Shown: one piece after another, positions 1-32,000 of the stretch
How positions within the stretch are numbered: position 1 is the first letter of the stretch
Layout: each line of letters starts with the position of its first letter
NCBI GenBank assembly: GCA_041659405.1
Contig: JBAZYK010000007.1
Location: 1 to 32,000 of the forward strand
Origin: Candidatus Altimarinota bacterium
Lineage (GTDB): Bacteria; Patescibacteriota; Gracilibacteria; UBA1369
Length of the DNA: 32,000 bases
Direction: 5' to 3'
Made by a program: the position numbers and the translations under genes
The notes under the pieces: model-generated
What the model was told of the DNA's origin: nothing
Database searches by the model: none
Seen by the model: the letters and a program-made list of their open reading frames with translations, nothing else

Positions 1-56
1 AGGATAACTTTAAGTTTGAACGCTCCATCGTACTGTTTCCGTATACCTTTTGGCAT
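1..56 (-). CDS. Partial 5' end of an IS3-family-like transposase OrfA (HTH N-terminus); gene runs off the left edge
   Basis: Minus-strand ATG at 56-54 followed by MPKGIRKQYDGAFKLKVI. The basic stretch plus Y-x-x-x-F-K-L-x-V pattern is typical of IS3/IS911 OrfA N-termini. Only 18 codons are visible and the ORF is not in the track. Confidence 0.35.
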   Translation of the reverse strand, partial: MPKGIRKQYDGAFKLKVI

Positions 57-166
57 AATTTTTGGGGTTAAAAACCTCTCTTAGCATACCCCATTTTTCT
101 GTCCGATTTTGCGGGACCATTATAGAAAGTCTATTTTTCTTATAATGTAATGGGGCAATATTAATA

Positions 167-221
167 TGCTACAATAACTCTGATCAGTTTAGAAAAGGTA
201 CTAGAACCGACTGGTCAGCCA
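167..221 (+). promoter_or_regulatory. Conserved promoter-plus-leader block, copy A (extended -10 TGCTACAAT at 167-175; conserved motif 180-221)
   Basis: Near-identical to blocks at 1199-1253 and 5508-5561, with 16 nt between the -10 and GAAAAGG in all three. The motif CTGATCAGT...GAAAAGGTACTAGAACCGACTGGTCAGCCA can fold as a 9-bp stem enclosing a GGT/ACC mini-hairpin. It lies 44 nt upstream of the Mrr-like ATG. Confidence 0.6.
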
Positions 222-264
222 GAACGTACTCCGTCCCGATAAAAAGATAGATGATATTGTTACT

Positions 265-1164
265 ATGACTTATAGCCGAAAAAAGTATCAGGATCTTTCC
301 CAAAAGAATCAGAATTTAATGTCATCCCACAAAAAAATTCAGCTTTATAATTTACGAAAAAAGTATGGATGGGTGCCTTTAAAAATAGCCCATTTATTAT
401 ATGATTTTGGGTTTGATCAGGCTAAAATTGAAGAAATTGAAATTTTTGATCAAAACATTCAACTTAAAAACCAGGAAATTCATACTGAAGCCCAACGGTT
501 AAATGGAAAAAGAACAATATTGATACATAGGTTTTTATCTTTGTTGTTCTTCCCTTTTGCCATCTTAATTATATGGATATTGTTTGTTTCGGGCTGGGGT
601 ACATGGATTCCTGTTGTAATATTTGTTTTGATTTCAATATTTATTAACAAGGAGGATTTTTTAGGAAATTTTGTTTCTAAGAAATATCATTATAATCTAT
701 TGCCTCAACACAAATTATCTACTGATTTGGAAAAATATAAACAAGCAGTTAGGGACAATGTATTATTCGAGCAACTTTTAGAAGAAGAGCGTAAAGATAA
801 AATAGAAAGGTCCAAGAGAGAGTTTTGGTTTTCCTTAAATGGATTCGAATTTGAAAATCAGATGGCTAAATTATTTAGAAAAAATGGTTATAAAGCAGAT
901 GTAACAAAGCGTACTGGTGATGGTGGAATAGACATAAATCTTTACGATGAAAATGGGTTTAGGACTATTGTTCAATGTAAAGCCCACAAAAAGGCGATAG
1001 GGCCTCATGAAGCTAGAGCTATTTATGGCTTGATGTCATCTGAGAATGCTCCAAAGGCTATTTTGATAAGTTTGGGAGGTTTTACTCAGGGCGTGAGGGA
1101 TTTTGTTAAAGAAAAGAATATAATTTTGATGGATATAGAGGATGTCATGGAACTGGGATTTTGA
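265..1164 (+). CDS. Membrane-anchored Mrr-like (Mrr_cat, PD-(D/E)XK) restriction endonuclease domain protein
   Basis: 299-aa ORF. Hydrophobic helices in the middle (FLSLLFFPFAILIIWILFV, WIPVVIFVLISIFI). C-terminal core FEFENQMAKLF...GDGGIDI...IVQCK matches the Mrr catalytic-domain pattern (D...Q/E-x-K). Confidence 0.75.
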   Translation: MTYSRKKYQDLSQKNQNLMSSHKKIQLYNLRKKYGWVPLKIAHLLYDFGFDQAKIEEIEIFDQNIQLKNQEIHTEAQRLNGKRTILIHRFLSLLFFPFAILIIWILFVSGWGTWIPVVIFVLISIFINKEDFLGNFVSKKYHYNLLPQHKLSTDLEKYKQAVRDNVLFEQLLEEERKDKIERSKREFWFSLNGFEFENQMAKLFRKNGYKADVTKRTGDGGIDINLYDENGFRTIVQCKAHKKAIGPHEARAIYGLMSSENAPKAILISLGGFTQGVRDFVKEKNIILMDIEDVMELGF

Positions 1165-1198
1165 TAATTAAAAAAATACATGTTCCATTTTGCCAAAC

Positions 1199-1253
1199 TG
1201 CTATAATAACGCTATCCAGTCCAGAAAAGGTACTAGACCCCACTGGTCAGCCA
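1199..1253 (+). promoter_or_regulatory. Conserved promoter-plus-leader block, copy B (TGCTATAAT at 1199-1207; motif 1216-1253)
   Basis: Same block as 167-221 and 5508-5561: ...CCAGTCCAGAAAAGGTACTAGACCCCACTGGTCAGCCA. Followed by an A7 run and a GC-rich hairpin. Confidence 0.6.
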
Positions 1254-1487
1254 AAAAAATGGCTCCGAGCAGAGCTCGGGGACAGTTTTTTGAATTTGGG
1301 TATAGAGCGGAGTCGAAGTTTACACCCGGAGGGTGAATCCCTCATCCCCAGCCAACAGATTTGCGGAGCAAATCCGGACCCGCCTTGGCGGGTCCAAAAA
1401 CAAACGTTTGCGAAGCAAACACATTTTATAGAAGAGCGGATGAGAAGTTTATCCCCCGGAGGGGTAAATCCCTCGTTACTTTTTTTC
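1214..1487 (+). ncRNA. Candidate structured non-coding RNA locus (hairpin array); ends are approximate
   Basis: The predicted start lies just after the -10 at 1199-1207. Consecutive GC-rich hairpins sit in an AT-rich context:
- 1263-1270/1274-1281 (loop AGA);
- long imperfect hairpin 1305-1343 (inner CACCC-GGA-GGGTG);
- 1358-1374 (GATTTGC-GGA-GCAAATC);
- 1376-1395 (GGACCCGCC-TT-GGCGGGTCC);
- 1406-1420 (GTTTGC-GAA-GCAAAC);
- a second copy of the long hairpin at 1434-1474 (inner CCCC-GGA-GGGG), followed by a T run at 1480-1487.
The overlapping 109-aa TTG-start ORF looks like a by-product of these hairpins. Confidence 0.45.
1263..1291 (+). terminator. Terminator/attenuator-like hairpin inside the ncRNA locus
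   Basis: 8-bp stem CTCCGAGC/GCTCGGGG with AGA loop, then ACAG and T6 (1286-1291). An A7 run (1253-1259) lies upstream. It would yield a ~78-nt RNA from the copy B promoter. Confidence 0.4.
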
Positions 1488-1502
1488 TAAATTAACGTTA
1501 TA

Positions 1503-1524
1503 CTTACTGCGCAGTAAGATTTTT
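1503..1524 (+). terminator. Intrinsic-terminator-like hairpin upstream of the 1537 gene
   Basis: Perfect palindrome CTTACTGC|GCAGTAAG (1503-1518) followed by ATTTTT. Confidence 0.45.
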
Positions 1525-1536
1525 AACCCAAATAAT

Positions 1537-2007
1537 ATGTTTAAAAAAACAGGTCTTGCTATGATTACCGCCTTATTGGTAGGTGGATTGGTTTTCGGGG
1601 GATGCAGTCAACAAAATCCGAGCAATCCTTCAGAAAATTCTACAACAAATGTTCAGTCAAACAATGAGGAAAATTCAGTGAAAGTTGATGAGAATTCAAC
1701 CATAACTTCTAAACCGAACACATCAGGAGCTGAGGACACCAAAAGTTCCGTGGCAAAAGAAATAAAAGCTGCATTTCAAAATATATATTCGAATTCAGAT
1801 TTTTCTAATCAAACCGTGACTGTAGAAATGCTCAGCGGTGTCTATGCCAAAGGTGGGATCCCCACCTTAGACAATGGTGACGGTGACTGGGCATGGTTTG
1901 CGAAAAAAGTTGATAGCGTCTGGACAATCGTAGCTGATGGACAATACATTCAATGCCCGGGATTGGATGAGTTCCCGGCGGAATTCAAAACCGGGGTCTG
2001 TGATTAA
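1537..2007 (+). CDS. Secreted/putative lipoprotein, function unknown
   Basis: 156-aa ORF. N-terminal signal-like helix ending LVFGGCSQ (weak lipobox), then a low-complexity Ser/Asn/Glu linker. Confidence 0.65.
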   Translation: MFKKTGLAMITALLVGGLVFGGCSQQNPSNPSENSTTNVQSNNEENSVKVDENSTITSKPNTSGAEDTKSSVAKEIKAAFQNIYSNSDFSNQTVTVEMLSGVYAKGGIPTLDNGDGDWAWFAKKVDSVWTIVADGQYIQCPGLDEFPAEFKTGVCD

Positions 2008-2021
2008 TCTGAAAATATAGA

Positions 2022-2053
2022 CTAAAAGGATTCGATCCGACTGGCAATTACCA
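2022..2053 (+). repeat. Degenerate fourth copy of the leader motif core
   Basis: CTAAAAGGATTCGATCCGACTGGCAATTACCA versus AGAAAAGGTACTAGAACCGACTGGTCAGCCA. It shares AAAAGG, a mini-hairpin (GGAT-TCG-ATCC here), GACTGG and a terminal CCA. No -10 element or 5' stem partner is present. Confidence 0.3.
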
Positions 2054-2056
2054 AAA

Positions 2057-2085
2057 AGCCCATCTTGGAAGACGGGCTTTTTTTA
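2057..2085. terminator. Bidirectional rho-independent terminator between convergent genes
   Basis: Stem AGCCCATCTT/AAGACGGGCT (one mismatch, GG loop) flanked by A5 upstream and T8 downstream. It serves the + lipoprotein gene and the - HU gene. Confidence 0.7.
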
Positions 2086-2132
2086 TTGTTAAGTTGATGG
2101 TCGATTCCCTTTTCCCTTTTGAGGATTTTGAA

Positions 2133-2411
2133 CTACTTACGAACAGCATCCTTAAGAGATTTGCCAGCCTTGAAAGCAGGGAGCTTCATAGCTGGGATTT
2201 TGATTTTCTGGCTTGGGTTACGTGGATTTACACCAGTGCGGGCAGCGCGCTTTGAAATACGGAATGTGCCGAAACCGGTTACTGTTACGTTTTCACCCTT
2301 TTTGAGAGACTTGGTGATGCTTTGGAGTACAGCTTCGAGAACATCGGAAGAAGCCTTTTTTGTTACGCCGCAAGCTTTAGCTGCAGCATCGACGAGATCT
2401 TGCTTGGTCAT
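2133..2411 (-). CDS. hup: HU-family DNA-binding protein
   Basis: From the internal ATG at 2411: MTKQDLVDAAAKA...GFGTFRISKRAARTGVNPRNPSQKIKIPAMKLPAFKAGKSLKDAV, the classic HU/IHF signature. The track start at 2486 adds 25 implausible residues. Confidence 0.9.
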   Translation of the reverse strand: MTKQDLVDAAAKACGVTKKASSDVLEAVLQSITKSLKKGENVTVTGFGTFRISKRAARTGVNPRNPSQKIKIPAMKLPAFKAGKSLKDAVRK

Positions 2412-2487
2412 TGCTATTTTGATTAAAAAATAAAATAAACCGGATTCAGTATATGATTTTTGAAGGAAAATGCAAGTATTCTGCATA

Positions 2488-2518
2488 CAGGAGGCTTTTT
2501 AAAAGCCCCCGCCTCCTG
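2488..2518 (-). terminator. Hairpin downstream of the 2523 gene (weak terminator candidate)
   Basis: Perfect 8-bp stem CAGGAGGC/GCCTCCTG, with a nested alternative GGCTTTT/AAAAGCC. There is no clear U-tract on the minus strand. Confidence 0.3.
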
Positions 2519-2522
2519 CCAC

Positions 2523-4408
2523 TTACTTTCTAGCCGTAGGGCTGTAAATAAAGGGGGATCCGATGATTATTCGCTGCAGAGGTCCGCTTAATTTATATAG
2601 ATCGAGTATCTGACCCGGTGGGTTTTCGGGGGCACTCGTATTTGGCGCGACTTGAGTAGACGCATTTGATGGTGTGATGATCGGGGTCGGTACTTGGGTT
2701 GGTGTTGGCTGGAAGTAAGCAGCAAAATCATGTTGAACATTTAACCACGCTTCTCCAACATATTGGCCCTTATTATAATACTTGAAGAAATTGGTTTGAT
2801 TATTTACAAACCAGCCGCAATCCGGACAATTTCCGGAATAAACATCTATATCGTTTGAATCTAATTTACTCAGGAAAGATAGGCCCAGGTTCTTACCATT
2901 TATAAACGCCAGAACTATAGAACCTTTTACGTTCTCTATAAAATTTCCGTTAGCGCAACCCCAGGTGAGCATGAAAACGGGCAAGTTAGCAAGATTGGAA
3001 AAGTCACTTGCGGTTAAACCCCAAACCACAGTCGGGTCTCCGTGAGAATGCAAATAAGCTACCTCCGGACCTTTAGCTAATTCCGCAAGAAGAGCTGCCT
3101 TAAAAGGAGCAAGGTTATCGACGGCATCCGGCGTGATATCTATAGAATTTTCTGTTCCATAGACAGTTAGTCCAAGATTAGGAATGGACAAATAATGATT
3201 AGGGCCTGGATATGGGACATGTACAGCCGATACCGCCCACTTTGCGGGCACGGTTTGTTTAGTGAAAAATTATGATGCTTCTGGAAGTAAGCTCTTAATT
3301 GATTGATATGATTGTTGAGATCTGTCGCCGGAAAGGTTGATTTTATCCAACCGGTATATATTTCAGGTCCTCCATGTGCGCCATAACTATCATAACCATA
3401 ATAATGCCCCAAGTTATTTTGCTTAAAGCTGGCATCAAGATCCTCATAAAAGTACATAAAAGGCGCCAAATGATTGCTATCAAAGGGCTGTTCATACAAG
3501 GCGTAAGGAATATCGCCGACAAAAACAGCTCCACCTAAATTAAGGCAACCGCTACTATCAGGTTGGCATTCTTTGATGAGCAAATTCCTGATATCAAGCG
3601 GCGTGTAGGTTATTGAATTCTGAAGTTGAATTACGTCTACTTTGATTCCCAAGTTAGCGAAGACATCATTTTGAAAATTATCTACCTCCGGCTTTAAAGC
3701 GTCGTAAACGTTTTTGTAAATTATGACAACGGCTCGTTTGTTTACGTTATCTATCTGCAGTGCATTGTAAATCAGTTGTGCCAATTTCCCGCGAGTCATT
3801 CCCTGGTTCGGGAAGATGCTATTTTGACTGTCAGGTATCAACCATTCCAGATTTTTGCCATATTGAACATATTGTGTGTACCATTGGTTGGTAAAGGCAT
3901 CAGTATAAGGATTTTCAGGAACTGCCACATGCGAAACATCAACGTTTCCTGCCTTAATTAACATTTTTAAATTTTCCACCAGATTTACAGTTTGTTCTGG
4001 TTTAAAAGTTCCATCCGGATAGCCGCTGATTATTCCTAAAGCGGTAGCTTTATTTAAATATGGATAATACCAGGCATTCCAATCTTTTACGTCTTTGAAG
4101 TCTGCGTTTGAACCGCTATCAATTGCCGGTTGTCCTTGGATTTTAGATGCTCCAAGAATTATTTTTAAAGCTTCCGCACGGTTAACAATCCGGTTTGGCT
4201 TAAAAGTTCCATCAGGGTATCCGGAAATTATTCCCTTTGCTTGAAGGAACATAATCTCTGTGTAGTATGGGTTGGTTTTAGGAACATCGCTAAAACCTGT
4301 GCCCGTATCAATAGCAAAAACACTTTGCATTTGAGAAACTAAAATAAGGCCGGTTAAGATTGCCCCAACAATTGCGCCGCCGGATACTATTGGACGAGTT
4401 GTTTCCAT
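2523..4408 (-). pseudogene. SLH-domain surface protein with a C-terminal clan-CD (gingipain/caspase-like) cysteine peptidase domain, split by a frameshift
   Basis: ORF 3167-4408 has a signal/TM segment and three SLH-like repeats (FSDVPKTNPYY...GIISGYPDGTFKP, FKDVKDWNAWYY...GIISGYPDGTFKP, TDAFTNQWYTQY...). ORF 2523-3251 continues in the -1 frame with an 85-nt overlap and carries YLHSHG and MLTWGCANG (candidate His/Cys dyad). The second frame opens right at an A5/T5 homopolymer (3266-3270). Confidence 0.6.
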
Positions 4409-4497
4409 ATTCGGAAAATTAAGATGTATTTTTGTTTAGTTTAAGCTGTTTTGATTTTACGACATCTATGTTTGAATTGCCAGAGGGGGAACCTTTC

Positions 4498-5418
4498 CTA
4501 AGCCGTCGCTATCCTCAAATACCTCAAAATATCATACGGCTCATTTGCCGGGACTACGCGGTTATTTGTTGAAGTCGTTGTTGGTTCTTCCGAAATAGCT
4601 GTGTTTTTTCGTGCTACTTTTTCCGGAGAAAGTCGGAGGAGGCGATCAAGATACTTTTTTTCAGGCATGCCATAAACGGCGTAAATGGCGCGGCAACCAT
4701 ATCTTTCTGCCAGCGCGATGTCTTTTTTAGGGTTATCACCGATGATCAGGACCTGACGTGCAATTTGATCGAGTGTCATTTGAAGAATCGTTTCAAGATC
4801 GGAATCCGGTTTTTCTACCGGGGTTACGAATGTTGGAAAATCCACATCATAGAGCCCAGCTTCCTGTCGTTTCTGAAATTTTTCCGGTAAATCCTGAATA
4901 TCAGAATCCGCCATGGCATAAACACCTTTAATGAACGGATCAAGTTTGAAATACCTAACCCGCATTGTAGCCTGAAATTTCGGGGCATCGGTTATGATAC
5001 TAATGCGCTTTCCACATTCATGCAGGGTTTGGATGACTTGTTCCATTCCCTTGTAAATGTGCAGGTATTTTCGTCTTGCTTCGGTAAAAGCGTTTTGAAC
5101 TTTATCAACAAGTTCATTACGATTAAAATTTGGAACTGATTTAAAAAATCCAGCGGCTTCCAGGCCCTGTATCAGACCTCTGTGTTCCATAGTTCCCGCT
5201 ATGGTATAAAACTGCTTCATGGCGGCAGCTACTTCCGGTTCAGGCCTTTTAGACTCATCTGCAATACATTGAGCCATTGCGTCGTAACCATGCGCGGCAT
5301 AAGTCACCCAGTCCCAAATGGTGTTATCTCCATCAAAAACGACATCAGTTATTTCCGTCATAACTTCCGGACCCAAGGCATCATAATTTGGTTCAGTTGG
5401 AGGAGTTTCCATAGTCAT
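4498..5418 (-). CDS. HAD-superfamily hydrolase
   Basis: 306-aa ORF with motif I FDGDNTIWD (DxDxT), ITDAP (motif II-like) and GDNPKKD (motif IV). Confidence 0.8.
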   Translation of the reverse strand: MTMETPPTEPNYDALGPEVMTEITDVVFDGDNTIWDWVTYAAHGYDAMAQCIADESKRPEPEVAAAMKQFYTIAGTMEHRGLIQGLEAAGFFKSVPNFNRNELVDKVQNAFTEARRKYLHIYKGMEQVIQTLHECGKRISIITDAPKFQATMRVRYFKLDPFIKGVYAMADSDIQDLPEKFQKRQEAGLYDVDFPTFVTPVEKPDSDLETILQMTLDQIARQVLIIGDNPKKDIALAERYGCRAIYAVYGMPEKKYLDRLLRLSPEKVARKNTAISEEPTTTSTNNRVVPANEPYDILRYLRIATA

Positions 5419-5507
5419 AAATTTGGTAGCATTCGGCCTTCATAGTATCGCGAAGTGCTTCTTTTGCAAGCTGAAAGGCGCCATTGAACTGTCTCGTTTT
5501 GTAATTC

Positions 5508-5561
5508 TGCTATAATGAGCCCGATCAATCTGGAAAGGTATTAGACCCGACTGGTCAGCCA
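5508..5561 (+). promoter_or_regulatory. Conserved promoter-plus-leader block, copy C (TGCTATAAT at 5508-5516; motif 5522-5561)
   Basis: ...CCGATCAATCTGGAAAGGTATTAGACCCGACTGGTCAGCCA. Same spacing and 3' half as copies A and B. It lies ~150 nt upstream of the first gene of the Z1/Dcm/HNH operon. Confidence 0.6.
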
Positions 5562-5572
5562 ATGATAGAAAA

Positions 5573-5648
5573 GAGGGTGAGAAATTTATACCCCGCAGCA
5601 AAGCGAAGGGGGAAATCCATTATCCTCCAGCTAAAAATTGAGGATAAT
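5573..5648 (+). other. Leader hairpin module plus 9-bp hairpin in the 5' UTR of the Z1/Dcm/HNH operon
   Basis: GAGGGTGAGAAATTTATACCCC...GGGGGAAATCC (5573-5618) resembles the long hairpin modules at 1305-1343 and 1434-1474. It is followed by the perfect stem ATTATCCTC/GAGGATAAT (5619-5627/5640-5648), which shares its CCTCC with the module's closing stem, so the two folds are alternatives. Confidence 0.35.
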
Positions 5649-5706
5649 AGTTAATCTAGATTCTTTCTGGTAAGATGTTAGTGTGTTTTAGTCAGATTGT
5701 TTTTAT

Positions 5707-6138
5707 ATGATGGACAAATCTCATTACTATCATGGTGCTGCCGTTGTTTCTTTGTTGGAAAACGAGAATGACTTTTCCATAAGCAAGAAAGGGTTTTTGG
5801 GTTATGTTGTGAATGATAAAATTTTTATTTTTCTGAAGTATACAACTAAAGCAAGAACGCCTTGGAGATTCACTTTTGATCAAGAAGACATTGATCGCTG
5901 CTTAAAGATGTCATCAGAATATAATGATGTTGCTGTTGGCTTGATTTGCGGAGGTGATGGGATTTGCGGTTTAAAATGGAATGAGGTGCGATGTCTTTTA
6001 GAAGATAAGCCCGGTTGGATATCCGCAAAAAGAAAACATAATGAAAGTTATGGCGTTGCTGGTTCTATCACTGAACTAGAAAAAAAAGTGCCTGTTGGTA
6101 GATGGTCAATTTTTATTTCTGAAATGATAAAGAATTAA
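5707..6138 (+). CDS. Hypothetical protein, first gene of the Z1/Dcm/HNH operon
   Basis: 143-aa ORF (MMDKSHYYHGAAVVSLLENEND...KYTTKARTPWRFTF...). I recognise no motif. Its stop lies 10 nt before the next start. Confidence 0.6.
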   Translation: MMDKSHYYHGAAVVSLLENENDFSISKKGFLGYVVNDKIFIFLKYTTKARTPWRFTFDQEDIDRCLKMSSEYNDVAVGLICGGDGICGLKWNEVRCLLEDKPGWISAKRKHNESYGVAGSITELEKKVPVGRWSIFISEMIKN

Positions 6139-6148
6139 TATTATATTT

Positions 6149-8161
6149 ATGGAAACAAATCCAAGAAAAATAATTCATGATGGACAACAAACTAATGAGG
6201 CATTAGATGTGCTTGAAGTCGAAATTGGAAATCGACAGTCGCTTCATGCTATCGCCGAGAGGGCGGGCAGGATTTTGGAATATGCAGTTGACCCAGTCGC
6301 TGGTTCGACAGAACCAAGCTACGGACTCCTTTATGGCTTGATTCAAAGTGGGAAAACGAGTGTGATTACTGTGACGGCAGCAATGGCTGCTGATAATGGT
6401 TTTAAGTGCATTATTATACTCACTTCGGATATCAATCTTTTATATGGTCAAACACTTCAACGCATTCGTAGTCAGCTTCGCGGACTAACAGTCCTTGGTA
6501 AGTCCGATTGGGATGACCATTCTCGGTTTGAGCGGCAATTAAGAATGTCACCATTCGCAATTGTTTGTTCCAAAAACTCAAGTCATCTTAAAAATCTTAT
6601 CGATGCTTTCAAGAAAGTTGGTTCTAGTGGGGCTCGTGGTTTAGCTACTTTGATTATTGATGATGAAGCTGATCAGGCCAGTTTGAATACTAACACGCAG
6701 AAAAATGCAAAAAAGAGAACTGAGGAAATTAGTGCTATTAACAAGTACATCACCGAACTTAGACAATTTTTTCAGATTAACACGTATCTGCAAGTGACTG
6801 CGACACCCCAAGCACTGTTTTTGCAGAGACCAGATGGTTTGTACCGTCCATCTTTTACAGTATTAAGTGAGCCGGGTGCAGGTTATGTAGGAGGAGAAGC
6901 ATTCTTCGAATCTGAATCAAAACTTTTACGATACACTAATCTGGATGAGGTTGATGAACTGAAGTCTGGCTATCAGCCAAATCCAACACACAAAATCCCT
7001 GTTGGATTGAGAGATTCCGTTTTGAGTTTTCTAGTTGCTGCGACTGCAAGAAATATAAATTATCCGAGCGAAAATTTTTCGTTTCTTTGTCATATCAGTC
7101 ACACTAAAATCGATCATAAGCATGTAGTTAGTCTAATTGATTCATTTAGGGAAGACACTATAAACGCGTTTAGAGATAAGAAATCATCTGCTTTTGAGAA
7201 GTTAAAGAAAGATCTGTTTATGGCTTATGAGGATATTTCTAAAACTGAGCCCGTGATGCCTGAATTTGAAAAAATTCTCGAACGAATTGAGTTCTTGTTG
7301 CGAGGTGCAAGCATAAAAGAAATTAATTCGAATTCGGATGAGGCGGTGAAGCCAGATCATGTGTATAGTATTTTTGTCGGTGGCAACAAACTTGGAAGAG
7401 GCGTGACTATTCCTAATTTGATTACCAGTTATTACGGAAGAAATCCGAAACGACCTAATTCTGACACTGTACTTCAGCACGCTCGTATGTATGGTTATAG
7501 AGAAAAGCATGTTGGGGTTACTCGCTTGTTTCTTCCGGAAAAATTGGCCGAACATTTTCGTATAATTCATCAGATGGAAAAAGCTCTGCGAGAATTGGTG
7601 AGTAAATACCCGGAAGGGAAATTTGAAGGTATTTATTTGTCATCCCCGATGAAGGCAACTCGATCTAACGTTTTGGATCCGAATTCTATTGGCGTTTATA
7701 TTGCTGGCGGATGGGTGAATCCAAGATATCCACTCAGAACCAAAGAGATTTTGCCAGTAACTGAATGGCTCGATGAGAAGTTTGTCGCTTATGATAACGC
7801 AAATGAATATTTCGAGACTGACATTGACTCAATCATAGAGATAATACAAAAATGCAAACATGACCCTGATGAAGGGGCTGAGTTGTGGAATCCTAAGACT
7901 TTGGGGGCGGCACTCGAGAAAATAAAAACTCTAAAAGGTTCTAGGGCATATATACGGGTTCGACGTGGTAACGATCTTAATGCGCCTCGTCGCGAAACTC
8001 AAGGGTTTTACTCTGGTGGTGAAGATAAACTGGTACCCGAAGATGCTGTAACTCTTTTCATGTATCGGTTGAAAGAAAGTCATCGAGGTGAGCCTGTATG
8101 GTTACCCCAACTTCGCTTTCCTGAAGGTAATTATGCGATCGCTTTTAGTTTTGAAGATTAA
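6149..8161 (+). CDS. Z1-domain protein with an N-terminal P-loop/DEAD-like NTPase
   Basis: 670-aa ORF. Walker A GLIQSGKTS, Walker B-like LIIDDEADQAS and a TATPQA motif. The C-terminal segment GGNKLGRGVTIPNL...DTVLQHARMYGYR matches the Z1 family signature (GG.KLSRG.T.EGL...DTL.Q..RWFGYR) as I remember it. Confidence 0.75.
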   Translation: METNPRKIIHDGQQTNEALDVLEVEIGNRQSLHAIAERAGRILEYAVDPVAGSTEPSYGLLYGLIQSGKTSVITVTAAMAADNGFKCIIILTSDINLLYGQTLQRIRSQLRGLTVLGKSDWDDHSRFERQLRMSPFAIVCSKNSSHLKNLIDAFKKVGSSGARGLATLIIDDEADQASLNTNTQKNAKKRTEEISAINKYITELRQFFQINTYLQVTATPQALFLQRPDGLYRPSFTVLSEPGAGYVGGEAFFESESKLLRYTNLDEVDELKSGYQPNPTHKIPVGLRDSVLSFLVAATARNINYPSENFSFLCHISHTKIDHKHVVSLIDSFREDTINAFRDKKSSAFEKLKKDLFMAYEDISKTEPVMPEFEKILERIEFLLRGASIKEINSNSDEAVKPDHVYSIFVGGNKLGRGVTIPNLITSYYGRNPKRPNSDTVLQHARMYGYREKHVGVTRLFLPEKLAEHFRIIHQMEKALRELVSKYPEGKFEGIYLSSPMKATRSNVLDPNSIGVYIAGGWVNPRYPLRTKEILPVTEWLDEKFVAYDNANEYFETDIDSIIEIIQKCKHDPDEGAELWNPKTLGAALEKIKTLKGSRAYIRVRRGNDLNAPRRETQGFYSGGEDKLVPEDAVTLFMYRLKESHRGEPVWLPQLRFPEGNYAIAFSFED

Positions 8162-8163
8162 TT

Positions 8164-9210
8164 ATGAAAATTGAAAACAAAAAACTTACTGCAATAGATC
8201 TATTCTCCGGTTGTGGAGGATTAACTCTAGGTTTAAAACAAGCTGGTTTTAATGTGATTGGTGCCGTTGAAATAGATTCTCTTGCTGTAGAAACTTATCG
8301 GGTCAATCATTCTAAAGTAAATATATGGCACAAAGATATCAGAAAATTAACTGGTACAGAAATACTTGAAAAGCTCAAATTAAAAAAAGGCGAACTTGAT
8401 TTATTGGCTGGATGCCCACCATGCCAAGGATTCTCTTCAATGAGAACTCGTAATGGTAAAGAAGTGAAAGACGCAAGAAACGATCTTATTTTTGATTATT
8501 TAAGATTAGTGAAAGAACTGCTTCCAAAAACAGTCATGATGGAAAATGTTCCTGCTTTGGCTGAAAATCGAAGAATGAAAAGGTTTAAAAAAGAACTGGA
8601 GGATTTGGGATATGAATCAAATGGCACTCCACTTGTTCTTAATACTGCTCATTATGGTGTGCCTCAACGTCGACGAAGAATGATATTAGTCTCTAGTCGT
8701 GTCGGAAAGATTAATTTACCAGAAGGAACTGCTGAAAAAGTTACAGTAAGCGATGCGATTGGTGGTATGCCTCGTCCTGGTGAAACAGGAGATCCTTTGC
8801 ATGATATAAAAGAAAAGAGAACTCCTAAGGTTTTAGAAATGATAAAGCTGATTCCTAAGGATGGAGGAAGTAGAAGTGATCTTCCCAAACGTTTGCATTT
8901 GGAGTGTCATAAAAAATTCCCTGGGGGCTTTAAAGATGTTTATGGAAGAATGGCGTGGAAGAATGTTTCTCCTACCATAACTGGTGGCTGCATAAGTCCT
9001 TCGAAAGGACGTTTTCTCCATCCTTCACAGAATCGTGCAATTACTCTTCGTGAAGCTGCGCTTTTACAAACTTTCCCAAAAGATTATTATTTTTCTCTTA
9101 AAAAAGGTAGGCAGGGTGTTGCTTTGATGATAGGGAATGCTTTACCTCCAGAGTTTATTAAACAACATGCCATTGCTATAAAAAAATCTCTTTTGAAATT
9201 ATATTCATGA
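8164..9210 (+). CDS. dcm: DNA (cytosine-5)-methyltransferase
   Basis: 348-aa ORF with motif I DLFSGCGG, motif IV GCPPCQGFS, motif VI ENVPAL, motif VIII QRRRR, motif IX REAALLQTFP and motif X GNALPP. It starts 2 nt after the Z1 stop. Confidence 0.92.
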   Translation: MKIENKKLTAIDLFSGCGGLTLGLKQAGFNVIGAVEIDSLAVETYRVNHSKVNIWHKDIRKLTGTEILEKLKLKKGELDLLAGCPPCQGFSSMRTRNGKEVKDARNDLIFDYLRLVKELLPKTVMMENVPALAENRRMKRFKKELEDLGYESNGTPLVLNTAHYGVPQRRRRMILVSSRVGKINLPEGTAEKVTVSDAIGGMPRPGETGDPLHDIKEKRTPKVLEMIKLIPKDGGSRSDLPKRLHLECHKKFPGGFKDVYGRMAWKNVSPTITGGCISPSKGRFLHPSQNRAITLREAALLQTFPKDYYFSLKKGRQGVALMIGNALPPEFIKQHAIAIKKSLLKLYS

Positions 9211-10223
9211 TTGATAGATCGGTAATCATTGGAAATCTTACTTGGAATGCTGCAGGGTGGACTAATGCCTATGTAAATCCCAAGGCAGGGCATGTTTATG
9301 CAAGAAGTCATGCAGGGCATGAATCATTGAATTTTAAGTTTGATAAAAAAAATCTTGATGAAGAGGATTCTGTTTATGGCTTCTTACAGTGGACAAATCC
9401 GCCAAAGGACTTTGGTAATGGGGGTATTGTAGTCTTTTCGAGCAAGAATTCGGTAAACAACAAGAATTTGATTGTTGGAATATATTGTGACGTGAAAATA
9501 TTATTACCGCCTGTTGAAACTCTTTACGAAGGCTTTGAGGATGGTGTTTTAGCTTCCAATCTCCGAGCAAAAAGGGCTCTTTCTATGCGTTTTCCGCAAG
9601 AACTGGATTTGGAAAAATATTTGGGTGGGAAAAAGCGGGTGGGCCAAATTGGGTTTCTTCTTTCAGATGTCGATGTGGCAAAACAGGTAATAGTTGATGA
9701 GATTCAAACTCTTTCTATCTCTGGACTCAAATCGAATGATGCGAAAAAACTTGGTGATATTTATAAATTTATTACTGGTGAGGAATATAATTTTGAAAAT
9801 TTTAAAAACCGTGATGAACAGGAACAAAAAGAAATCGAAGAGAAAATAAAAACTGATTCTGAGGCTGATGATGCCAGGTATTTTGCTAATCTTTCACCTG
9901 TTGAGCCTGAAATGATTGAGTTGAAAGGGAAGATGTATAAAAGAGATAATGTAACTATTTCTCGCCTCAAAAGAGCCAGAGGTTATAAATGTCAGATATG
10001 TGGTTACTTTGTTTTAAAAAGGAATGGTGATCGTTATATTGAAGCGGCTCATATCAAGGCAAAGTCACAGAAAGGAAATGAGATGCCAGACAATATTATT
10101 ATTTTGTGCCCGAATCATCATAAAGAGTTTGATTATGGTGAATTAAAGATTAACGAGCAGACGAAGGATAGTATTTTGTTTCGTCTTAATTCAAAAGAAT
10201 ATTCTATTAACTTAATGGTGTAA
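9207..10223 (+). CDS. HNH endonuclease with a ~250-aa uncharacterised N-terminal domain
   Basis: 338-aa ORF. Its ATG overlaps the dcm stop (ATGA). C-terminal CQICGY...EAAHIKAKSQKGNEMPDNIIILCPNHHKEFD is an HNH (beta-beta-alpha-Me) motif. The N-terminal part (...GFLQWTN...GGIVVFSS...LIVGIYCDVKIL) matches no family I recognise. Confidence 0.8.
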   Translation: MIDRSVIIGNLTWNAAGWTNAYVNPKAGHVYARSHAGHESLNFKFDKKNLDEEDSVYGFLQWTNPPKDFGNGGIVVFSSKNSVNNKNLIVGIYCDVKILLPPVETLYEGFEDGVLASNLRAKRALSMRFPQELDLEKYLGGKKRVGQIGFLLSDVDVAKQVIVDEIQTLSISGLKSNDAKKLGDIYKFITGEEYNFENFKNRDEQEQKEIEEKIKTDSEADDARYFANLSPVEPEMIELKGKMYKRDNVTISRLKRARGYKCQICGYFVLKRNGDRYIEAAHIKAKSQKGNEMPDNIIILCPNHHKEFDYGELKINEQTKDSILFRLNSKEYSINLMV

Positions 10224-10268
10224 ATGGGTGTTAGATCCTACCCCCCAGCCAAAATTTCCCCCTTCCCC

Positions 10269-10649
10269 ATGAACCAATCCAAACTTTCTATCATTATCAA
10301 CAAATCTTTGGCGGAGGTTTTTGAGTTTGTTATCAATCCAAACAATACGCCTTTGTGGTTTGATTCCATTGTTAAAGAGGTTGCTGATTTGCCGATTGCG
10401 ATGGGGACAAAATATGTGAATTTTAATGCGGCCGGGCAAAAAGGGGAGTATCTTGTTTCGAAATTTGAACCTGATGCGATTTTTCAGCTCGACTCGGTCG
10501 ATTCCGGTTATAAGGTCCGCTATACCCTGAAAGCAATTTCCAAAAATGAAACCGAGCTGGAATATTTGGAGTGGGTCGATTTTGGTGACCTGGAAGCCCC
10601 TTGCGCGATAAATGTTCTTCAGGGATTGAAGAATGTTTTGGAGGGGTAG
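10269..10649 (+). CDS. SRPBCC (START/polyketide-cyclase-like) family protein
   Basis: From the internal ATG: MNQSKLSIIINKSLAEVFEFVINPNNTPLWFDSI..., typical of the N-terminal strand-helix of SRPBCC proteins. The track start at 10224 adds a Pro-rich tail encoded by a C-tract. Confidence 0.55.
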   Translation: MNQSKLSIIINKSLAEVFEFVINPNNTPLWFDSIVKEVADLPIAMGTKYVNFNAAGQKGEYLVSKFEPDAIFQLDSVDSGYKVRYTLKAISKNETELEYLEWVDFGDLEAPCAINVLQGLKNVLEG

Positions 10650-10729
10650 GGGGGCGTAAGGGCCTAATTGAAATTTGCTATTTAAGTTTATAACCGGAGA
10701 AGTCTATAATTCGGGTAAATAATAATTTC

Positions 10730-11458
10730 ATGATGATTAAAGCTCCAGAAAAGTTTACCGAATTTGATTTTTTTATGGATGAGGACGTTCGAGCACGCCG
10801 CATTGGTATTTTGTGCGTGGAAAAACGTCTTACTCCGGCATTAACGCAGGCGTTGTTCCGTGTAAGAGAAAACGCTCAATCGTTTCATGCAAAAAGGATT
10901 CAATCAGATGTCAGTAAAACCGAGGAACAAAGAGCTATAGAACTGGGGTCGGTATCGAAACAAATACGTGAAGTAAAATGGTCCAGTATAAATCTGATGC
11001 GATCTTTCATTGCGCAGGAATTCATTGAACAGTATTTCCATTATTGGAATAAAGGGCCTCTGCCGATCATGTTTTTCAATTTTCCTTTTATTGATGATCA
11101 TTTAAGCTCAATAAACAATTTTTTTGAAAAATTGGGTAGTTTAAATATTGATGCCCTGAAAGATTTGCATTGTTCCGAATCGGTCTTTTTTCTGGACTAT
11201 TTTAGCACTGCAACCGGCTATAAATTTGAAGAAAAAGTCAGAGATAGCAATAATTTATCAAGATGCTATAGGATTGACAGTAGAGCGCACGATTTGATGC
11301 AGCTTACCGATTTACTTCTAGGTATAACCACTTACATCAAGACCGGTAAGCACACTGGAAGTAGGGCAAAGTTGAGTCTCGTTAATAAGTTCAATTATTT
11401 CCAAAAGAGCTATAACAACAAAAAAACGCATTCTTTGCAGAGCGTTTATCAACTATAA
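10730..11458 (+). CDS. DUF3800-like hypothetical protein
   Basis: 242-aa ORF. N-terminal FFMDED and C-terminal IDSRAHDLMQLTDLLLG resemble the DUF3800 acidic N-motif and the DS..s..LQ.AD.L.g C-motif. A TATAAT lies at 10705-10710 upstream. Confidence 0.5.
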   Translation: MMIKAPEKFTEFDFFMDEDVRARRIGILCVEKRLTPALTQALFRVRENAQSFHAKRIQSDVSKTEEQRAIELGSVSKQIREVKWSSINLMRSFIAQEFIEQYFHYWNKGPLPIMFFNFPFIDDHLSSINNFFEKLGSLNIDALKDLHCSESVFFLDYFSTATGYKFEEKVRDSNNLSRCYRIDSRAHDLMQLTDLLLGITTYIKTGKHTGSRAKLSLVNKFNYFQKSYNNKKTHSLQSVYQL

Positions 11459-11559
11459 TTCTTTTTAAGTGTAGTGGTTTGAAAGCCTCATTTATTGGGA
11501 GGGTCTCCCCACTACTGTCACTATATTACGCCACTTTTGTCAATTAGTCAAAAAAAATC

Positions 11560-11802
11560 TTATTTACCCCGAAGCTCATTTACTGCATTTAGGAAGCTTT
11601 CATCTTGATATCCTCTTGAAAGAATTGTGGCCCAACCTAAGGCAAGAACCATCGCGCGATTTATCTTTTTAAAATTGGGAGAGGCTTGCTCTAACTCTTT
11701 TTCGACAAATTTAATTCGGTTAAGGCATTGAAGCCCCAAAAGATAACCATGTAATGCATTGATCTCTGGTGGAATATCTGCTCCTTGACTCTCATTTATA
11801 AA
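11560..11802 (-). CDS. Unannotated 80-codon open frame without a canonical start (possible continuation of the 11792-12319 gene)
   Basis: Stop-to-stop frame read by hand: FINESQGADIPPEINALHGYLLGLQCLNRIKFVEKELEQASPNFKKINRAMVLALGWATILSRGYQDESFLNAVNELRGK*, with TAA at 11560-11562. It opens right after a TAG at 11803-11805 and overlaps the TGA of the upstream ORF in the +1 frame. The first ATG/GTG/TTG leaves fewer than 60 codons, so it is absent from the track. Confidence 0.4.
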   Translation of the reverse strand, partial: FINESQGADIPPEINALHGYLLGLQCLNRIKFVEKELEQASPNFKKINRAMVLALGWATILSRGYQDESFLNAVNELRGK

Positions 11803-12319
11803 CTAAGTCCCGAGAAGGTAGAGCTTTACGACTTGGAGAATCTTTAAGCGAAGTCGCAGGTTCCTCCCCAAGCTCTTCAATAAAAATGACCAATGGTTCC
11901 TCCTCTAAATAATCACCTTTTACAGTTCTTTTTTTACCTGAAGTGTTTATATAAACAAAGCGATTTCCGGCGCTTTCCGGATCATTATCAACACAATCTT
12001 CAATTTGCCACAGTTGTTCTTGCGTAATTACAAGAGCTTTGGCGTTAGGAAACGATTCCAAGAGCGCTTTTTTTGTGAGAGGAATATCGCCCCTTACAAA
12101 CATGAAAATATCAGTCAAGTCTGAATCATCCTCCACGACCTCACGAGCTTCTCTTAGTTGTGCGAGTTTTTCAGCTTTTGATACAACCATTGATACACCT
12201 TCTGTAATTGCCTGAATTGGATCATCGGTTGGTGCGAGCGCTTCAACTATTTCAGGCTGGGCGGAAGGCAGGGTGGGGGTTGAAGGTAATGTGGGCTCTT
12301 TGTCTTTTTGGTCAGTCAT
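11792..12319 (-). CDS. Hypothetical acidic protein
   Basis: 175-aa ORF with a Pro/Thr-rich N-terminus and an acidic C-terminal half. I recognise no motif. Confidence 0.6.
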   Translation of the reverse strand: MTDQKDKEPTLPSTPTLPSAQPEIVEALAPTDDPIQAITEGVSMVVSKAEKLAQLREAREVVEDDSDLTDIFMFVRGDIPLTKKALLESFPNAKALVITQEQLWQIEDCVDNDPESAGNRFVYINTSGKKRTVKGDYLEEEPLVIFIEELGEEPATSLKDSPSRKALPSRDLVYK

Positions 12320-12400
12320 AATGCAAATATATGATTATCCTTAATATTAGCATAAATTAGCCGTAAAAACAAAGTTCCATTTTGGATCATTTTGCAAATC

Positions 12401-12409
12401 TGCTACAAT
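12401..12409 (+). promoter_or_regulatory. Extended -10 promoter element TGCTACAAT
   Basis: Same TGCTAYAAT element as in the three leader blocks, but without the downstream motif. It sits 34 nt upstream of the ATG at 12443. Confidence 0.4.
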
Positions 12410-12442
12410 ATCTCCCGAAATAAACATTATTTAATTTTCCAC

Positions 12443-12691
12443 ATGAATATCCCGCTTTTTTCGATTGGATTATTGTTGATTGTTGTTTCCTGGATAGTTC
12501 AGATCGGTTATATGCTGGTTCGTGATACCAAGATCACCTGGGGTTTTTCTTTAATACAAACCATAGGTATTGTGCTTTTGGTTGTGGATATGGTTATGAA
12601 CTCGGCTCCGCGTGATCTGAATTTTTATTTGGAAATTGGAACCGGATTGGGCGCTCTTCTGACTTTGATTGTCAGCCAGGTAAAAAAATAA
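12443..12691 (+). CDS. Small three-helix membrane protein (paralogue 1)
   Basis: From the internal ATG: MNIPLFSIGLLLIVVSWIVQ...GIVLLVVDMVM.... The track's TTG start at 12392 overlaps the promoter. Confidence 0.6.
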   Translation: MNIPLFSIGLLLIVVSWIVQIGYMLVRDTKITWGFSLIQTIGIVLLVVDMVMNSAPRDLNFYLEIGTGLGALLTLIVSQVKK

Positions 12692-12720
12692 ACTTTTAAA
12701 TAATCTTTAATAACATCAAT

Positions 12721-12963
12721 ATGCTTACTTTTATCGGTCTTGGTGTAATTATTCTGGCGTGGATGTTTCAGTTTGTGAAAATTGCATTTGGAAATAAAAA
12801 TATTCAGCCGACTTTTGTTGGGATTTACGTGGTTGGGGTTTTATTGTTGGTTGTGGACGGTTTTATGTCGGGGCTGAATGAAATTGCGTCTTTCAACCTG
12901 GCCTCGCTCGTAGTCGCACTTTTGACGTTTATGCTCATCCTTAAAAAGGAGACTAAGGTTTAA
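12721..12963 (+). CDS. Small three-helix membrane protein (paralogue 2)
   Basis: 80-aa ORF MLTFIGLGVIILAWMFQ...GVLLLVVDGFM.... It aligns with the preceding gene (SW/AW..Q, G.(V/L)LLVVD..M). Confidence 0.6.
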   Translation: MLTFIGLGVIILAWMFQFVKIAFGNKNIQPTFVGIYVVGVLLLVVDGFMSGLNEIASFNLASLVVALLTFMLILKKETKV

Positions 12964-12985
12964 TTAGCGCATCGTTCCCATAAGT

Positions 12986-13003
12986 TCCATCGAATTCGAT
13001 GGA
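12986..13003. repeat. Perfect 18-nt palindrome TCCATCGAATTCGATGGA (copy 1, intergenic)
   Basis: Read directly. The identical 18-mer recurs at 14304-14321 inside the KilA-N gene. Confidence 0.9.
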
Positions 13004-13004
13004 G

Positions 13005-13070
13005 TTTAAGTAGAATTTAGATTTTGTTAATGGTGATGTGAAATTATAGAAATGTTTATTCTATAATTTC
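13005..13070 (+). repeat. Duplicated upstream block, copy 1 (precedes the DinD-like gene)
   Basis: TTTAAGTAGAATTTAGATTTTGTTAAT is identical over 27 nt to 14026-14052. The next ~39 nt match at about two-thirds identity. The block starts 72 nt before the ATG at 13077. Confidence 0.85.
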
Positions 13071-13076
13071 ATTTTT

Positions 13077-13502
13077 ATGGTTAACAATATTTTTGAAAAG
13101 ATCAGGCATATTAATGAGCATGGTCAGGAATTTTGGAGTGCCAGGGAACTGATGCCTGCTTTGGGATATACCGAATGGAGAAAATTTGAGGGTGTAATTG
13201 CGAAAGCTAAAGAAGCGTGCAAATCCAGTCAACAAGCACCATCCGACCATATTGGCGGCGCCGCCAAAATGGTTTTAGTAGGTTCTGAAGCCGAAAGAAA
13301 GGTCGATGATTATTTTTTATCGCGTTACGCCTGCTATTTAATCGCTCAAAATGGTGATCCAAGAAAAGAAGAAATCGCATTTGCTCAAACTTATTTTGCG
13401 ATTCAAACTAGAAAACAGGAATTGCATGAAGATTTGTTGGAAGATCATAAACGGGTTTCTTTGCGCGGAGAGATGACTGTTCAGAATATCCACTTTATGT
13501 GA
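13077..13502 (+). pseudogene. dinD: Truncated DinD-like (DNA-damage-inducible protein D family) gene, N-terminal half only
   Basis: The 141-aa ORF aligns by eye with the first ~140 residues of E. coli DinD (...WSARELM..LGY..., KAKEAC, LSRYACYLIAQNGDP, AQTYFAIQTRKQEL, KRVSLR). The family is ~270 aa. I found no convincing continuation in any frame of 13503-13700. Confidence 0.6.
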
Positions 13503-13724
13503 CTACGTCGCCATTGACGGGCGTTGATTAGTTGATATGATGGGGCTGCGTTTATTTTTTCTATGATTTACACAGAAGCTCAGAATTGGTCACGTGGTCT
13601 TTTACTCCTCGCGCTTAAAAATAGAAGCTGGGGATAACTTTGTGCATAAATAATTTTGATTCGTTGCATTCATAAGTCCCTGAGTTTCGGGGATTTTTTT
13701 TATTTAATTTTTAAACTTAATTTT

Positions 13725-14030
13725 ATGACTATCGAAACAACTCCAAATAATATTAAAAATGGCGAAACTAAGACATCGTCAGCCAAAAATGTAGAGCAAG
13801 TAGCGGTTGAGGCAATTGAAAATATAGCCTCAATATCTCGTGTGGCGATTGATGCAATTCGCAAAATTACGGAATTGACCAGCACGCCGGAAGTACCTAT
13901 TTCTGGTGTGAGTGAAGCGAGCTCATCTATTCAGCATGGCGCGACGGAAAAACCGCGATGGTTTTGTGTGACGGCACGAGGAATCGCGATTAGATACCAA
14001 GGAGAGATCCAGGAAATTCGTGAAATTTAA
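13725..14030 (+). CDS. Hypothetical protein
   Basis: From the internal ATG: MTIETTPNNIKNGETK.... The track start at 13656 lies within a T-rich terminator-like region. I recognise no motif. Confidence 0.45.
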   Translation: MTIETTPNNIKNGETKTSSAKNVEQVAVEAIENIASISRVAIDAIRKITELTSTPEVPISGVSEASSSIQHGATEKPRWFCVTARGIAIRYQGEIQEIREI

Positions 14031-14091
14031 GTAGAATTTAGATTTTGTTAATCACGATCTGAAATTATGGAGATACTTATCTCTTAATTTT
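14026..14091 (+). repeat. Duplicated upstream block, copy 2 (precedes the KilA-N gene)
   Basis: Same 27-nt core as 13005-13031 plus a related ~39-nt tail. It starts 74 nt before the ATG at 14100 and overlaps the stop codon of the 13725-14030 ORF. Confidence 0.85.
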
Positions 14092-14099
14092 TTAATTGC

Positions 14100-14924
14100 A
14101 TGACTATTATACAAAAAATAACAGTTAAGGGGACTGAAATTGTAATTTTTAAACAAAGTGAAAATGATTACATTTCATTGACCGATATTGCTCGTTATAA
14201 AGATCCTGAACGAAGTGACTATATTTTGCAAAACTGGATGAGAAGCAGAGCTACTATTGAGTTTTTAGGCTTATGGGAGAGAATTAACAATCAGACTTTT
14301 AATTCCATCGAATTCGATGGAATTAAAAATGAATCTGGACTGAATAGCTTTTTTCTTAGCCCAAAGCGTTGGATTCGAGCTACCAATGCTATTGGCATTA
14401 TTTCGCAAACTGGTCGATATGGCGGCACCTTTGCCCATAAAGACATTGCTTTTGAGTTTGCGACTTGGCTTTCGCCTGAATTTAAGCTTTATTTGATCAA
14501 GGAATTCCAACGACTCAAAGAGGAAGAAAATCAGCGTCTTAACCTTGGTTGGGACATTAAGCGTAATTTGGCGAAAATTAATTATCGTATTCACACAGAT
14601 GCTATCAAAGAGTATTTGATTCCGGCTCATCTTTCCGCTGCTCAAATTAATATTACTTATGCCAGTGAGGCCGATGTTCTTAACAAGGCGCTTTTTGGTC
14701 TGACGGCTAAAGAGTGGCAAACTGCCAATCCAAAAGAGGATGGTAATCTGCGCGATCATGCTTCTGTGGTACAGCTGGTTTGTTTGACAAACCTGGAGTC
14801 ATTAAATGCCGTGTTTATTCGCCAAGGGCTTGTTCAAAAGGAAAGATTGATTCAACTAAATGAAGTCGCGATTGTACAGATGCGCTCGCTTGTTGGAAAT
14901 CCCACTATTAAAAAATTAAAGTGA
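14100..14924 (+). CDS. KilA-N domain-containing protein
   Basis: 274-aa ORF ...YISLTDIARYKDPERSDYILQNWMRSRATIEFLGLWERINN...GRYGGTFAHKDIAFEFATWLSPEFKLYLIKEFQRLKEEE, the conserved KilA-N family pattern. Confidence 0.85.
   Translation: MTIIQKITVKGTEIVIFKQSENDYISLTDIARYKDPERSDYILQNWMRSRATIEFLGLWERINNQTFNSIEFDGIKNESGLNSFFLSPKRWIRATNAIGIISQTGRYGGTFAHKDIAFEFATWLSPEFKLYLIKEFQRLKEEENQRLNLGWDIKRNLAKINYRIHTDAIKEYLIPAHLSAAQINITYASEADVLNKALFGLTAKEWQTANPKEDGNLRDHASVVQLVCLTNLESLNAVFIRQGLVQKERLIQLNEVAIVQMRSLVGNPTIKKLK
14304..14321. repeat. Perfect palindrome TCCATCGAATTCGATGGA (copy 2, extends to 24 nt at 14301-14324)
   Basis: Read directly. It encodes NSIEFDGI within the KilA-N gene. Confidence 0.9.
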
Positions 14925-14949
14925 GGCAGCATTTTTTGGTAGCTCTTTA

Positions 14950-15546
14950 TTATTTCTGTCGAGAAAGATGGAATTCTCCTTTTAGGACTCCGGAAGGGGT
15001 GTTGAGCGACATTGCTCCGCTCATGATATCTGTTGTAAAGCTGCCTGCCATTACGGTGCCTTCGGGGGTAGTAAATTCGATCGCGCTTCCGCTAATTTTC
15101 ATAGTAACAGGTTGAGCTCCACTATTTGGATTGCAGGTTTTTGGTACGGAAAATGTTTTAACTCCCGGGACAGTTGTTTCGCCGGTGGCACACATATTGG
15201 AGTAAGTAATTTGACCATTGCCAATGTTGTTTTCCACACTGTCTATTTTTAACTCGATATCGCCGTCTTCATAAACTTTAGTAGTGGCTGGACCGGTTAC
15301 AAACACACCATATATTTGAAATCCTTTGCCCCTAAGGCTGGAAGACCATGTGCCTCTTAGGTCGCGAGCAGGTGTTAATGTCCCGATGAGTGGTTTTGGA
15401 GTAACTATGTCGTTGACTTTTTGTGATACGAACTGAAACATCAGCGGTTGCTGTGTGGCAACATAGACTCCGCCAACGGTAGCTACGGTTAATCCTCCAA
15501 TTAAAAGTTTGGAAACTAGAGATATTCCCGGTGTTGGATTTATCAT
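14950..15546 (-). CDS. Hypothetical secreted/membrane-anchored protein
   Basis: 198-aa ORF with an N-terminal hydrophobic helix (LLIGGLTVATVGGVYVA). No motif recognised. Confidence 0.6.
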   Translation of the reverse strand: MINPTPGISLVSKLLIGGLTVATVGGVYVATQQPLMFQFVSQKVNDIVTPKPLIGTLTPARDLRGTWSSSLRGKGFQIYGVFVTGPATTKVYEDGDIELKIDSVENNIGNGQITYSNMCATGETTVPGVKTFSVPKTCNPNSGAQPVTMKISGSAIEFTTPEGTVMAGSFTTDIMSGAMSLNTPSGVLKGEFHLSRQK

Positions 15547-15718
15547 ATTTTTTTATTTATTGAATAATTTTTATTTTACCCAAGTGTCATATTACTCTTA
15601 TTTGTTTGATTTGTTAAAGAGGTTGTTGATTTGCATTTTGTTCACGTGAGCGGATTCAAATTTGCAGTGACTTTATTAATTTGATATCCTTTTGGGGCAA
15701 TCATTTAAGAATATTTTT

Positions 15719-16228
15719 ATGAAAAAAATTGTTGTTTCCCTTTTTGCCATTGGGGTCGTTTTGACGGGTTGTTCCCAGAATAGCGGTAATATTACTTCTC
15801 CGGTTACTGGATCTTTAAGCGAAAATGCTGCAAAAGAAGCCGGGAAAAAACTTGCGGAAAATATAATGGGTGGTACTAAAATTGACTTTGCGGAAGAAGG
15901 ATCCGGAGAGGTTGTTGCCTGGCCAAAAGAAATGTCGAGTGAAGTTCCGGTGTTTAAATATGCAAAAATAGATGCGACGATGGCGGCTCCATCGGGTGTT
16001 AGTGATGGTAGTATTGTTGTGGGTTTTAGAGAGGTGGAAAAAGGAGCATATGATAAATACAGGCAGGATTTAAAAAATGCCGGATGGAAAATTACGACCG
16101 ATCCATCGTGGACGATTGAGCATATCTCTGCGGAAAAAGGGAATATGACTATTGATATTGACTCAGATTATCTTGGTGACAATACGGCGGCGCTTTATTT
16201 GATTGTGGACAAGCCAACGGAGCAATAA
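15719..16228 (+). CDS. Putative lipoprotein
   Basis: From the internal ATG: MKKIVVSLFAIGVVLTGCSQ, with lipobox L-T-G-C. Confidence 0.7.
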   Translation: MKKIVVSLFAIGVVLTGCSQNSGNITSPVTGSLSENAAKEAGKKLAENIMGGTKIDFAEEGSGEVVAWPKEMSSEVPVFKYAKIDATMAAPSGVSDGSIVVGFREVEKGAYDKYRQDLKNAGWKITTDPSWTIEHISAEKGNMTIDIDSDYLGDNTAALYLIVDKPTEQ

Positions 16229-16279
16229 AATGGCGCAATAAACTTAAAAAGCGCTATAATCCGGTTGTTATTTCAAAAA

Positions 16280-16308
16280 GGAGCTCGCTGATGGCGGGCC
16301 CCTTTTTT
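16280..16308. terminator. Bidirectional rho-independent terminator
   Basis: GGAGCTCGC-TGATG-GCGGGCCCC stem-loop flanked by A5 and T6, between convergent genes. Confidence 0.65.
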
Positions 16309-16332
16309 GTTTCGATATTTGAAAGCTGATTT

Positions 16333-17535
16333 TTAGTTGTCGCTGTTGTCATTGGCAAGTGCCTTGGCAAGTTCTTTTTGTTCAGTTTCAACACTTTTCA
16401 TCATAGCTTTTAGGTTGGTTTTCATATCTTTGATCATCTTGCTTGTGATCTTGGAAGTTTTAGCTTTTGTCATAAGTTTGATCAAAGCCTGTCTTCCATT
16501 ACATTGATCAGGGACATTACCTGACGCGTCTGCTTCATCCATTTCAAGGCCAAGAATATCACAGGCCTCGGAAAGACTCATTGCTACAACACTTAAAGGG
16601 TAAAGTAATGTTTTGGAAGAAATTATTCTGTTTACTTTAACGACAAGAGCTTTCAGATCTTTAATATCCTGATCACTAATTGAAGTGTCGGTGATATTTA
16701 GATCCTTGGGAACTGCAAACTTTTGACCTTTAGCCGGTTGGATATACGAGAAGTTGAAATTGTTATTAGGCTGACCGGGTTGACCAGGCTGGCCGGGTTG
16801 TCCAGGTTGGCCGGGTTGGCCAGGTTGACCGGGTTGGTTCGGTTGGTTTGGGTTGAATTGACCGCCGGGCTGACCAGGTTGACCTGGTTGACCAGGTTTG
16901 AATTGACCAGGCTGACCGAATTGATCGCCAGGTTGACCGGGTTGATTTGGCTGATTAGGGTTGAATTGATAAGGTTGATTGCCACCTTGTCCGAAACCGG
17001 GACCATTACCATTCTGACCGGAGCCAGGGTTGAAGCCTTGGCCTTGGTTAGGACCGCCATTACCTCCGTTTTTTTGGTTTATGTCATCAGGACCTATGCC
17101 CGAACAAGTGCCTGGACCTGTACCGCAAGAACCTGGAGCACCATTGAAACCTGGCTGACCGGGGTTGAATTGACCAGATTGGTTAGGTTGTCCGAATTGA
17201 CCACCGGGTTGACCAGGGTTGAATTGATTAGGTTGATTTGGCTGGTTTGGTTGATTAGGACCGAATTGACCAGGCTGATTAGGTTGGTTCGGTTGACCAA
17301 ATTGACCGCCAGGTTGACCGGGTTGCATATTACCGCCTTGATCAGGGATACCGACGCCTCCTGCGCCACCGGGAACTTGTACGTTTTGTCCTTCATCTGG
17401 TCCGCTCATAGCAACCAGATTTGCACTTCCACTATTATGGAGCGCTGAAACTGAAAATGATACACCACCGACTACTACTGTTGCGGCAAGCAATGCCATT
17501 GGCAGATAGTAGAAGAGTTTGTTTTTATTTTCCAT
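16333..17535 (-). CDS. Secreted low-complexity Gly/Pro/Gln/Asn-rich protein with a collagen-like (GQP)n tract
   Basis: 400-aa ORF with an N-terminal signal/TM helix. About 210 residues consist of [10 protein letters not shown]-type repeats and a run [22 protein letters not shown] (G-X-Y triplets). The C-terminal ~140 aa are non-repetitive. Confidence 0.75.
16770..17403 (-). repeat. Coding tandem/low-complexity repeat region (9-nt GGYTGNCCN periodicity on the + strand)
   Basis: Visible as ctgaccgggttgaccaggctggccgggttgtccaggttggccgggttggcc.... It explains the long spurious ORFs in the other frames. Confidence 0.85.
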
Positions 17536-17764
17536 ATTTTTTTTGGTTAAGAAATATGTATTGAATATGTATTAAGAAACATATCGTACCATTGTACAAC
17601 ATATTTATATATTAAGCAAGCCCTCGGGGTGAGCTCAATCTTCAGGTAATCAACAAAGTCAGCAACAAAATCAACTGCAAAATAGTCAGCAGGCTTAGCA
17701 AAACCTTTCCGAACAACCAAAGCTGTTTTGGCAGTCATTTTGCCGTTCGAGGTTAAATAGTTGC

Positions 17765-20482
17765 TTAATACATCACATCCACTTGGCCGGTATTCGTGTC
17801 GCCAAGTTTGAAGTGGAAGTTTAGGGTTAGCCCGATTTTTGTGGCGGTAAAATCTCCGTTGACGTTACTGTCGATTTTGTAGCCACGACCTTCCAGAGCG
17901 GTTACTATTTTCCCGATATCGTCTTTTGTGACGAGCCGGCTAAATCTATACGCAACCCATCCTCCGGCAAAGTCATCCCATAACTTTACGTCATTGAATA
18001 TTCCCTTTAGGACGGGCATTAATTCATCATTGATTATGATCCCTTTTGGGCTTGTGGCTGTTATTGCATTGGTCTCGTCATATTTCATTTGAGGCCGTGT
18101 TTTGGTGGTGGGAGTTGCGCCGCCCGTACCTGTGCCGGTACCGGTTCCTCCAGTAAAGCCGTTCGTGTTTGTTGCTACACAAATTTGAGTTTGATAAGTC
18201 GTGGCTTCCGAAGCGGTTGTGCTTACTCCTGTTTTATTGCTTAGCTTGATGGTTCTGGCAATGTTATCCATGGGATATTCCACCACCAATTCCGGCGAAG
18301 TTAATTTATTTGTAACAATATAAGAACTGACGTCACTTGCTTCGGTGTCGCTGAAATCCGCAACAAGGTCGCTGTTGCCCAAATTTCCATTTACGTCCAA
18401 CTTCATAATCATCGCTTCGGTATATTCCAGGATTGAAGTTAGAACCCGGTGTTTAATTCCCGTATGCCATGTTCCCGTTATTGCGTAGCCGGAATCTGCG
18501 GTTTGCGTTATGTCGTATCCATCCAAATCTTTTGTTCCACCAATGTTTTTGCCCCATTGATAATTAAAATTCTTGTCCAGTTTTATTAAGACAATATTTT
18601 TAACCATTAAACCTGATTGCCAGGATTCTATCTCTTTTGAAATTGCGTCCAAAGCTTTTTTGGATTCGGGAGTTTCAGGGCTCATAATTGGATATTTTGC
18701 GTAGTAATCCGCCATCATTTGATCGTATATTTTTGATTGGGCCATGGTATCTTTATTGACGTATCCGCCAACAAGATTATTTCCCATGATGATATATCCG
18801 TCATCGGAGGTTTTTTTAATGACAACGTCTTCTAAAAACCTTTTTACTTTAATGGTTCTTGCCCACTGCAGTTTTCCGGTTGAATCCGTTTTAACGGCTA
18901 CCAGGCTCCATTCTTTAAAAGCTTCCGTTTGTAATTTGGCGAGTTCGGCGGTTGAAATAGCGGAAAAATAACTTCCAAGGGCAATATATCCGCCGTCATT
19001 GGTTTGATCCGCTGTCAGGAATTGGCCGAATGCCAAATGCATTTTGTTTGGGGTTCCCACCGTGAAGCTTTTTCCATCCGGGTTCATTATCAAATTTGGA
19101 ATTTCAATCGGTAAATTTTCCAGGCCGGTAGCCCATTCAAATTCGCCATTTGGTTTCAATTTAACCAATGCGGGTACTTTCTGGTCATTTTCTTCTACAA
19201 GCTTGACATTGCCGATCAAAATATAACCACCGTCCGCAGTTTGTTTTACGGATTTAGTCATTTTTTCATCACCTTCAATTTTTTTGAGCCAGTTGGTTTG
19301 GCCGTTGGCATCAAAATTTCCAAGCAACACAGTGTCATTTATGTCTGCTACATCCGGTTGTCCGACCAAGACTCCTGTCGATCCGGACATTACAAATCCA
19401 CCATCTTTGGTTGGGAAAAGTTTAGTCGCGATGTCCGTGCTTTTTTGGCCTACTGTTCTTGTCCAAATGTTGTTTCCGTTGCCATCAAGTTTTACTATAA
19501 AATTATCTCCCTGTCCTTCAAGCGTTTCCTGTTCCGCGTCTGTTATAAATTCGTTACTGACTTCGCCGGCTGCGACAATGTTGCCGTCTGTAAGCTGAGT
19601 AATTGCGTAGCCCTCGGAACCGCCATTGTCAAAAAGTTTGCTCCACTTTTTATTTCCGTTACTGTCGGCTTTAATAAAAAACATACTTGGTCCTTTCATT
19701 TCGTTATGATTCACCGTGTGTCCCGTTATGGCATATTCGCCATCCAAAGTTTGAGTTATTGCGTATGTATCAGCGGTGTCTTTCAGTCGGTATGATTTTA
19801 CAAATGTGGTTGTTTGCAGGGTTTGCGGATTTCCGGTAAAGAAATTTGTTGAACTTTTGGTTGTGATCCCTTTCTTTAATCTATAAATCATTTCGGCCAT
19901 TTCCCCGCGTGAAATATTTTTCGTAACGGAACAAATACTTACCGGAATGGCCTTTAGCTCTTCCAGTTTTTCTACAAATGATTGATACCAAATTTCTTTT
20001 TGAGAGGTTTGATAACCAAATGCGTTTACAATAATTTTGGAAGACTCGGGAAAATTTATATAGTTTCCCGGCTTAAAAGAGCCATCGGGATAACCGTTTA
20101 CAATTCCGTTATTGGAAGCCACGCAGACATATTGATAAAACCAGTCACTATTATGAATATCGGGAAAAGTTTTGGTTGGCGTGCATCCTGAAATTTGTTC
20201 TTTTGTGAAATTTGCCCCAATAATAATCTTAACAAATTCGGCGCGATTGATCTGGTTATCCGGCCTATAGGTGCCATTTTCATATCCGCTGACAATGCCC
20301 TGTGATTGAACATAATTTACAGCGTCAAAAAATGGATTGTTCGAACTCAAATCCGAAAATATTGAGTTCGGCGTATTGGTATCTACGGCAAACAAAGTCA
20401 CAAACGGAAGAGGAATGGCCAAAACGAATGCGCCAAAAAACGCCAGGCTCAGCAGTGGGAATGTGAAATGTTGTTTTTTCAT
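17765..20482 (-). CDS. Large SLH-domain surface protein with repeated beta-propeller-like modules
   Basis: From the internal ATG at 20482: MKKQHFTFPLLSLAFFGAFVLA (signal). SLH-like repeats (FSDLSSNNPFFDAVNYVQSQGIVSGYENGTYRP, FPDIHNSDWFYQYVCVASNNGIVNGYPDGSFKP). There are at least 7 copies of a T-x-DGGY/ITG-type motif (ITQTLDGEYAITG, ITQLTDGNIVAAG, KQTADGGYILIG, DQTNDGGYIALG, KKTSDDGYIIMG, ITQTADSGYAITG). Confidence 0.75.
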   Translation of the reverse strand: MKKQHFTFPLLSLAFFGAFVLAIPLPFVTLFAVDTNTPNSIFSDLSSNNPFFDAVNYVQSQGIVSGYENGTYRPDNQINRAEFVKIIIGANFTKEQISGCTPTKTFPDIHNSDWFYQYVCVASNNGIVNGYPDGSFKPGNYINFPESSKIIVNAFGYQTSQKEIWYQSFVEKLEELKAIPVSICSVTKNISRGEMAEMIYRLKKGITTKSSTNFFTGNPQTLQTTTFVKSYRLKDTADTYAITQTLDGEYAITGHTVNHNEMKGPSMFFIKADSNGNKKWSKLFDNGGSEGYAITQLTDGNIVAAGEVSNEFITDAEQETLEGQGDNFIVKLDGNGNNIWTRTVGQKSTDIATKLFPTKDGGFVMSGSTGVLVGQPDVADINDTVLLGNFDANGQTNWLKKIEGDEKMTKSVKQTADGGYILIGNVKLVEENDQKVPALVKLKPNGEFEWATGLENLPIEIPNLIMNPDGKSFTVGTPNKMHLAFGQFLTADQTNDGGYIALGSYFSAISTAELAKLQTEAFKEWSLVAVKTDSTGKLQWARTIKVKRFLEDVVIKKTSDDGYIIMGNNLVGGYVNKDTMAQSKIYDQMMADYYAKYPIMSPETPESKKALDAISKEIESWQSGLMVKNIVLIKLDKNFNYQWGKNIGGTKDLDGYDITQTADSGYAITGTWHTGIKHRVLTSILEYTEAMIMKLDVNGNLGNSDLVADFSDTEASDVSSYIVTNKLTSPELVVEYPMDNIARTIKLSNKTGVSTTASEATTYQTQICVATNTNGFTGGTGTGTGTGGATPTTKTRPQMKYDETNAITATSPKGIIINDELMPVLKGIFNDVKLWDDFAGGWVAYRFSRLVTKDDIGKIVTALEGRGYKIDSNVNGDFTATKIGLTLNFHFKLGDTNTGQVDVMY

Positions 20483-20519
20483 TTTGTGATAATTATGAAG
20501 TGCGTTGTCCCGTGGATCC

Positions 20520-21176
20520 TTAATCTTTATTATGAAAGCTGAATAAAATATTATCCAGGGTTGTCCCATAGGTTCCGGCGTATTCCTTAAGTACCATTTC
20601 ACGGAATGTTGAAATTGTACCGCTATCATTTAAAATGCCGATTTCTTTAAAACGCCAATTTTTGGTTCCATCTGCGTATGATCCGGCGGCGAAGTAGCTC
20701 TCGCTGAGGTCGTTTGTCTTATTGTCCAATTCAAAAAGTTCGAGTTTGTATTTGGAATTACTTTCGAAAGATTTTTTAATGTCGGTTAATACGAGTGCGC
20801 GCCCACCTGTTTTGGTTAGGCGGGGATCATTTGACATCTGGATGCTAACGAAGGCTTTACCCGATGGTTCATTGATGAATTCCGCGGGAGCCTTTTTTTG
20901 GGAATCATCAATAATCCAATCTTTTGGATAATTCATAATGTAGCCGAAGCGGGATTTGAATTCCAATGTGTTGTCGGTGGCCTTGGTTTGAGTTTCTGTT
21001 TGAGTTTGCGTCTGCGTGGTGGTGGTTTTGGCTTGAGTATCGTTGGTAATCTGTTTGTTTTCTTGTGGCAAAATTTTGCCGAATTTACCAAAATTTATGG
21101 CAGCGATTGTGATTATTGCGATAATTGTGATGGCTGCGATTGCGATGCCTATTATGATTGTTTTTTTATTTTTCAT
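20520..21176 (-). CDS. Hypothetical membrane-anchored secreted protein
   Basis: 218-aa ORF with an N-terminal TM segment (IIIGIAIAAITIIAIITIAAI) and a TQTQTQTETQTK linker. Confidence 0.6.
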   Translation of the reverse strand: MKNKKTIIIGIAIAAITIIAIITIAAINFGKFGKILPQENKQITNDTQAKTTTTQTQTQTETQTKATDNTLEFKSRFGYIMNYPKDWIIDDSQKKAPAEFINEPSGKAFVSIQMSNDPRLTKTGGRALVLTDIKKSFESNSKYKLELFELDNKTNDLSESYFAAGSYADGTKNWRFKEIGILNDSGTISTFREMVLKEYAGTYGTTLDNILFSFHNKD

Positions 21177-21206
21177 GCGGAACTAAATTATCTTCCGACT
21201 TATATT

Positions 21207-21980
21207 TTAGCCTAAATACTTCTGTTTTAAAACATTTAATTGAAACAGTGTTGGCGTTTTCCAGGCTTTGGTGAAGAAAACGAAGCCAGCAAGGATGATT
21301 GTAAAAATTATTCCGCTTTCGTTTAAAAGTGGGCCGCTGATTCCAAAAAGAATCATGGCGATGTTGTTTCCTGCATGGACAAGCGTAGGGGCAAGGATGC
21401 CTCCGGTTTTTTGGCGGATCCAGCCGAGCATAAAACTCGCCAGAGTCAGATTCACGAAGAAGAGGATTACCCCAATCCAGAACGGTCCGGGAATAGTGTA
21501 TCCTCCATATAAAATTGCGGGCAGGTGCCACAAAGCCCAAAAAAAGCTGATTGATAAATTCATTTTAAACCAGCCCTCCATGGTGAAATATTTATACAAA
21601 TATCCCCGCCAGCCGATTTCCTCAAAAATCACACTTAATAAAATGAAGACGGTTTGGTATAAAATATTTTGGTTTTGATCCAGTGGATCAGGCGAAAAAG
21701 GGAAAACATATTTGCCGAGCAGATATAAAACCGTCGTGTAGGCAAAGGGGGTGATAAGGGCTATTAACAGCCATTTTTTATTTTTCTTGATGTCTTCAAT
21801 TTTTGCAAATTCTTTTCCTTTTAAGAGCATGATTGTAAAAGGAACTCCAAGAGCATAAGCAAGGATGTTGATGCGGTGATCTTTTGTGACAAGAATCGAG
21901 ATTCCGCAAAAAATCAGCGAAAACAAAAGCGCGAGCAGAAAAAATGTAAAAGCTTTTTTAATTAATGTGGATTCTTTCAA
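21207..21980 (-). CDS. CPBP-family (CAAX/Abi) intramembrane glutamic protease
   Basis: 257-aa polytopic ORF with FEEIGWRGYLY (EExxxR), FFWALWH (FxxxH) and a HAGNN motif. Confidence 0.8.
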   Translation of the reverse strand: MKESTLIKKAFTFFLLALLFSLIFCGISILVTKDHRINILAYALGVPFTIMLLKGKEFAKIEDIKKNKKWLLIALITPFAYTTVLYLLGKYVFPFSPDPLDQNQNILYQTVFILLSVIFEEIGWRGYLYKYFTMEGWFKMNLSISFFWALWHLPAILYGGYTIPGPFWIGVILFFVNLTLASFMLGWIRQKTGGILAPTLVHAGNNIAMILFGISGPLLNESGIIFTIILAGFVFFTKAWKTPTLFQLNVLKQKYLG

Positions 21981-22034
21981 ATTTATTTTGGGGAAAAATA
22001 ATTAAGCATGTTCAAAAAAGTCTGTCGCTAGAGT

Positions 22035-22385
22035 CTATTGTTCCAAATTGGTTTCCAGGCTGGAACTGTCTTTCCAGCTGCCATCAAGGTCGCGGTATTT
22101 AACGCTTAGTTTGTAACTAAACTCGTCCGGGCTGCGGCTATAATGCTCTTTTAGTTTTCCGCCTTTTTCGGAAGAGGTCTTTGTTAGGCGGTGCTCTTTA
22201 TCCAAAATGAGCATGTAATCCATATTATTTTTGGAAAACTCGTAAGTTTCACGAATGCCGATTTCTTCCTGTGTGTTGGTTTTGTGGTCAAAGTAAACCA
22301 AAGGTTCTTCACTGACTTCATATTCAATCGAATCCAAAAAATCACGTTTGATGTCGTCCCACTTGTCTTCATTAATGTAAATCAT
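22035..22385 (-). CDS. Hypothetical protein, start abuts the upstream methyltransferase stop
   Basis: 116-aa ORF. Its ATG at 22385 is immediately adjacent to the TAA (22386-22388) of the upstream gene. Confidence 0.55.
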   Translation of the reverse strand: MIYINEDKWDDIKRDFLDSIEYEVSEEPLVYFDHKTNTQEEIGIRETYEFSKNNMDYMLILDKEHRLTKTSSEKGGKLKEHYSRSPDEFSYKLSVKYRDLDGSWKDSSSLETNLEQ

Positions 22386-23600
22386 TTAAGAGGGGTTAGA
22401 AAAATATGAAAACAGATAGCATTTGATGTTTCCGTTAAATAATTTGCGATTTTTGTCTGCTGGACGGCCAAAAAGCAATGGGAAATTTTCGTTGGAAGTT
22501 ATTATAAACAGTGAGCAGTTTTTGGTTTGAGCGAATTTTTTTCCAAATTGGCGGTACATTTCTATTACGTGGGCTTGTTCTTCCAGGCGGTCACCGTATG
22601 GCGGATTGGTGACGAACGTGCAGTTTTCAAACTTGCTGAAGTCCAGGTCGTTAAAGTCGGCGCGTTTAAAATTGATGCTGGTAAAACCGGCGCGTTTGGC
22701 ATTTTCCTGCGCTATTTCCAAAGCTTGCGCATCAATATCAAAACAGTAAATGGGGATTTTTTTTGAAGATTTGGCGTCTTGAATTTTTGCTGTGTCTGCC
22801 TGGTCGGCATTGGTTTCCGGTGTTTGTTTTTCGCTGCCTGCTGCGGCTTCGTTTGCTTCATCATAGGCTTCTTTGATTTTTTTTGGATCAATCCACGGCC
22901 AATTTTGAAAGGCGAATTCGCGCTTTAATCCTGGGGCAATGTCGCTTGCCATCAGGGCCGCTTCAATTGCAATGGTTCCACTTCCGCAGAAAGGGTCAAC
23001 AAAGCTTCGTTCGGGTATTCCGTTGGGTAATCCGGCGGGTAGCCAGTCCGAAAGTTTGACCATGGCGGCAGCTAAAGTTTCTTTAATGGGAGCCAAATTT
23101 GCCTTAAGGCGATACCCGCGTTTGTGCAGACTTTCTCCGGAAGAATCAATACTAATGGTAAATTGATCTTTGTTGGCCTTAACCATAATTTGGTAAACAG
23201 CCCCCGAATTTTCCGGCAGAATCTCCAAATTGTATTTTTGCTGCAATCTTTTCACAATTGCTTTTTTGACGATGCTTTGGATGGCCGGTTCGCTGTGGAG
23301 CATCGATTTTGCGCTGGTTGCCTGTACCGGGAAAGAATCATTGATACCAATGTGTTTTTCCCATTCAATTGGCTGAATTTGATCAAAAAGATCGTCAAAA
23401 GTGGTGGCTTCAAATTCGTCGATTTTAATTTGAACGCGGTCGGCACAGCGCAGCCAAAGATTGGCTCTAATAAGCGCAAGTTCGTCGCCTTCAAAAGTAA
23501 CCTTTCCATCTTCGGTTTTGGTAGTCCAAAGCTTAAGGTTTCTAAGTTCATCTTGGACGAGTTTTTCCAGTCCAAAGGCGCAGGTTGCAATAAGTTCCAT
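22386..23600 (-). CDS. THUMP-domain class I SAM-dependent RNA methyltransferase (RlmL/Trm14-like)
   Basis: 404-aa ORF with a THUMP-like N-terminal half. SAM motif I DPFCGSGTIAIEAA and motif IV VTNPPYG, with a charged insert between them. Confidence 0.8.
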   Translation of the reverse strand: MELIATCAFGLEKLVQDELRNLKLWTTKTEDGKVTFEGDELALIRANLWLRCADRVQIKIDEFEATTFDDLFDQIQPIEWEKHIGINDSFPVQATSAKSMLHSEPAIQSIVKKAIVKRLQQKYNLEILPENSGAVYQIMVKANKDQFTISIDSSGESLHKRGYRLKANLAPIKETLAAAMVKLSDWLPAGLPNGIPERSFVDPFCGSGTIAIEAALMASDIAPGLKREFAFQNWPWIDPKKIKEAYDEANEAAAGSEKQTPETNADQADTAKIQDAKSSKKIPIYCFDIDAQALEIAQENAKRAGFTSINFKRADFNDLDFSKFENCTFVTNPPYGDRLEEQAHVIEMYRQFGKKFAQTKNCSLFIITSNENFPLLFGRPADKNRKLFNGNIKCYLFSYFSNPS

Positions 23601-23729
23601 GGATATATTTTAGGTAATTTACCACTGTGGCAGCTGTAAAATAGCACAAACCCGTGTTATAGTGCCATTTGATTTGCTAAACCGGGAGAGGTTTGGGGAT
23701 TAAGGATCTTAATTTTTAATGAAATTTTC

Positions 23730-24215
23730 ATGTATTTGCTCCTGCTTACTATTGCCATGTGTTTGGCTTATGTAGTTCTTTATTTCTTGTTTTCGTTCTT
23801 TTTTAAAAACAAATTTACACCAATTACAGGTAAATCTTTTATTTCGATATTTTTAATAATTATAGTTAGTTTTATTGCTTATACAGCCAGTTTCGGTGTT
23901 GCAGATCCGGAGCTTGGCAATAGAATTATGCATATGTTTGGTGGAGGATTTCTGGCTTTTATGGTTTGCTTTTTGGTCGTTAAAGATAGCAAATTGGCAA
24001 TTAACAAATTCCAGTTTTTTATCTTTAGTTTTTTGATTGTGATTGCTTTGGGCGTTGCCAATGAAATAGCGGAATTTTTCCTGCAAAATTTTGCATATTT
24101 AAGGTTTTCTTCAAGCATAAATGATACCTGGCTGGATTTGATCAGTAATGTTATTGGCGCTTTGATTGCAGCTGTCTGCTTTGTGCCTTTTTTGAAAAGG
24201 AACACTAAAATTTAA
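23730..24215 (+). CDS. Hypothetical polytopic membrane protein
   Basis: 161-aa ORF with 4-5 hydrophobic helices. No motif recognised. Confidence 0.6.
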   Translation: MYLLLLTIAMCLAYVVLYFLFSFFFKNKFTPITGKSFISIFLIIIVSFIAYTASFGVADPELGNRIMHMFGGGFLAFMVCFLVVKDSKLAINKFQFFIFSFLIVIALGVANEIAEFFLQNFAYLRFSSSINDTWLDLISNVIGALIAAVCFVPFLKRNTKI

Positions 24216-24287
24216 TTTTTTGTAATACTTTTTCCTGTATAGTGTTGTTAATGTCGTGTTATTGATTAAAATTTTATAAATTTATTT

Positions 24288-25787
24288 ATGTTGAAAAATA
24301 CTTCTAAATTATTGTTTTTAGCCTTTAGTGTAATGTTTTTGGGAGTTGGTTGTTCTTTGCAACAATCTCAAGTTGCTCAAAATCAAGGGGCGACTCAAAC
24401 ACAAGGAAGTTCACAGGCCAAAAGTTCTGACCAGATTTCTTCGTTAAAACAGGTTTTTCTGGCTGGTGTTCCAAAGGTGGATTTTGCGCATTTGAATCTT
24501 GCGGATTTTCCTTCGGTGGATGAAAGTTATAGCATTTTAAAGCCAATTGTTTGGAATAATAAAGTTTTTGTAAATTCCAATCCTTATATACTTGAATATG
24601 ATTTGAAGGGGAATTTGCTTGAATATGCAAATTTTAACAGTACGGATTGTGGGCGTGATTTGGCATTAATCAATGATTCCTTATATGTGGCGTGCAATGG
24701 AAAAGGGATTTACGAAATTGATCTGAATGCAAATAAAGTTAGTTATTTTTATACTCAAAAAGATGGGCTTAAAGAATTGCGTAATCTTCAATTTGCGGTT
24801 GATGCCGATACTCTTTGGGTAGGGACTTTTGAAGGAGTGGCTAAAATCGATACAAAGGCTCACAAGGCCACAGTTTATGGTAAAGAATTAAATATTGGGG
24901 GAAGTGCGTTTGGTTCTAATGTTTATGCCCATAATGGCCAGGTTTGGGTTGTGGTTGGGTCGAATGCCTATAATAATGGTGGAATATCTAATTACGATAA
25001 GAATGCTGATAAATGGGATACTTATCAGGCCAAAGATCTTAAAGAAAAAGATTTGACCCGTTTGGATGTGATGTATGGCGATTTGATGGTTGCAGATCAA
25101 GGAGTTTATGCGATTTTCCAGGATGGTGGCCCTGAAAATGTTGTTTTAAAAAAGTTTGATTCTGCTCAAAAAAAATGGACGACGGTTTATCATGATGCTT
25201 ATCTTAAATTTAACAAAGGAGTAGCCAAATATTTGCCACCTGTCGAGACTTATAGGAATTTTGATTATGACCTTAATGCTCAAGATAATTCCAGCAGCTT
25301 ATTTTCTACAATTAGAGTTTTCCTTGATGGTAAGTGGGTAAGTGTTCCAATTGTCGCAAAAAAATATGTGACTCTTTCTACGCTTGTAAAAGGGACTTAT
25401 TATCTTTTAAGCGCTTCCGGAATTGATTCTTTTACAGAAGAAGATGCTTTTCCAAAGGCTTTAGTTAAAACTCCTGTTTATGCGCTTGAGGTCGCTCCAA
25501 GATTCTTTGTCACCGGCGATCAAAAGTACGTCGTTTATGTTGCAGTTGATTTTAATGCGTATGGTGGAACCACAGATGCTTATTCTGTAGGAATTTATGA
25601 TACTGAAATTCAGAAATTCTATAATTCCGAAATCAAGAACGAAAAGCAGGCGGCTGATTTTCCTCAGATTGATATTGAGAAAGCTAAATTTAGTATTAAG
25701 GGACAAAAAATTATGCTTCCCGCTGATGGAGACAGAAATTTGGTGATTGATCTTGTAACCAAAAAAGCTGCGTTTGTGAAAAATTAA
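24288..25787 (+). CDS. Secreted protein/putative lipoprotein, function unknown
   Basis: 499-aa ORF with signal peptide ...VMFLGVGCSLQQ (weak lipobox). The body looks beta-rich. Confidence 0.65.
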   Translation: MLKNTSKLLFLAFSVMFLGVGCSLQQSQVAQNQGATQTQGSSQAKSSDQISSLKQVFLAGVPKVDFAHLNLADFPSVDESYSILKPIVWNNKVFVNSNPYILEYDLKGNLLEYANFNSTDCGRDLALINDSLYVACNGKGIYEIDLNANKVSYFYTQKDGLKELRNLQFAVDADTLWVGTFEGVAKIDTKAHKATVYGKELNIGGSAFGSNVYAHNGQVWVVVGSNAYNNGGISNYDKNADKWDTYQAKDLKEKDLTRLDVMYGDLMVADQGVYAIFQDGGPENVVLKKFDSAQKKWTTVYHDAYLKFNKGVAKYLPPVETYRNFDYDLNAQDNSSSLFSTIRVFLDGKWVSVPIVAKKYVTLSTLVKGTYYLLSASGIDSFTEEDAFPKALVKTPVYALEVAPRFFVTGDQKYVVYVAVDFNAYGGTTDAYSVGIYDTEIQKFYNSEIKNEKQAADFPQIDIEKAKFSIKGQKIMLPADGDRNLVIDLVTKKAAFVKN

Positions 25788-26383
25788 TTTCCTGTTTTCA
25801 GTATTCCTTTTTCGCAAATAATTCCCGTAATATCGACGAGTTCTGTAAGATCGTATGCGGGATTTCTTAGCATAATTTTTGAAGGTGCTTTATACCAAAT
25901 TTCCTTTGATGGCCGCGTTTTATTGAGCATCATTTTGGCCTGTTTTTCATTGGCTGATTTTTTCAAACTGGTGCAGGCAAAACTTGGAACTTGAAGCATT
26001 TTGGCAAGTTTGATCATCAAGGTTGTTCCGTTTTTGTTGATGATCTTTTTTGTTGAAGTCAGGGAATCCACGCCAAATAAAAAAAGGTCGGATTGTCGAA
26101 GATTTTGAAGGGCTAAAACATCGACGGTAATCGTTACTGGAATGTTCAATTTTGCCAGTTCTTTAGCCATTATTATGCCTGTAAGATTTGGGCGGGTTTC
26201 ACTGCAAATTACCTGAAAATCTTTTTTTTGAGTTTTGGCTTTTTTGAAGATTTCTAAAACGGTTTGCGAGTAGCAAAAAGTAAAAATGGTCATTCCATCT
26301 TTGATCAGGTCTGCTCCAAGGGCCGAAATTTTTCCCAGTGCCAATGAGGATTTTTTCAATTTTTTAGTTTGAGTTGAAGGCAT
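25784..26383 (-). CDS. Short eIF-2B/MtnA/ribose-1,5-bisphosphate-isomerase family homologue (C-terminal catalytic domain only)
   Basis: 199-aa ORF ...DGMTIFTFCYSQTVLEIF...FQVICSETRPNLTG...FLFGVDSL...INKNGTTLMIKLAK...RNPAYDLTELVDITGIICEKG. It aligns by eye with the Rossmann-like domain of the IF-2B family, including the Cys (TFCYS) and Asp (GVDS) positions. Its start overlaps the trpA stop by 20 nt. Confidence 0.65.
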   Translation of the reverse strand: MPSTQTKKLKKSSLALGKISALGADLIKDGMTIFTFCYSQTVLEIFKKAKTQKKDFQVICSETRPNLTGIIMAKELAKLNIPVTITVDVLALQNLRQSDLFLFGVDSLTSTKKIINKNGTTLMIKLAKMLQVPSFACTSLKKSANEKQAKMMLNKTRPSKEIWYKAPSKIMLRNPAYDLTELVDITGIICEKGILKTGN

Positions 26384-27143
26384 CTTTAAATTTTTTTAGA
26401 GTTAAAGGTAGTTTTTTGAAAGGTGTTTTTACCAGCTTGCTGCCAATAATAAGACCATCTGTGTTTGTTTTTTGAAGCTCTTTAATGTGTCCGGGAGTGG
26501 AAATTCCAAATCCAATCATTAAAGGAAGCAAGCTGTGTTTTTGTAATTTCCGGATAAGTTTTTTGACGTTATCGTTCAAGTTTTTTCTTTCTCCGGTGAC
26601 TCCCATTGTGCTCACAACATAATAAAAACCGCTGCTAAATTTTTCTAATTTTTTTAGGCGATTCAAAGTTGTGTTTTCGCTGACAATCATGACTTGATGA
26701 ATGCCATTTTGCTTGGCTGCTTGATGAAATGGCGCAATTTCTTCCAGAGGTATGTCGGCGATTAAAATGCTATCTGCTCCGGCGTTTTTTAGATCTTTAT
26801 AAAACTTTTTAATGCCATATTGCAGGACAATATTTCCATAACATAAAATCCCAATGGGAATTTGGGTTATAGTTCTTATTTTGGTGATGAGTTCAAGGCA
26901 ATCCCTGGTGCTAATTCCTGAATTTAAGGCTTCTTCATCTGCAATTTGAATTGCCGGACCATCCGCAACCGGATCAGAGAAGGGGATTCCAAGTTCCAAA
27001 ATATCCGCTCCTGCTTTGATGTATTCTTGAATGCGTTTAAAAGATTCATTTTTATTTGGATGTCCAAGCACGGCAAAAGGGCAAAATGCGGGTTTCTTTT
27101 TATTCTGCAATTCTTTAAAGGTCTGGGCGTAACGGTCAATCAT
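26364..27143 (-). CDS. trpA: Tryptophan synthase alpha chain
   Basis: 259-aa ORF with ELGIPFSDPVADGPAIQ and the typical TIM-barrel pattern. Confidence 0.9.
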   Translation of the reverse strand: MIDRYAQTFKELQNKKKPAFCPFAVLGHPNKNESFKRIQEYIKAGADILELGIPFSDPVADGPAIQIADEEALNSGISTRDCLELITKIRTITQIPIGILCYGNIVLQYGIKKFYKDLKNAGADSILIADIPLEEIAPFHQAAKQNGIHQVMIVSENTTLNRLKKLEKFSSGFYYVVSTMGVTGERKNLNDNVKKLIRKLQKHSLLPLMIGFGISTPGHIKELQKTNTDGLIIGSKLVKTPFKKLPLTLKKFKDAFNSN

Positions 27144-27168
27144 AATGTAAGTAGGTGATTGGGCAAAA

Positions 27169-28314
27169 TTAAAATTTTAAAATGTTGGCAATTTGATTAA
27201 GGTCTTTATCTCCGCGCCCCGAAAGGTTAACGATTACAACAGAATCAGCTGGAATTTTTCCTGCAAGTTTTTTGGCATAAGCAAGAGCATGTGAAGATTC
27301 CAAAGCCGGAATGATTCCTTCTTCTTTTGCTAAAAGCTGAAAAGCATCAAGGGCTTCCTGGTCTGTAATTGGAACGTACGAAGCTCTTTTTTGATCTTTT
27401 AAAGCGCTGTGTTCAGGCCCAACTCCCGGGTAATCCAAACCTGCAGAAATGCTCTGACTTTCTATAATTTGGCCGTCACTGTTTTGCAGAACGTACGATA
27501 ATGATCCATGTAAAATGCCGGGTTTCCCTTTTTCTAACGAGGCACCTTGCGCGGCTTCAACTCCAATTAATTCCACTTTTGAATCTTTGATAAATGCTGA
27601 AAAAATGCCAATTGCGTTACTTCCTCCACCAACACAGGCAATAATTTTATTTGGTAATTTTCCGGTTTGGGCCAGGATTTGTTTTTTTGTTTCTTCGCCA
27701 ATTACTTTTTGAAAGTAACGGACAATGCTGGGAAAAGGGTGTGGCCCGGCGACTGTTCCAAACAAATAATAGGCATCCTGGTTGTGGGCGACATAATATC
27801 TTAATGCTTCATTGATGGCGTCCTTCAAGGTTTTTGAGCCATTTTGGACGGAGATGACTTCAGCTCCGCAGAGTTTCATGCGTAGGACATTGGCGTGTTG
27901 TCTTTCCACATCTTTGGCTCCCATGAAAATTTTTACGGGGATTCCCAGTAGTGCGCCAGAAAGCGCTGTGGCAAAGCCATGTTGTCCCGCTCCGGTTTCG
28001 GCAATAATTTCTTTTTTGCCCATGTATTTGGCAAGTAATGCCTGTCCAAGCGCATTATTGGTTTTGTGCGCGCCTCCATGCAAAAGATCTTCGCGCTTAA
28101 GATAAAGCTTAAATCCAAATTTTCTGGAAAGATTTTCGGCATAAAATAAAGGGGTTGGTCGACCGGCAAAATTTTGCAGCAAGTCTTTAAGTCTTTGTTT
28201 TTGCTGCTGATCTTTTTTAAAAGCAGCAAAGGCTTTTTCCACTTCTTGCAGAGCGGGAACAAGCATTTCATTTACAAAAATTCCGCCGTAATTTCCAAAA
28301 TAACCTTTTTTCAT
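27169..28314 (-). CDS. trpB: Tryptophan synthase beta chain
   Basis: 381-aa ORF with HGGAHKTNN (PLP lysine region), VGGGSNAIG and [11 protein letters not shown]. Confidence 0.93.
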
Positions 28315-29309
28315 AAAACATTTTGATAATGAGATAATTTTTTCATGAGGTCACTGAAACTTTTTAGATCCAAAGATTGTTGGCCGTCGGATAAGGCTTT
28401 TTGTGGCTCAGGATGAACCTCTAAAATCAGTCCATGCGCGCCAACGGCGTATGAAGCCAAAGAAAGGGGAGTCACCAAAGAAGATATTCCACTGGCATGG
28501 CTTGGATCGGTTATAATTGGTAAATGACTGACTTGTTTGATTAAAGCCACAATATTCAGGTCCAAAGTATTGCGGGTGGCTGTTTCAAAAGTCCTGATGC
28601 CTCTTTCACATAAAATTACATTGGGATTTCCGGCATTAAGGATATATTCGGCGGCAAGTAAAAACTCATCCATTCGCGCTGCCAGGCCACGTTTTAGCAG
28701 AATTGGTTTTTTTAGTTTCCCAACCTCCTGCAGCATTTCAAAATTTTGCATGTTGCGGGCGCCAATTTGAATAATGTCAGTATATTCGGCCACAACATCA
28801 ATATTTTTTACATGTAAAAGTTCGGTGACGATTGGTAACCCAAAGCGTATTTTGGCCTTTTTTAAGAGCTTTAATCCTTCCAGGCCCAATCCCTGAAAAG
28901 CATACGGCGTTGTTCTTGGTTTAAAAGCTCCTCCGCGCAAAATGTGTGCTCCGGCTTTTTTAACGCCTTCGGCGACAGTCATAATTTGTTCTTCGGATTC
29001 AACACTGCATGGGCCGGCCATTACTATAAAATCTTTACCAATTTCGTGCCCTCCAACTTTAATGATGGTGTCTTCATTTTTGAATTCACGACTGACCAGT
29101 TTATAAGGTTTGGTGACGCGAATGATTTCTTTAACTCCGGGAAATCGTCCTAAAGCACTGGCGATTTCATAGTTTTTATCGCCCAAAACCCCGATGGCGG
29201 TGCGGAAACTCCCGGGAATCATCTGCGCTTTAAAACCCAATGATTCAATCTGTTCAACGAGGATTTGAATATCATTTTCTGAAGCATTTTTTTCGAGTAC
29301 AACTAGCAT
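28311..29309 (-). CDS. aroF: 3-deoxy-7-phosphoheptulonate (DAHP) synthase, type I-beta with an N-terminal regulatory domain
   Basis: 332-aa ORF with [18 protein letters not shown] and DPSHASG. The ~65-aa N-terminal ferredoxin-like extension resembles Thermotoga-type enzymes. It overlaps the trpB start by 4 nt. Confidence 0.85.
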
Positions 29310-29336
29310 AAAAATTTTGTAAATAATTAATCGAAA

Positions 29337-30041
29337 TTAAATTGTGGGAGTGGTTCCTGTAAAAGTTTCCAGTTTTTTTTGAGGATGATCAGAAGTTAAA
29401 AGTGATGTTCCAATCAAAACTCCATCAATTTTGCCTTGATATGGTTTTAGTTCATCTGCAGCGGAAAAAGCACTTTCAATAATGATTGGATTTTTGGTTT
29501 TGATTTTGTCGAGCAAGGAAAGTCCATGATAGACATTGATTTTTAAAGTTTTAAGATCACGATTGTTGATGCCGATGATTATGCCTTCCTGATCAAGTAA
29601 ATCCATGATTTTTTTCAAATCTTCCTCGTCATGAATTTCAATCAGTGGGGTTAATCCTTGGGCCAGGCTATAAGCTGCTAGCTCTTGTAGCTGGTCTTTT
29701 TGAAGGTTGTGGGCAATTAACAAAATTCCGGAAGCACCTGCCTGCACAGTTTGATCAACGTCGTTTTTGCTCGTAAGAAAATCTTTTCGCAGGATTGGCA
29801 GTTTGGTCATTGTTTTGATCTTTTTTAAAAGTTCCAGGCTACCATTGAAACGCAGTTTGTCGCTTATGACAGAGATAGCTCTGGCCCCACCGGCTTCATA
29901 GGCTTTCACCAAATCTGTTTCCGAATGCCTGGTAAAATCTCCGTGACTTGGGGACTTTTTTTTGATTTCAGCAATCACGGAAATCTGATTTTTTCCGGCA
30001 ATGGCTTTATAAAATCCGTAATTTTTGTAGGAATTATTCAT
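29337..30041 (-). CDS. trpC: Indole-3-glycerol-phosphate synthase (monofunctional, no TrpF fusion)
   Basis: 234-aa ORF with VIAEIKKKSPS, ILRKDF, IEIHDEED and IGINNRDL. Confidence 0.88.
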   Translation of the reverse strand: MNNSYKNYGFYKAIAGKNQISVIAEIKKKSPSHGDFTRHSETDLVKAYEAGGARAISVISDKLRFNGSLELLKKIKTMTKLPILRKDFLTSKNDVDQTVQAGASGILLIAHNLQKDQLQELAAYSLAQGLTPLIEIHDEEDLKKIMDLLDQEGIIIGINNRDLKTLKINVYHGLSLLDKIKTKNPIIIESAFSAADELKPYQGKIDGVLIGTSLLTSDHPQKKLETFTGTTPTI

Positions 30042-31620
30042 TGGAAATTTCTTTATAATCTAAAAATTTCTGGTAAGCTTTGCCACTTTTAATTGTTGCT
30101 TTTGCCATCTCCAATCCTGCAGGAATGCTTTTGGATAAACCTCTTACGTAAAGCCCAAAAGCACAATTTATAAGTAATAAATTCTGGAGTGATTCGGGCG
30201 CTTTCCCTTGTAAAAGTAAGTGAAAATATTCAATGTTTTTTTTAAGATCTCCACCGGAAATTTTGGCAAATTCAGTTGCCGACTTAATTCCAAGATCTTC
30301 AGGTTGAAAAATGAATTTTTTGATTTCACCATCTGCAAGTTCAAAACAATAGGTCTTACCATGCAGGGTGACCTCGTCTAAGCCATTTTCAGATGTAACC
30401 ACCATGGCGCGTTTGGATCCTGTTTTTTGCAGTACGGAAATTAATTTTTCGGCGGTTGCTTTTTTGTTTGTGCCAAGAAGCTGATATTCCGGATTAGCAG
30501 GATTAATTAGCGGTCCAATGACATTAAAAATGGTTCTAAAGCCAAGCTGTTTCCGGATTGGCATAAAAATTTTCATGGCTGGATGAAACGCTGGAGCATA
30601 AAGAAAAACTATTCCTAGTTTGCTCATCATCTTTTTTATTTTTTCAGGATTGAGTTGGATGTTGATTCCGAGTCCTTCTAAAAGGTCAAAACTACCGCAT
30701 CTGCCCGAGGCTGCCCTGTTTCCATGTTTGGCAATTTTTACGCCGCAAGCCGCAAGTACAAAGGCTACAGTGGTAGAAACATTCATTCTGGGTAGCCCCG
30801 ATCCACCTGTTCCACACGTGTCCATTAAATCTTTTTCATTAAAGCCAAGATTTATAGCATGATTTTTTAAACTCATCACAGCTCCGGTGATTTCATCGAT
30901 GCTTTCGCCTTTTTGGGCTAGCTTACTCAGAATATCGGCAATTTCATTTTGTGAATATTGGCCATCAATCATGTCATCAAATAATTTTTTGGTTGATTCT
31001 GTTACGTCGTGTTTTTTGCCACTTTTCTTTTGTTGTTGATTTGTGATTTTTAGAAAATTTTCCAGAATTAATTTACCTTCGGGCGTTCCAATACTTTCAG
31101 GATGAAATTGAACTCCAAAAACAGGAAATTTTTTATGTGATATGGCCATGATTAAGCCATCTTTCGTCTCTGCGATAATTTGTAAATCTTTGGGTAAAGA
31201 AGATTTTTCGCCAATTAGAGAGTGATAGCGCATTACCGAAATTTTTTCCGGAAGATTTTTGAAGAGAGCATGTTCACTGTTAATTTTGATCTGGCTTTGT
31301 TTTCCGTGAACTGGCAGCGGTGCGCGAATAACTTTTCCTCCAAACTCATTAATTATTCCTTGGTGTCCCAGGCAAACTCCCAGGAGCGGAATTTTACCCG
31401 AAAAATAATTAATTACGTCCGCGCATATTCCAAAATCCCGCTTATTCCCCGGTTCTCCTGGCCCCGGCGATAAAATAATGTGGGTATATTTTTCTTTTTT
31501 GATATTCTCAATGCTGATTTTATTATTTCGATGTACTTCCGGATTCCCGTTAAGCTCATGACAAAGCTGATAAAGGTTATAAGTGAAAGAATCAAAATTA
31601 TCGATGATAAGAGTTTTCAT
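30034..31620 (-). CDS. trpGD: Fused anthranilate synthase component II (glutamine amidotransferase) / anthranilate phosphoribosyltransferase
   Basis: 528-aa ORF. The N-terminal GATase carries GVCLGHQ and FHPES. The C-terminal TrpD carries DTCGTGG and KHGNRAASGRCGSFDLLE. Confidence 0.9.
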   Translation of the reverse strand: MKTLIIDNFDSFTYNLYQLCHELNGNPEVHRNNKISIENIKKEKYTHIILSPGPGEPGNKRDFGICADVINYFSGKIPLLGVCLGHQGIINEFGGKVIRAPLPVHGKQSQIKINSEHALFKNLPEKISVMRYHSLIGEKSSLPKDLQIIAETKDGLIMAISHKKFPVFGVQFHPESIGTPEGKLILENFLKITNQQQKKSGKKHDVTESTKKLFDDMIDGQYSQNEIADILSKLAQKGESIDEITGAVMSLKNHAINLGFNEKDLMDTCGTGGSGLPRMNVSTTVAFVLAACGVKIAKHGNRAASGRCGSFDLLEGLGINIQLNPEKIKKMMSKLGIVFLYAPAFHPAMKIFMPIRKQLGFRTIFNVIGPLINPANPEYQLLGTNKKATAEKLISVLQKTGSKRAMVVTSENGLDEVTLHGKTYCFELADGEIKKFIFQPEDLGIKSATEFAKISGGDLKKNIEYFHLLLQGKAPESLQNLLLINCAFGLYVRGLSKSIPAGLEMAKATIKSGKAYQKFLDYKEISNE

Positions 31621-32000
31621 ATGATAAGGCTTTTAAGTGGCCCCTTGGCTTTGTTTTGGCATTCTGAATTTTCATTTTTGGGCAGGGAGTCATAAACAAT
31701 TCCTGCGCCTGCTCTTAAGTAAATTTGGCCGTCTTTGTAGAGCATTGTTCTGATTGCTATGGCAAAATCCATGTTTCCGTTGAAGCCAAAATAGCCCACT
31801 GCTCCGCCATAAATTTCTCTTGGTACTTTTTCTAATTTGGCGATAATTTCCATGGCTCTAACTTTTGGCGCACCGGTTAAAGTCCCGGCAGGAAAAGTCG
31901 CCTGGAAAACATCAAAAATCGATTTTTTAGGATCACGGGTTCCGGTGATTTCTGAAACCATGTGCATAACCTGATCGAATTTTTGAATGCTCATAAGGTT
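31617..32000 (-). CDS. trpE: Anthranilate synthase component I, C-terminal part (gene continues beyond the right edge)
   Basis: ...FPAGTLTGAPKVRAMEII...IYGGAVGYFGFNGNMDFAIAIRT...AGAGIVYDS. Its stop overlaps the trpGD start (ATGA). The M at 31994 in the track is internal. Confidence 0.88.
   Translation of the reverse strand, partial: NLMSIQKFDQVMHMVSEITGTRDPKKSIFDVFQATFPAGTLTGAPKVRAMEIIAKLEKVPREIYGGAVGYFGFNGNMDFAIAIRTMLYKDGQIYLRAGAGIVYDSLPKNENSECQNKAKGPLKSLII

What the first reader, a model, noticed from the sequence alone, without database searches (positions are those of the whole stretch)
167..5561. Three direct copies of a ~55-nt promoter-plus-leader block in front of two nuclease loci and a hairpin-RNA locus
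**What is repeated**
- The blocks at 167-221, 1199-1253 and 5508-5561 share an extended -10 (TGCTAYAAT), an identical 16-nt spacing and the motif GAAAAGGTAYTAGAMCCSACTGGTCAGCCA.
- A degenerate core recurs at 2022-2053.
- The predicted transcription start puts the motif at the very 5' end of each RNA.
- There it can form a terminal stem (CTGATCAGT/ACTGGTCAG, 9 bp in copy A) around a GGT-loop-ACC mini-hairpin, followed by an invariant CCA. This geometry resembles an acceptor/T-arm minihelix.
- The same -10 occurs alone at 12401-12409, so the 40-nt motif is more than a generic promoter.

**Where the copies sit**
- Copy A precedes the Mrr-like nuclease, copy C precedes the Z1/Dcm/HNH operon, and copy B drives a non-coding hairpin array.
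- The Mrr gene is therefore bracketed by direct repeats A and B.

**Two explanations remain open**
- (i) A shared cis-regulatory RNA leader or operator co-regulates the defence genes.
- (ii) These are solo terminal repeats of an IS3-like element carrying an outward promoter. Read on the minus strand the block begins TGGCTGACCAGTCGG, which resembles IS3-family termini (TG...CTGNCC), and an IS3-like OrfA start lies 165 nt inside copy A.

**Caveat**
- The 3' strand of the stem is invariant while the 5' strand merely degrades. There is no true compensatory covariation among these three copies.
Basis: partly seen in the sequence, partly recalled or inferred. Interest (0 to 1): 0.72.

Follow-up and report, generated by a model that had tools for sequence, protein, structure and literature searches.

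The report
Promoter-bearing tRNA-like cassette junction repeat
A short repeat that resembles the tail end of a glutamine tRNA, often with its own promoter, sits at the joints between small inserted gene cassettes (defence genes included) in one uncultivated Peregrinibacteria lineage, which suggests genes are collected there at tRNA-like sites much as in an integron.

Summary
Three near-identical copies of GGTAYTAGAMCCSACTGGTCAGCCA lie behind a TGCTAYAAT -10 element (0 expected by chance). One is a decayed tRNA-Gln at 1297-1354. The other is a sixth tRNA-Gln-like end at 10224-10251. All six are on the + strand and bracket Mrr, a lipoprotein gene and the Z1/Dcm/HNH genes.

About 20 further copies exist, only in metagenome contigs of close Peregrinibacteria relatives. 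None is in GTDB representative genomes or IMG/VR. They precede unrelated accessory genes, or only a terminator, so the element is not defence-specific. None examined is next to a transposase, so the IS3 idea fails.

Homology always stops at CAGCCA, which is also the 3' end of tRNA-Gln. In one relative a single gene is inserted between tRNA-Gln and the motif, flanked by the direct repeat CAGCCA(A)ATTTGTATT.

Best reading (about 0.5): a cassette-borne, tRNA-mimicking attachment arm with an outward promoter, whose insertion recreates a new target. An RNA-leader role remains possible, but no structure shows covariation. The recombinase is unknown.

The parts
1..56 (-). Start of an IS3-like OrfA (MPKGIRKQYDGAFKLKVIL...) that runs off the window. 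The source contig ends 16 nt further left.
   Evidence: Read directly from the sequence. The protein was not tested against family models because it is too short.
167..221 (+). Copy A. TGCTACAAT lies at 167-175, the 5' strand CTGATCAGT at 180-188 and the 25-mer at 197-221, ending in CAGCCA. There is no homology to other copies upstream of the -10 element.
265..1164 (+). Mrr-type restriction endonuclease gene, bracketed by copies A and B. This stretch has 32% G+C, against about 40% elsewhere.
   Evidence: Pfam Mrr_cat, E = 1e-25; composition
1181..1253 (+). Copy B. The promoter spacer CATTTTGCCAAAC is followed by TGCTATAAT (1199-1207) and the 25-mer at 1229-1253.
   Evidence: (D6, D11, D13)
1263..1291 (+). 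Terminator-like hairpin with a T run, directly after copy B.
1297..1354 (+). Decayed tRNA-Gln of 58 nt. The acceptor strands are TGGGTAT / ATCCCCA, followed by G and CCA. Window 1335-1356, covering its last 20 nt and the next 2 nt, matches the tRNA-Gln(CUG) of relative L002 22/22.
   Evidence: blastn-short 22/22, E = 2e-6; sequences; not called by ARAGORN or Rfam
1427..1481 (+). Second copy of a tRNA-Gln-derived internal repeat ('family 2'). The other copies are at 1302-1353 and 5565-5631.
   Evidence: nhmmer E = 1e-16 to 3e-11
1561..2007 (+). Small gene with a lipoprotein-like N-terminus (read by eye, not tested) and no Pfam match, lying between the decayed tRNA-Gln and copy D.
2022..2053 (+). 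Copy D: degenerate, no promoter (AAAAGGATTCGATCCGACTGGCAATTACCA). It abuts the terminator shared with the HU gene and is orthologous to intact copies in L004 and L010.
2133..2411 (-). HU gene. It is the conserved flank used to find orthologous loci and to place the organism.
   Evidence: Pfam Bac_DNA_binding
5490..5561 (+). Copy C. The promoter spacer is followed by TGCTATAAT (5508-5516) and the 25-mer at 5537-5561.
5565..5631 (+). Family-2 (tRNA-Gln-derived) repeat, 3 nt after copy C. It ends in CCTCCAGCTA.
5707..10223 (+). Four genes bracketed by copy C and element E: a 143-aa ORF, a Z1-domain protein, a C5 cytosine methyltransferase and an HNH nuclease.
   Evidence: Pfam Z1, DNA_methylase and HNH_2
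10224..10251 (+). Element E: ATGGGTGTTAGATCCTACCCCCCAGCCA, with no promoter. It matches the motif 19/28 and tRNA-Gln 17-18/28. Consensus-like or diverged motif copies occupy the same position in L106, L107 and L108.
   Evidence: (D6)
10269..10649 (+). Gene for a 126-aa protein (weak match to DUF3284). It is the conserved flank downstream of E. The identical protein is recorded in an NCBI MAG as WC843_03950.
12388..12409 (+). The promoter part alone (CATTTTGCAAATCTGCTACAAT), without the tRNA-like motif.
   Evidence: (D13)

Best explanation
**What it is.** The block is the attachment-site arm of small gene cassettes that carry no integrase.
- These cassettes insert at the 3' end of tRNA-Gln, or at an earlier copy of the block.
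- The last six bases, CAGCCA, are the junction and are shared with tRNA-Gln (acceptor end, discriminator G, CCA).
- The 19 bases before them are carried by the cassette. They imitate the T-arm and the 3' acceptor strand of a tRNA.

**How it would work.**
- Insertion puts the arm at the far end of the cassette, against the host flank.
- That leaves a fresh ...CAGCCA| target, so cassettes pile up head to tail.
- The long form (about 70-95 nt) also carries an extended -10 promoter reading outward across the junction.
- In the chromosome this promoter transcribes whatever lies downstream. In an excised circle it would transcribe the cassette's own gene.

**Read this way, the window holds three bracketed segments.** A | Mrr | B; decayed tRNA-Gln | lipoprotein gene | D; and C | Z1-Dcm-HNH | E.

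**What is shown.** The copies, their strand and their sharp 3' boundary; the linkage to tRNA-Gln; one cassette flanked by a direct repeat.

**What is inferred.** Site-specific recombination at CAGCCA, promoter activity, and the identity of the recombinase. That enzyme acts in trans and is unknown. A large serine recombinase found beside tRNA-Gln in relatives is only a candidate.
For: **Family and boundary.**
1. About 21-23 copies were found, in the window and in contigs of close relatives only.
2. Homology always ends at GCCA. The left edge is ragged, lying about 70, 45, 30 or 0 nt upstream of the 25-mer.
3. The 25-mer is almost invariant, while the 21 nt between it and the -10 element vary freely.
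4. The orthologous copy D has decayed in two strains while A, B and C stay at consensus. This points to selection, or to recent spread, of the 25-mer itself.

**Link to tRNA-Gln.**
5. tRNA-Gln genes lie within 5 kb of the motif in L002, L006, L007 and L106.
6. The window holds a decayed tRNA-Gln whose last 20 nt plus the next 2 nt are identical to a real one.
7. The motif and element E resemble tRNA 3' halves (16-19/28) and share the Gln-specific CAGCCA.

**Inserted cassettes in relatives.**
8. L106/L107: guanylate kinase gene, then tRNA-Gln ...CCCCAGCCA|AATTTGTATT, then one SLH-domain gene, then motif ...GGTCAGCCA|ATTTGTATT, then the ortholog of the window gene at 10269.
9. In that pair, 9 of the 10 bases after CCA match. 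None of 248 unrelated site pairs reached 8.
10. L006: tRNA-Gln | 425-aa gene + SF1 helicase | promoter block | glyoxalase-like gene.
11. The site in front of the 10269 gene holds a consensus-like motif in L106, a diverged one in L108 and element E in the window. What lies upstream differs: an SLH gene in L106, the four genes (143-aa ORF, Z1, Dcm, HNH) in the window, and too little sequence in L108 to say.

**Arrays.**
12. Arrays of 2-3 same-strand copies separated by single ORFs occur in the window, L001, L009 and L108. In L007 two copies lie 144 nt apart with no ORF between them.
13. The genes they flank are accessory in type, and the Mrr stretch has only 32% G+C.

**Junction in L002.**
14. 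The identical 86-nt leader of a large serine recombinase gene is joined after CAGCCA both to a real tRNA-Gln and to the consensus motif.
Against: - No recombinase gene was found among the window ORFs scanned or the gene calls listed, or beside most copies.
- Profiles of the arms that flank the serine recombinase gene find nothing in the window or in the other motif-bearing loci. The link to that enzyme therefore rests on L002 alone.
- A direct repeat extending beyond CAGCCA is significant in one locus only. Adjacent site pairs in the window are no more alike downstream than random pairs.
- No empty site was recovered for any window cassette, so their mobility is inferred.
- The consistent co-orientation with downstream genes, and the short distance to start codons (17-45 nt), would fit a plain promoter with leader just as well.
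- The simple promoter scan did not call these sites, because the -35 element is weak.
Confidence: 0.5

Rival explanations
1. The block is a portable promoter with a cis-acting, tRNA-like 5' leader. Transcription starts about 7 nt after TGCTAYAAT, so the RNA would begin with an acceptor/T-arm-like minihelix ending in G-CCA. That minihelix could be recognised by tRNA-processing enzymes or another protein, or could simply protect the 5' end. It would set the processing or stability of whatever mRNA follows. On this view the position next to inserted genes is secondary, for example because integrases target the block as they target tRNA genes.
For: - The block has an extended -10 element, the same strand as the downstream gene, and start codons 17-45 nt after CCA in many copies.
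- Some copies are followed only by a terminator, which would give a small RNA of about 80 nt.
- Every one of 14 copies has a run of at least 5 pairs to GACTGGTCAG within the 22 nt upstream, against 52% of random 22-mers.
- The 5'-strand variants GAUCA, GACCA, GGCCA and GGUCA all pair with UGGUC/UGGCC when wobble pairs are allowed.
- The base-by-base invariance of the 25-mer suits a protein-recognised RNA.
Against: - No structure is supported by covariation: 112-135 of 500 shuffles reach the observed values for the inner hairpin.
- RNAalifold prefers a different fold and reports no compensated pair.
- Folding z-scores for B and C are -0.45 and +0.35.
- The T-to-C change in the L108 copy is not compensated.
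- This view does not explain the linkage to tRNA-Gln, the direct repeat in L106 or the junction in L002.
- No Rfam family matches.
Confidence: 0.25
2. The blocks are a family of stand-alone small RNA genes. Each would make a trans-acting mini-tRNA of about 45 nt that resembles tRNA-Gln. Read-through into downstream genes would be incidental.
For: - Promoter, motif and terminator stand alone in L004, L010 and at window copy B.
- The potential U1-A72 pair, G73 and CCA match the tRNA-Gln acceptor end.
Against: - Many copies have no promoter (D, E, L001 3248, L002, L106).
- Most copies are followed directly by an ORF with no terminator.
- ARAGORN and Rfam do not recognise them.
- There is no covariation.
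Confidence: 0.08
3. The 25-mer is a DNA operator just downstream of the promoter. It would be bound by one transcription factor that co-regulates a regulon. CTGGTCAG and, in copy A, CTGATCAG are near-palindromes whose centres lie 31 bp apart.
For: - The sequence is conserved base by base, without covariation.
- The half-sites are near-palindromic.
- TGTCTCA is repeated twice upstream in the long forms.
Against: - Copies without a promoter keep the 25-mer.
- The upstream half-site is poorly conserved.
- The downstream genes share no functional theme.
- This view does not explain the CAGCCA boundary shared with tRNA-Gln.
Confidence: 0.07
4. The blocks are solo terminal repeats of an IS3-like element that carries an outward promoter.
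For: - On the minus strand the block starts with TGGCTG.
- An IS3-like OrfA start lies 165 nt from copy A, and the contig breaks there.
Against: - All copies in the window are on the + strand, so there is no inverted partner.
- No transposase adjoins any copy examined in L001, L003/L006, L004, L007, L009, L010, L011, L106 or L108.
- Copy A is the one copy that has lost the shared upstream part. That fits an insertion sequence landing in the block, not the block being its end.
Confidence: 0.02

Closest known systems
Genomic islands integrated at the 3' end of tRNA genes, flanked by att direct repeats, with tandem accretion (named from established knowledge, not from a paper read here)
   Same: - Inserted accessory and defence genes sit next to a tRNA gene.
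- The junction is at the tRNA 3' end.
- Same-strand repeats of a tRNA-like 3' end bracket each insert.
- Decayed tRNA fragments accumulate at the site.
   Different: - The repeat is not a copy of the tRNA 3' half. It is a distinct, conserved imitation that shares only CAGCCA, plus 9 more bases in one case.
- The inserts are 1-4 genes with no integrase.
- The repeat often carries its own promoter and a 5' complementary strand.
Integron gene cassettes and attC sites, especially the highly uniform repeats of chromosomal integrons and integrase-less attC clusters
   Same: - Arrays of single-ORF units all lie on one strand.
- The units are separated by a conserved repeat of 30-95 nt with imperfect internal complementarity and a fixed 3' core.
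- The recombination site travels at the 3' end of the cassette.
   Different: - There are no RYYYAAC / GTTRRRY boxes.
- No IntI-type integrase was seen.
- The anchor is a tRNA gene rather than attI.
- The site itself supplies a promoter for the next unit.
- The arrays seen are short, with 2-3 units.
Putative mobile promoters: near-identical promoter segments upstream of non-homologous genes (recalled from memory as Matus-Garcia et al. 2012; not read here)
   Same: The same promoter-bearing segment lies in front of unrelated genes within one genome and in close relatives.
   Different: Here the segment has a defined junction point, is linked to tRNA-Gln, and exists in promoter-less forms. In L106 it lies at the far end of the inserted DNA.
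attB and attP half-sites of large serine recombinases
   Same: - In L002 the leader of a large serine recombinase gene is joined after CAGCCA to either tRNA-Gln or the motif.
- For this enzyme class, partial similarity between half-sites is expected.
   Different: - No such recombinase, and none of its arms, is detectable in the window or in other motif-bearing loci.
- The 15/16 direct repeat in L106 is longer than the 2-bp identity these enzymes need.
tRNA-like minihelices in RNA, such as viral 3' tRNA-like structures and the tRNA-like small RNA cut from MALAT1
   Same: A hairpin with an acceptor-like stem and an NCCA tail could be read by tRNA-processing enzymes.
   Different: No experimental or covariation support exists here. 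The element would lie at the 5' end of bacterial mRNAs and is as conserved in DNA as an att site would be.

Membership tests
IS3-family terminal inverted repeat | A second copy in inverted orientation about 1.2-1.5 kb away, enclosing a transposase gene | tested here: not met
   All copies in the window are on the + strand. The window cannot be extended to the left because the contig ends there.
IS3-family terminal inverted repeat | Copies elsewhere adjoin IS3 transposase genes | tested here: not met
   Neighbours of copies in nine loci are a hydrogenase subunit, cyclases, a methyltransferase, HU, an HD-domain protein, a helicase and others. None is a transposase.
Integron attC site or cassette array | Core boxes RYYYAAC ... 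GTTRRRY at the two ends of the site | tested here: not met
   Read directly from the aligned copies: the ends are (C)TGATCAGT ... ACTGGTCAGCCA.
Integron attC site or cassette array | An IntI-type tyrosine recombinase next to the array | tested here: not met
   No Pfam recombinase domain was found in the window ORFs scanned or the gene calls listed, or in flanks of L001, L006, L009 and L011. The rest of the genome was not searched.
Integron attC site or cassette array | Same-strand array of single-ORF units, each ending in the repeat | tested here: met
   Window A-Mrr-B and lipoprotein gene-D. L001 units at 2890, 3248 and 5014. L009 units at 8492 and 8974. L106 tRNA-Gln, SLH gene, motif.
att repeats of a tRNA-integrating island | One boundary is the 3' end of a tRNA gene and the other is a same-strand repeat of that end | tested here: met
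   L106 (CAGCCA plus 9 of the next 10 bases) and L006. In the window only a decayed tRNA-Gln is present.
att repeats of a tRNA-integrating island | An integrase gene inside the island next to one att site | tested here: not met
   Absent in the window, L006 and L106. A large serine recombinase is present only in L002.
att repeats of a tRNA-integrating island | An empty site, with the tRNA directly joined to the distal flank, in a related genome | tested here: inconclusive
   The orthologous flank (the window 10269 gene) was found with different inserts in L106, L108 and the window, but never without an insert.
tRNA gene | Cloverleaf recognised by ARAGORN or by the Rfam tRNA model | tested here: not met
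   ARAGORN finds no gene in the window. There is no Rfam tRNA match even at E <= 10 in 1-6000.
Structured cis-regulatory RNA or small RNA | Base pairs maintained by compensatory changes | tested here: not met
   Only 1 compensated pair, reached by 135 of 500 shuffles. RNAalifold gives a covariation term of +0.15 and 0 compensated pairs.
Structured cis-regulatory RNA or small RNA | A transcription start upstream of the motif | not testable with these tools
   Only the consensus TGnTAYAAT is available, and the simple -35/-10 scan did not list these sites.
attB or attP of a large serine recombinase | A recombinase gene and its flanking arms associated with the site | tested here: inconclusive
   Met in L002, where an identical 86-nt leader follows both tRNA-Gln and the motif. 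Profiles of those arms find nothing in the window or in ten other loci of the lineage, nine of which carry the motif.

The most novel reading that the evidence does not exclude
This Peregrinibacteria lineage may run an integron-like system for collecting genes, anchored at tRNA-Gln.
- Single-gene cassettes, mostly defence and cell-surface genes and perhaps also a hydrogenase gene cluster, would be captured at ...CAGCCA| by a recombinase supplied in trans.
- That enzyme could be the large serine recombinase that sits against tRNA-Gln or tRNA-Gly in many genomes of the candidate phyla radiation.
- Each cassette would bring a tRNA-mimicking recombination site that renews the target and supplies a promoter for its downstream neighbour.
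- Every unit in the array would then be expressed, unlike in classical integrons.
Probability: 0.25. Interest if true: 0.8.

Novelty: new variant of a known kind. Interest (0 to 1): 0.6.

Why it matters
- **Gene gain in very small genomes.** Bacteria of the candidate phyla radiation have genomes of about 1 Mb and few recognised mobile elements. How they gain and shuffle defence and surface genes is poorly understood. A conserved, promoter-bearing imitation of a tRNA end at cassette joints would be a concrete, searchable marker of such gene flow in this lineage.
- **A third route to cassette arrays.** If the cassette model holds, this would be a route distinct from integrons and from classical tRNA-linked islands. 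The recombination site would also solve the expression problem.
- **A practical marker.** The 25-mer is a ready probe for locating variable regions in these genomes and for finding the recombinase.
- **If the RNA-leader reading is right instead.** It would be a rare case of tRNA mimicry at the 5' end of bacterial mRNAs.

Tried and rejected
- **RNA libraries.** Rfam at gathering thresholds on the whole window, and at E <= 10 on 1-6000, gave nothing relevant. ARAGORN found no tRNA in the window.
- **Collection scans.** The exact-pattern scan of GTDB representative genomes and of IMG/VR gave 0 hits. A profile of 14 copies found nothing in 80 HU loci of related genomes.
- **Extending the window to the left.** This was impossible, because the contig ends 16 nt beyond it.
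- **IS3 idea.** Rejected; see the membership tests.
- **Covariation.** Not significant for the inner hairpin. RNAalifold proposes another fold with no compensated pair. The outer stem pairs in shifting registers and is only modestly above chance.
- **Gln-specific descent.** I tested whether the 25-mer resembles tRNA-Gln in particular. It matches tRNA-Pro, tRNA-Asn and tRNA-Arg 3' halves about as well (16-17/28). Only the terminal CAGCCA is Gln-specific.
- **Longer repeats at adjacent sites.** I tested whether adjacent sites generally share bases beyond CAGCCA. Only L106 does.
- **Serine recombinase remnants.** Profiles of the X and Y arms found nothing in the window or in the other motif-bearing loci.
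- **Strain variants of the window locus.** Exact-protein look-ups (Mrr, HU, the HAD-family hydrolase encoded at 4498-5418, the trpGD-like gene) mostly returned the same arrangement. The exception was the short contig L096.
- **Joining L009 and L001.** They do not overlap, so I could not show that the hydrogenase gene cluster is itself bracketed by blocks.
- **Literature.** Three searches found no description of such an element or of the recombinase architecture.

Full report
**1. The observation**

The pattern GGTAYTAGAMCCSACTGGTCAGCCA occurs at 197-221, 1229-1253 and 5537-5561, all on the + strand.
- With up to three mismatches allowed, nothing else in the window matches, and 100 dinucleotide-preserving shuffles gave none.
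- Each copy follows TGCTAYAAT at the stated spacing. B and C also share the promoter spacer, and that spacer recurs alone at 12388-12409.
- The degenerate copy at 2022-2053 is real.
- Copy A folds into the described stem (-13.1 kcal/mol, z = -2.7). B and C do not fold better than shuffles.
- Rfam and ARAGORN recognise nothing here.

**2. Source and spread**

The window is the end of an 89-kb contig (ENA ERZ27249449), and only 16 nt lie to its left.
- HU places the organism among Peregrinibacteria/Peribacteria, which NCBI titles list as 'Candidatus Gracilibacteria' or Peregrinibacteria. The best match is 93% identical.
- A protein of the window is recorded in an NCBI MAG as WC843_03950.
- The motif is absent from GTDB representative genomes and from IMG/VR as an exact pattern. 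It is also absent from 80 HU loci of relatives when searched as a profile.
- The JGI metagenome scan found it in nine real loci.
- With looser searches and later loci, the family has about 21-23 members.

**3. Anatomy of the family**

The full form is about 95 nt. It reads CCTTTTTATAC-TGTCTCA-TT-TGTCTCA-TTTTGCAAAAC-TGCTAYAAT, then 21 variable nt, then GGGTACTAGACCCGACTGGTCAGCCA.
- Some copies use another -10 element (GGTATACT). Several have no promoter at all: D, E, L001 3248, L002 and L106.
- The left edge of homology is ragged. The right edge is always GCCA.
- The 25-mer is almost invariant across paralogs and across genomes, while the 21 nt before it vary.
- Copy D lies against the HU terminator. 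It is intact and at consensus in L004 and L010, but decayed in the window and in strain contig L096. HU DNA itself differs by only about 10% between L004/L010 and the window.
- So the 25-mer is either under base-by-base constraint or is repeatedly renewed.

**4. It is not defence-specific**

Downstream of the copies lie:
- Mrr, and the Z1/Dcm/HNH genes;
- two small genes with lipoprotein-like N-termini (read by eye; no Pfam match);
- a small membrane protein;
- the first gene of a membrane-bound [NiFe] hydrogenase cluster;
- a glyoxalase/PhnB-like gene, a Bro-N gene and a Cys-rich protein of about 557 aa;
- or only a terminator or a convergent gene.

A regulon of defence genes is therefore not what unites the copies.

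**5. It is not an IS3 end**

No copy is inverted, and none of the examined neighbours elsewhere is a transposase. Copy A is the only copy that has lost everything upstream of the -10 element. That fits an insertion sequence having landed in it.

**6. The tRNA-Gln connection**

- The last 28 nt of the motif match tRNA 3' halves at 16-17/28. This is generic T-arm and acceptor resemblance, because tRNA-Pro, tRNA-Asn and tRNA-Arg score alike. The terminal CAGCCA, however, is that of tRNA-Gln.
- tRNA-Gln genes lie within 5 kb of the motif in L002, L006, L007 and L106.
- In the window, 1297-1354 is a decayed tRNA-Gln. Window 1335-1356, its last 20 nt plus the next 2 nt, is identical to the 3' end of L002's tRNA-Gln(CUG).
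- Three copies of a repeat derived from the inner part of tRNA-Gln lie at 1302-1353, 1427-1481 and 5565-5631.
- A sixth tRNA-like end, E, lies at 10224-10251, between the HNH stop codon and the likely start of the next gene at 10269.
- All six ends are on the + strand. They bracket Mrr (A, B), the lipoprotein gene (decayed tRNA-Gln, D) and the Z1/Dcm/HNH genes (C, E).
- The Mrr stretch has 32% G+C, against about 40% elsewhere.

**7. The most informative comparison**

The gene after E has a 75%-identical homolog in L106/L107. The order there is:
- guanylate kinase gene;
- tRNA-Gln ...CCCCAGCCA|AATTTGTATTATATTG;
- one SLH-domain gene;
- a promoter-less motif, GGGTACTAGACCCGGCTGGTCAGCCA|ATTTGTATTTGAAAC;
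- ATG of the homolog.

The single gene and the first 19-20 nt of the motif thus lie between direct repeats made of CAGCCA plus 9 of the next 10 bases. None of 248 unrelated site pairs reached 8/10. By the usual logic, the motif arm belongs to the inserted DNA and CAGCCA is the shared core.
- L006 has the same layout: SSB gene, guanylate kinase gene, tRNA-Gln | two genes including an SF1 helicase | full promoter block | glyoxalase-like gene.
- The site in front of the homolog carries a diverged motif in L108 and element E in the window. The DNA upstream differs between L106 and the window; L108 holds too little upstream sequence to compare.
- Elsewhere the extended repeat is not significant.

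**8. A recombinase lead**

In L002 the consensus motif is joined after CAGCCA to an 86-nt leader of a large serine recombinase gene. The identical 86 nt, inverted, follow a real tRNA-Gln on the other side of that gene.
- The same recombinase family is very common in the candidate phyla radiation.
- It shows the same layout in L099, L100 and L105 beside tRNA-Gln, and in L101 and L102 beside tRNA-Gly. In L103 and L104 the arm abuts an 18-nt tRNA-Gln 3' fragment; in L103 that fragment lies about 190 nt beyond an intact tRNA-Gln.
- Where repeats were computed (L002, L099-L102), inverted repeats of 92-97 nt (99-100% identical) flank the gene, and their outer 6 nt are the tRNA's last 6 nt. The opposite arm is preceded by a decayed T-arm/acceptor-like sequence. 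L100 has a further nested 226-nt perfect inverted repeat meeting at the same CAGCCA.
- This shows that ...CAGCCA| is a junction used by a recombinase system, and that the motif can stand in for tRNA-Gln there.
- But profiles of those arms find nothing in the window or in the other motif-bearing loci. The enzyme acting on the cassettes therefore remains unknown.

**9. RNA or DNA?**

For an RNA role:
- the promoter consensus and the same strand as downstream genes;
- a complement of at least 5 nt to GACTGGTCAG upstream of all 14 copies, against 52% by chance;
- wobble-compatible variants of the 5' strand.

Against it:
- there is no significant covariation;
- RNAalifold prefers a different helix inside the invariant 25-mer, with no compensated pair;
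- a T-to-C change in L108 is not compensated.

The two readings are not exclusive. A promoter-driven tRNA-like element could be both transcribed and used as an attachment site.

**10. Verdict**

The most likely explanation is a cassette-borne, tRNA-Gln-mimicking attachment arm with an outward promoter (confidence about 0.5).
- Insertion at tRNA-Gln or at a previous arm renews the target, so short arrays build up. The promoter expresses the next gene.
- The main rival is a portable promoter with a tRNA-like 5' leader and an RNA-level function (about 0.25).
- Minor rivals are a stand-alone small RNA gene, a DNA operator, and IS3 ends.
- The element is closest to tRNA-linked island att repeats and, in its organisation, to integron attC arrays. 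It fails the defining sequence and integrase features of integrons.
- It is therefore best filed as a new variant of a known kind, limited so far to one narrow lineage.

Noticed in passing
L002 6197-8013; L099 49-1849; L100 315-6542; L101 3744-5533; L102 3825-5528; L103, L104, L105: A large serine recombinase family (about 487-513 aa), very common in the candidate phyla radiation, sits against a tRNA gene (Gln or Gly-GCC) or, in L103/L104, an 18-nt tRNA-Gln 3' fragment. Where repeats were computed (L002, L099-L102) it lies between 92-97-nt inverted repeats that are 99-100% identical. Their outer 6 nt are the tRNA's last 6 nt. In the 512-513-aa members the ORF reads antisense through the whole tRNA, giving a C-terminus ...WLGRRDSNPR.... 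L100 has a second, nested 226-nt perfect inverted repeat that meets at the same CAGCCA. I found no description of this architecture in three literature searches.
   Followed up: partly
window 1297-1354: A decayed tRNA-Gln of 58 nt. It has lost part of the D and anticodon arms and the 5' side of the T stem, but keeps both acceptor strands and the last 20 nt of the real gene. ARAGORN and Rfam do not call it.
   Followed up: yes
window 1302-1353, 1427-1481, 5565-5631; L096 1644-1698: A second small repeat family (GAGCGGA-GAGAAGTTTAYMCCCC-loop-GGGGTAAATCCCTC) that looks derived from the inner part of tRNA-Gln. It was found only in this organism and its strain variant. The L096 contig breaks inside one copy.
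   Followed up: partly
window 10224-10251: A tRNA-Gln-like end (E). Gene callers translate it as the N-terminus of a 141-aa ORF. The NCBI and JGI protein starts at 10269, so E is intergenic.
   Followed up: yes
window 12388-12409: The promoter part of the block (CATTTTGCAAATCTGCTACAAT) occurs without the tRNA-like motif, in front of small ORFs. TTTTGCAAAA in the spacer of relatives' copies (L003/L006) is a perfect palindrome; here the spacer reads TTTTGCAAAT.
   Followed up: no
window 12985-13069, 14006-14090, 14297-14339: Another repeat family with the palindrome TTCCATCGAATTCGATGGAA lies around the Bro-N and KilA-N genes. This stretch looks like a remnant of a mobile element.
   Followed up: no
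window 2523-4408 (- strand): Two overlapping ORFs, one of 242 aa with no Pfam match and one of 413 aa with SLH domains, may be a single gene split by a frameshift.
   Followed up: no
window 16766-17325 (- strand ORF 16333-17535): Long arrays with a 9-nt period (CCAGGTTGA / CCGGGTTGG) encode a Pro/Gly/Gln-rich, collagen-like repeat protein.
   Followed up: no
L001 3312-4985; L002 4007-5683; L010 738-2417: Paralogous Cys-rich proteins of about 557-559 aa recur next to motif copies in three loci. The two that were scanned (L001, L002) have no Pfam match.
   Followed up: no
L009 8492-12685 and L001 174-2914 (same 100.9-kb contig): Genes of a group-4-type membrane-bound [NiFe] hydrogenase cluster begin right after a promoter block in L009. 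Hydrogenase genes end right before a block in L001. The cluster may itself be bracketed by blocks, but the two loci do not overlap, so this is unproven.
   Followed up: partly
L001 2885-2951; L002 8062-7987 (- strand): Diverged tRNA-like units abut one another in tandem with no gene between them (...CAGCCA|ATAGGGATTAGAACCC...AACTGGTAAGCCA|...). This is what serial recombination at the same core would leave behind.
   Followed up: partly
L103 3176-3435 (- strand): An intact tRNA-Gln is followed by its terminator and about 190 nt. Then comes an 18-nt copy of its own 3' end (1 mismatch), joined to the serine recombinase arm. This is a classical duplicated att fragment.
   Followed up: no

Follow-up and report, generated by a model that had tools for sequence, protein, structure and literature searches.

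What kind of element is the GC-rich, hairpin-bearing stretch that lies ahead of a lipoprotein-like gene in the genome of a Candidatus Altimarinota bacterium? In the window that we analyzed, the whole 32,000 nucleotides at positions 1 to 32,000 of the forward strand of contig JBAZYK010000007.1 (assembly GCA_041659405.1), a sequence-only reading had likened this stretch to protein-sequestering RNAs of the CsrB/RsmZ type and had offered a tandem riboswitch or attenuator, or a cluster of REP/MITE-like elements, as alternatives. We put the probability at about three in four that this stretch does not encode a dedicated regulatory RNA but is a non-coding mosaic assembled around the 3′ end of a tRNA-Gln gene. 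Two features that the sequence-only reading had missed are the tRNA-Gln 3′ end itself (1335-1354) and a tRNA-Gln trailer (1355-1428). All window features described below lie on the + strand.

Composition and fold of the locus

The GC-rich non-coding stretch reported at 1254-1525 is real, with a GC content of 0.515 at 1201-1400 compared with 0.40 genome-wide. The series of hairpins reported there was reproduced by folding: the RNA fold of 1215-1540 is far more stable than that of shuffled sequences on both strands (z of −5.4 and −5.2). The loops had also been listed correctly. They are AGA (1263-1281); GGA, which occurs three times, at 1323-1335 (hairpin P2), 1358-1374 (H1), and 1452-1466 (P2 of a second copy); TT within CTTG (1376-1395, H2); and GAA (1406-1420, H3). 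A terminator scan, which detected seven sites where 1.3 were expected, recovered terminator-like sites at 1263-1291 and 1459-1486.

A further hairpin (1503-1518) is followed by a T-run. Together they make up a terminator-like element at 1503-1524 (CTTACTGC/GCAGTAAG, then ATTTTT), recognized from the sequence and from the fold of 1215-1540. The element precedes the start codon of the 156-amino-acid lipoprotein-like gene (ATG, 1537) by 13 nt. This element matched no repeat or family and falls outside the repeat family described below.

The 109-amino-acid open reading frame with a TTG start (1161-1490) is not a gene, as had been suspected. It runs across the upstream block, the first repeat unit, the trailer, and the second unit; a Pfam search of its translation returned no match, and its frame is disrupted by a 1-nt indel in the paralogous trailer on contig 5. 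ARAGORN detected neither a tRNA nor a tmRNA in the window.

A complete tRNA-linked repeat and a tRNA-Gln trailer

The first unit, here called TLR1, spans 1254-1354 and has all the parts of a miniature tRNA-linked repeat (TLR). The minimum free energy (MFE) fold of this interval consists of exactly two elements, stem A and a minihelix. Stem A (1254-1291) is a terminator-like hairpin, also recovered by the terminator scan, in which A6 (1254-1259) pairs with T6 (1286-1291) around an inner stem, CTCCGAGC/GCTCGGGG (1263-1281), with the AGA loop. The inner stem is homologous to the YYGAGC-GAA-GCTCGR hairpin of two Gln-type copies from other loci, L025 and L036.

In the minihelix, the 5′ arm TGGGTAT-A-GAGCGGA (1297-1311) is paired to 1338-1350 and is complementary, with one mismatch and two bulges, to the T-stem 3′ strand and acceptor 3′ strand that form the tail of the unit. 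A conserved loop module (1312-1337), composed of GTCGAAGTTTA, P2 (CACCC GGA GGGTG, 1323-1335), and AA, occupies the place of the T-loop. The tail, GAATCCCTCATCCCCAGCCA (1335-1354), repeats the final 20 nt of tRNA-Gln without change, starting in the T-loop and running to CCA; it is identical at 20/20 positions to both tRNA-Gln genes of the genome (UUG at C5 c[1433-1507] and CUG at C16 [13272-13345]). The 21-mer at 1335-1355 occurs at 100% identity in many genomes of the order.

Directly behind TLR1 lies a native-type tRNA-Gln trailer (1355-1428) made up of hairpins H1, H2, and H3, with a fold z of −5.0. Positions 1335-1428 of the window are 92% identical to C5:1358-1452, which comprises the 3′ end and trailer of tRNA-Gln(UUG), and the differences are one compensatory pair in H2 and the 1-nt indel. 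The trailer hairpin motifs were found nowhere else in the genome than at 1355-1428 and at the contig 5 site.

Decayed copies and copy number

We searched the whole genome with a covariance model, R1, that describes a T-stem-like helix, ANNNGAAGUUUA, hairpin P2, RAAUCC, and a tRNA-type tail, and that was built only from copies in the order Peribacteria. The window contains three matches: 1296-1354 (51.8 bits, E = 4.5e-11), 1425-1478 (41.7 bits, E = 3.3e-8), and 5562-5629 (38.8 bits, E = 2e-7). TLR1 belonged to the R1 seed alignment, so its match arises by construction; the second and third copies were outside the seed. As had been proposed, 1305-1343 and 1434-1474 are two copies of one module whose inner stem changes from CACCC/GGGTG to CCCC/GGGG. 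The related module noted in the leader of the Z1 operon (about 5573-5618) likewise proved to be a genuine repeat.

TLR2 (1425-1486) is a decayed copy. Its P1 consists of GAGCGGAT (1434-1441) and ATCCCTC (1468-1474), its loop is GAGAAGTTTA (1442-1451), and its P2 occupies 1452-1466, but GTTAC plus T7 (1475-1486) stands in place of the tRNA tail, and comparison of this tail with tRNAs gave no match. Within TLR2, the terminator scan selected 1459-1474 plus the T-run. TLR3 (5562-5629) is a short-form, decayed Gln-type copy with the layout GAGGGT-GAGAAATTTA, an extended P2 (TACCCCGCAGCAAAGCGAAGGGGGA), AAATCC, and a diverged tail, ATTATCCTCCAGC; its extended P2 is of the type found in the Gln-linked copies L025 and L036. 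[quoted passage not shown] TLR1 carries such a tail; TLR2 and TLR3, whose tails have decayed, do not. We also considered whether the second module had recently inserted at a CCTC target and dropped this idea, as the pairwise alignment past about position 1427 is not significant.

There are four R1 copies in the 1.51-Mb genome. The fourth, on contig 4, lies 40 nt behind tRNA-Ser(UGA), and its tail is an 18/18 copy of the end of that tRNA. The P2 sequence of this Ser-linked copy is the same as that of the Gln-type TLR1. Among the alternatives raised by the sequence-only reading, REP/MITE-like elements come nearest to these results: the locus does contain a repeat element, but four copies do not amount to scattered dispersal, and elsewhere the copies lie on the tRNA’s strand directly behind the tRNA gene, unlike REP/MITE scatter.

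A family of miniature TLRs

The module is a miniature TLR of the same family as the RtT repeats of E. coli. It is built of a T-stem-like helix and a loop that reads AUGAGAAGUUUA or AUUCGAAGUUUA, followed by a covarying hairpin and AAAUCC, and its tail reproduces exactly the last ~19 nt of a tRNA. Across 137 copies, the consensus is A(UGA|UUC|GUC)GAAGUUUA ... GUAAAUCC. Modules of the R1 type were detected in Patescibacteria, Oscillospiraceae, Bacteroidia, Gammaproteobacteria, Bdellovibrionales, Armatimonadota, and others, including one cultured carrier, Algoriphagus chordae DSM 19830. Of 151 genomes from the order, 35 were carriers; for the phylum, the figure was 13 of 151. A single genome held up to 11 copies; a genome of the same genus (G001) had no copy.

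Over all sets (relatives and at least eight other groups), 103 of 137 copies follow a tRNA gene on the same strand within 260 nt, with tails that match this tRNA, and the spacing between tRNA and copy peaks at 50 to 61 nt. Within the order, the tail matches the upstream tRNA at 18/18 positions in 32 of 57 unique copies, the tRNAs concerned being those for Ser, Gln, Tyr, Val, Lys, Glu, Asn, and Arg. At least 11 tRNA species have the module behind them, each with matching arms. The direct repeat formed by the tail starts at AATCC, and its commonest length is 19 nt. CCA is absent from it where the tRNA gene has none, and it sometimes extends into the terminator (26 to 78 nt). Tandem arrays occur at two loci (L015 and L030). 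A counterpart of stem A, a hairpin of ≤ −8 kcal/mol starting within 6 nt of the tRNA end, was present in 58 of 66 long-form copies.

The predicted pairing is conserved across the family. Pairing was kept in 91.5% of cells, compared with 75.8% in shuffles and at most 57% when partners were slid, and 152 cells had changed on both sides. P2 is 98.5% paired, with four of its five pairs changed on both sides, and the outer three T-stem pairs covary. The 5′ arm binds its own tail more strongly than other tails across copies (−9.6 versus −6.9 kcal/mol). The acceptor-like pairing of this arm is only partial: about half of the cells pair in a gapless alignment, and in a comparison with non-cognate tails, 15 of 41 copies fell in the top 10%. 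The P2 loop itself is variable: GGA occurs in 38 of 137 copies, and the others have GAA, UUU, or longer hairpins.

Two other interpretations of the module were rejected. A homing guide RNA of the CAST or TnpB type with a tRNA-matching spacer conflicts with the similarity to contig 5, which runs 75 nt past the tRNA end, with canonical units that have no nearby protein gene, and with a 5′ arm that pairs with the “spacer.” A small open reading frame beginning at the AUG of AUGAGAAG conflicts with P2 lengths that vary out of frame and with the many copies that have UUC or GUC.

The block upstream of the units

Within the window, no tRNA gene lies ahead of TLR1 or TLR3; a tRNA-Gln-like block precedes them instead. 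The first copy of this block (1199-1253) comprises an extended −10 element, TGCTATAAT (1199-1207), followed by AAAGGTACTAGACCCCACTGGTCAGCCA (1226-1253), which resembles the tRNA-Gln 3′ end, matches the 3′ part of tRNA-Gln at 14 of 28 positions by eye, and ends in CAGCCA. The block occupies exactly the position expected for a tRNA gene relative to TLR1. From the sequence, we infer that it acts as a promoter and leader. It has five copies in the genome; copy 3 (5507-5561) ends in GACTGGTCAGCCA and lies directly in front of TLR3. The same block occurs downstream of tRNA-Gln, in arrays, in two other genomes (G006 and G021), and a third (G102) has it immediately ahead of a Gln-type TLR. We considered whether the block tail CTGGTCAGCCA might belong to a tRNA missing from the assembly, for instance tRNA-Asn, and set this aside, as no tRNA with such an end was found in 36 genomes of the family.

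E. coli TLRs lie immediately downstream of the tRNA gene that they copy, within its operon; so placed, too, are the contig 4 copy and the 103 homologues mentioned above, but not the copies in the window. Because the window copies lack an upstream tRNA gene, we file them as displaced relatives and not as canonical members of the family. The block arrays behind tRNA-Gln probably show an att-type direct repeat from the T-loop to the tRNA 3′ end. We postulate that small islands inserted at the 3′ end of tRNA-Gln, such that the tRNA gene would no longer stand ahead of the units, a proposal that presupposes a join between contigs C16 and C7 beyond what the assembly establishes. No integrase or serine recombinase was found in the assembled tRNA-Gln array, and the genome encodes just two tyrosine recombinases, found on contigs 11 and 4. 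The window copies are best explained as displaced, with two of the three being decaying relics.

Proposed origin and fate

We propose that TLR1 combines a terminator-like hairpin with a tRNA-like minihelix, whose 5′ arm would pair with the copied T-stem and acceptor 3′ strand of tRNA-Gln. In the minihelix, (A)NNNGAAGUUUA, P2, and AAAUCC would replace the T-loop, and the 3′ end would read ...GCCA. Elsewhere, such units follow immediately on a tRNA gene and repeat its last ~19 nt, in tandem arrays that start inside the T-loop of the tRNA. The tail copies the gene and not the mature tRNA, and therefore the units are made and kept identical at the DNA level. The simplest route would be for the 19-nt repeats to recombine unequally or to undergo gene conversion with one another, although unequal recombination alone would not explain how the module came to lie behind many tRNA species with matching arms. 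By analogy with RtT and RrB of E. coli, the units may be transcribed by read-through of the tRNA terminator and then excised by tRNA-processing enzymes, the latter because the unit mimics a tRNA acceptor and T arm. The strong conservation of single-stranded positions across phyla hints at a function beyond that of a relic.

Working RNA parts, integration scars, and earlier readings

The strongest competitor to the mosaic interpretation, in our judgment an unlikely one, is that the window copies are working RNA parts made on transcripts from the block promoters. They could serve as mRNA punctuation, with cleavage by RNase P or a 3′-end enzyme setting the 5′ ends or the stability of the lipoprotein and Z1-operon mRNAs. 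They could also yield a CCA-ended minihelix with a trans-acting role, such as that of a decoy for proteins that bind or attack tRNA 3′ ends, in what is a defense-rich region. The extended −10 element lies 47 nt upstream of TLR1, and TLR3 is preceded likewise; TLR1 is intact and has the minihelix fold. Conservation of the loop nucleotides reaches from Patescibacteria to E. coli, and the loop starts UGAGA, UUCGA, and GUCGA fit the U-N-N-R-A T-loop motif. In E. coli, RrB is processed beside its repeated 3′ end (PMC8144298). However, the tRNA tail has been lost in TLR2 and TLR3, and stem A would place a good terminator directly after the promoter. The genome of the same genus that lacks any copy also argues against this reading, since nothing essential can therefore depend on TLRs.

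We consider it less probable still that the modules are insertion scars of an integrase, in which recombination in the T-loop leaves the direct repeat and the module is an arm-type (P) site. In an exotic form of this explanation, the 5′ arm and tail would fold in single-stranded DNA and mimic the end of a tRNA gene; the integron attC and CTX-phage attP are precedents for folded single-stranded DNA sites. The direct repeat from T-loop to tRNA end is what such scars would leave, and a survey by K. P. Williams in 2002 reportedly identified it as the signature of tRNA-targeted islands. The copying of the gene rather than the mature tRNA, the patchy distribution of carriers, and the P2 shared by the Ser-linked copy and TLR1 are also in its favor. 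Yet canonical units are only about 55 to 180 bp long and have neither cargo nor a nearby recombinase gene, the T-loop that would be the crossover region is broken by a structured insert of 25 to 40 nt, and the covariation of P2 and the arms is that expected of a folded strand. The module lies behind at least 11 tRNA species with matching arms, and therefore scars would require an improbable number of changes in specificity.

A tandem riboswitch or attenuator for the lipoprotein gene, for which structured RNA in the 5′ region and the terminator-like hairpins at 1459-1486 and 1503-1524 would speak, is very improbable: there is no Rfam family match, the conserved parts stand behind tRNA genes irrespective of the downstream sequence, and 1355-1428 is duplicated on contig 5 behind tRNA-Gln, beside a different gene. 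The comparison with CsrB/RsmZ, in which several GGA loops would sequester a protein, drew on three such loops within 270 nt, and the rRNA-operon TLRs of E. coli (RrA/B/F) do bind CsrA and Hfq in vitro (PMC8144298), but we give it almost no credence, given that neither CsrA (PF02599; controls positive) nor Hfq was found in this 98.5%-complete genome (G000), that GGA is the P2 loop in the minority of copies counted above, that the tRNA-linked TLRs of E. coli score below 0.01 in a CsrA-binder predictor (PMC8144298), and that Rfam searches of the whole window at the gathering threshold and of 1150-1560 at E ≤ 10 returned chance-level matches only.

Potential significance

We tentatively entertain, as a possibility that we think more likely wrong than right, that miniature TLRs are an ancient pan-bacterial unit with a conserved partner, either a tRNA-like minihelix RNA or a self-copying strand. 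Were the first true, a CCA-ended minihelix released from tRNA operons would be recognized by a universal tRNA-handling factor, and the T-loop motif, GAAGUUUA, and the hairpin would act as an elbow mimic. Were the second true, a strand folded as a mimic of the tRNA gene 3′ end would copy itself behind tRNA genes. In either case, the unit would offer a minimal, comparably structured 60-nt model for the 45-year-old question of the E. coli TLRs. In the window, the tails of such units may also provide extra landing sites for tRNA-Gln-targeted cassettes that carry Mrr and Z1/Dcm/HNH defense genes.

The family has a small conserved core, consisting of the tRNA-3′-end helix, ANNNGAAGUUUA, one hairpin, and AAAUCC, that is common to candidate-phyla-radiation bacteria, Firmicutes, Bacteroidota, and E. 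coli. Being compact and alignable, it lends itself to structure probing, RNase P assays, and deletion tests. For annotation, the family accounts for GC-rich “hairpin islands” and for duplicated tRNA 3′ ends that would otherwise be called small RNAs, att scars, or small open reading frames.

Comparison with known systems

With CsrB/RsmZ, the locus shares successive hairpins, some of them GGA-looped; it differs in that its units are linked to tRNA genes and that conservation does not extend to the GGA loops; no family match was obtained, and CsrA was not found. The attL/attR sites of islands in tRNA genes share the direct repeat from the T-loop to the tRNA 3′ end, but the TLR units have no cargo or integrase, carry a structured insert at the would-be crossover, and have covarying arms. 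Further structural parallels are the acceptor/T-arm minihelices of tRNAs and the tRNA-like elements that RNase P processes: the predicted fold of the module likewise has coaxial acceptor-like and T-stem-like helices and an unpaired N-CCA end, and its loop, like the tRNA T-loop, begins with a U-N-N-R-A pentamer. Unlike tRNA minihelices, the module has an extra conserved GUUUA and a hairpin in its T-loop, and its acceptor pairing is imperfect in many copies.

The TLRs of E. coli, known since 1978, still have no assigned function (PMC8144298; Egan and Landy 1978 and Rudd 1999, as cited there, treat the E. coli TLRs). They include RtT/rttR of the tyrT-tyrV operon, repeats behind serX, and RrA/RrB/RrF behind 5S rRNA (PMC8144298). 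In the literature that we searched, TLRs were discussed only for enterobacteria, and we found no such elements described outside E. coli. The miniature TLRs extend far beyond enterobacteria, and the window copies are detached from a tRNA gene. They are also negative for RF00391, the Rfam RtT model (gathering threshold, 45 bits), which found the E. coli units at 46 to 137 bits but had no match at E ≤ 10 in 1150-1560 and none at E ≤ 1 in 16 canonical loci. Where the E. coli repeats have a multistem interior of 82 to 91 nt in a minihelix of ~130 nt, the miniature copies have a single hairpin of 12 to 27 nt in a minihelix of about 60 to 75 nt.

E. coli TLRs and canonical miniature copies lie on the same strand directly behind a tRNA gene, carry an exact 18- to 19-nt copy of its 3′ end, occur as one to several tandem units, and are closed by a helix between the 5′ arm and the copied tail. 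Searched against the whole E. coli K-12 genome, R1 gave seven matches at E ≤ 1, and all of them were tyrT/tyrV rttR repeats or lay behind serX. These matches coincide with Rfam RtT matches, and the RtT model has the same closing helix. The alignments show a GGAUGAGAAG...AAUCC frame, and the letters that close the loop, GG-AUGAGAAG ... (U)AAUCC followed by the tail, are common to the E. coli repeats and the miniature TLRs.

tRNA 3′ ends at the hairpin modules

The GC-rich hairpin stretch at 1254-1525 is as the sequence-only reading described it: GC content is 0.515 at 1201-1400 against 0.40 genome-wide (1.51 Mb), and on both strands the folding stability of 1215-1540 lies about 5 standard deviations above that of shuffles. 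All the hairpins and loop sequences listed there are present, the two ~40-nt modules form a direct repeat, and the third module, in the leader of the Z1 operon, is genuine; a whole-genome search with our covariance model of the miniature repeat (R1) recovers the three at E values of 4.5e-11, 3.3e-8, and 2e-7 and adds a fourth copy on contig 4. The hairpin at 1503-1524 lies outside this family.

Window positions 1335-1354 are exactly a tRNA-Gln 3′ end (GAATCCCTCATCCCCAGCCA). The genome has two genuine tRNA-Gln genes, on contig 5 (UUG) and contig 16 (CUG). The 3′ end and trailer of the contig 5 gene share 92% identity with 1335-1428, so H1 to H3 (1358-1420) are nothing more than the hairpins of that trailer. 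Its two copies differ in one compensatory pair, in H2, and in a 1-nt indel that breaks the frame of the 109-aa open reading frame; the broken frame and the lack of a match in Pfam bear out the suspicion that this frame is non-genic. Between H2 (1376-1395) and its contig 5 counterpart, the pair changes from A-T to C-G and the loop is complemented (TT versus AA), as if the centre of the palindrome had been flipped.

The contig 4 module lies behind tRNA-Ser(UGA) and terminates in a copy of the last 19 nt of that tRNA. The module is thus attached to a tRNA-Gln end in the window and to a tRNA-Ser end on contig 4, varying with the tRNA it accompanies, and the sequence on its 5′ side can pair with the attached end. 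We refer to these units as tRNA-linked repeats (TLRs).

A patchily distributed, tRNA-bound family

A pattern search followed by R1, applied to the order, the phylum, and ~185,000 species genomes, yielded 137 distinct copies, of which 103 have a same-strand tRNA gene within 260 nt (spacing peak, 50 to 61 nt). At the order level, the copied tRNA 3′ end, or tail, matches the tRNA gene just upstream at 18 of 18 positions in 32 of 57 copies, involving tRNAs for Ser, Gln, Tyr, Val, Lys, Glu, Asn, and Arg. Of 66 long-form copies, 58 have a strong hairpin starting ≤6 nt from the end of the tRNA; usually it is the tRNA terminator, built of an A-run, a GC stem, and a T-run. A short form without a terminator-like hairpin exists, and tandem arrays were also found.

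Occurrence is patchy: 35 of 151 genomes in the order (E ≤ 0.01; ≤11 copies each) and 13 of 151 in the phylum (E ≤ 1e-4) carry the module, and an R1 search of the same-genus genome G001 gave no match. In the ~185,000-genome scan, where a tRNA lay directly upstream of 68 of 91 copies, the carriers named in record titles included “Candidatus Peribacteria,” Peregrinibacteria, Gracilibacteria, Falkowbacteria, Paceibacterota, Woesebacteria, Komeilibacteria, and Moraniibacteriota. Also named were Oscillospiraceae and other Clostridia, Bacteroidales, Algoriphagus chordae DSM 19830, Saprospiraceae, uncultured Gammaproteobacteria, Bdellovibrionales, Armatimonadetes/Fimbriimonas, Verrucomicrobiae, and Actinomycetes.

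The direct repeat, most commonly 19 nt long, begins at AATCC in the T-loop, is without CCA wherever the tRNA gene is, and in some copies extends into the terminator (26 to 78 nt). Rather than retro-copies of mature tRNA, TLR units are hence tandem repeats at the DNA level, with their starting point inside the tRNA gene. In two “Candidatus Falkowbacteria” loci (L131 and L184), the repeat tail has a CCA that the neighbouring tRNA gene lacks; in other loci, tails reproduce the gene exactly, even where it has no CCA. At L033, L040 (in G148), and L134, an 18-nt palindrome, CTGCCTRCCGGCAGGCAG, splits the copied tRNA-Ser tail before ...TCTCCGCCA in some units and looks like a second small insertion within the repeat. 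The Rfam model of the Xanthomonas small RNA sX4 (RF02223) gave sub-threshold matches at L018, L022, and L030 (28 to 39 bits against a gathering score of 70), spanning tRNA-Ser genes and the first part of the next repeat (tRNA-Ser plus ~25 nt); possibly, sequence resembling tRNA-Ser is part of the sX4 model.

Covariation and competing explanations

The module consensus is A(UGA/UUC/GUC)GAAGUUUA, the hairpin P2, and GUAAAUCC. P2 is 98.5% paired, with both-side changes in four of five pairs, and each of the three outer T-stem-like pairs, in which the 3′ partner derives from the tRNA copy, has 23 to 36 double changes. Pairing across the whole structure reaches 91.5%, versus 75.8% in shuffles and ≤57% when partners are slid. 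In some copies, the portion of the 5′ arm lying further upstream can also pair with the 3′ strand of the acceptor; duplexes of this arm with cognate tails average −9.6 kcal/mol, versus −6.9 with noncognate tails, and 15 of 41 copies reach the top 10%. The minimum free energy fold of 1254-1354 is exactly a terminator-like hairpin (stem A) plus a tRNA-like minihelix with GCCA free. The cross-phylum set was gathered by a pattern fixing AKKMGAAGTTTA and RAATCC, and so some of the conservation of those letters there is built in by the search; this effect does not touch the order-level set or the E. coli hits.

The units could be scars of integrase-mediated insertion, but we regard this explanation as weak: the arms covary, a structured insert occupies the would-be crossover region, and the units hold no cargo. 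Palindromes of the REP/MITE type, suggested from the sequence alone, do not fit an element that is tRNA-bound and has only four copies in the genome. A riboswitch or attenuator for the downstream gene also fails, with neither a family match nor linkage to downstream genes. We reject the CsrB/RsmZ-like sponge, as searches of the genome for CsrA and Hfq found neither and only 38 of 137 copies have GGA in the P2 loop.

Displaced copies and tRNA-Gln-like blocks

TLR1 (1254-1354) is intact, and a block at 1199-1253 precedes it where the tRNA would be. TLR2 (1425-1486) has lost its tRNA tail, as has TLR3 (5562-5629), which lies behind a third block and retains an extended P2, a form characteristic of Gln-linked copies in other genomes. 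The block comprises an extended −10 element and then AAAGGTACTAGACCCCACTGGTCAGCCA (pattern TGCTAYAAT, ~11 nt, AGTCCAGAAARGGTACTAGACCC, ~8 nt, CAGCCA); 14 of 28 positions are like the 3′ part of tRNA-Gln, with an identical CAGCCA end. All five copies in the genome (167-221, 1199-1253, and 5507-5561 in the window; 15260-15287 and 16375-16402 on contig 16) are near the contig 16 tRNA-Gln(CUG) or within the first 5.6 kb of contig 7, and the sequence after tRNA-Gln(CUG) is found again behind two blocks. In other genera, block arrays lie 0.1 to 4 kb downstream of tRNA-Gln (G006, contig C40; G021, contig C35). In G102, a block directly precedes a Gln-type TLR.

The block looks like an element-borne pseudo-tRNA-Gln 3′ end bounding small cassettes (an Mrr-like gene, a 323-aa protein, and the Z1/Dcm/HNH operon). 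The arrangement is what tandem islands entering at the tRNA-Gln 3′ end would leave, and we infer such an origin; the order would be attL, attP-like junctions, attR, and then the old downstream DNA, here TLR1. No recombinase gene was found in the assembled tRNA-Gln/block array. Window 1-127 repeats, in reverse complement, the final 127 nt of contig 16 (16776-16902), a length equal to the assembler k-mer. This shared stretch holds an IS3-OrfA-like start (MPKGIRKQYDGAFKLKV...), and contigs 16 and 7, which therefore enter one shared end of an IS3-like repeat, are only putative neighbours. The P2 of TLR1 is that of the genome's Ser-linked copy, which suggests that units have exchanged sequence.

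Elsewhere in the genome, a tyrosine recombinase gene (contig 11, 57530-58003) lies ~750 nt from tRNA-Ser(GGA) (56696-56785), likely a conventional tRNA-targeted island. ARAGORN found 41 tRNA genes in the 21 contigs of this genome, rated 98.5% complete, and neither tRNA-Asn nor tmRNA; these two may be in unassembled repeats.

Possible expression and maintenance

The anatomy, tRNA linkage, DNA-level copying, covariation, and kinship with E. coli TLRs are shown by the data above. We propose that TLRs would be transcribed through read-through of the tRNA terminator, the route that PMC8144298 reports for E. coli rrB. Since the unit mimics an acceptor and T arm, tRNA-processing enzymes could cut it, and recombination between the 19-nt repeats would maintain units and alter copy number. 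This mechanism does not explain how one module came to follow many kinds of tRNA, with arms that match in each case, or why unpaired letters are conserved across phyla.

Comparison with the tRNA-linked repeats of E. coli

TLRs are defined by 18 to 19 bp of identity to an upstream tRNA or rRNA end; K-12 has 22, with no function known, and only rRNA-linked ones are predicted CsrA binders (PMC8144298). At the E. coli tyrT-tyrV locus, R1, seeded exclusively with sequences from the Peribacteria order, recognizes the three rttR units plus the unit that lies between the tRNA genes. On the complete K-12 chromosome it gives seven matches at E ≤ 1, all at tyrT/tyrV or directly behind serX and coinciding with Rfam RtT matches; the RtT model gave no match to the miniature copies. 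The RtT consensus shares with these copies the closing helix and the GGAUGAGAA...UAAUCC frame, inside which the E. coli interior measures 82 to 91 nt, and three loci (L069, L089, and L091) with P2 insertions of 50 to 80 nt are intermediate in size. R1 matches confined to E. coli TLR sites and the shared frame thus identify the window modules as a miniature variant of tRNA-linked repeats.

Follow-up and report, generated by a model that had tools for sequence, protein, structure and literature searches.

Tryptophan biosynthesis is among the best-studied pathways, and TrpF, HisA and PriA are textbook models of (beta-alpha)8 barrel enzyme evolution. The locus described here raises the question of how the TrpF step, the isomerization of phosphoribosylanthranilate (PRA), is performed by a bacterium whose trp operon contains no trpF and ends in a short gene of the IF-2B/e2b2 family. 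Judged from its sequence, the product of this gene (25784-26383) is a credible candidate PRA isomerase. The window, i.e. the whole stretch of DNA analyzed, comprises 32,000 nucleotides.

On the minus strand of the window the genes follow the order trpE, trpG-D fusion, trpC, DAHP synthase, trpB, trpA and short IF-2B gene, with successive intergenic gaps of -4, -8, +27, -4, +25 and -20 nt (Table 1). Pfam and NCBIfam domain matches confirmed the trpE-GD-C-aroF-B-A order without trpF and the monofunctional trpC of 234 aa that had been read from the sequence. In the TrpC protein, PF00218 profile positions 31-253 match residues 4-226 and the PRAI domain is absent; the slot between trpC and trpB is occupied by the DAHP synthase gene. 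TrpB proteins from related trp operons share 50-76% identity with that of the window. The overlap of the short gene with the trpA stop, likewise claimed before, amounts to exactly 20 nt according to the coordinates and suggests that translation is coupled to trpA. A TrpR-like ORF was noted upstream of trpE, outside the window.

Table 1. Features of the trp operon and of the short IF-2B gene in the window
Feature	Position	Strand	Remarks
trpE, 3' part	31617-32000	minus	gene extends to G000:C7:33065, beyond the window
trpG-trpD fusion (528 aa)	30034-31620	minus	GATase and Glycos_transf_3 domains
trpC, monofunctional IGPS (234 aa, N-terminally short)	29337-30041	minus	PF00218, 187 bits
DAHP synthase, aroF type, with N-terminal ferredoxin-like (FXD) domain	28311-29309	minus	PF00793 and PF18152; NF006421, 487 bits
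trpB (381 aa)	27169-28314	minus	PF00291 (PALP), 167 bits
trpA (259 aa)	26364-27143	minus	PF00290, 262 bits; shares its final 20 nt with the short IF-2B gene start
short IF-2B/e2b2-family gene (199 aa)	25784-26383	minus	ATG start; Pfam PF01008
Cys37 codon (TFCYS motif)	26273-26275	minus	aligns with catalytic Cys133 of TkR15Pi (phmmer, 3A11)
Asp106 codon (GVDS motif)	26066-26068	minus	aligns with catalytic Asp202 of TkR15Pi (phmmer, 3A11)

The 199-aa protein matched Pfam PF01008 (IF-2B) with 134.4 bits (cut-off 22.4) over profile positions 88-279 of 280. This match bears out the view that the gene is truncated to the catalytic domain: only the C-terminal Rossmann-like domain of the IF-2B/e2b2 family is present, and the N-terminal helical domain is absent. 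Since a full-length trpA (Pfam positions 1-232 of 259) fills the space upstream, there is no room for this domain in front of the gene. With only two PF01008 loci in the genome, a split gene whose N-terminal domain is encoded separately was ruled out. The truncated form recurs in more than 10 independent assemblies and is therefore not an assembly artefact; the intact ORF was found in more than 20 sequences with 28-56% identity to the window protein. The top NCBIfam model was ribose-1,5-bisphosphate (R15P) isomerase (TIGR00511 equivalog), although with 104.6 bits the protein stays below the cut-off of 314.1. The same applies to TIGR00524 (100 bits, cut-off 186) and TIGR00512 (MtnA; 57 bits, cut-off 279). 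In the tree the protein nests among CPR/DPANN e2b2 sequences with MtnA sequences as outgroup clade. The trp-linked clade of short forms is monophyletic (SH-aLRT 99), and a single origin of all short forms was not rejected by the AU test (p=0.52). Short forms constitute a genuine but rare subfamily that is confined to Peregrinibacteria and evolves under purifying selection (dN/dS about 0.1, range 0.07-0.18); the trp operons that end in one belong to a small set of uncultured members of this group.

The window genome (1.51 Mb, 98.5% complete) encodes TrpE, G, D, C, B and A, and TrpF is absent. PF00697 had no match in it at E<=1. A search of all genome ORFs of at least 60 aa with a lineage profile, derived from four TrpF sequences of Peregrinibacteria and applied with filters off, also revealed no TrpF, the best match being a ribulose-phosphate epimerase (E=0.027). 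A hidden divergent TrpF thus left no trace by either profile here, nor did the lineage profile reveal one in five further genomes without trpF (E<=10). The HisA of this genome is a HisA-HisF fusion that scored 401.5 bits against the HisA model (cut-off 228.95) and 239.9 bits against PriA (TIGR01919, cut-off 306.45). A PriA-type HisA as TrpF provider is unsupported, given that the fusion falls below the PriA cut-off and that genome G006 has the same trp arrangement without hisA/hisF. A third HisA-like paralogue (254 aa, contig C12) was ruled out as a specific explanation. It reached 63 bits, under every NCBIfam cut-off, and its homologues are missing in genome G040 and present in TrpF-positive genomes as well as in many trp-less relatives. 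The window TrpA does not carry the substitutions known from laboratory rescue, its Asp-Gly-Pro loop being canonical. Across TrpF-positive and TrpF-negative genomes the pattern of this loop was uninformative. The AMP-phosphorylase-like gene of the window genome pairs with a full-length e2b2 paralogue, not with the short IF-2B gene, in an AMP phosphorylase-e2b2-deaminase module that begins at one end of contig C6 and continues at the start of C18. RuBisCO (PF00016) was found in none of the five carrier genomes tested (the window genome G000, G006, G056, G155 and G093).

Among 14 readable contexts of short forms, 10 were trp operons, with the short form directly after trpA in nine and between trpB and trpA in one. 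The former, with overlapping or abutting start, are the window, G006, L061, L062/G155, G160, L078, L079, L080 and G056; in G160 trpA is joined to the short form across two contig ends sharing 55 nt. The trpB/trpA position was found in L081, a phylogenetically separate member. The operons vary in the presence of aroF, in the fusion of trpC to trpB, and in trpG and trpD being fused or separate, and none of the 10 contains trpF. Within the clade of the window gene, synteny with trp genes extended to all readable relatives and metagenome contigs. Every in silico check that accompanied the original prediction, including the genome searches for trpF and for a PriA-type HisA, was thus favorable for the window genome. 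In a sister clade the short gene lies behind ackA instead; four members of group B showed coupling to pta-x-ackA and not to trp. The one genome with an ackA-linked copy that was checked is TrpA-positive and TrpF-negative. A deaminase gene was never located 3' of the short gene.

Residue numbering follows the R15P isomerase of Thermococcus kodakarensis (TkR15Pi). The retention of the candidate catalytic Cys (TFCYS) and Asp (GVDS), as originally predicted, was verified by the alignment to the catalytic pair of this enzyme (Table 1). The Cys is invariant in 22 of 22 aligned short forms, and the Asp is found in each of the 9 aligned sequences of group A, while all 13 of group B have Glu at this position. 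Equivalents of Cys133, Ser135, Asp202, Asn212, Lys213, Lys238 and Arg254 are present in the window protein and in 9/9 aligned members of the trp-linked clade, which spans 38-56% identity. In the same nine members His132 is changed to Phe or Tyr and His134 to Tyr. The AF2 model of the 199-aa protein (pLDDT 95.8, pTM 0.91; 94-sequence alignment) is a compact Rossmann-like alpha/beta domain that superimposes on the C-terminal domain of TkR15Pi with a TM-score of 0.89 (Foldseek), an rmsd of about 2 A and 34% identity. Solved eIF2B-alpha structures with sugar-phosphate ligands were among the fold matches.

From fold, residue conservation, purifying selection, operon linkage and TrpF absence we infer the substrate and activity of the short protein. 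It may well be a catalytically competent, N-terminally truncated descendant of a CPR/DPANN-type e2b2 that was recruited to tryptophan synthesis, most likely as PRA isomerase. With the ligand roles of the R15P isomerase residues taken from PMC6423476, the pocket of the C-terminal domain would bind the 5-phosphate via Ser39, the backbone of residues 40-41 and the Lys238-equivalent Lys, and the equivalents of Asn212, Lys213 and Arg254 would hold the ribose and the C1 substituent. Cys37 would take the C2' proton and Asp106 would act on the ring oxygen, so that a C1-substituted ribose 5-phosphate undergoes an Amadori-type shift from aldose to ketose. In R15P isomerase the N-terminal domain supplies Arg20 and Arg63 and closes the active site (PMC6423476). 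Loss of this lid would remove both phosphate-binding arginines and, together with the changes of the flanking His residues to Phe/Tyr and Tyr, could open the site to the aromatic anthranilate in place of the 1-phosphate. A lidless domain of this type may, on the other hand, be a poor catalyst.

Among known systems, the R15P isomerases of the e2b2 type (T. kodakarensis TK0185, PDB 3A11/3VM6; P. horikoshii PH0208, PDB 5YFJ) are the closest solved structures by sequence (E=1.5e-24) and also in fold, and they share the Cys/Asp pair and the ligand residues of the C-terminal domain with the short protein. The latter differs by the loss of the whole N-terminal domain of about 110 aa and by a Phe/Tyr-Cys-Tyr-Ser motif instead of His-Cys-His-Ser. 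In its pathway, R15P isomerase acts between AMP phosphorylase (upstream) and form III RuBisCO (downstream). In contrast, the short gene is located in a trp operon and not next to AMP phosphorylase, in a genome in which RuBisCO was not found. MtnA, which isomerizes a ribose 1-phosphate, has the Pfam family and the catalytic Cys/Asp logic in common with the short protein, but it is a two-domain protein and the similarity is much weaker than to R15P isomerase.

TrpF (PF00697) and PriA, the bifunctional HisA/TrpF enzyme of Actinomycetota, catalyze a reaction like the one proposed, the Amadori isomerization of a C1-substituted ribose 5-phosphate. TrpF, too, acts on such a substrate with Cys as base and Asp as acid, and TrpD and AMP phosphorylase, which make the two substrates, are homologues. 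However, the (beta-alpha)8 barrel of TrpF and PriA is unrelated to the Rossmann-like IF-2B domain. Without sequence similarity to PF00697, the short protein is at most a functional analogue of TrpF and not a member of its family. According to PMC13055916, PriA fills a gap left by loss of trpF, as the short protein would; PriA is a homologue of TrpF-like barrels, whereas the short protein with its predicted activity would be a true analogue. In the laboratory, a Salmonella strain deleted for trpF can be rescued by point mutations in trpA or hisA, which shows that another enzyme readily assumes the TrpF step once trpF is lost (PMC13643763). These replacement enzymes are (beta-alpha)8 barrels of the His and Trp pathways; they provide the main rival and not a precedent for the IF-2B fold.

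In its full form, the proposal is that the PRA isomerase of these bacteria is possibly a single-domain, Rossmann-fold descendant of R15P isomerase that lost the lid domain and was remodelled with aromatic residues next to the catalytic Cys. If true, it would be the first case of a TrpF analogue that does not belong to the (beta-alpha)8-barrel superfamily. Confirmation would add a new case of analogous enzymes, with an unrelated fold taking the TrpF step, and would indicate that domain deletion can re-target a sugar-phosphate isomerase. In the full text of the literature searched, no paper ties IF-2B-family proteins to TrpF, and a missing trpF in Peregrinibacteria or CPR bacteria is not discussed. 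Because about half of the surveyed Peregrinibacteria with a trp operon appear to lack trpF, automated reconstructions would call them tryptophan auxotrophs. The identity of the gap-filler alters the judgement of CPR metabolic independence. Should the TrpF hypothesis prove wrong, the short IF-2B proteins of the 'Cys-Tyr-Ser' subfamily would still be new, well-defined targets, and so would the trpF-less operons, which are widespread and have no known substitute.

Our survey covered 205 genomes of the order, of which 65 were TrpA-positive. All 6 carriers of the short form were TrpA-positive and PRAI-negative, i.e. PRAI was found in 0/6, at a base rate of 34/205 for this combination; one of them, G093, carries its copy outside the trp operon. 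PRAI was missing in 34 of the 65 TrpA-positive genomes, and 28 of these 34 also lacked the short form; about a dozen had no IF-2B homologue at all. Since most trpF-less genomes are devoid of the short gene, another way to perform or bypass the TrpF step must exist in the order. Genomes of the G040 type, with a trpE-G-[D-C fusion]-B-A operon, were devoid of IF-2B homologues and of HisA family members, and the lineage profile revealed no TrpF in them even at E<=10. Hence, their solution could also operate in the window genome. Members of family f19 have an operon of the window type (TrpB 66-72% identical) without TrpF and without the short form. Their only e2b2 is a full-length one located 0.1-3 kb downstream of the trp operon, with the AMP phosphorylase-e2b2-deaminase module following trpA in G198, G200, G201 and G207 and, by coordinates, in G202. 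In G206 a 197-aa ORF follows trpA; a cryptic relationship to the short form was rejected at an hhalign probability of 0.1%. By extension, the missing TrpF step may be provided by IF-2B enzymes in a wider range of CPR bacteria, by full-length ones in f19 and by ackA-linked short forms in Peribacteria.

Replacement of TrpF by the short protein, as put forward in the original prediction, is the best single explanation of the sequence evidence, although a tentative one. The absence of trpF and PriA from the genome and the trp synteny argue for it, and the many trpF-less genomes without the short gene and the ackA linkage of the sister clade argue against it. Another point against it is that a promiscuous barrel enzyme is a realistic alternative provider of the step, as the Salmonella point mutants suggest. 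The short protein could then serve tryptophan synthesis in another way while TrpA, TrpC or HisA does the TrpF step, which we regard as somewhat unlikely. One possibility is a regulatory or scaffolding subunit that binds sugar phosphates and is produced in stoichiometric amounts with TrpA, reminiscent of sugar-phosphate binding by eIF2B-alpha, whose ligand-bound structures are among the fold matches. Alternatively, it could isomerize a related metabolite, e.g. ribose-1,5-bisphosphate, as part of PRPP or phosphoribosyl salvage close to the TrpD reaction. Linkage to the operon and coupled translation fit any tryptophan-related function, all phosphate-binding residues of the C-terminal domain are kept, and many trpF-less operons of the order do without the short form. 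However, a Cys and an Asp that are invariant in the trp-linked clade are unexpected for a pure binding protein, and promiscuity of TrpA or HisA is disfavored by the canonical loop of the former and the lack of the latter in G006.

That the gene is a truncated paralogue of a nucleoside-salvage e2b2, whose position next to trpA is historical and kept for salvage or another non-tryptophan role, is quite unlikely. In an arrangement like that of f19, the 3' half of e2b2 could have remained next to trpA after a partial duplication or deletion, and both the ackA context of group B and the top NCBIfam model are in line with such an origin. This default alternative is nevertheless weakened. The genome keeps a complete AMP phosphorylase-e2b2-deaminase module elsewhere, so a salvage role of the short copy would be redundant, and a RuBisCO that could use up ribulose bisphosphate was not found in the five carriers tested. 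The missing 3' deaminase, the second trp-operon position in a separate lineage and the TrpF-negative status of the ackA-linked genome also speak against it, and strong purifying selection with the His-to-aromatic changes points to a changed, maintained function. A decaying, functionless fragment might be suspected from the half-length protein, in which part of the ancestral active site is missing. This is highly improbable in view of the intact ORFs in divergent sequences, the low dN/dS, the invariant functional residues and the confident, compact AF2 model.

Linkage, selection and residue data show what appears to be a functional protein whose role is bound up with tryptophan synthesis: the short IF-2B, which consists of the C-terminal Rossmann-like domain only. 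Its gene closes a tightly packed minus-strand operon (window positions 25784-32000) with successive intergenic gaps, from trpE onwards, of -4, -8, +27, -4, +25 and -20 nt. The coordinates bear out the content and order originally predicted, namely trpE, trpGD, a monofunctional trpC of 234 aa, DAHP synthase, trpB and trpA, as well as the 20-nt overlap with trpA. Operons of this type encode a TrpC that is shortened at the N-terminus (221-245 aa); in the window's copy, similarity to Pfam IGPS begins at profile position 31, about 30 N-terminal positions apparently being missing relative to canonical IGPS. Directly upstream of trpE, just beyond the window, lies a small TrpR-family (PF01371-like) ORF, which was also found at loci L079 and L080, suggesting repressor control rather than attenuation for this operon type. 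A convergent ORF of 499 aa without Pfam match has a lipoprotein-signal-like N-terminus; at their stops, this ORF and the short IF-2B gene overlap by 4 nt.

Locations of the genes and gene clusters discussed (window positions unless a contig or locus is named; G000 is the genome of the window)
Feature	Location	Strand	Remark
trpE, 3' part	runs past window end	-	first gene of operon
trpG-trpD fusion	30034-31620	-	
trpC, monofunctional, N-terminally short, 234 aa	29337-30041	-	
DAHP synthase with ferredoxin-like regulatory domain	28311-29309	-	
trpB	27169-28314	-	
trpA	26364-27143	-	
short IF-2B ORF, 199 aa	25784-26383	-	last gene
499-aa ORF	24288-25787	+	convergent
TrpR-family ORF	G000:C7:33113-33481	-	
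TrpR-family ORF	L079 133-375		
TrpR-family ORF	L080 101-343		
HisA-HisF fusion, 491 aa	G000:C2:56563-58038 (L002 706-2181)		
HisA-like paralogue, 254 aa	G000:C12:50725-51489 (L003 1498-2262)		
pta/ackA-linked cluster	L064 3290-6513		group B
pta/ackA-linked cluster	L068 2400-5537		group B
pta/ackA-linked cluster	L082 3226-6540		group B
pta/ackA-linked cluster	L083 544-2778		group B
f17 operon, example	L046 4591-10253		trpF-less
e2b2 module of G000	C6:100641-102035 and C18:2-1708 (L007)		across contig ends
e2b2 module, further example	L084 9830-12746		

The short IF-2B matches Pfam IF-2B (PF01008) with 134 bits at profile positions 88-279 of 280 only, and thus represents the C-terminal Rossmann-like domain alone. 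The complete trpA takes up the DNA in which the coding sequence for an N-terminal domain would need to lie, and the only other PF01008 locus in the genome is a full-length 309-aa e2b2 (ribose-1,5-bisphosphate (R15P) isomerase) on contig C18. About two dozen short forms of 157-205 aa came out of an exhaustive HMMER search through 1.84 billion representative proteins and a profile search against a 5.8-billion-cluster set; their record titles assign them to Candidatus Peregrinibacteria/Peribacteria. They begin just ahead of the Rossmann domain and carry Cys-Tyr-Ser in contrast to Cys-His-Ser in the full-length enzymes. Judged from these sequences, the short IF-2B is a real, conserved and rare subfamily. 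In a maximum-likelihood tree the short forms made up two clades nested among CPR/DPANN e2b2 sequences, group A (SH-aLRT 99), whose 12 rows include that of the window, and group B with 13 rows (SH-aLRT 96). The AU test did not reject one origin for all short forms (p=0.52), and the tree constrained in this way was slightly better.

The best match among solved structures was the R15P isomerase of Thermococcus kodakarensis (E=1.5e-24). The candidate catalytic motifs picked out from the sequence proved genuine, as Cys37 (TFCYS) and Asp106 (GVDS) align with its catalytic Cys133 and Asp202. With residue roles taken from the archaeal enzyme (PMC6423476), group A retains Cys133, Asp202 and all ligand-binding residues of the C-terminal domain (Ser135, Asn212, Lys213, Lys238, Arg254); His132 is replaced by Phe or Tyr and His134 by Tyr. 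In group B, Asp202 is changed to Glu and Arg254 is lost. Absence of the N-terminal domain removes the lid together with Arg20 and Arg63. An AlphaFold2 model based on a 94-sequence alignment is compact (pLDDT 95.8, pTM 0.91) and resembles the C-terminal domain of R15P isomerase (TM-score 0.89, rmsd about 2 A). This confident fold model, the kept functional residues and a dN/dS of 0.07-0.18 among four closely related group A genes rule out a pseudogene fragment.

Ten of the 14 readable contexts of short forms are trp operons, with two different positions in the operon. The short IF-2B directly follows trpA in every group A context read, its start overlapping or abutting (the window, G006, L061, L062/G155, G160, L078, L079, L080 and G056); in G160, trpA and the short form are joined by two contig ends with 55 nt in common. 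These operons vary in the presence of aroF, in fused or separate trpG and trpD and, in G056, by a trpC-trpB fusion, and in none of the variants read was trpF found. The basal group B member P0066 (L081) is situated between trpB and trpA of a trpF-less operon. Four other group B members, from Peribacteria, terminate conserved clusters of the order pta, a 146-176-aa ORF without known identity, ackA and short IF-2B, starting between a 4-nt overlap with and a 12-nt gap from ackA.

Among 205 species genomes of the order, TrpA was present in 65 and PRAI (TrpF, PF00697) in 33; both occurred in 31, and 34 had TrpA only. All six carriers of a short form (G000, G006, G056, G155, G160 and G093) belong to this class of 34 out of 205. 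This includes G093, in which a group B copy adjoins ackA and the trp operon is located elsewhere. The six are not independent, since they were drawn from four families. The short form is clearly associated with the TrpA-positive, PRAI-negative class.

The lack of trpF extends from the operon to the genome of the window (1.51 Mb, 21 contigs, 98.5% complete). PF00697 gave no match in G000 at E<=1 and matched 14 of 14 control genomes. A lineage profile built from four Peregrinibacteria TrpF sequences and run with filters off against all G000 ORFs of at least 60 aa detected no TrpF either, the top match being ribulose-phosphate 3-epimerase (E=0.027). The only pathway step lacking an enzyme is PRA to CdRP.

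Ranked first among the readings, tentatively and with slightly less than even confidence, is the short IF-2B as a TrpF analogue, because the chemistry fits, the lid and its Arg residues are lost, and aromatic residues stand in for His. The two reactions are alike: R15P isomerase converts a C1-substituted ribose 5-phosphate from aldose to ketose via Cys and Asp, and TrpF does likewise on a C1-anthranilate compound. In Thermotoga TrpF, too, Cys serves as the base and Asp as the acid. AMP phosphorylase and TrpD, the makers of the two substrates, are homologues that both match Glycos_transf_3. Loss of the lid with two Arg and an aromatic residue instead of His beside the Cys are changes that would be expected if an aromatic acid replaced the C1 phosphate. 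By family the short IF-2B belongs, in truncated form, to the IF-2B/e2b2 lineage; it differs from R15P isomerase in failing the equivalog cut-off, in domain architecture (two domains in the latter) and in pathway context, and it falls outside both the TrpF/PRAI and the PriA family. Full-text literature searches found no paper linking IF-2B-family proteins with TrpF, and none that discusses the absence of trpF from Peregrinibacteria or from CPR bacteria.

Confidence in the TrpF analogue stays at this level because the order has another TrpF bypass, a barrel enzyme is a rival, family f19 suggests a historical explanation, and the activity is a candidate one. That a promiscuous barrel enzyme performs the step is a live rival, since one mutation in trpA or hisA is enough to rescue Salmonella without trpF (PMC13643763). 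A PriA-type HisA was not found in G000: its HisA-HisF fusion passed the NCBIfam cut-off for HisA (401 versus 229 bits) and failed that for PriA (240 versus 306). A third, divergent HisA-like (beta-alpha)8 paralogue on contig C12 scores under all NCBIfam cut-offs, and its N-terminus (IPAIYILNG) apparently has Tyr at the usual first catalytic Asp of HisA. It is kept in many Peregrinibacteria without tryptophan genes, and G006 has it without hisA or hisF; as it does not track the trp pathway, it was rejected for the TrpF step. The TrpF hypothesis is weakened most by 28 trpF-less genomes that have a trp operon and yet no short form. Family f17 (around G040) has a second trpF-less operon type, trpE-trpG-(trpD-trpC fusion)-trpB-trpA. 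G040 has no IF-2B homologue, HisA-family protein or TrpF, and the lineage TrpF profile gave no match at E<=10 in G040, G117 and G128. The order survey found neither PRAI nor an IF-2B match in the others of this set (G113, G115, G116, G110, G111, G120, G126, G127); f17 genomes without an IF-2B match number about ten beyond G040, G117 and G128. The order demonstrably has one or more other means of bypassing TrpF. In TrpF-positive genomes of G040's family, PRAI resides inside large fusion ORFs.

Why an e2b2 fragment lies behind trpA may be explained historically by the arrangement in family f19. This family has a window-type operon (TrpB 66-72% identical) and no short form; instead, trpA is followed at a distance of 0.1-3 kb by an AMP-phosphorylase-like gene, full-length e2b2 and dCMP deaminase in G198, G200, G201 and G207 and, judged by coordinates, in G202. 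In G000 these three genes are located elsewhere. The proposed replacement of TrpF by an IF-2B protein is supported in part: it is the best single hypothesis and has real comparative-genomic backing, although a substantial background of trpF-less operons is left unexplained. RuBisCO (PF00016) was not detected in the five short-form carrier genomes tested (G000 and four others). The three genes constitute a conserved module, with a further example at L084, and f19 e2b2 has Cys-His-Ala in contrast to Cys-His-Ser.
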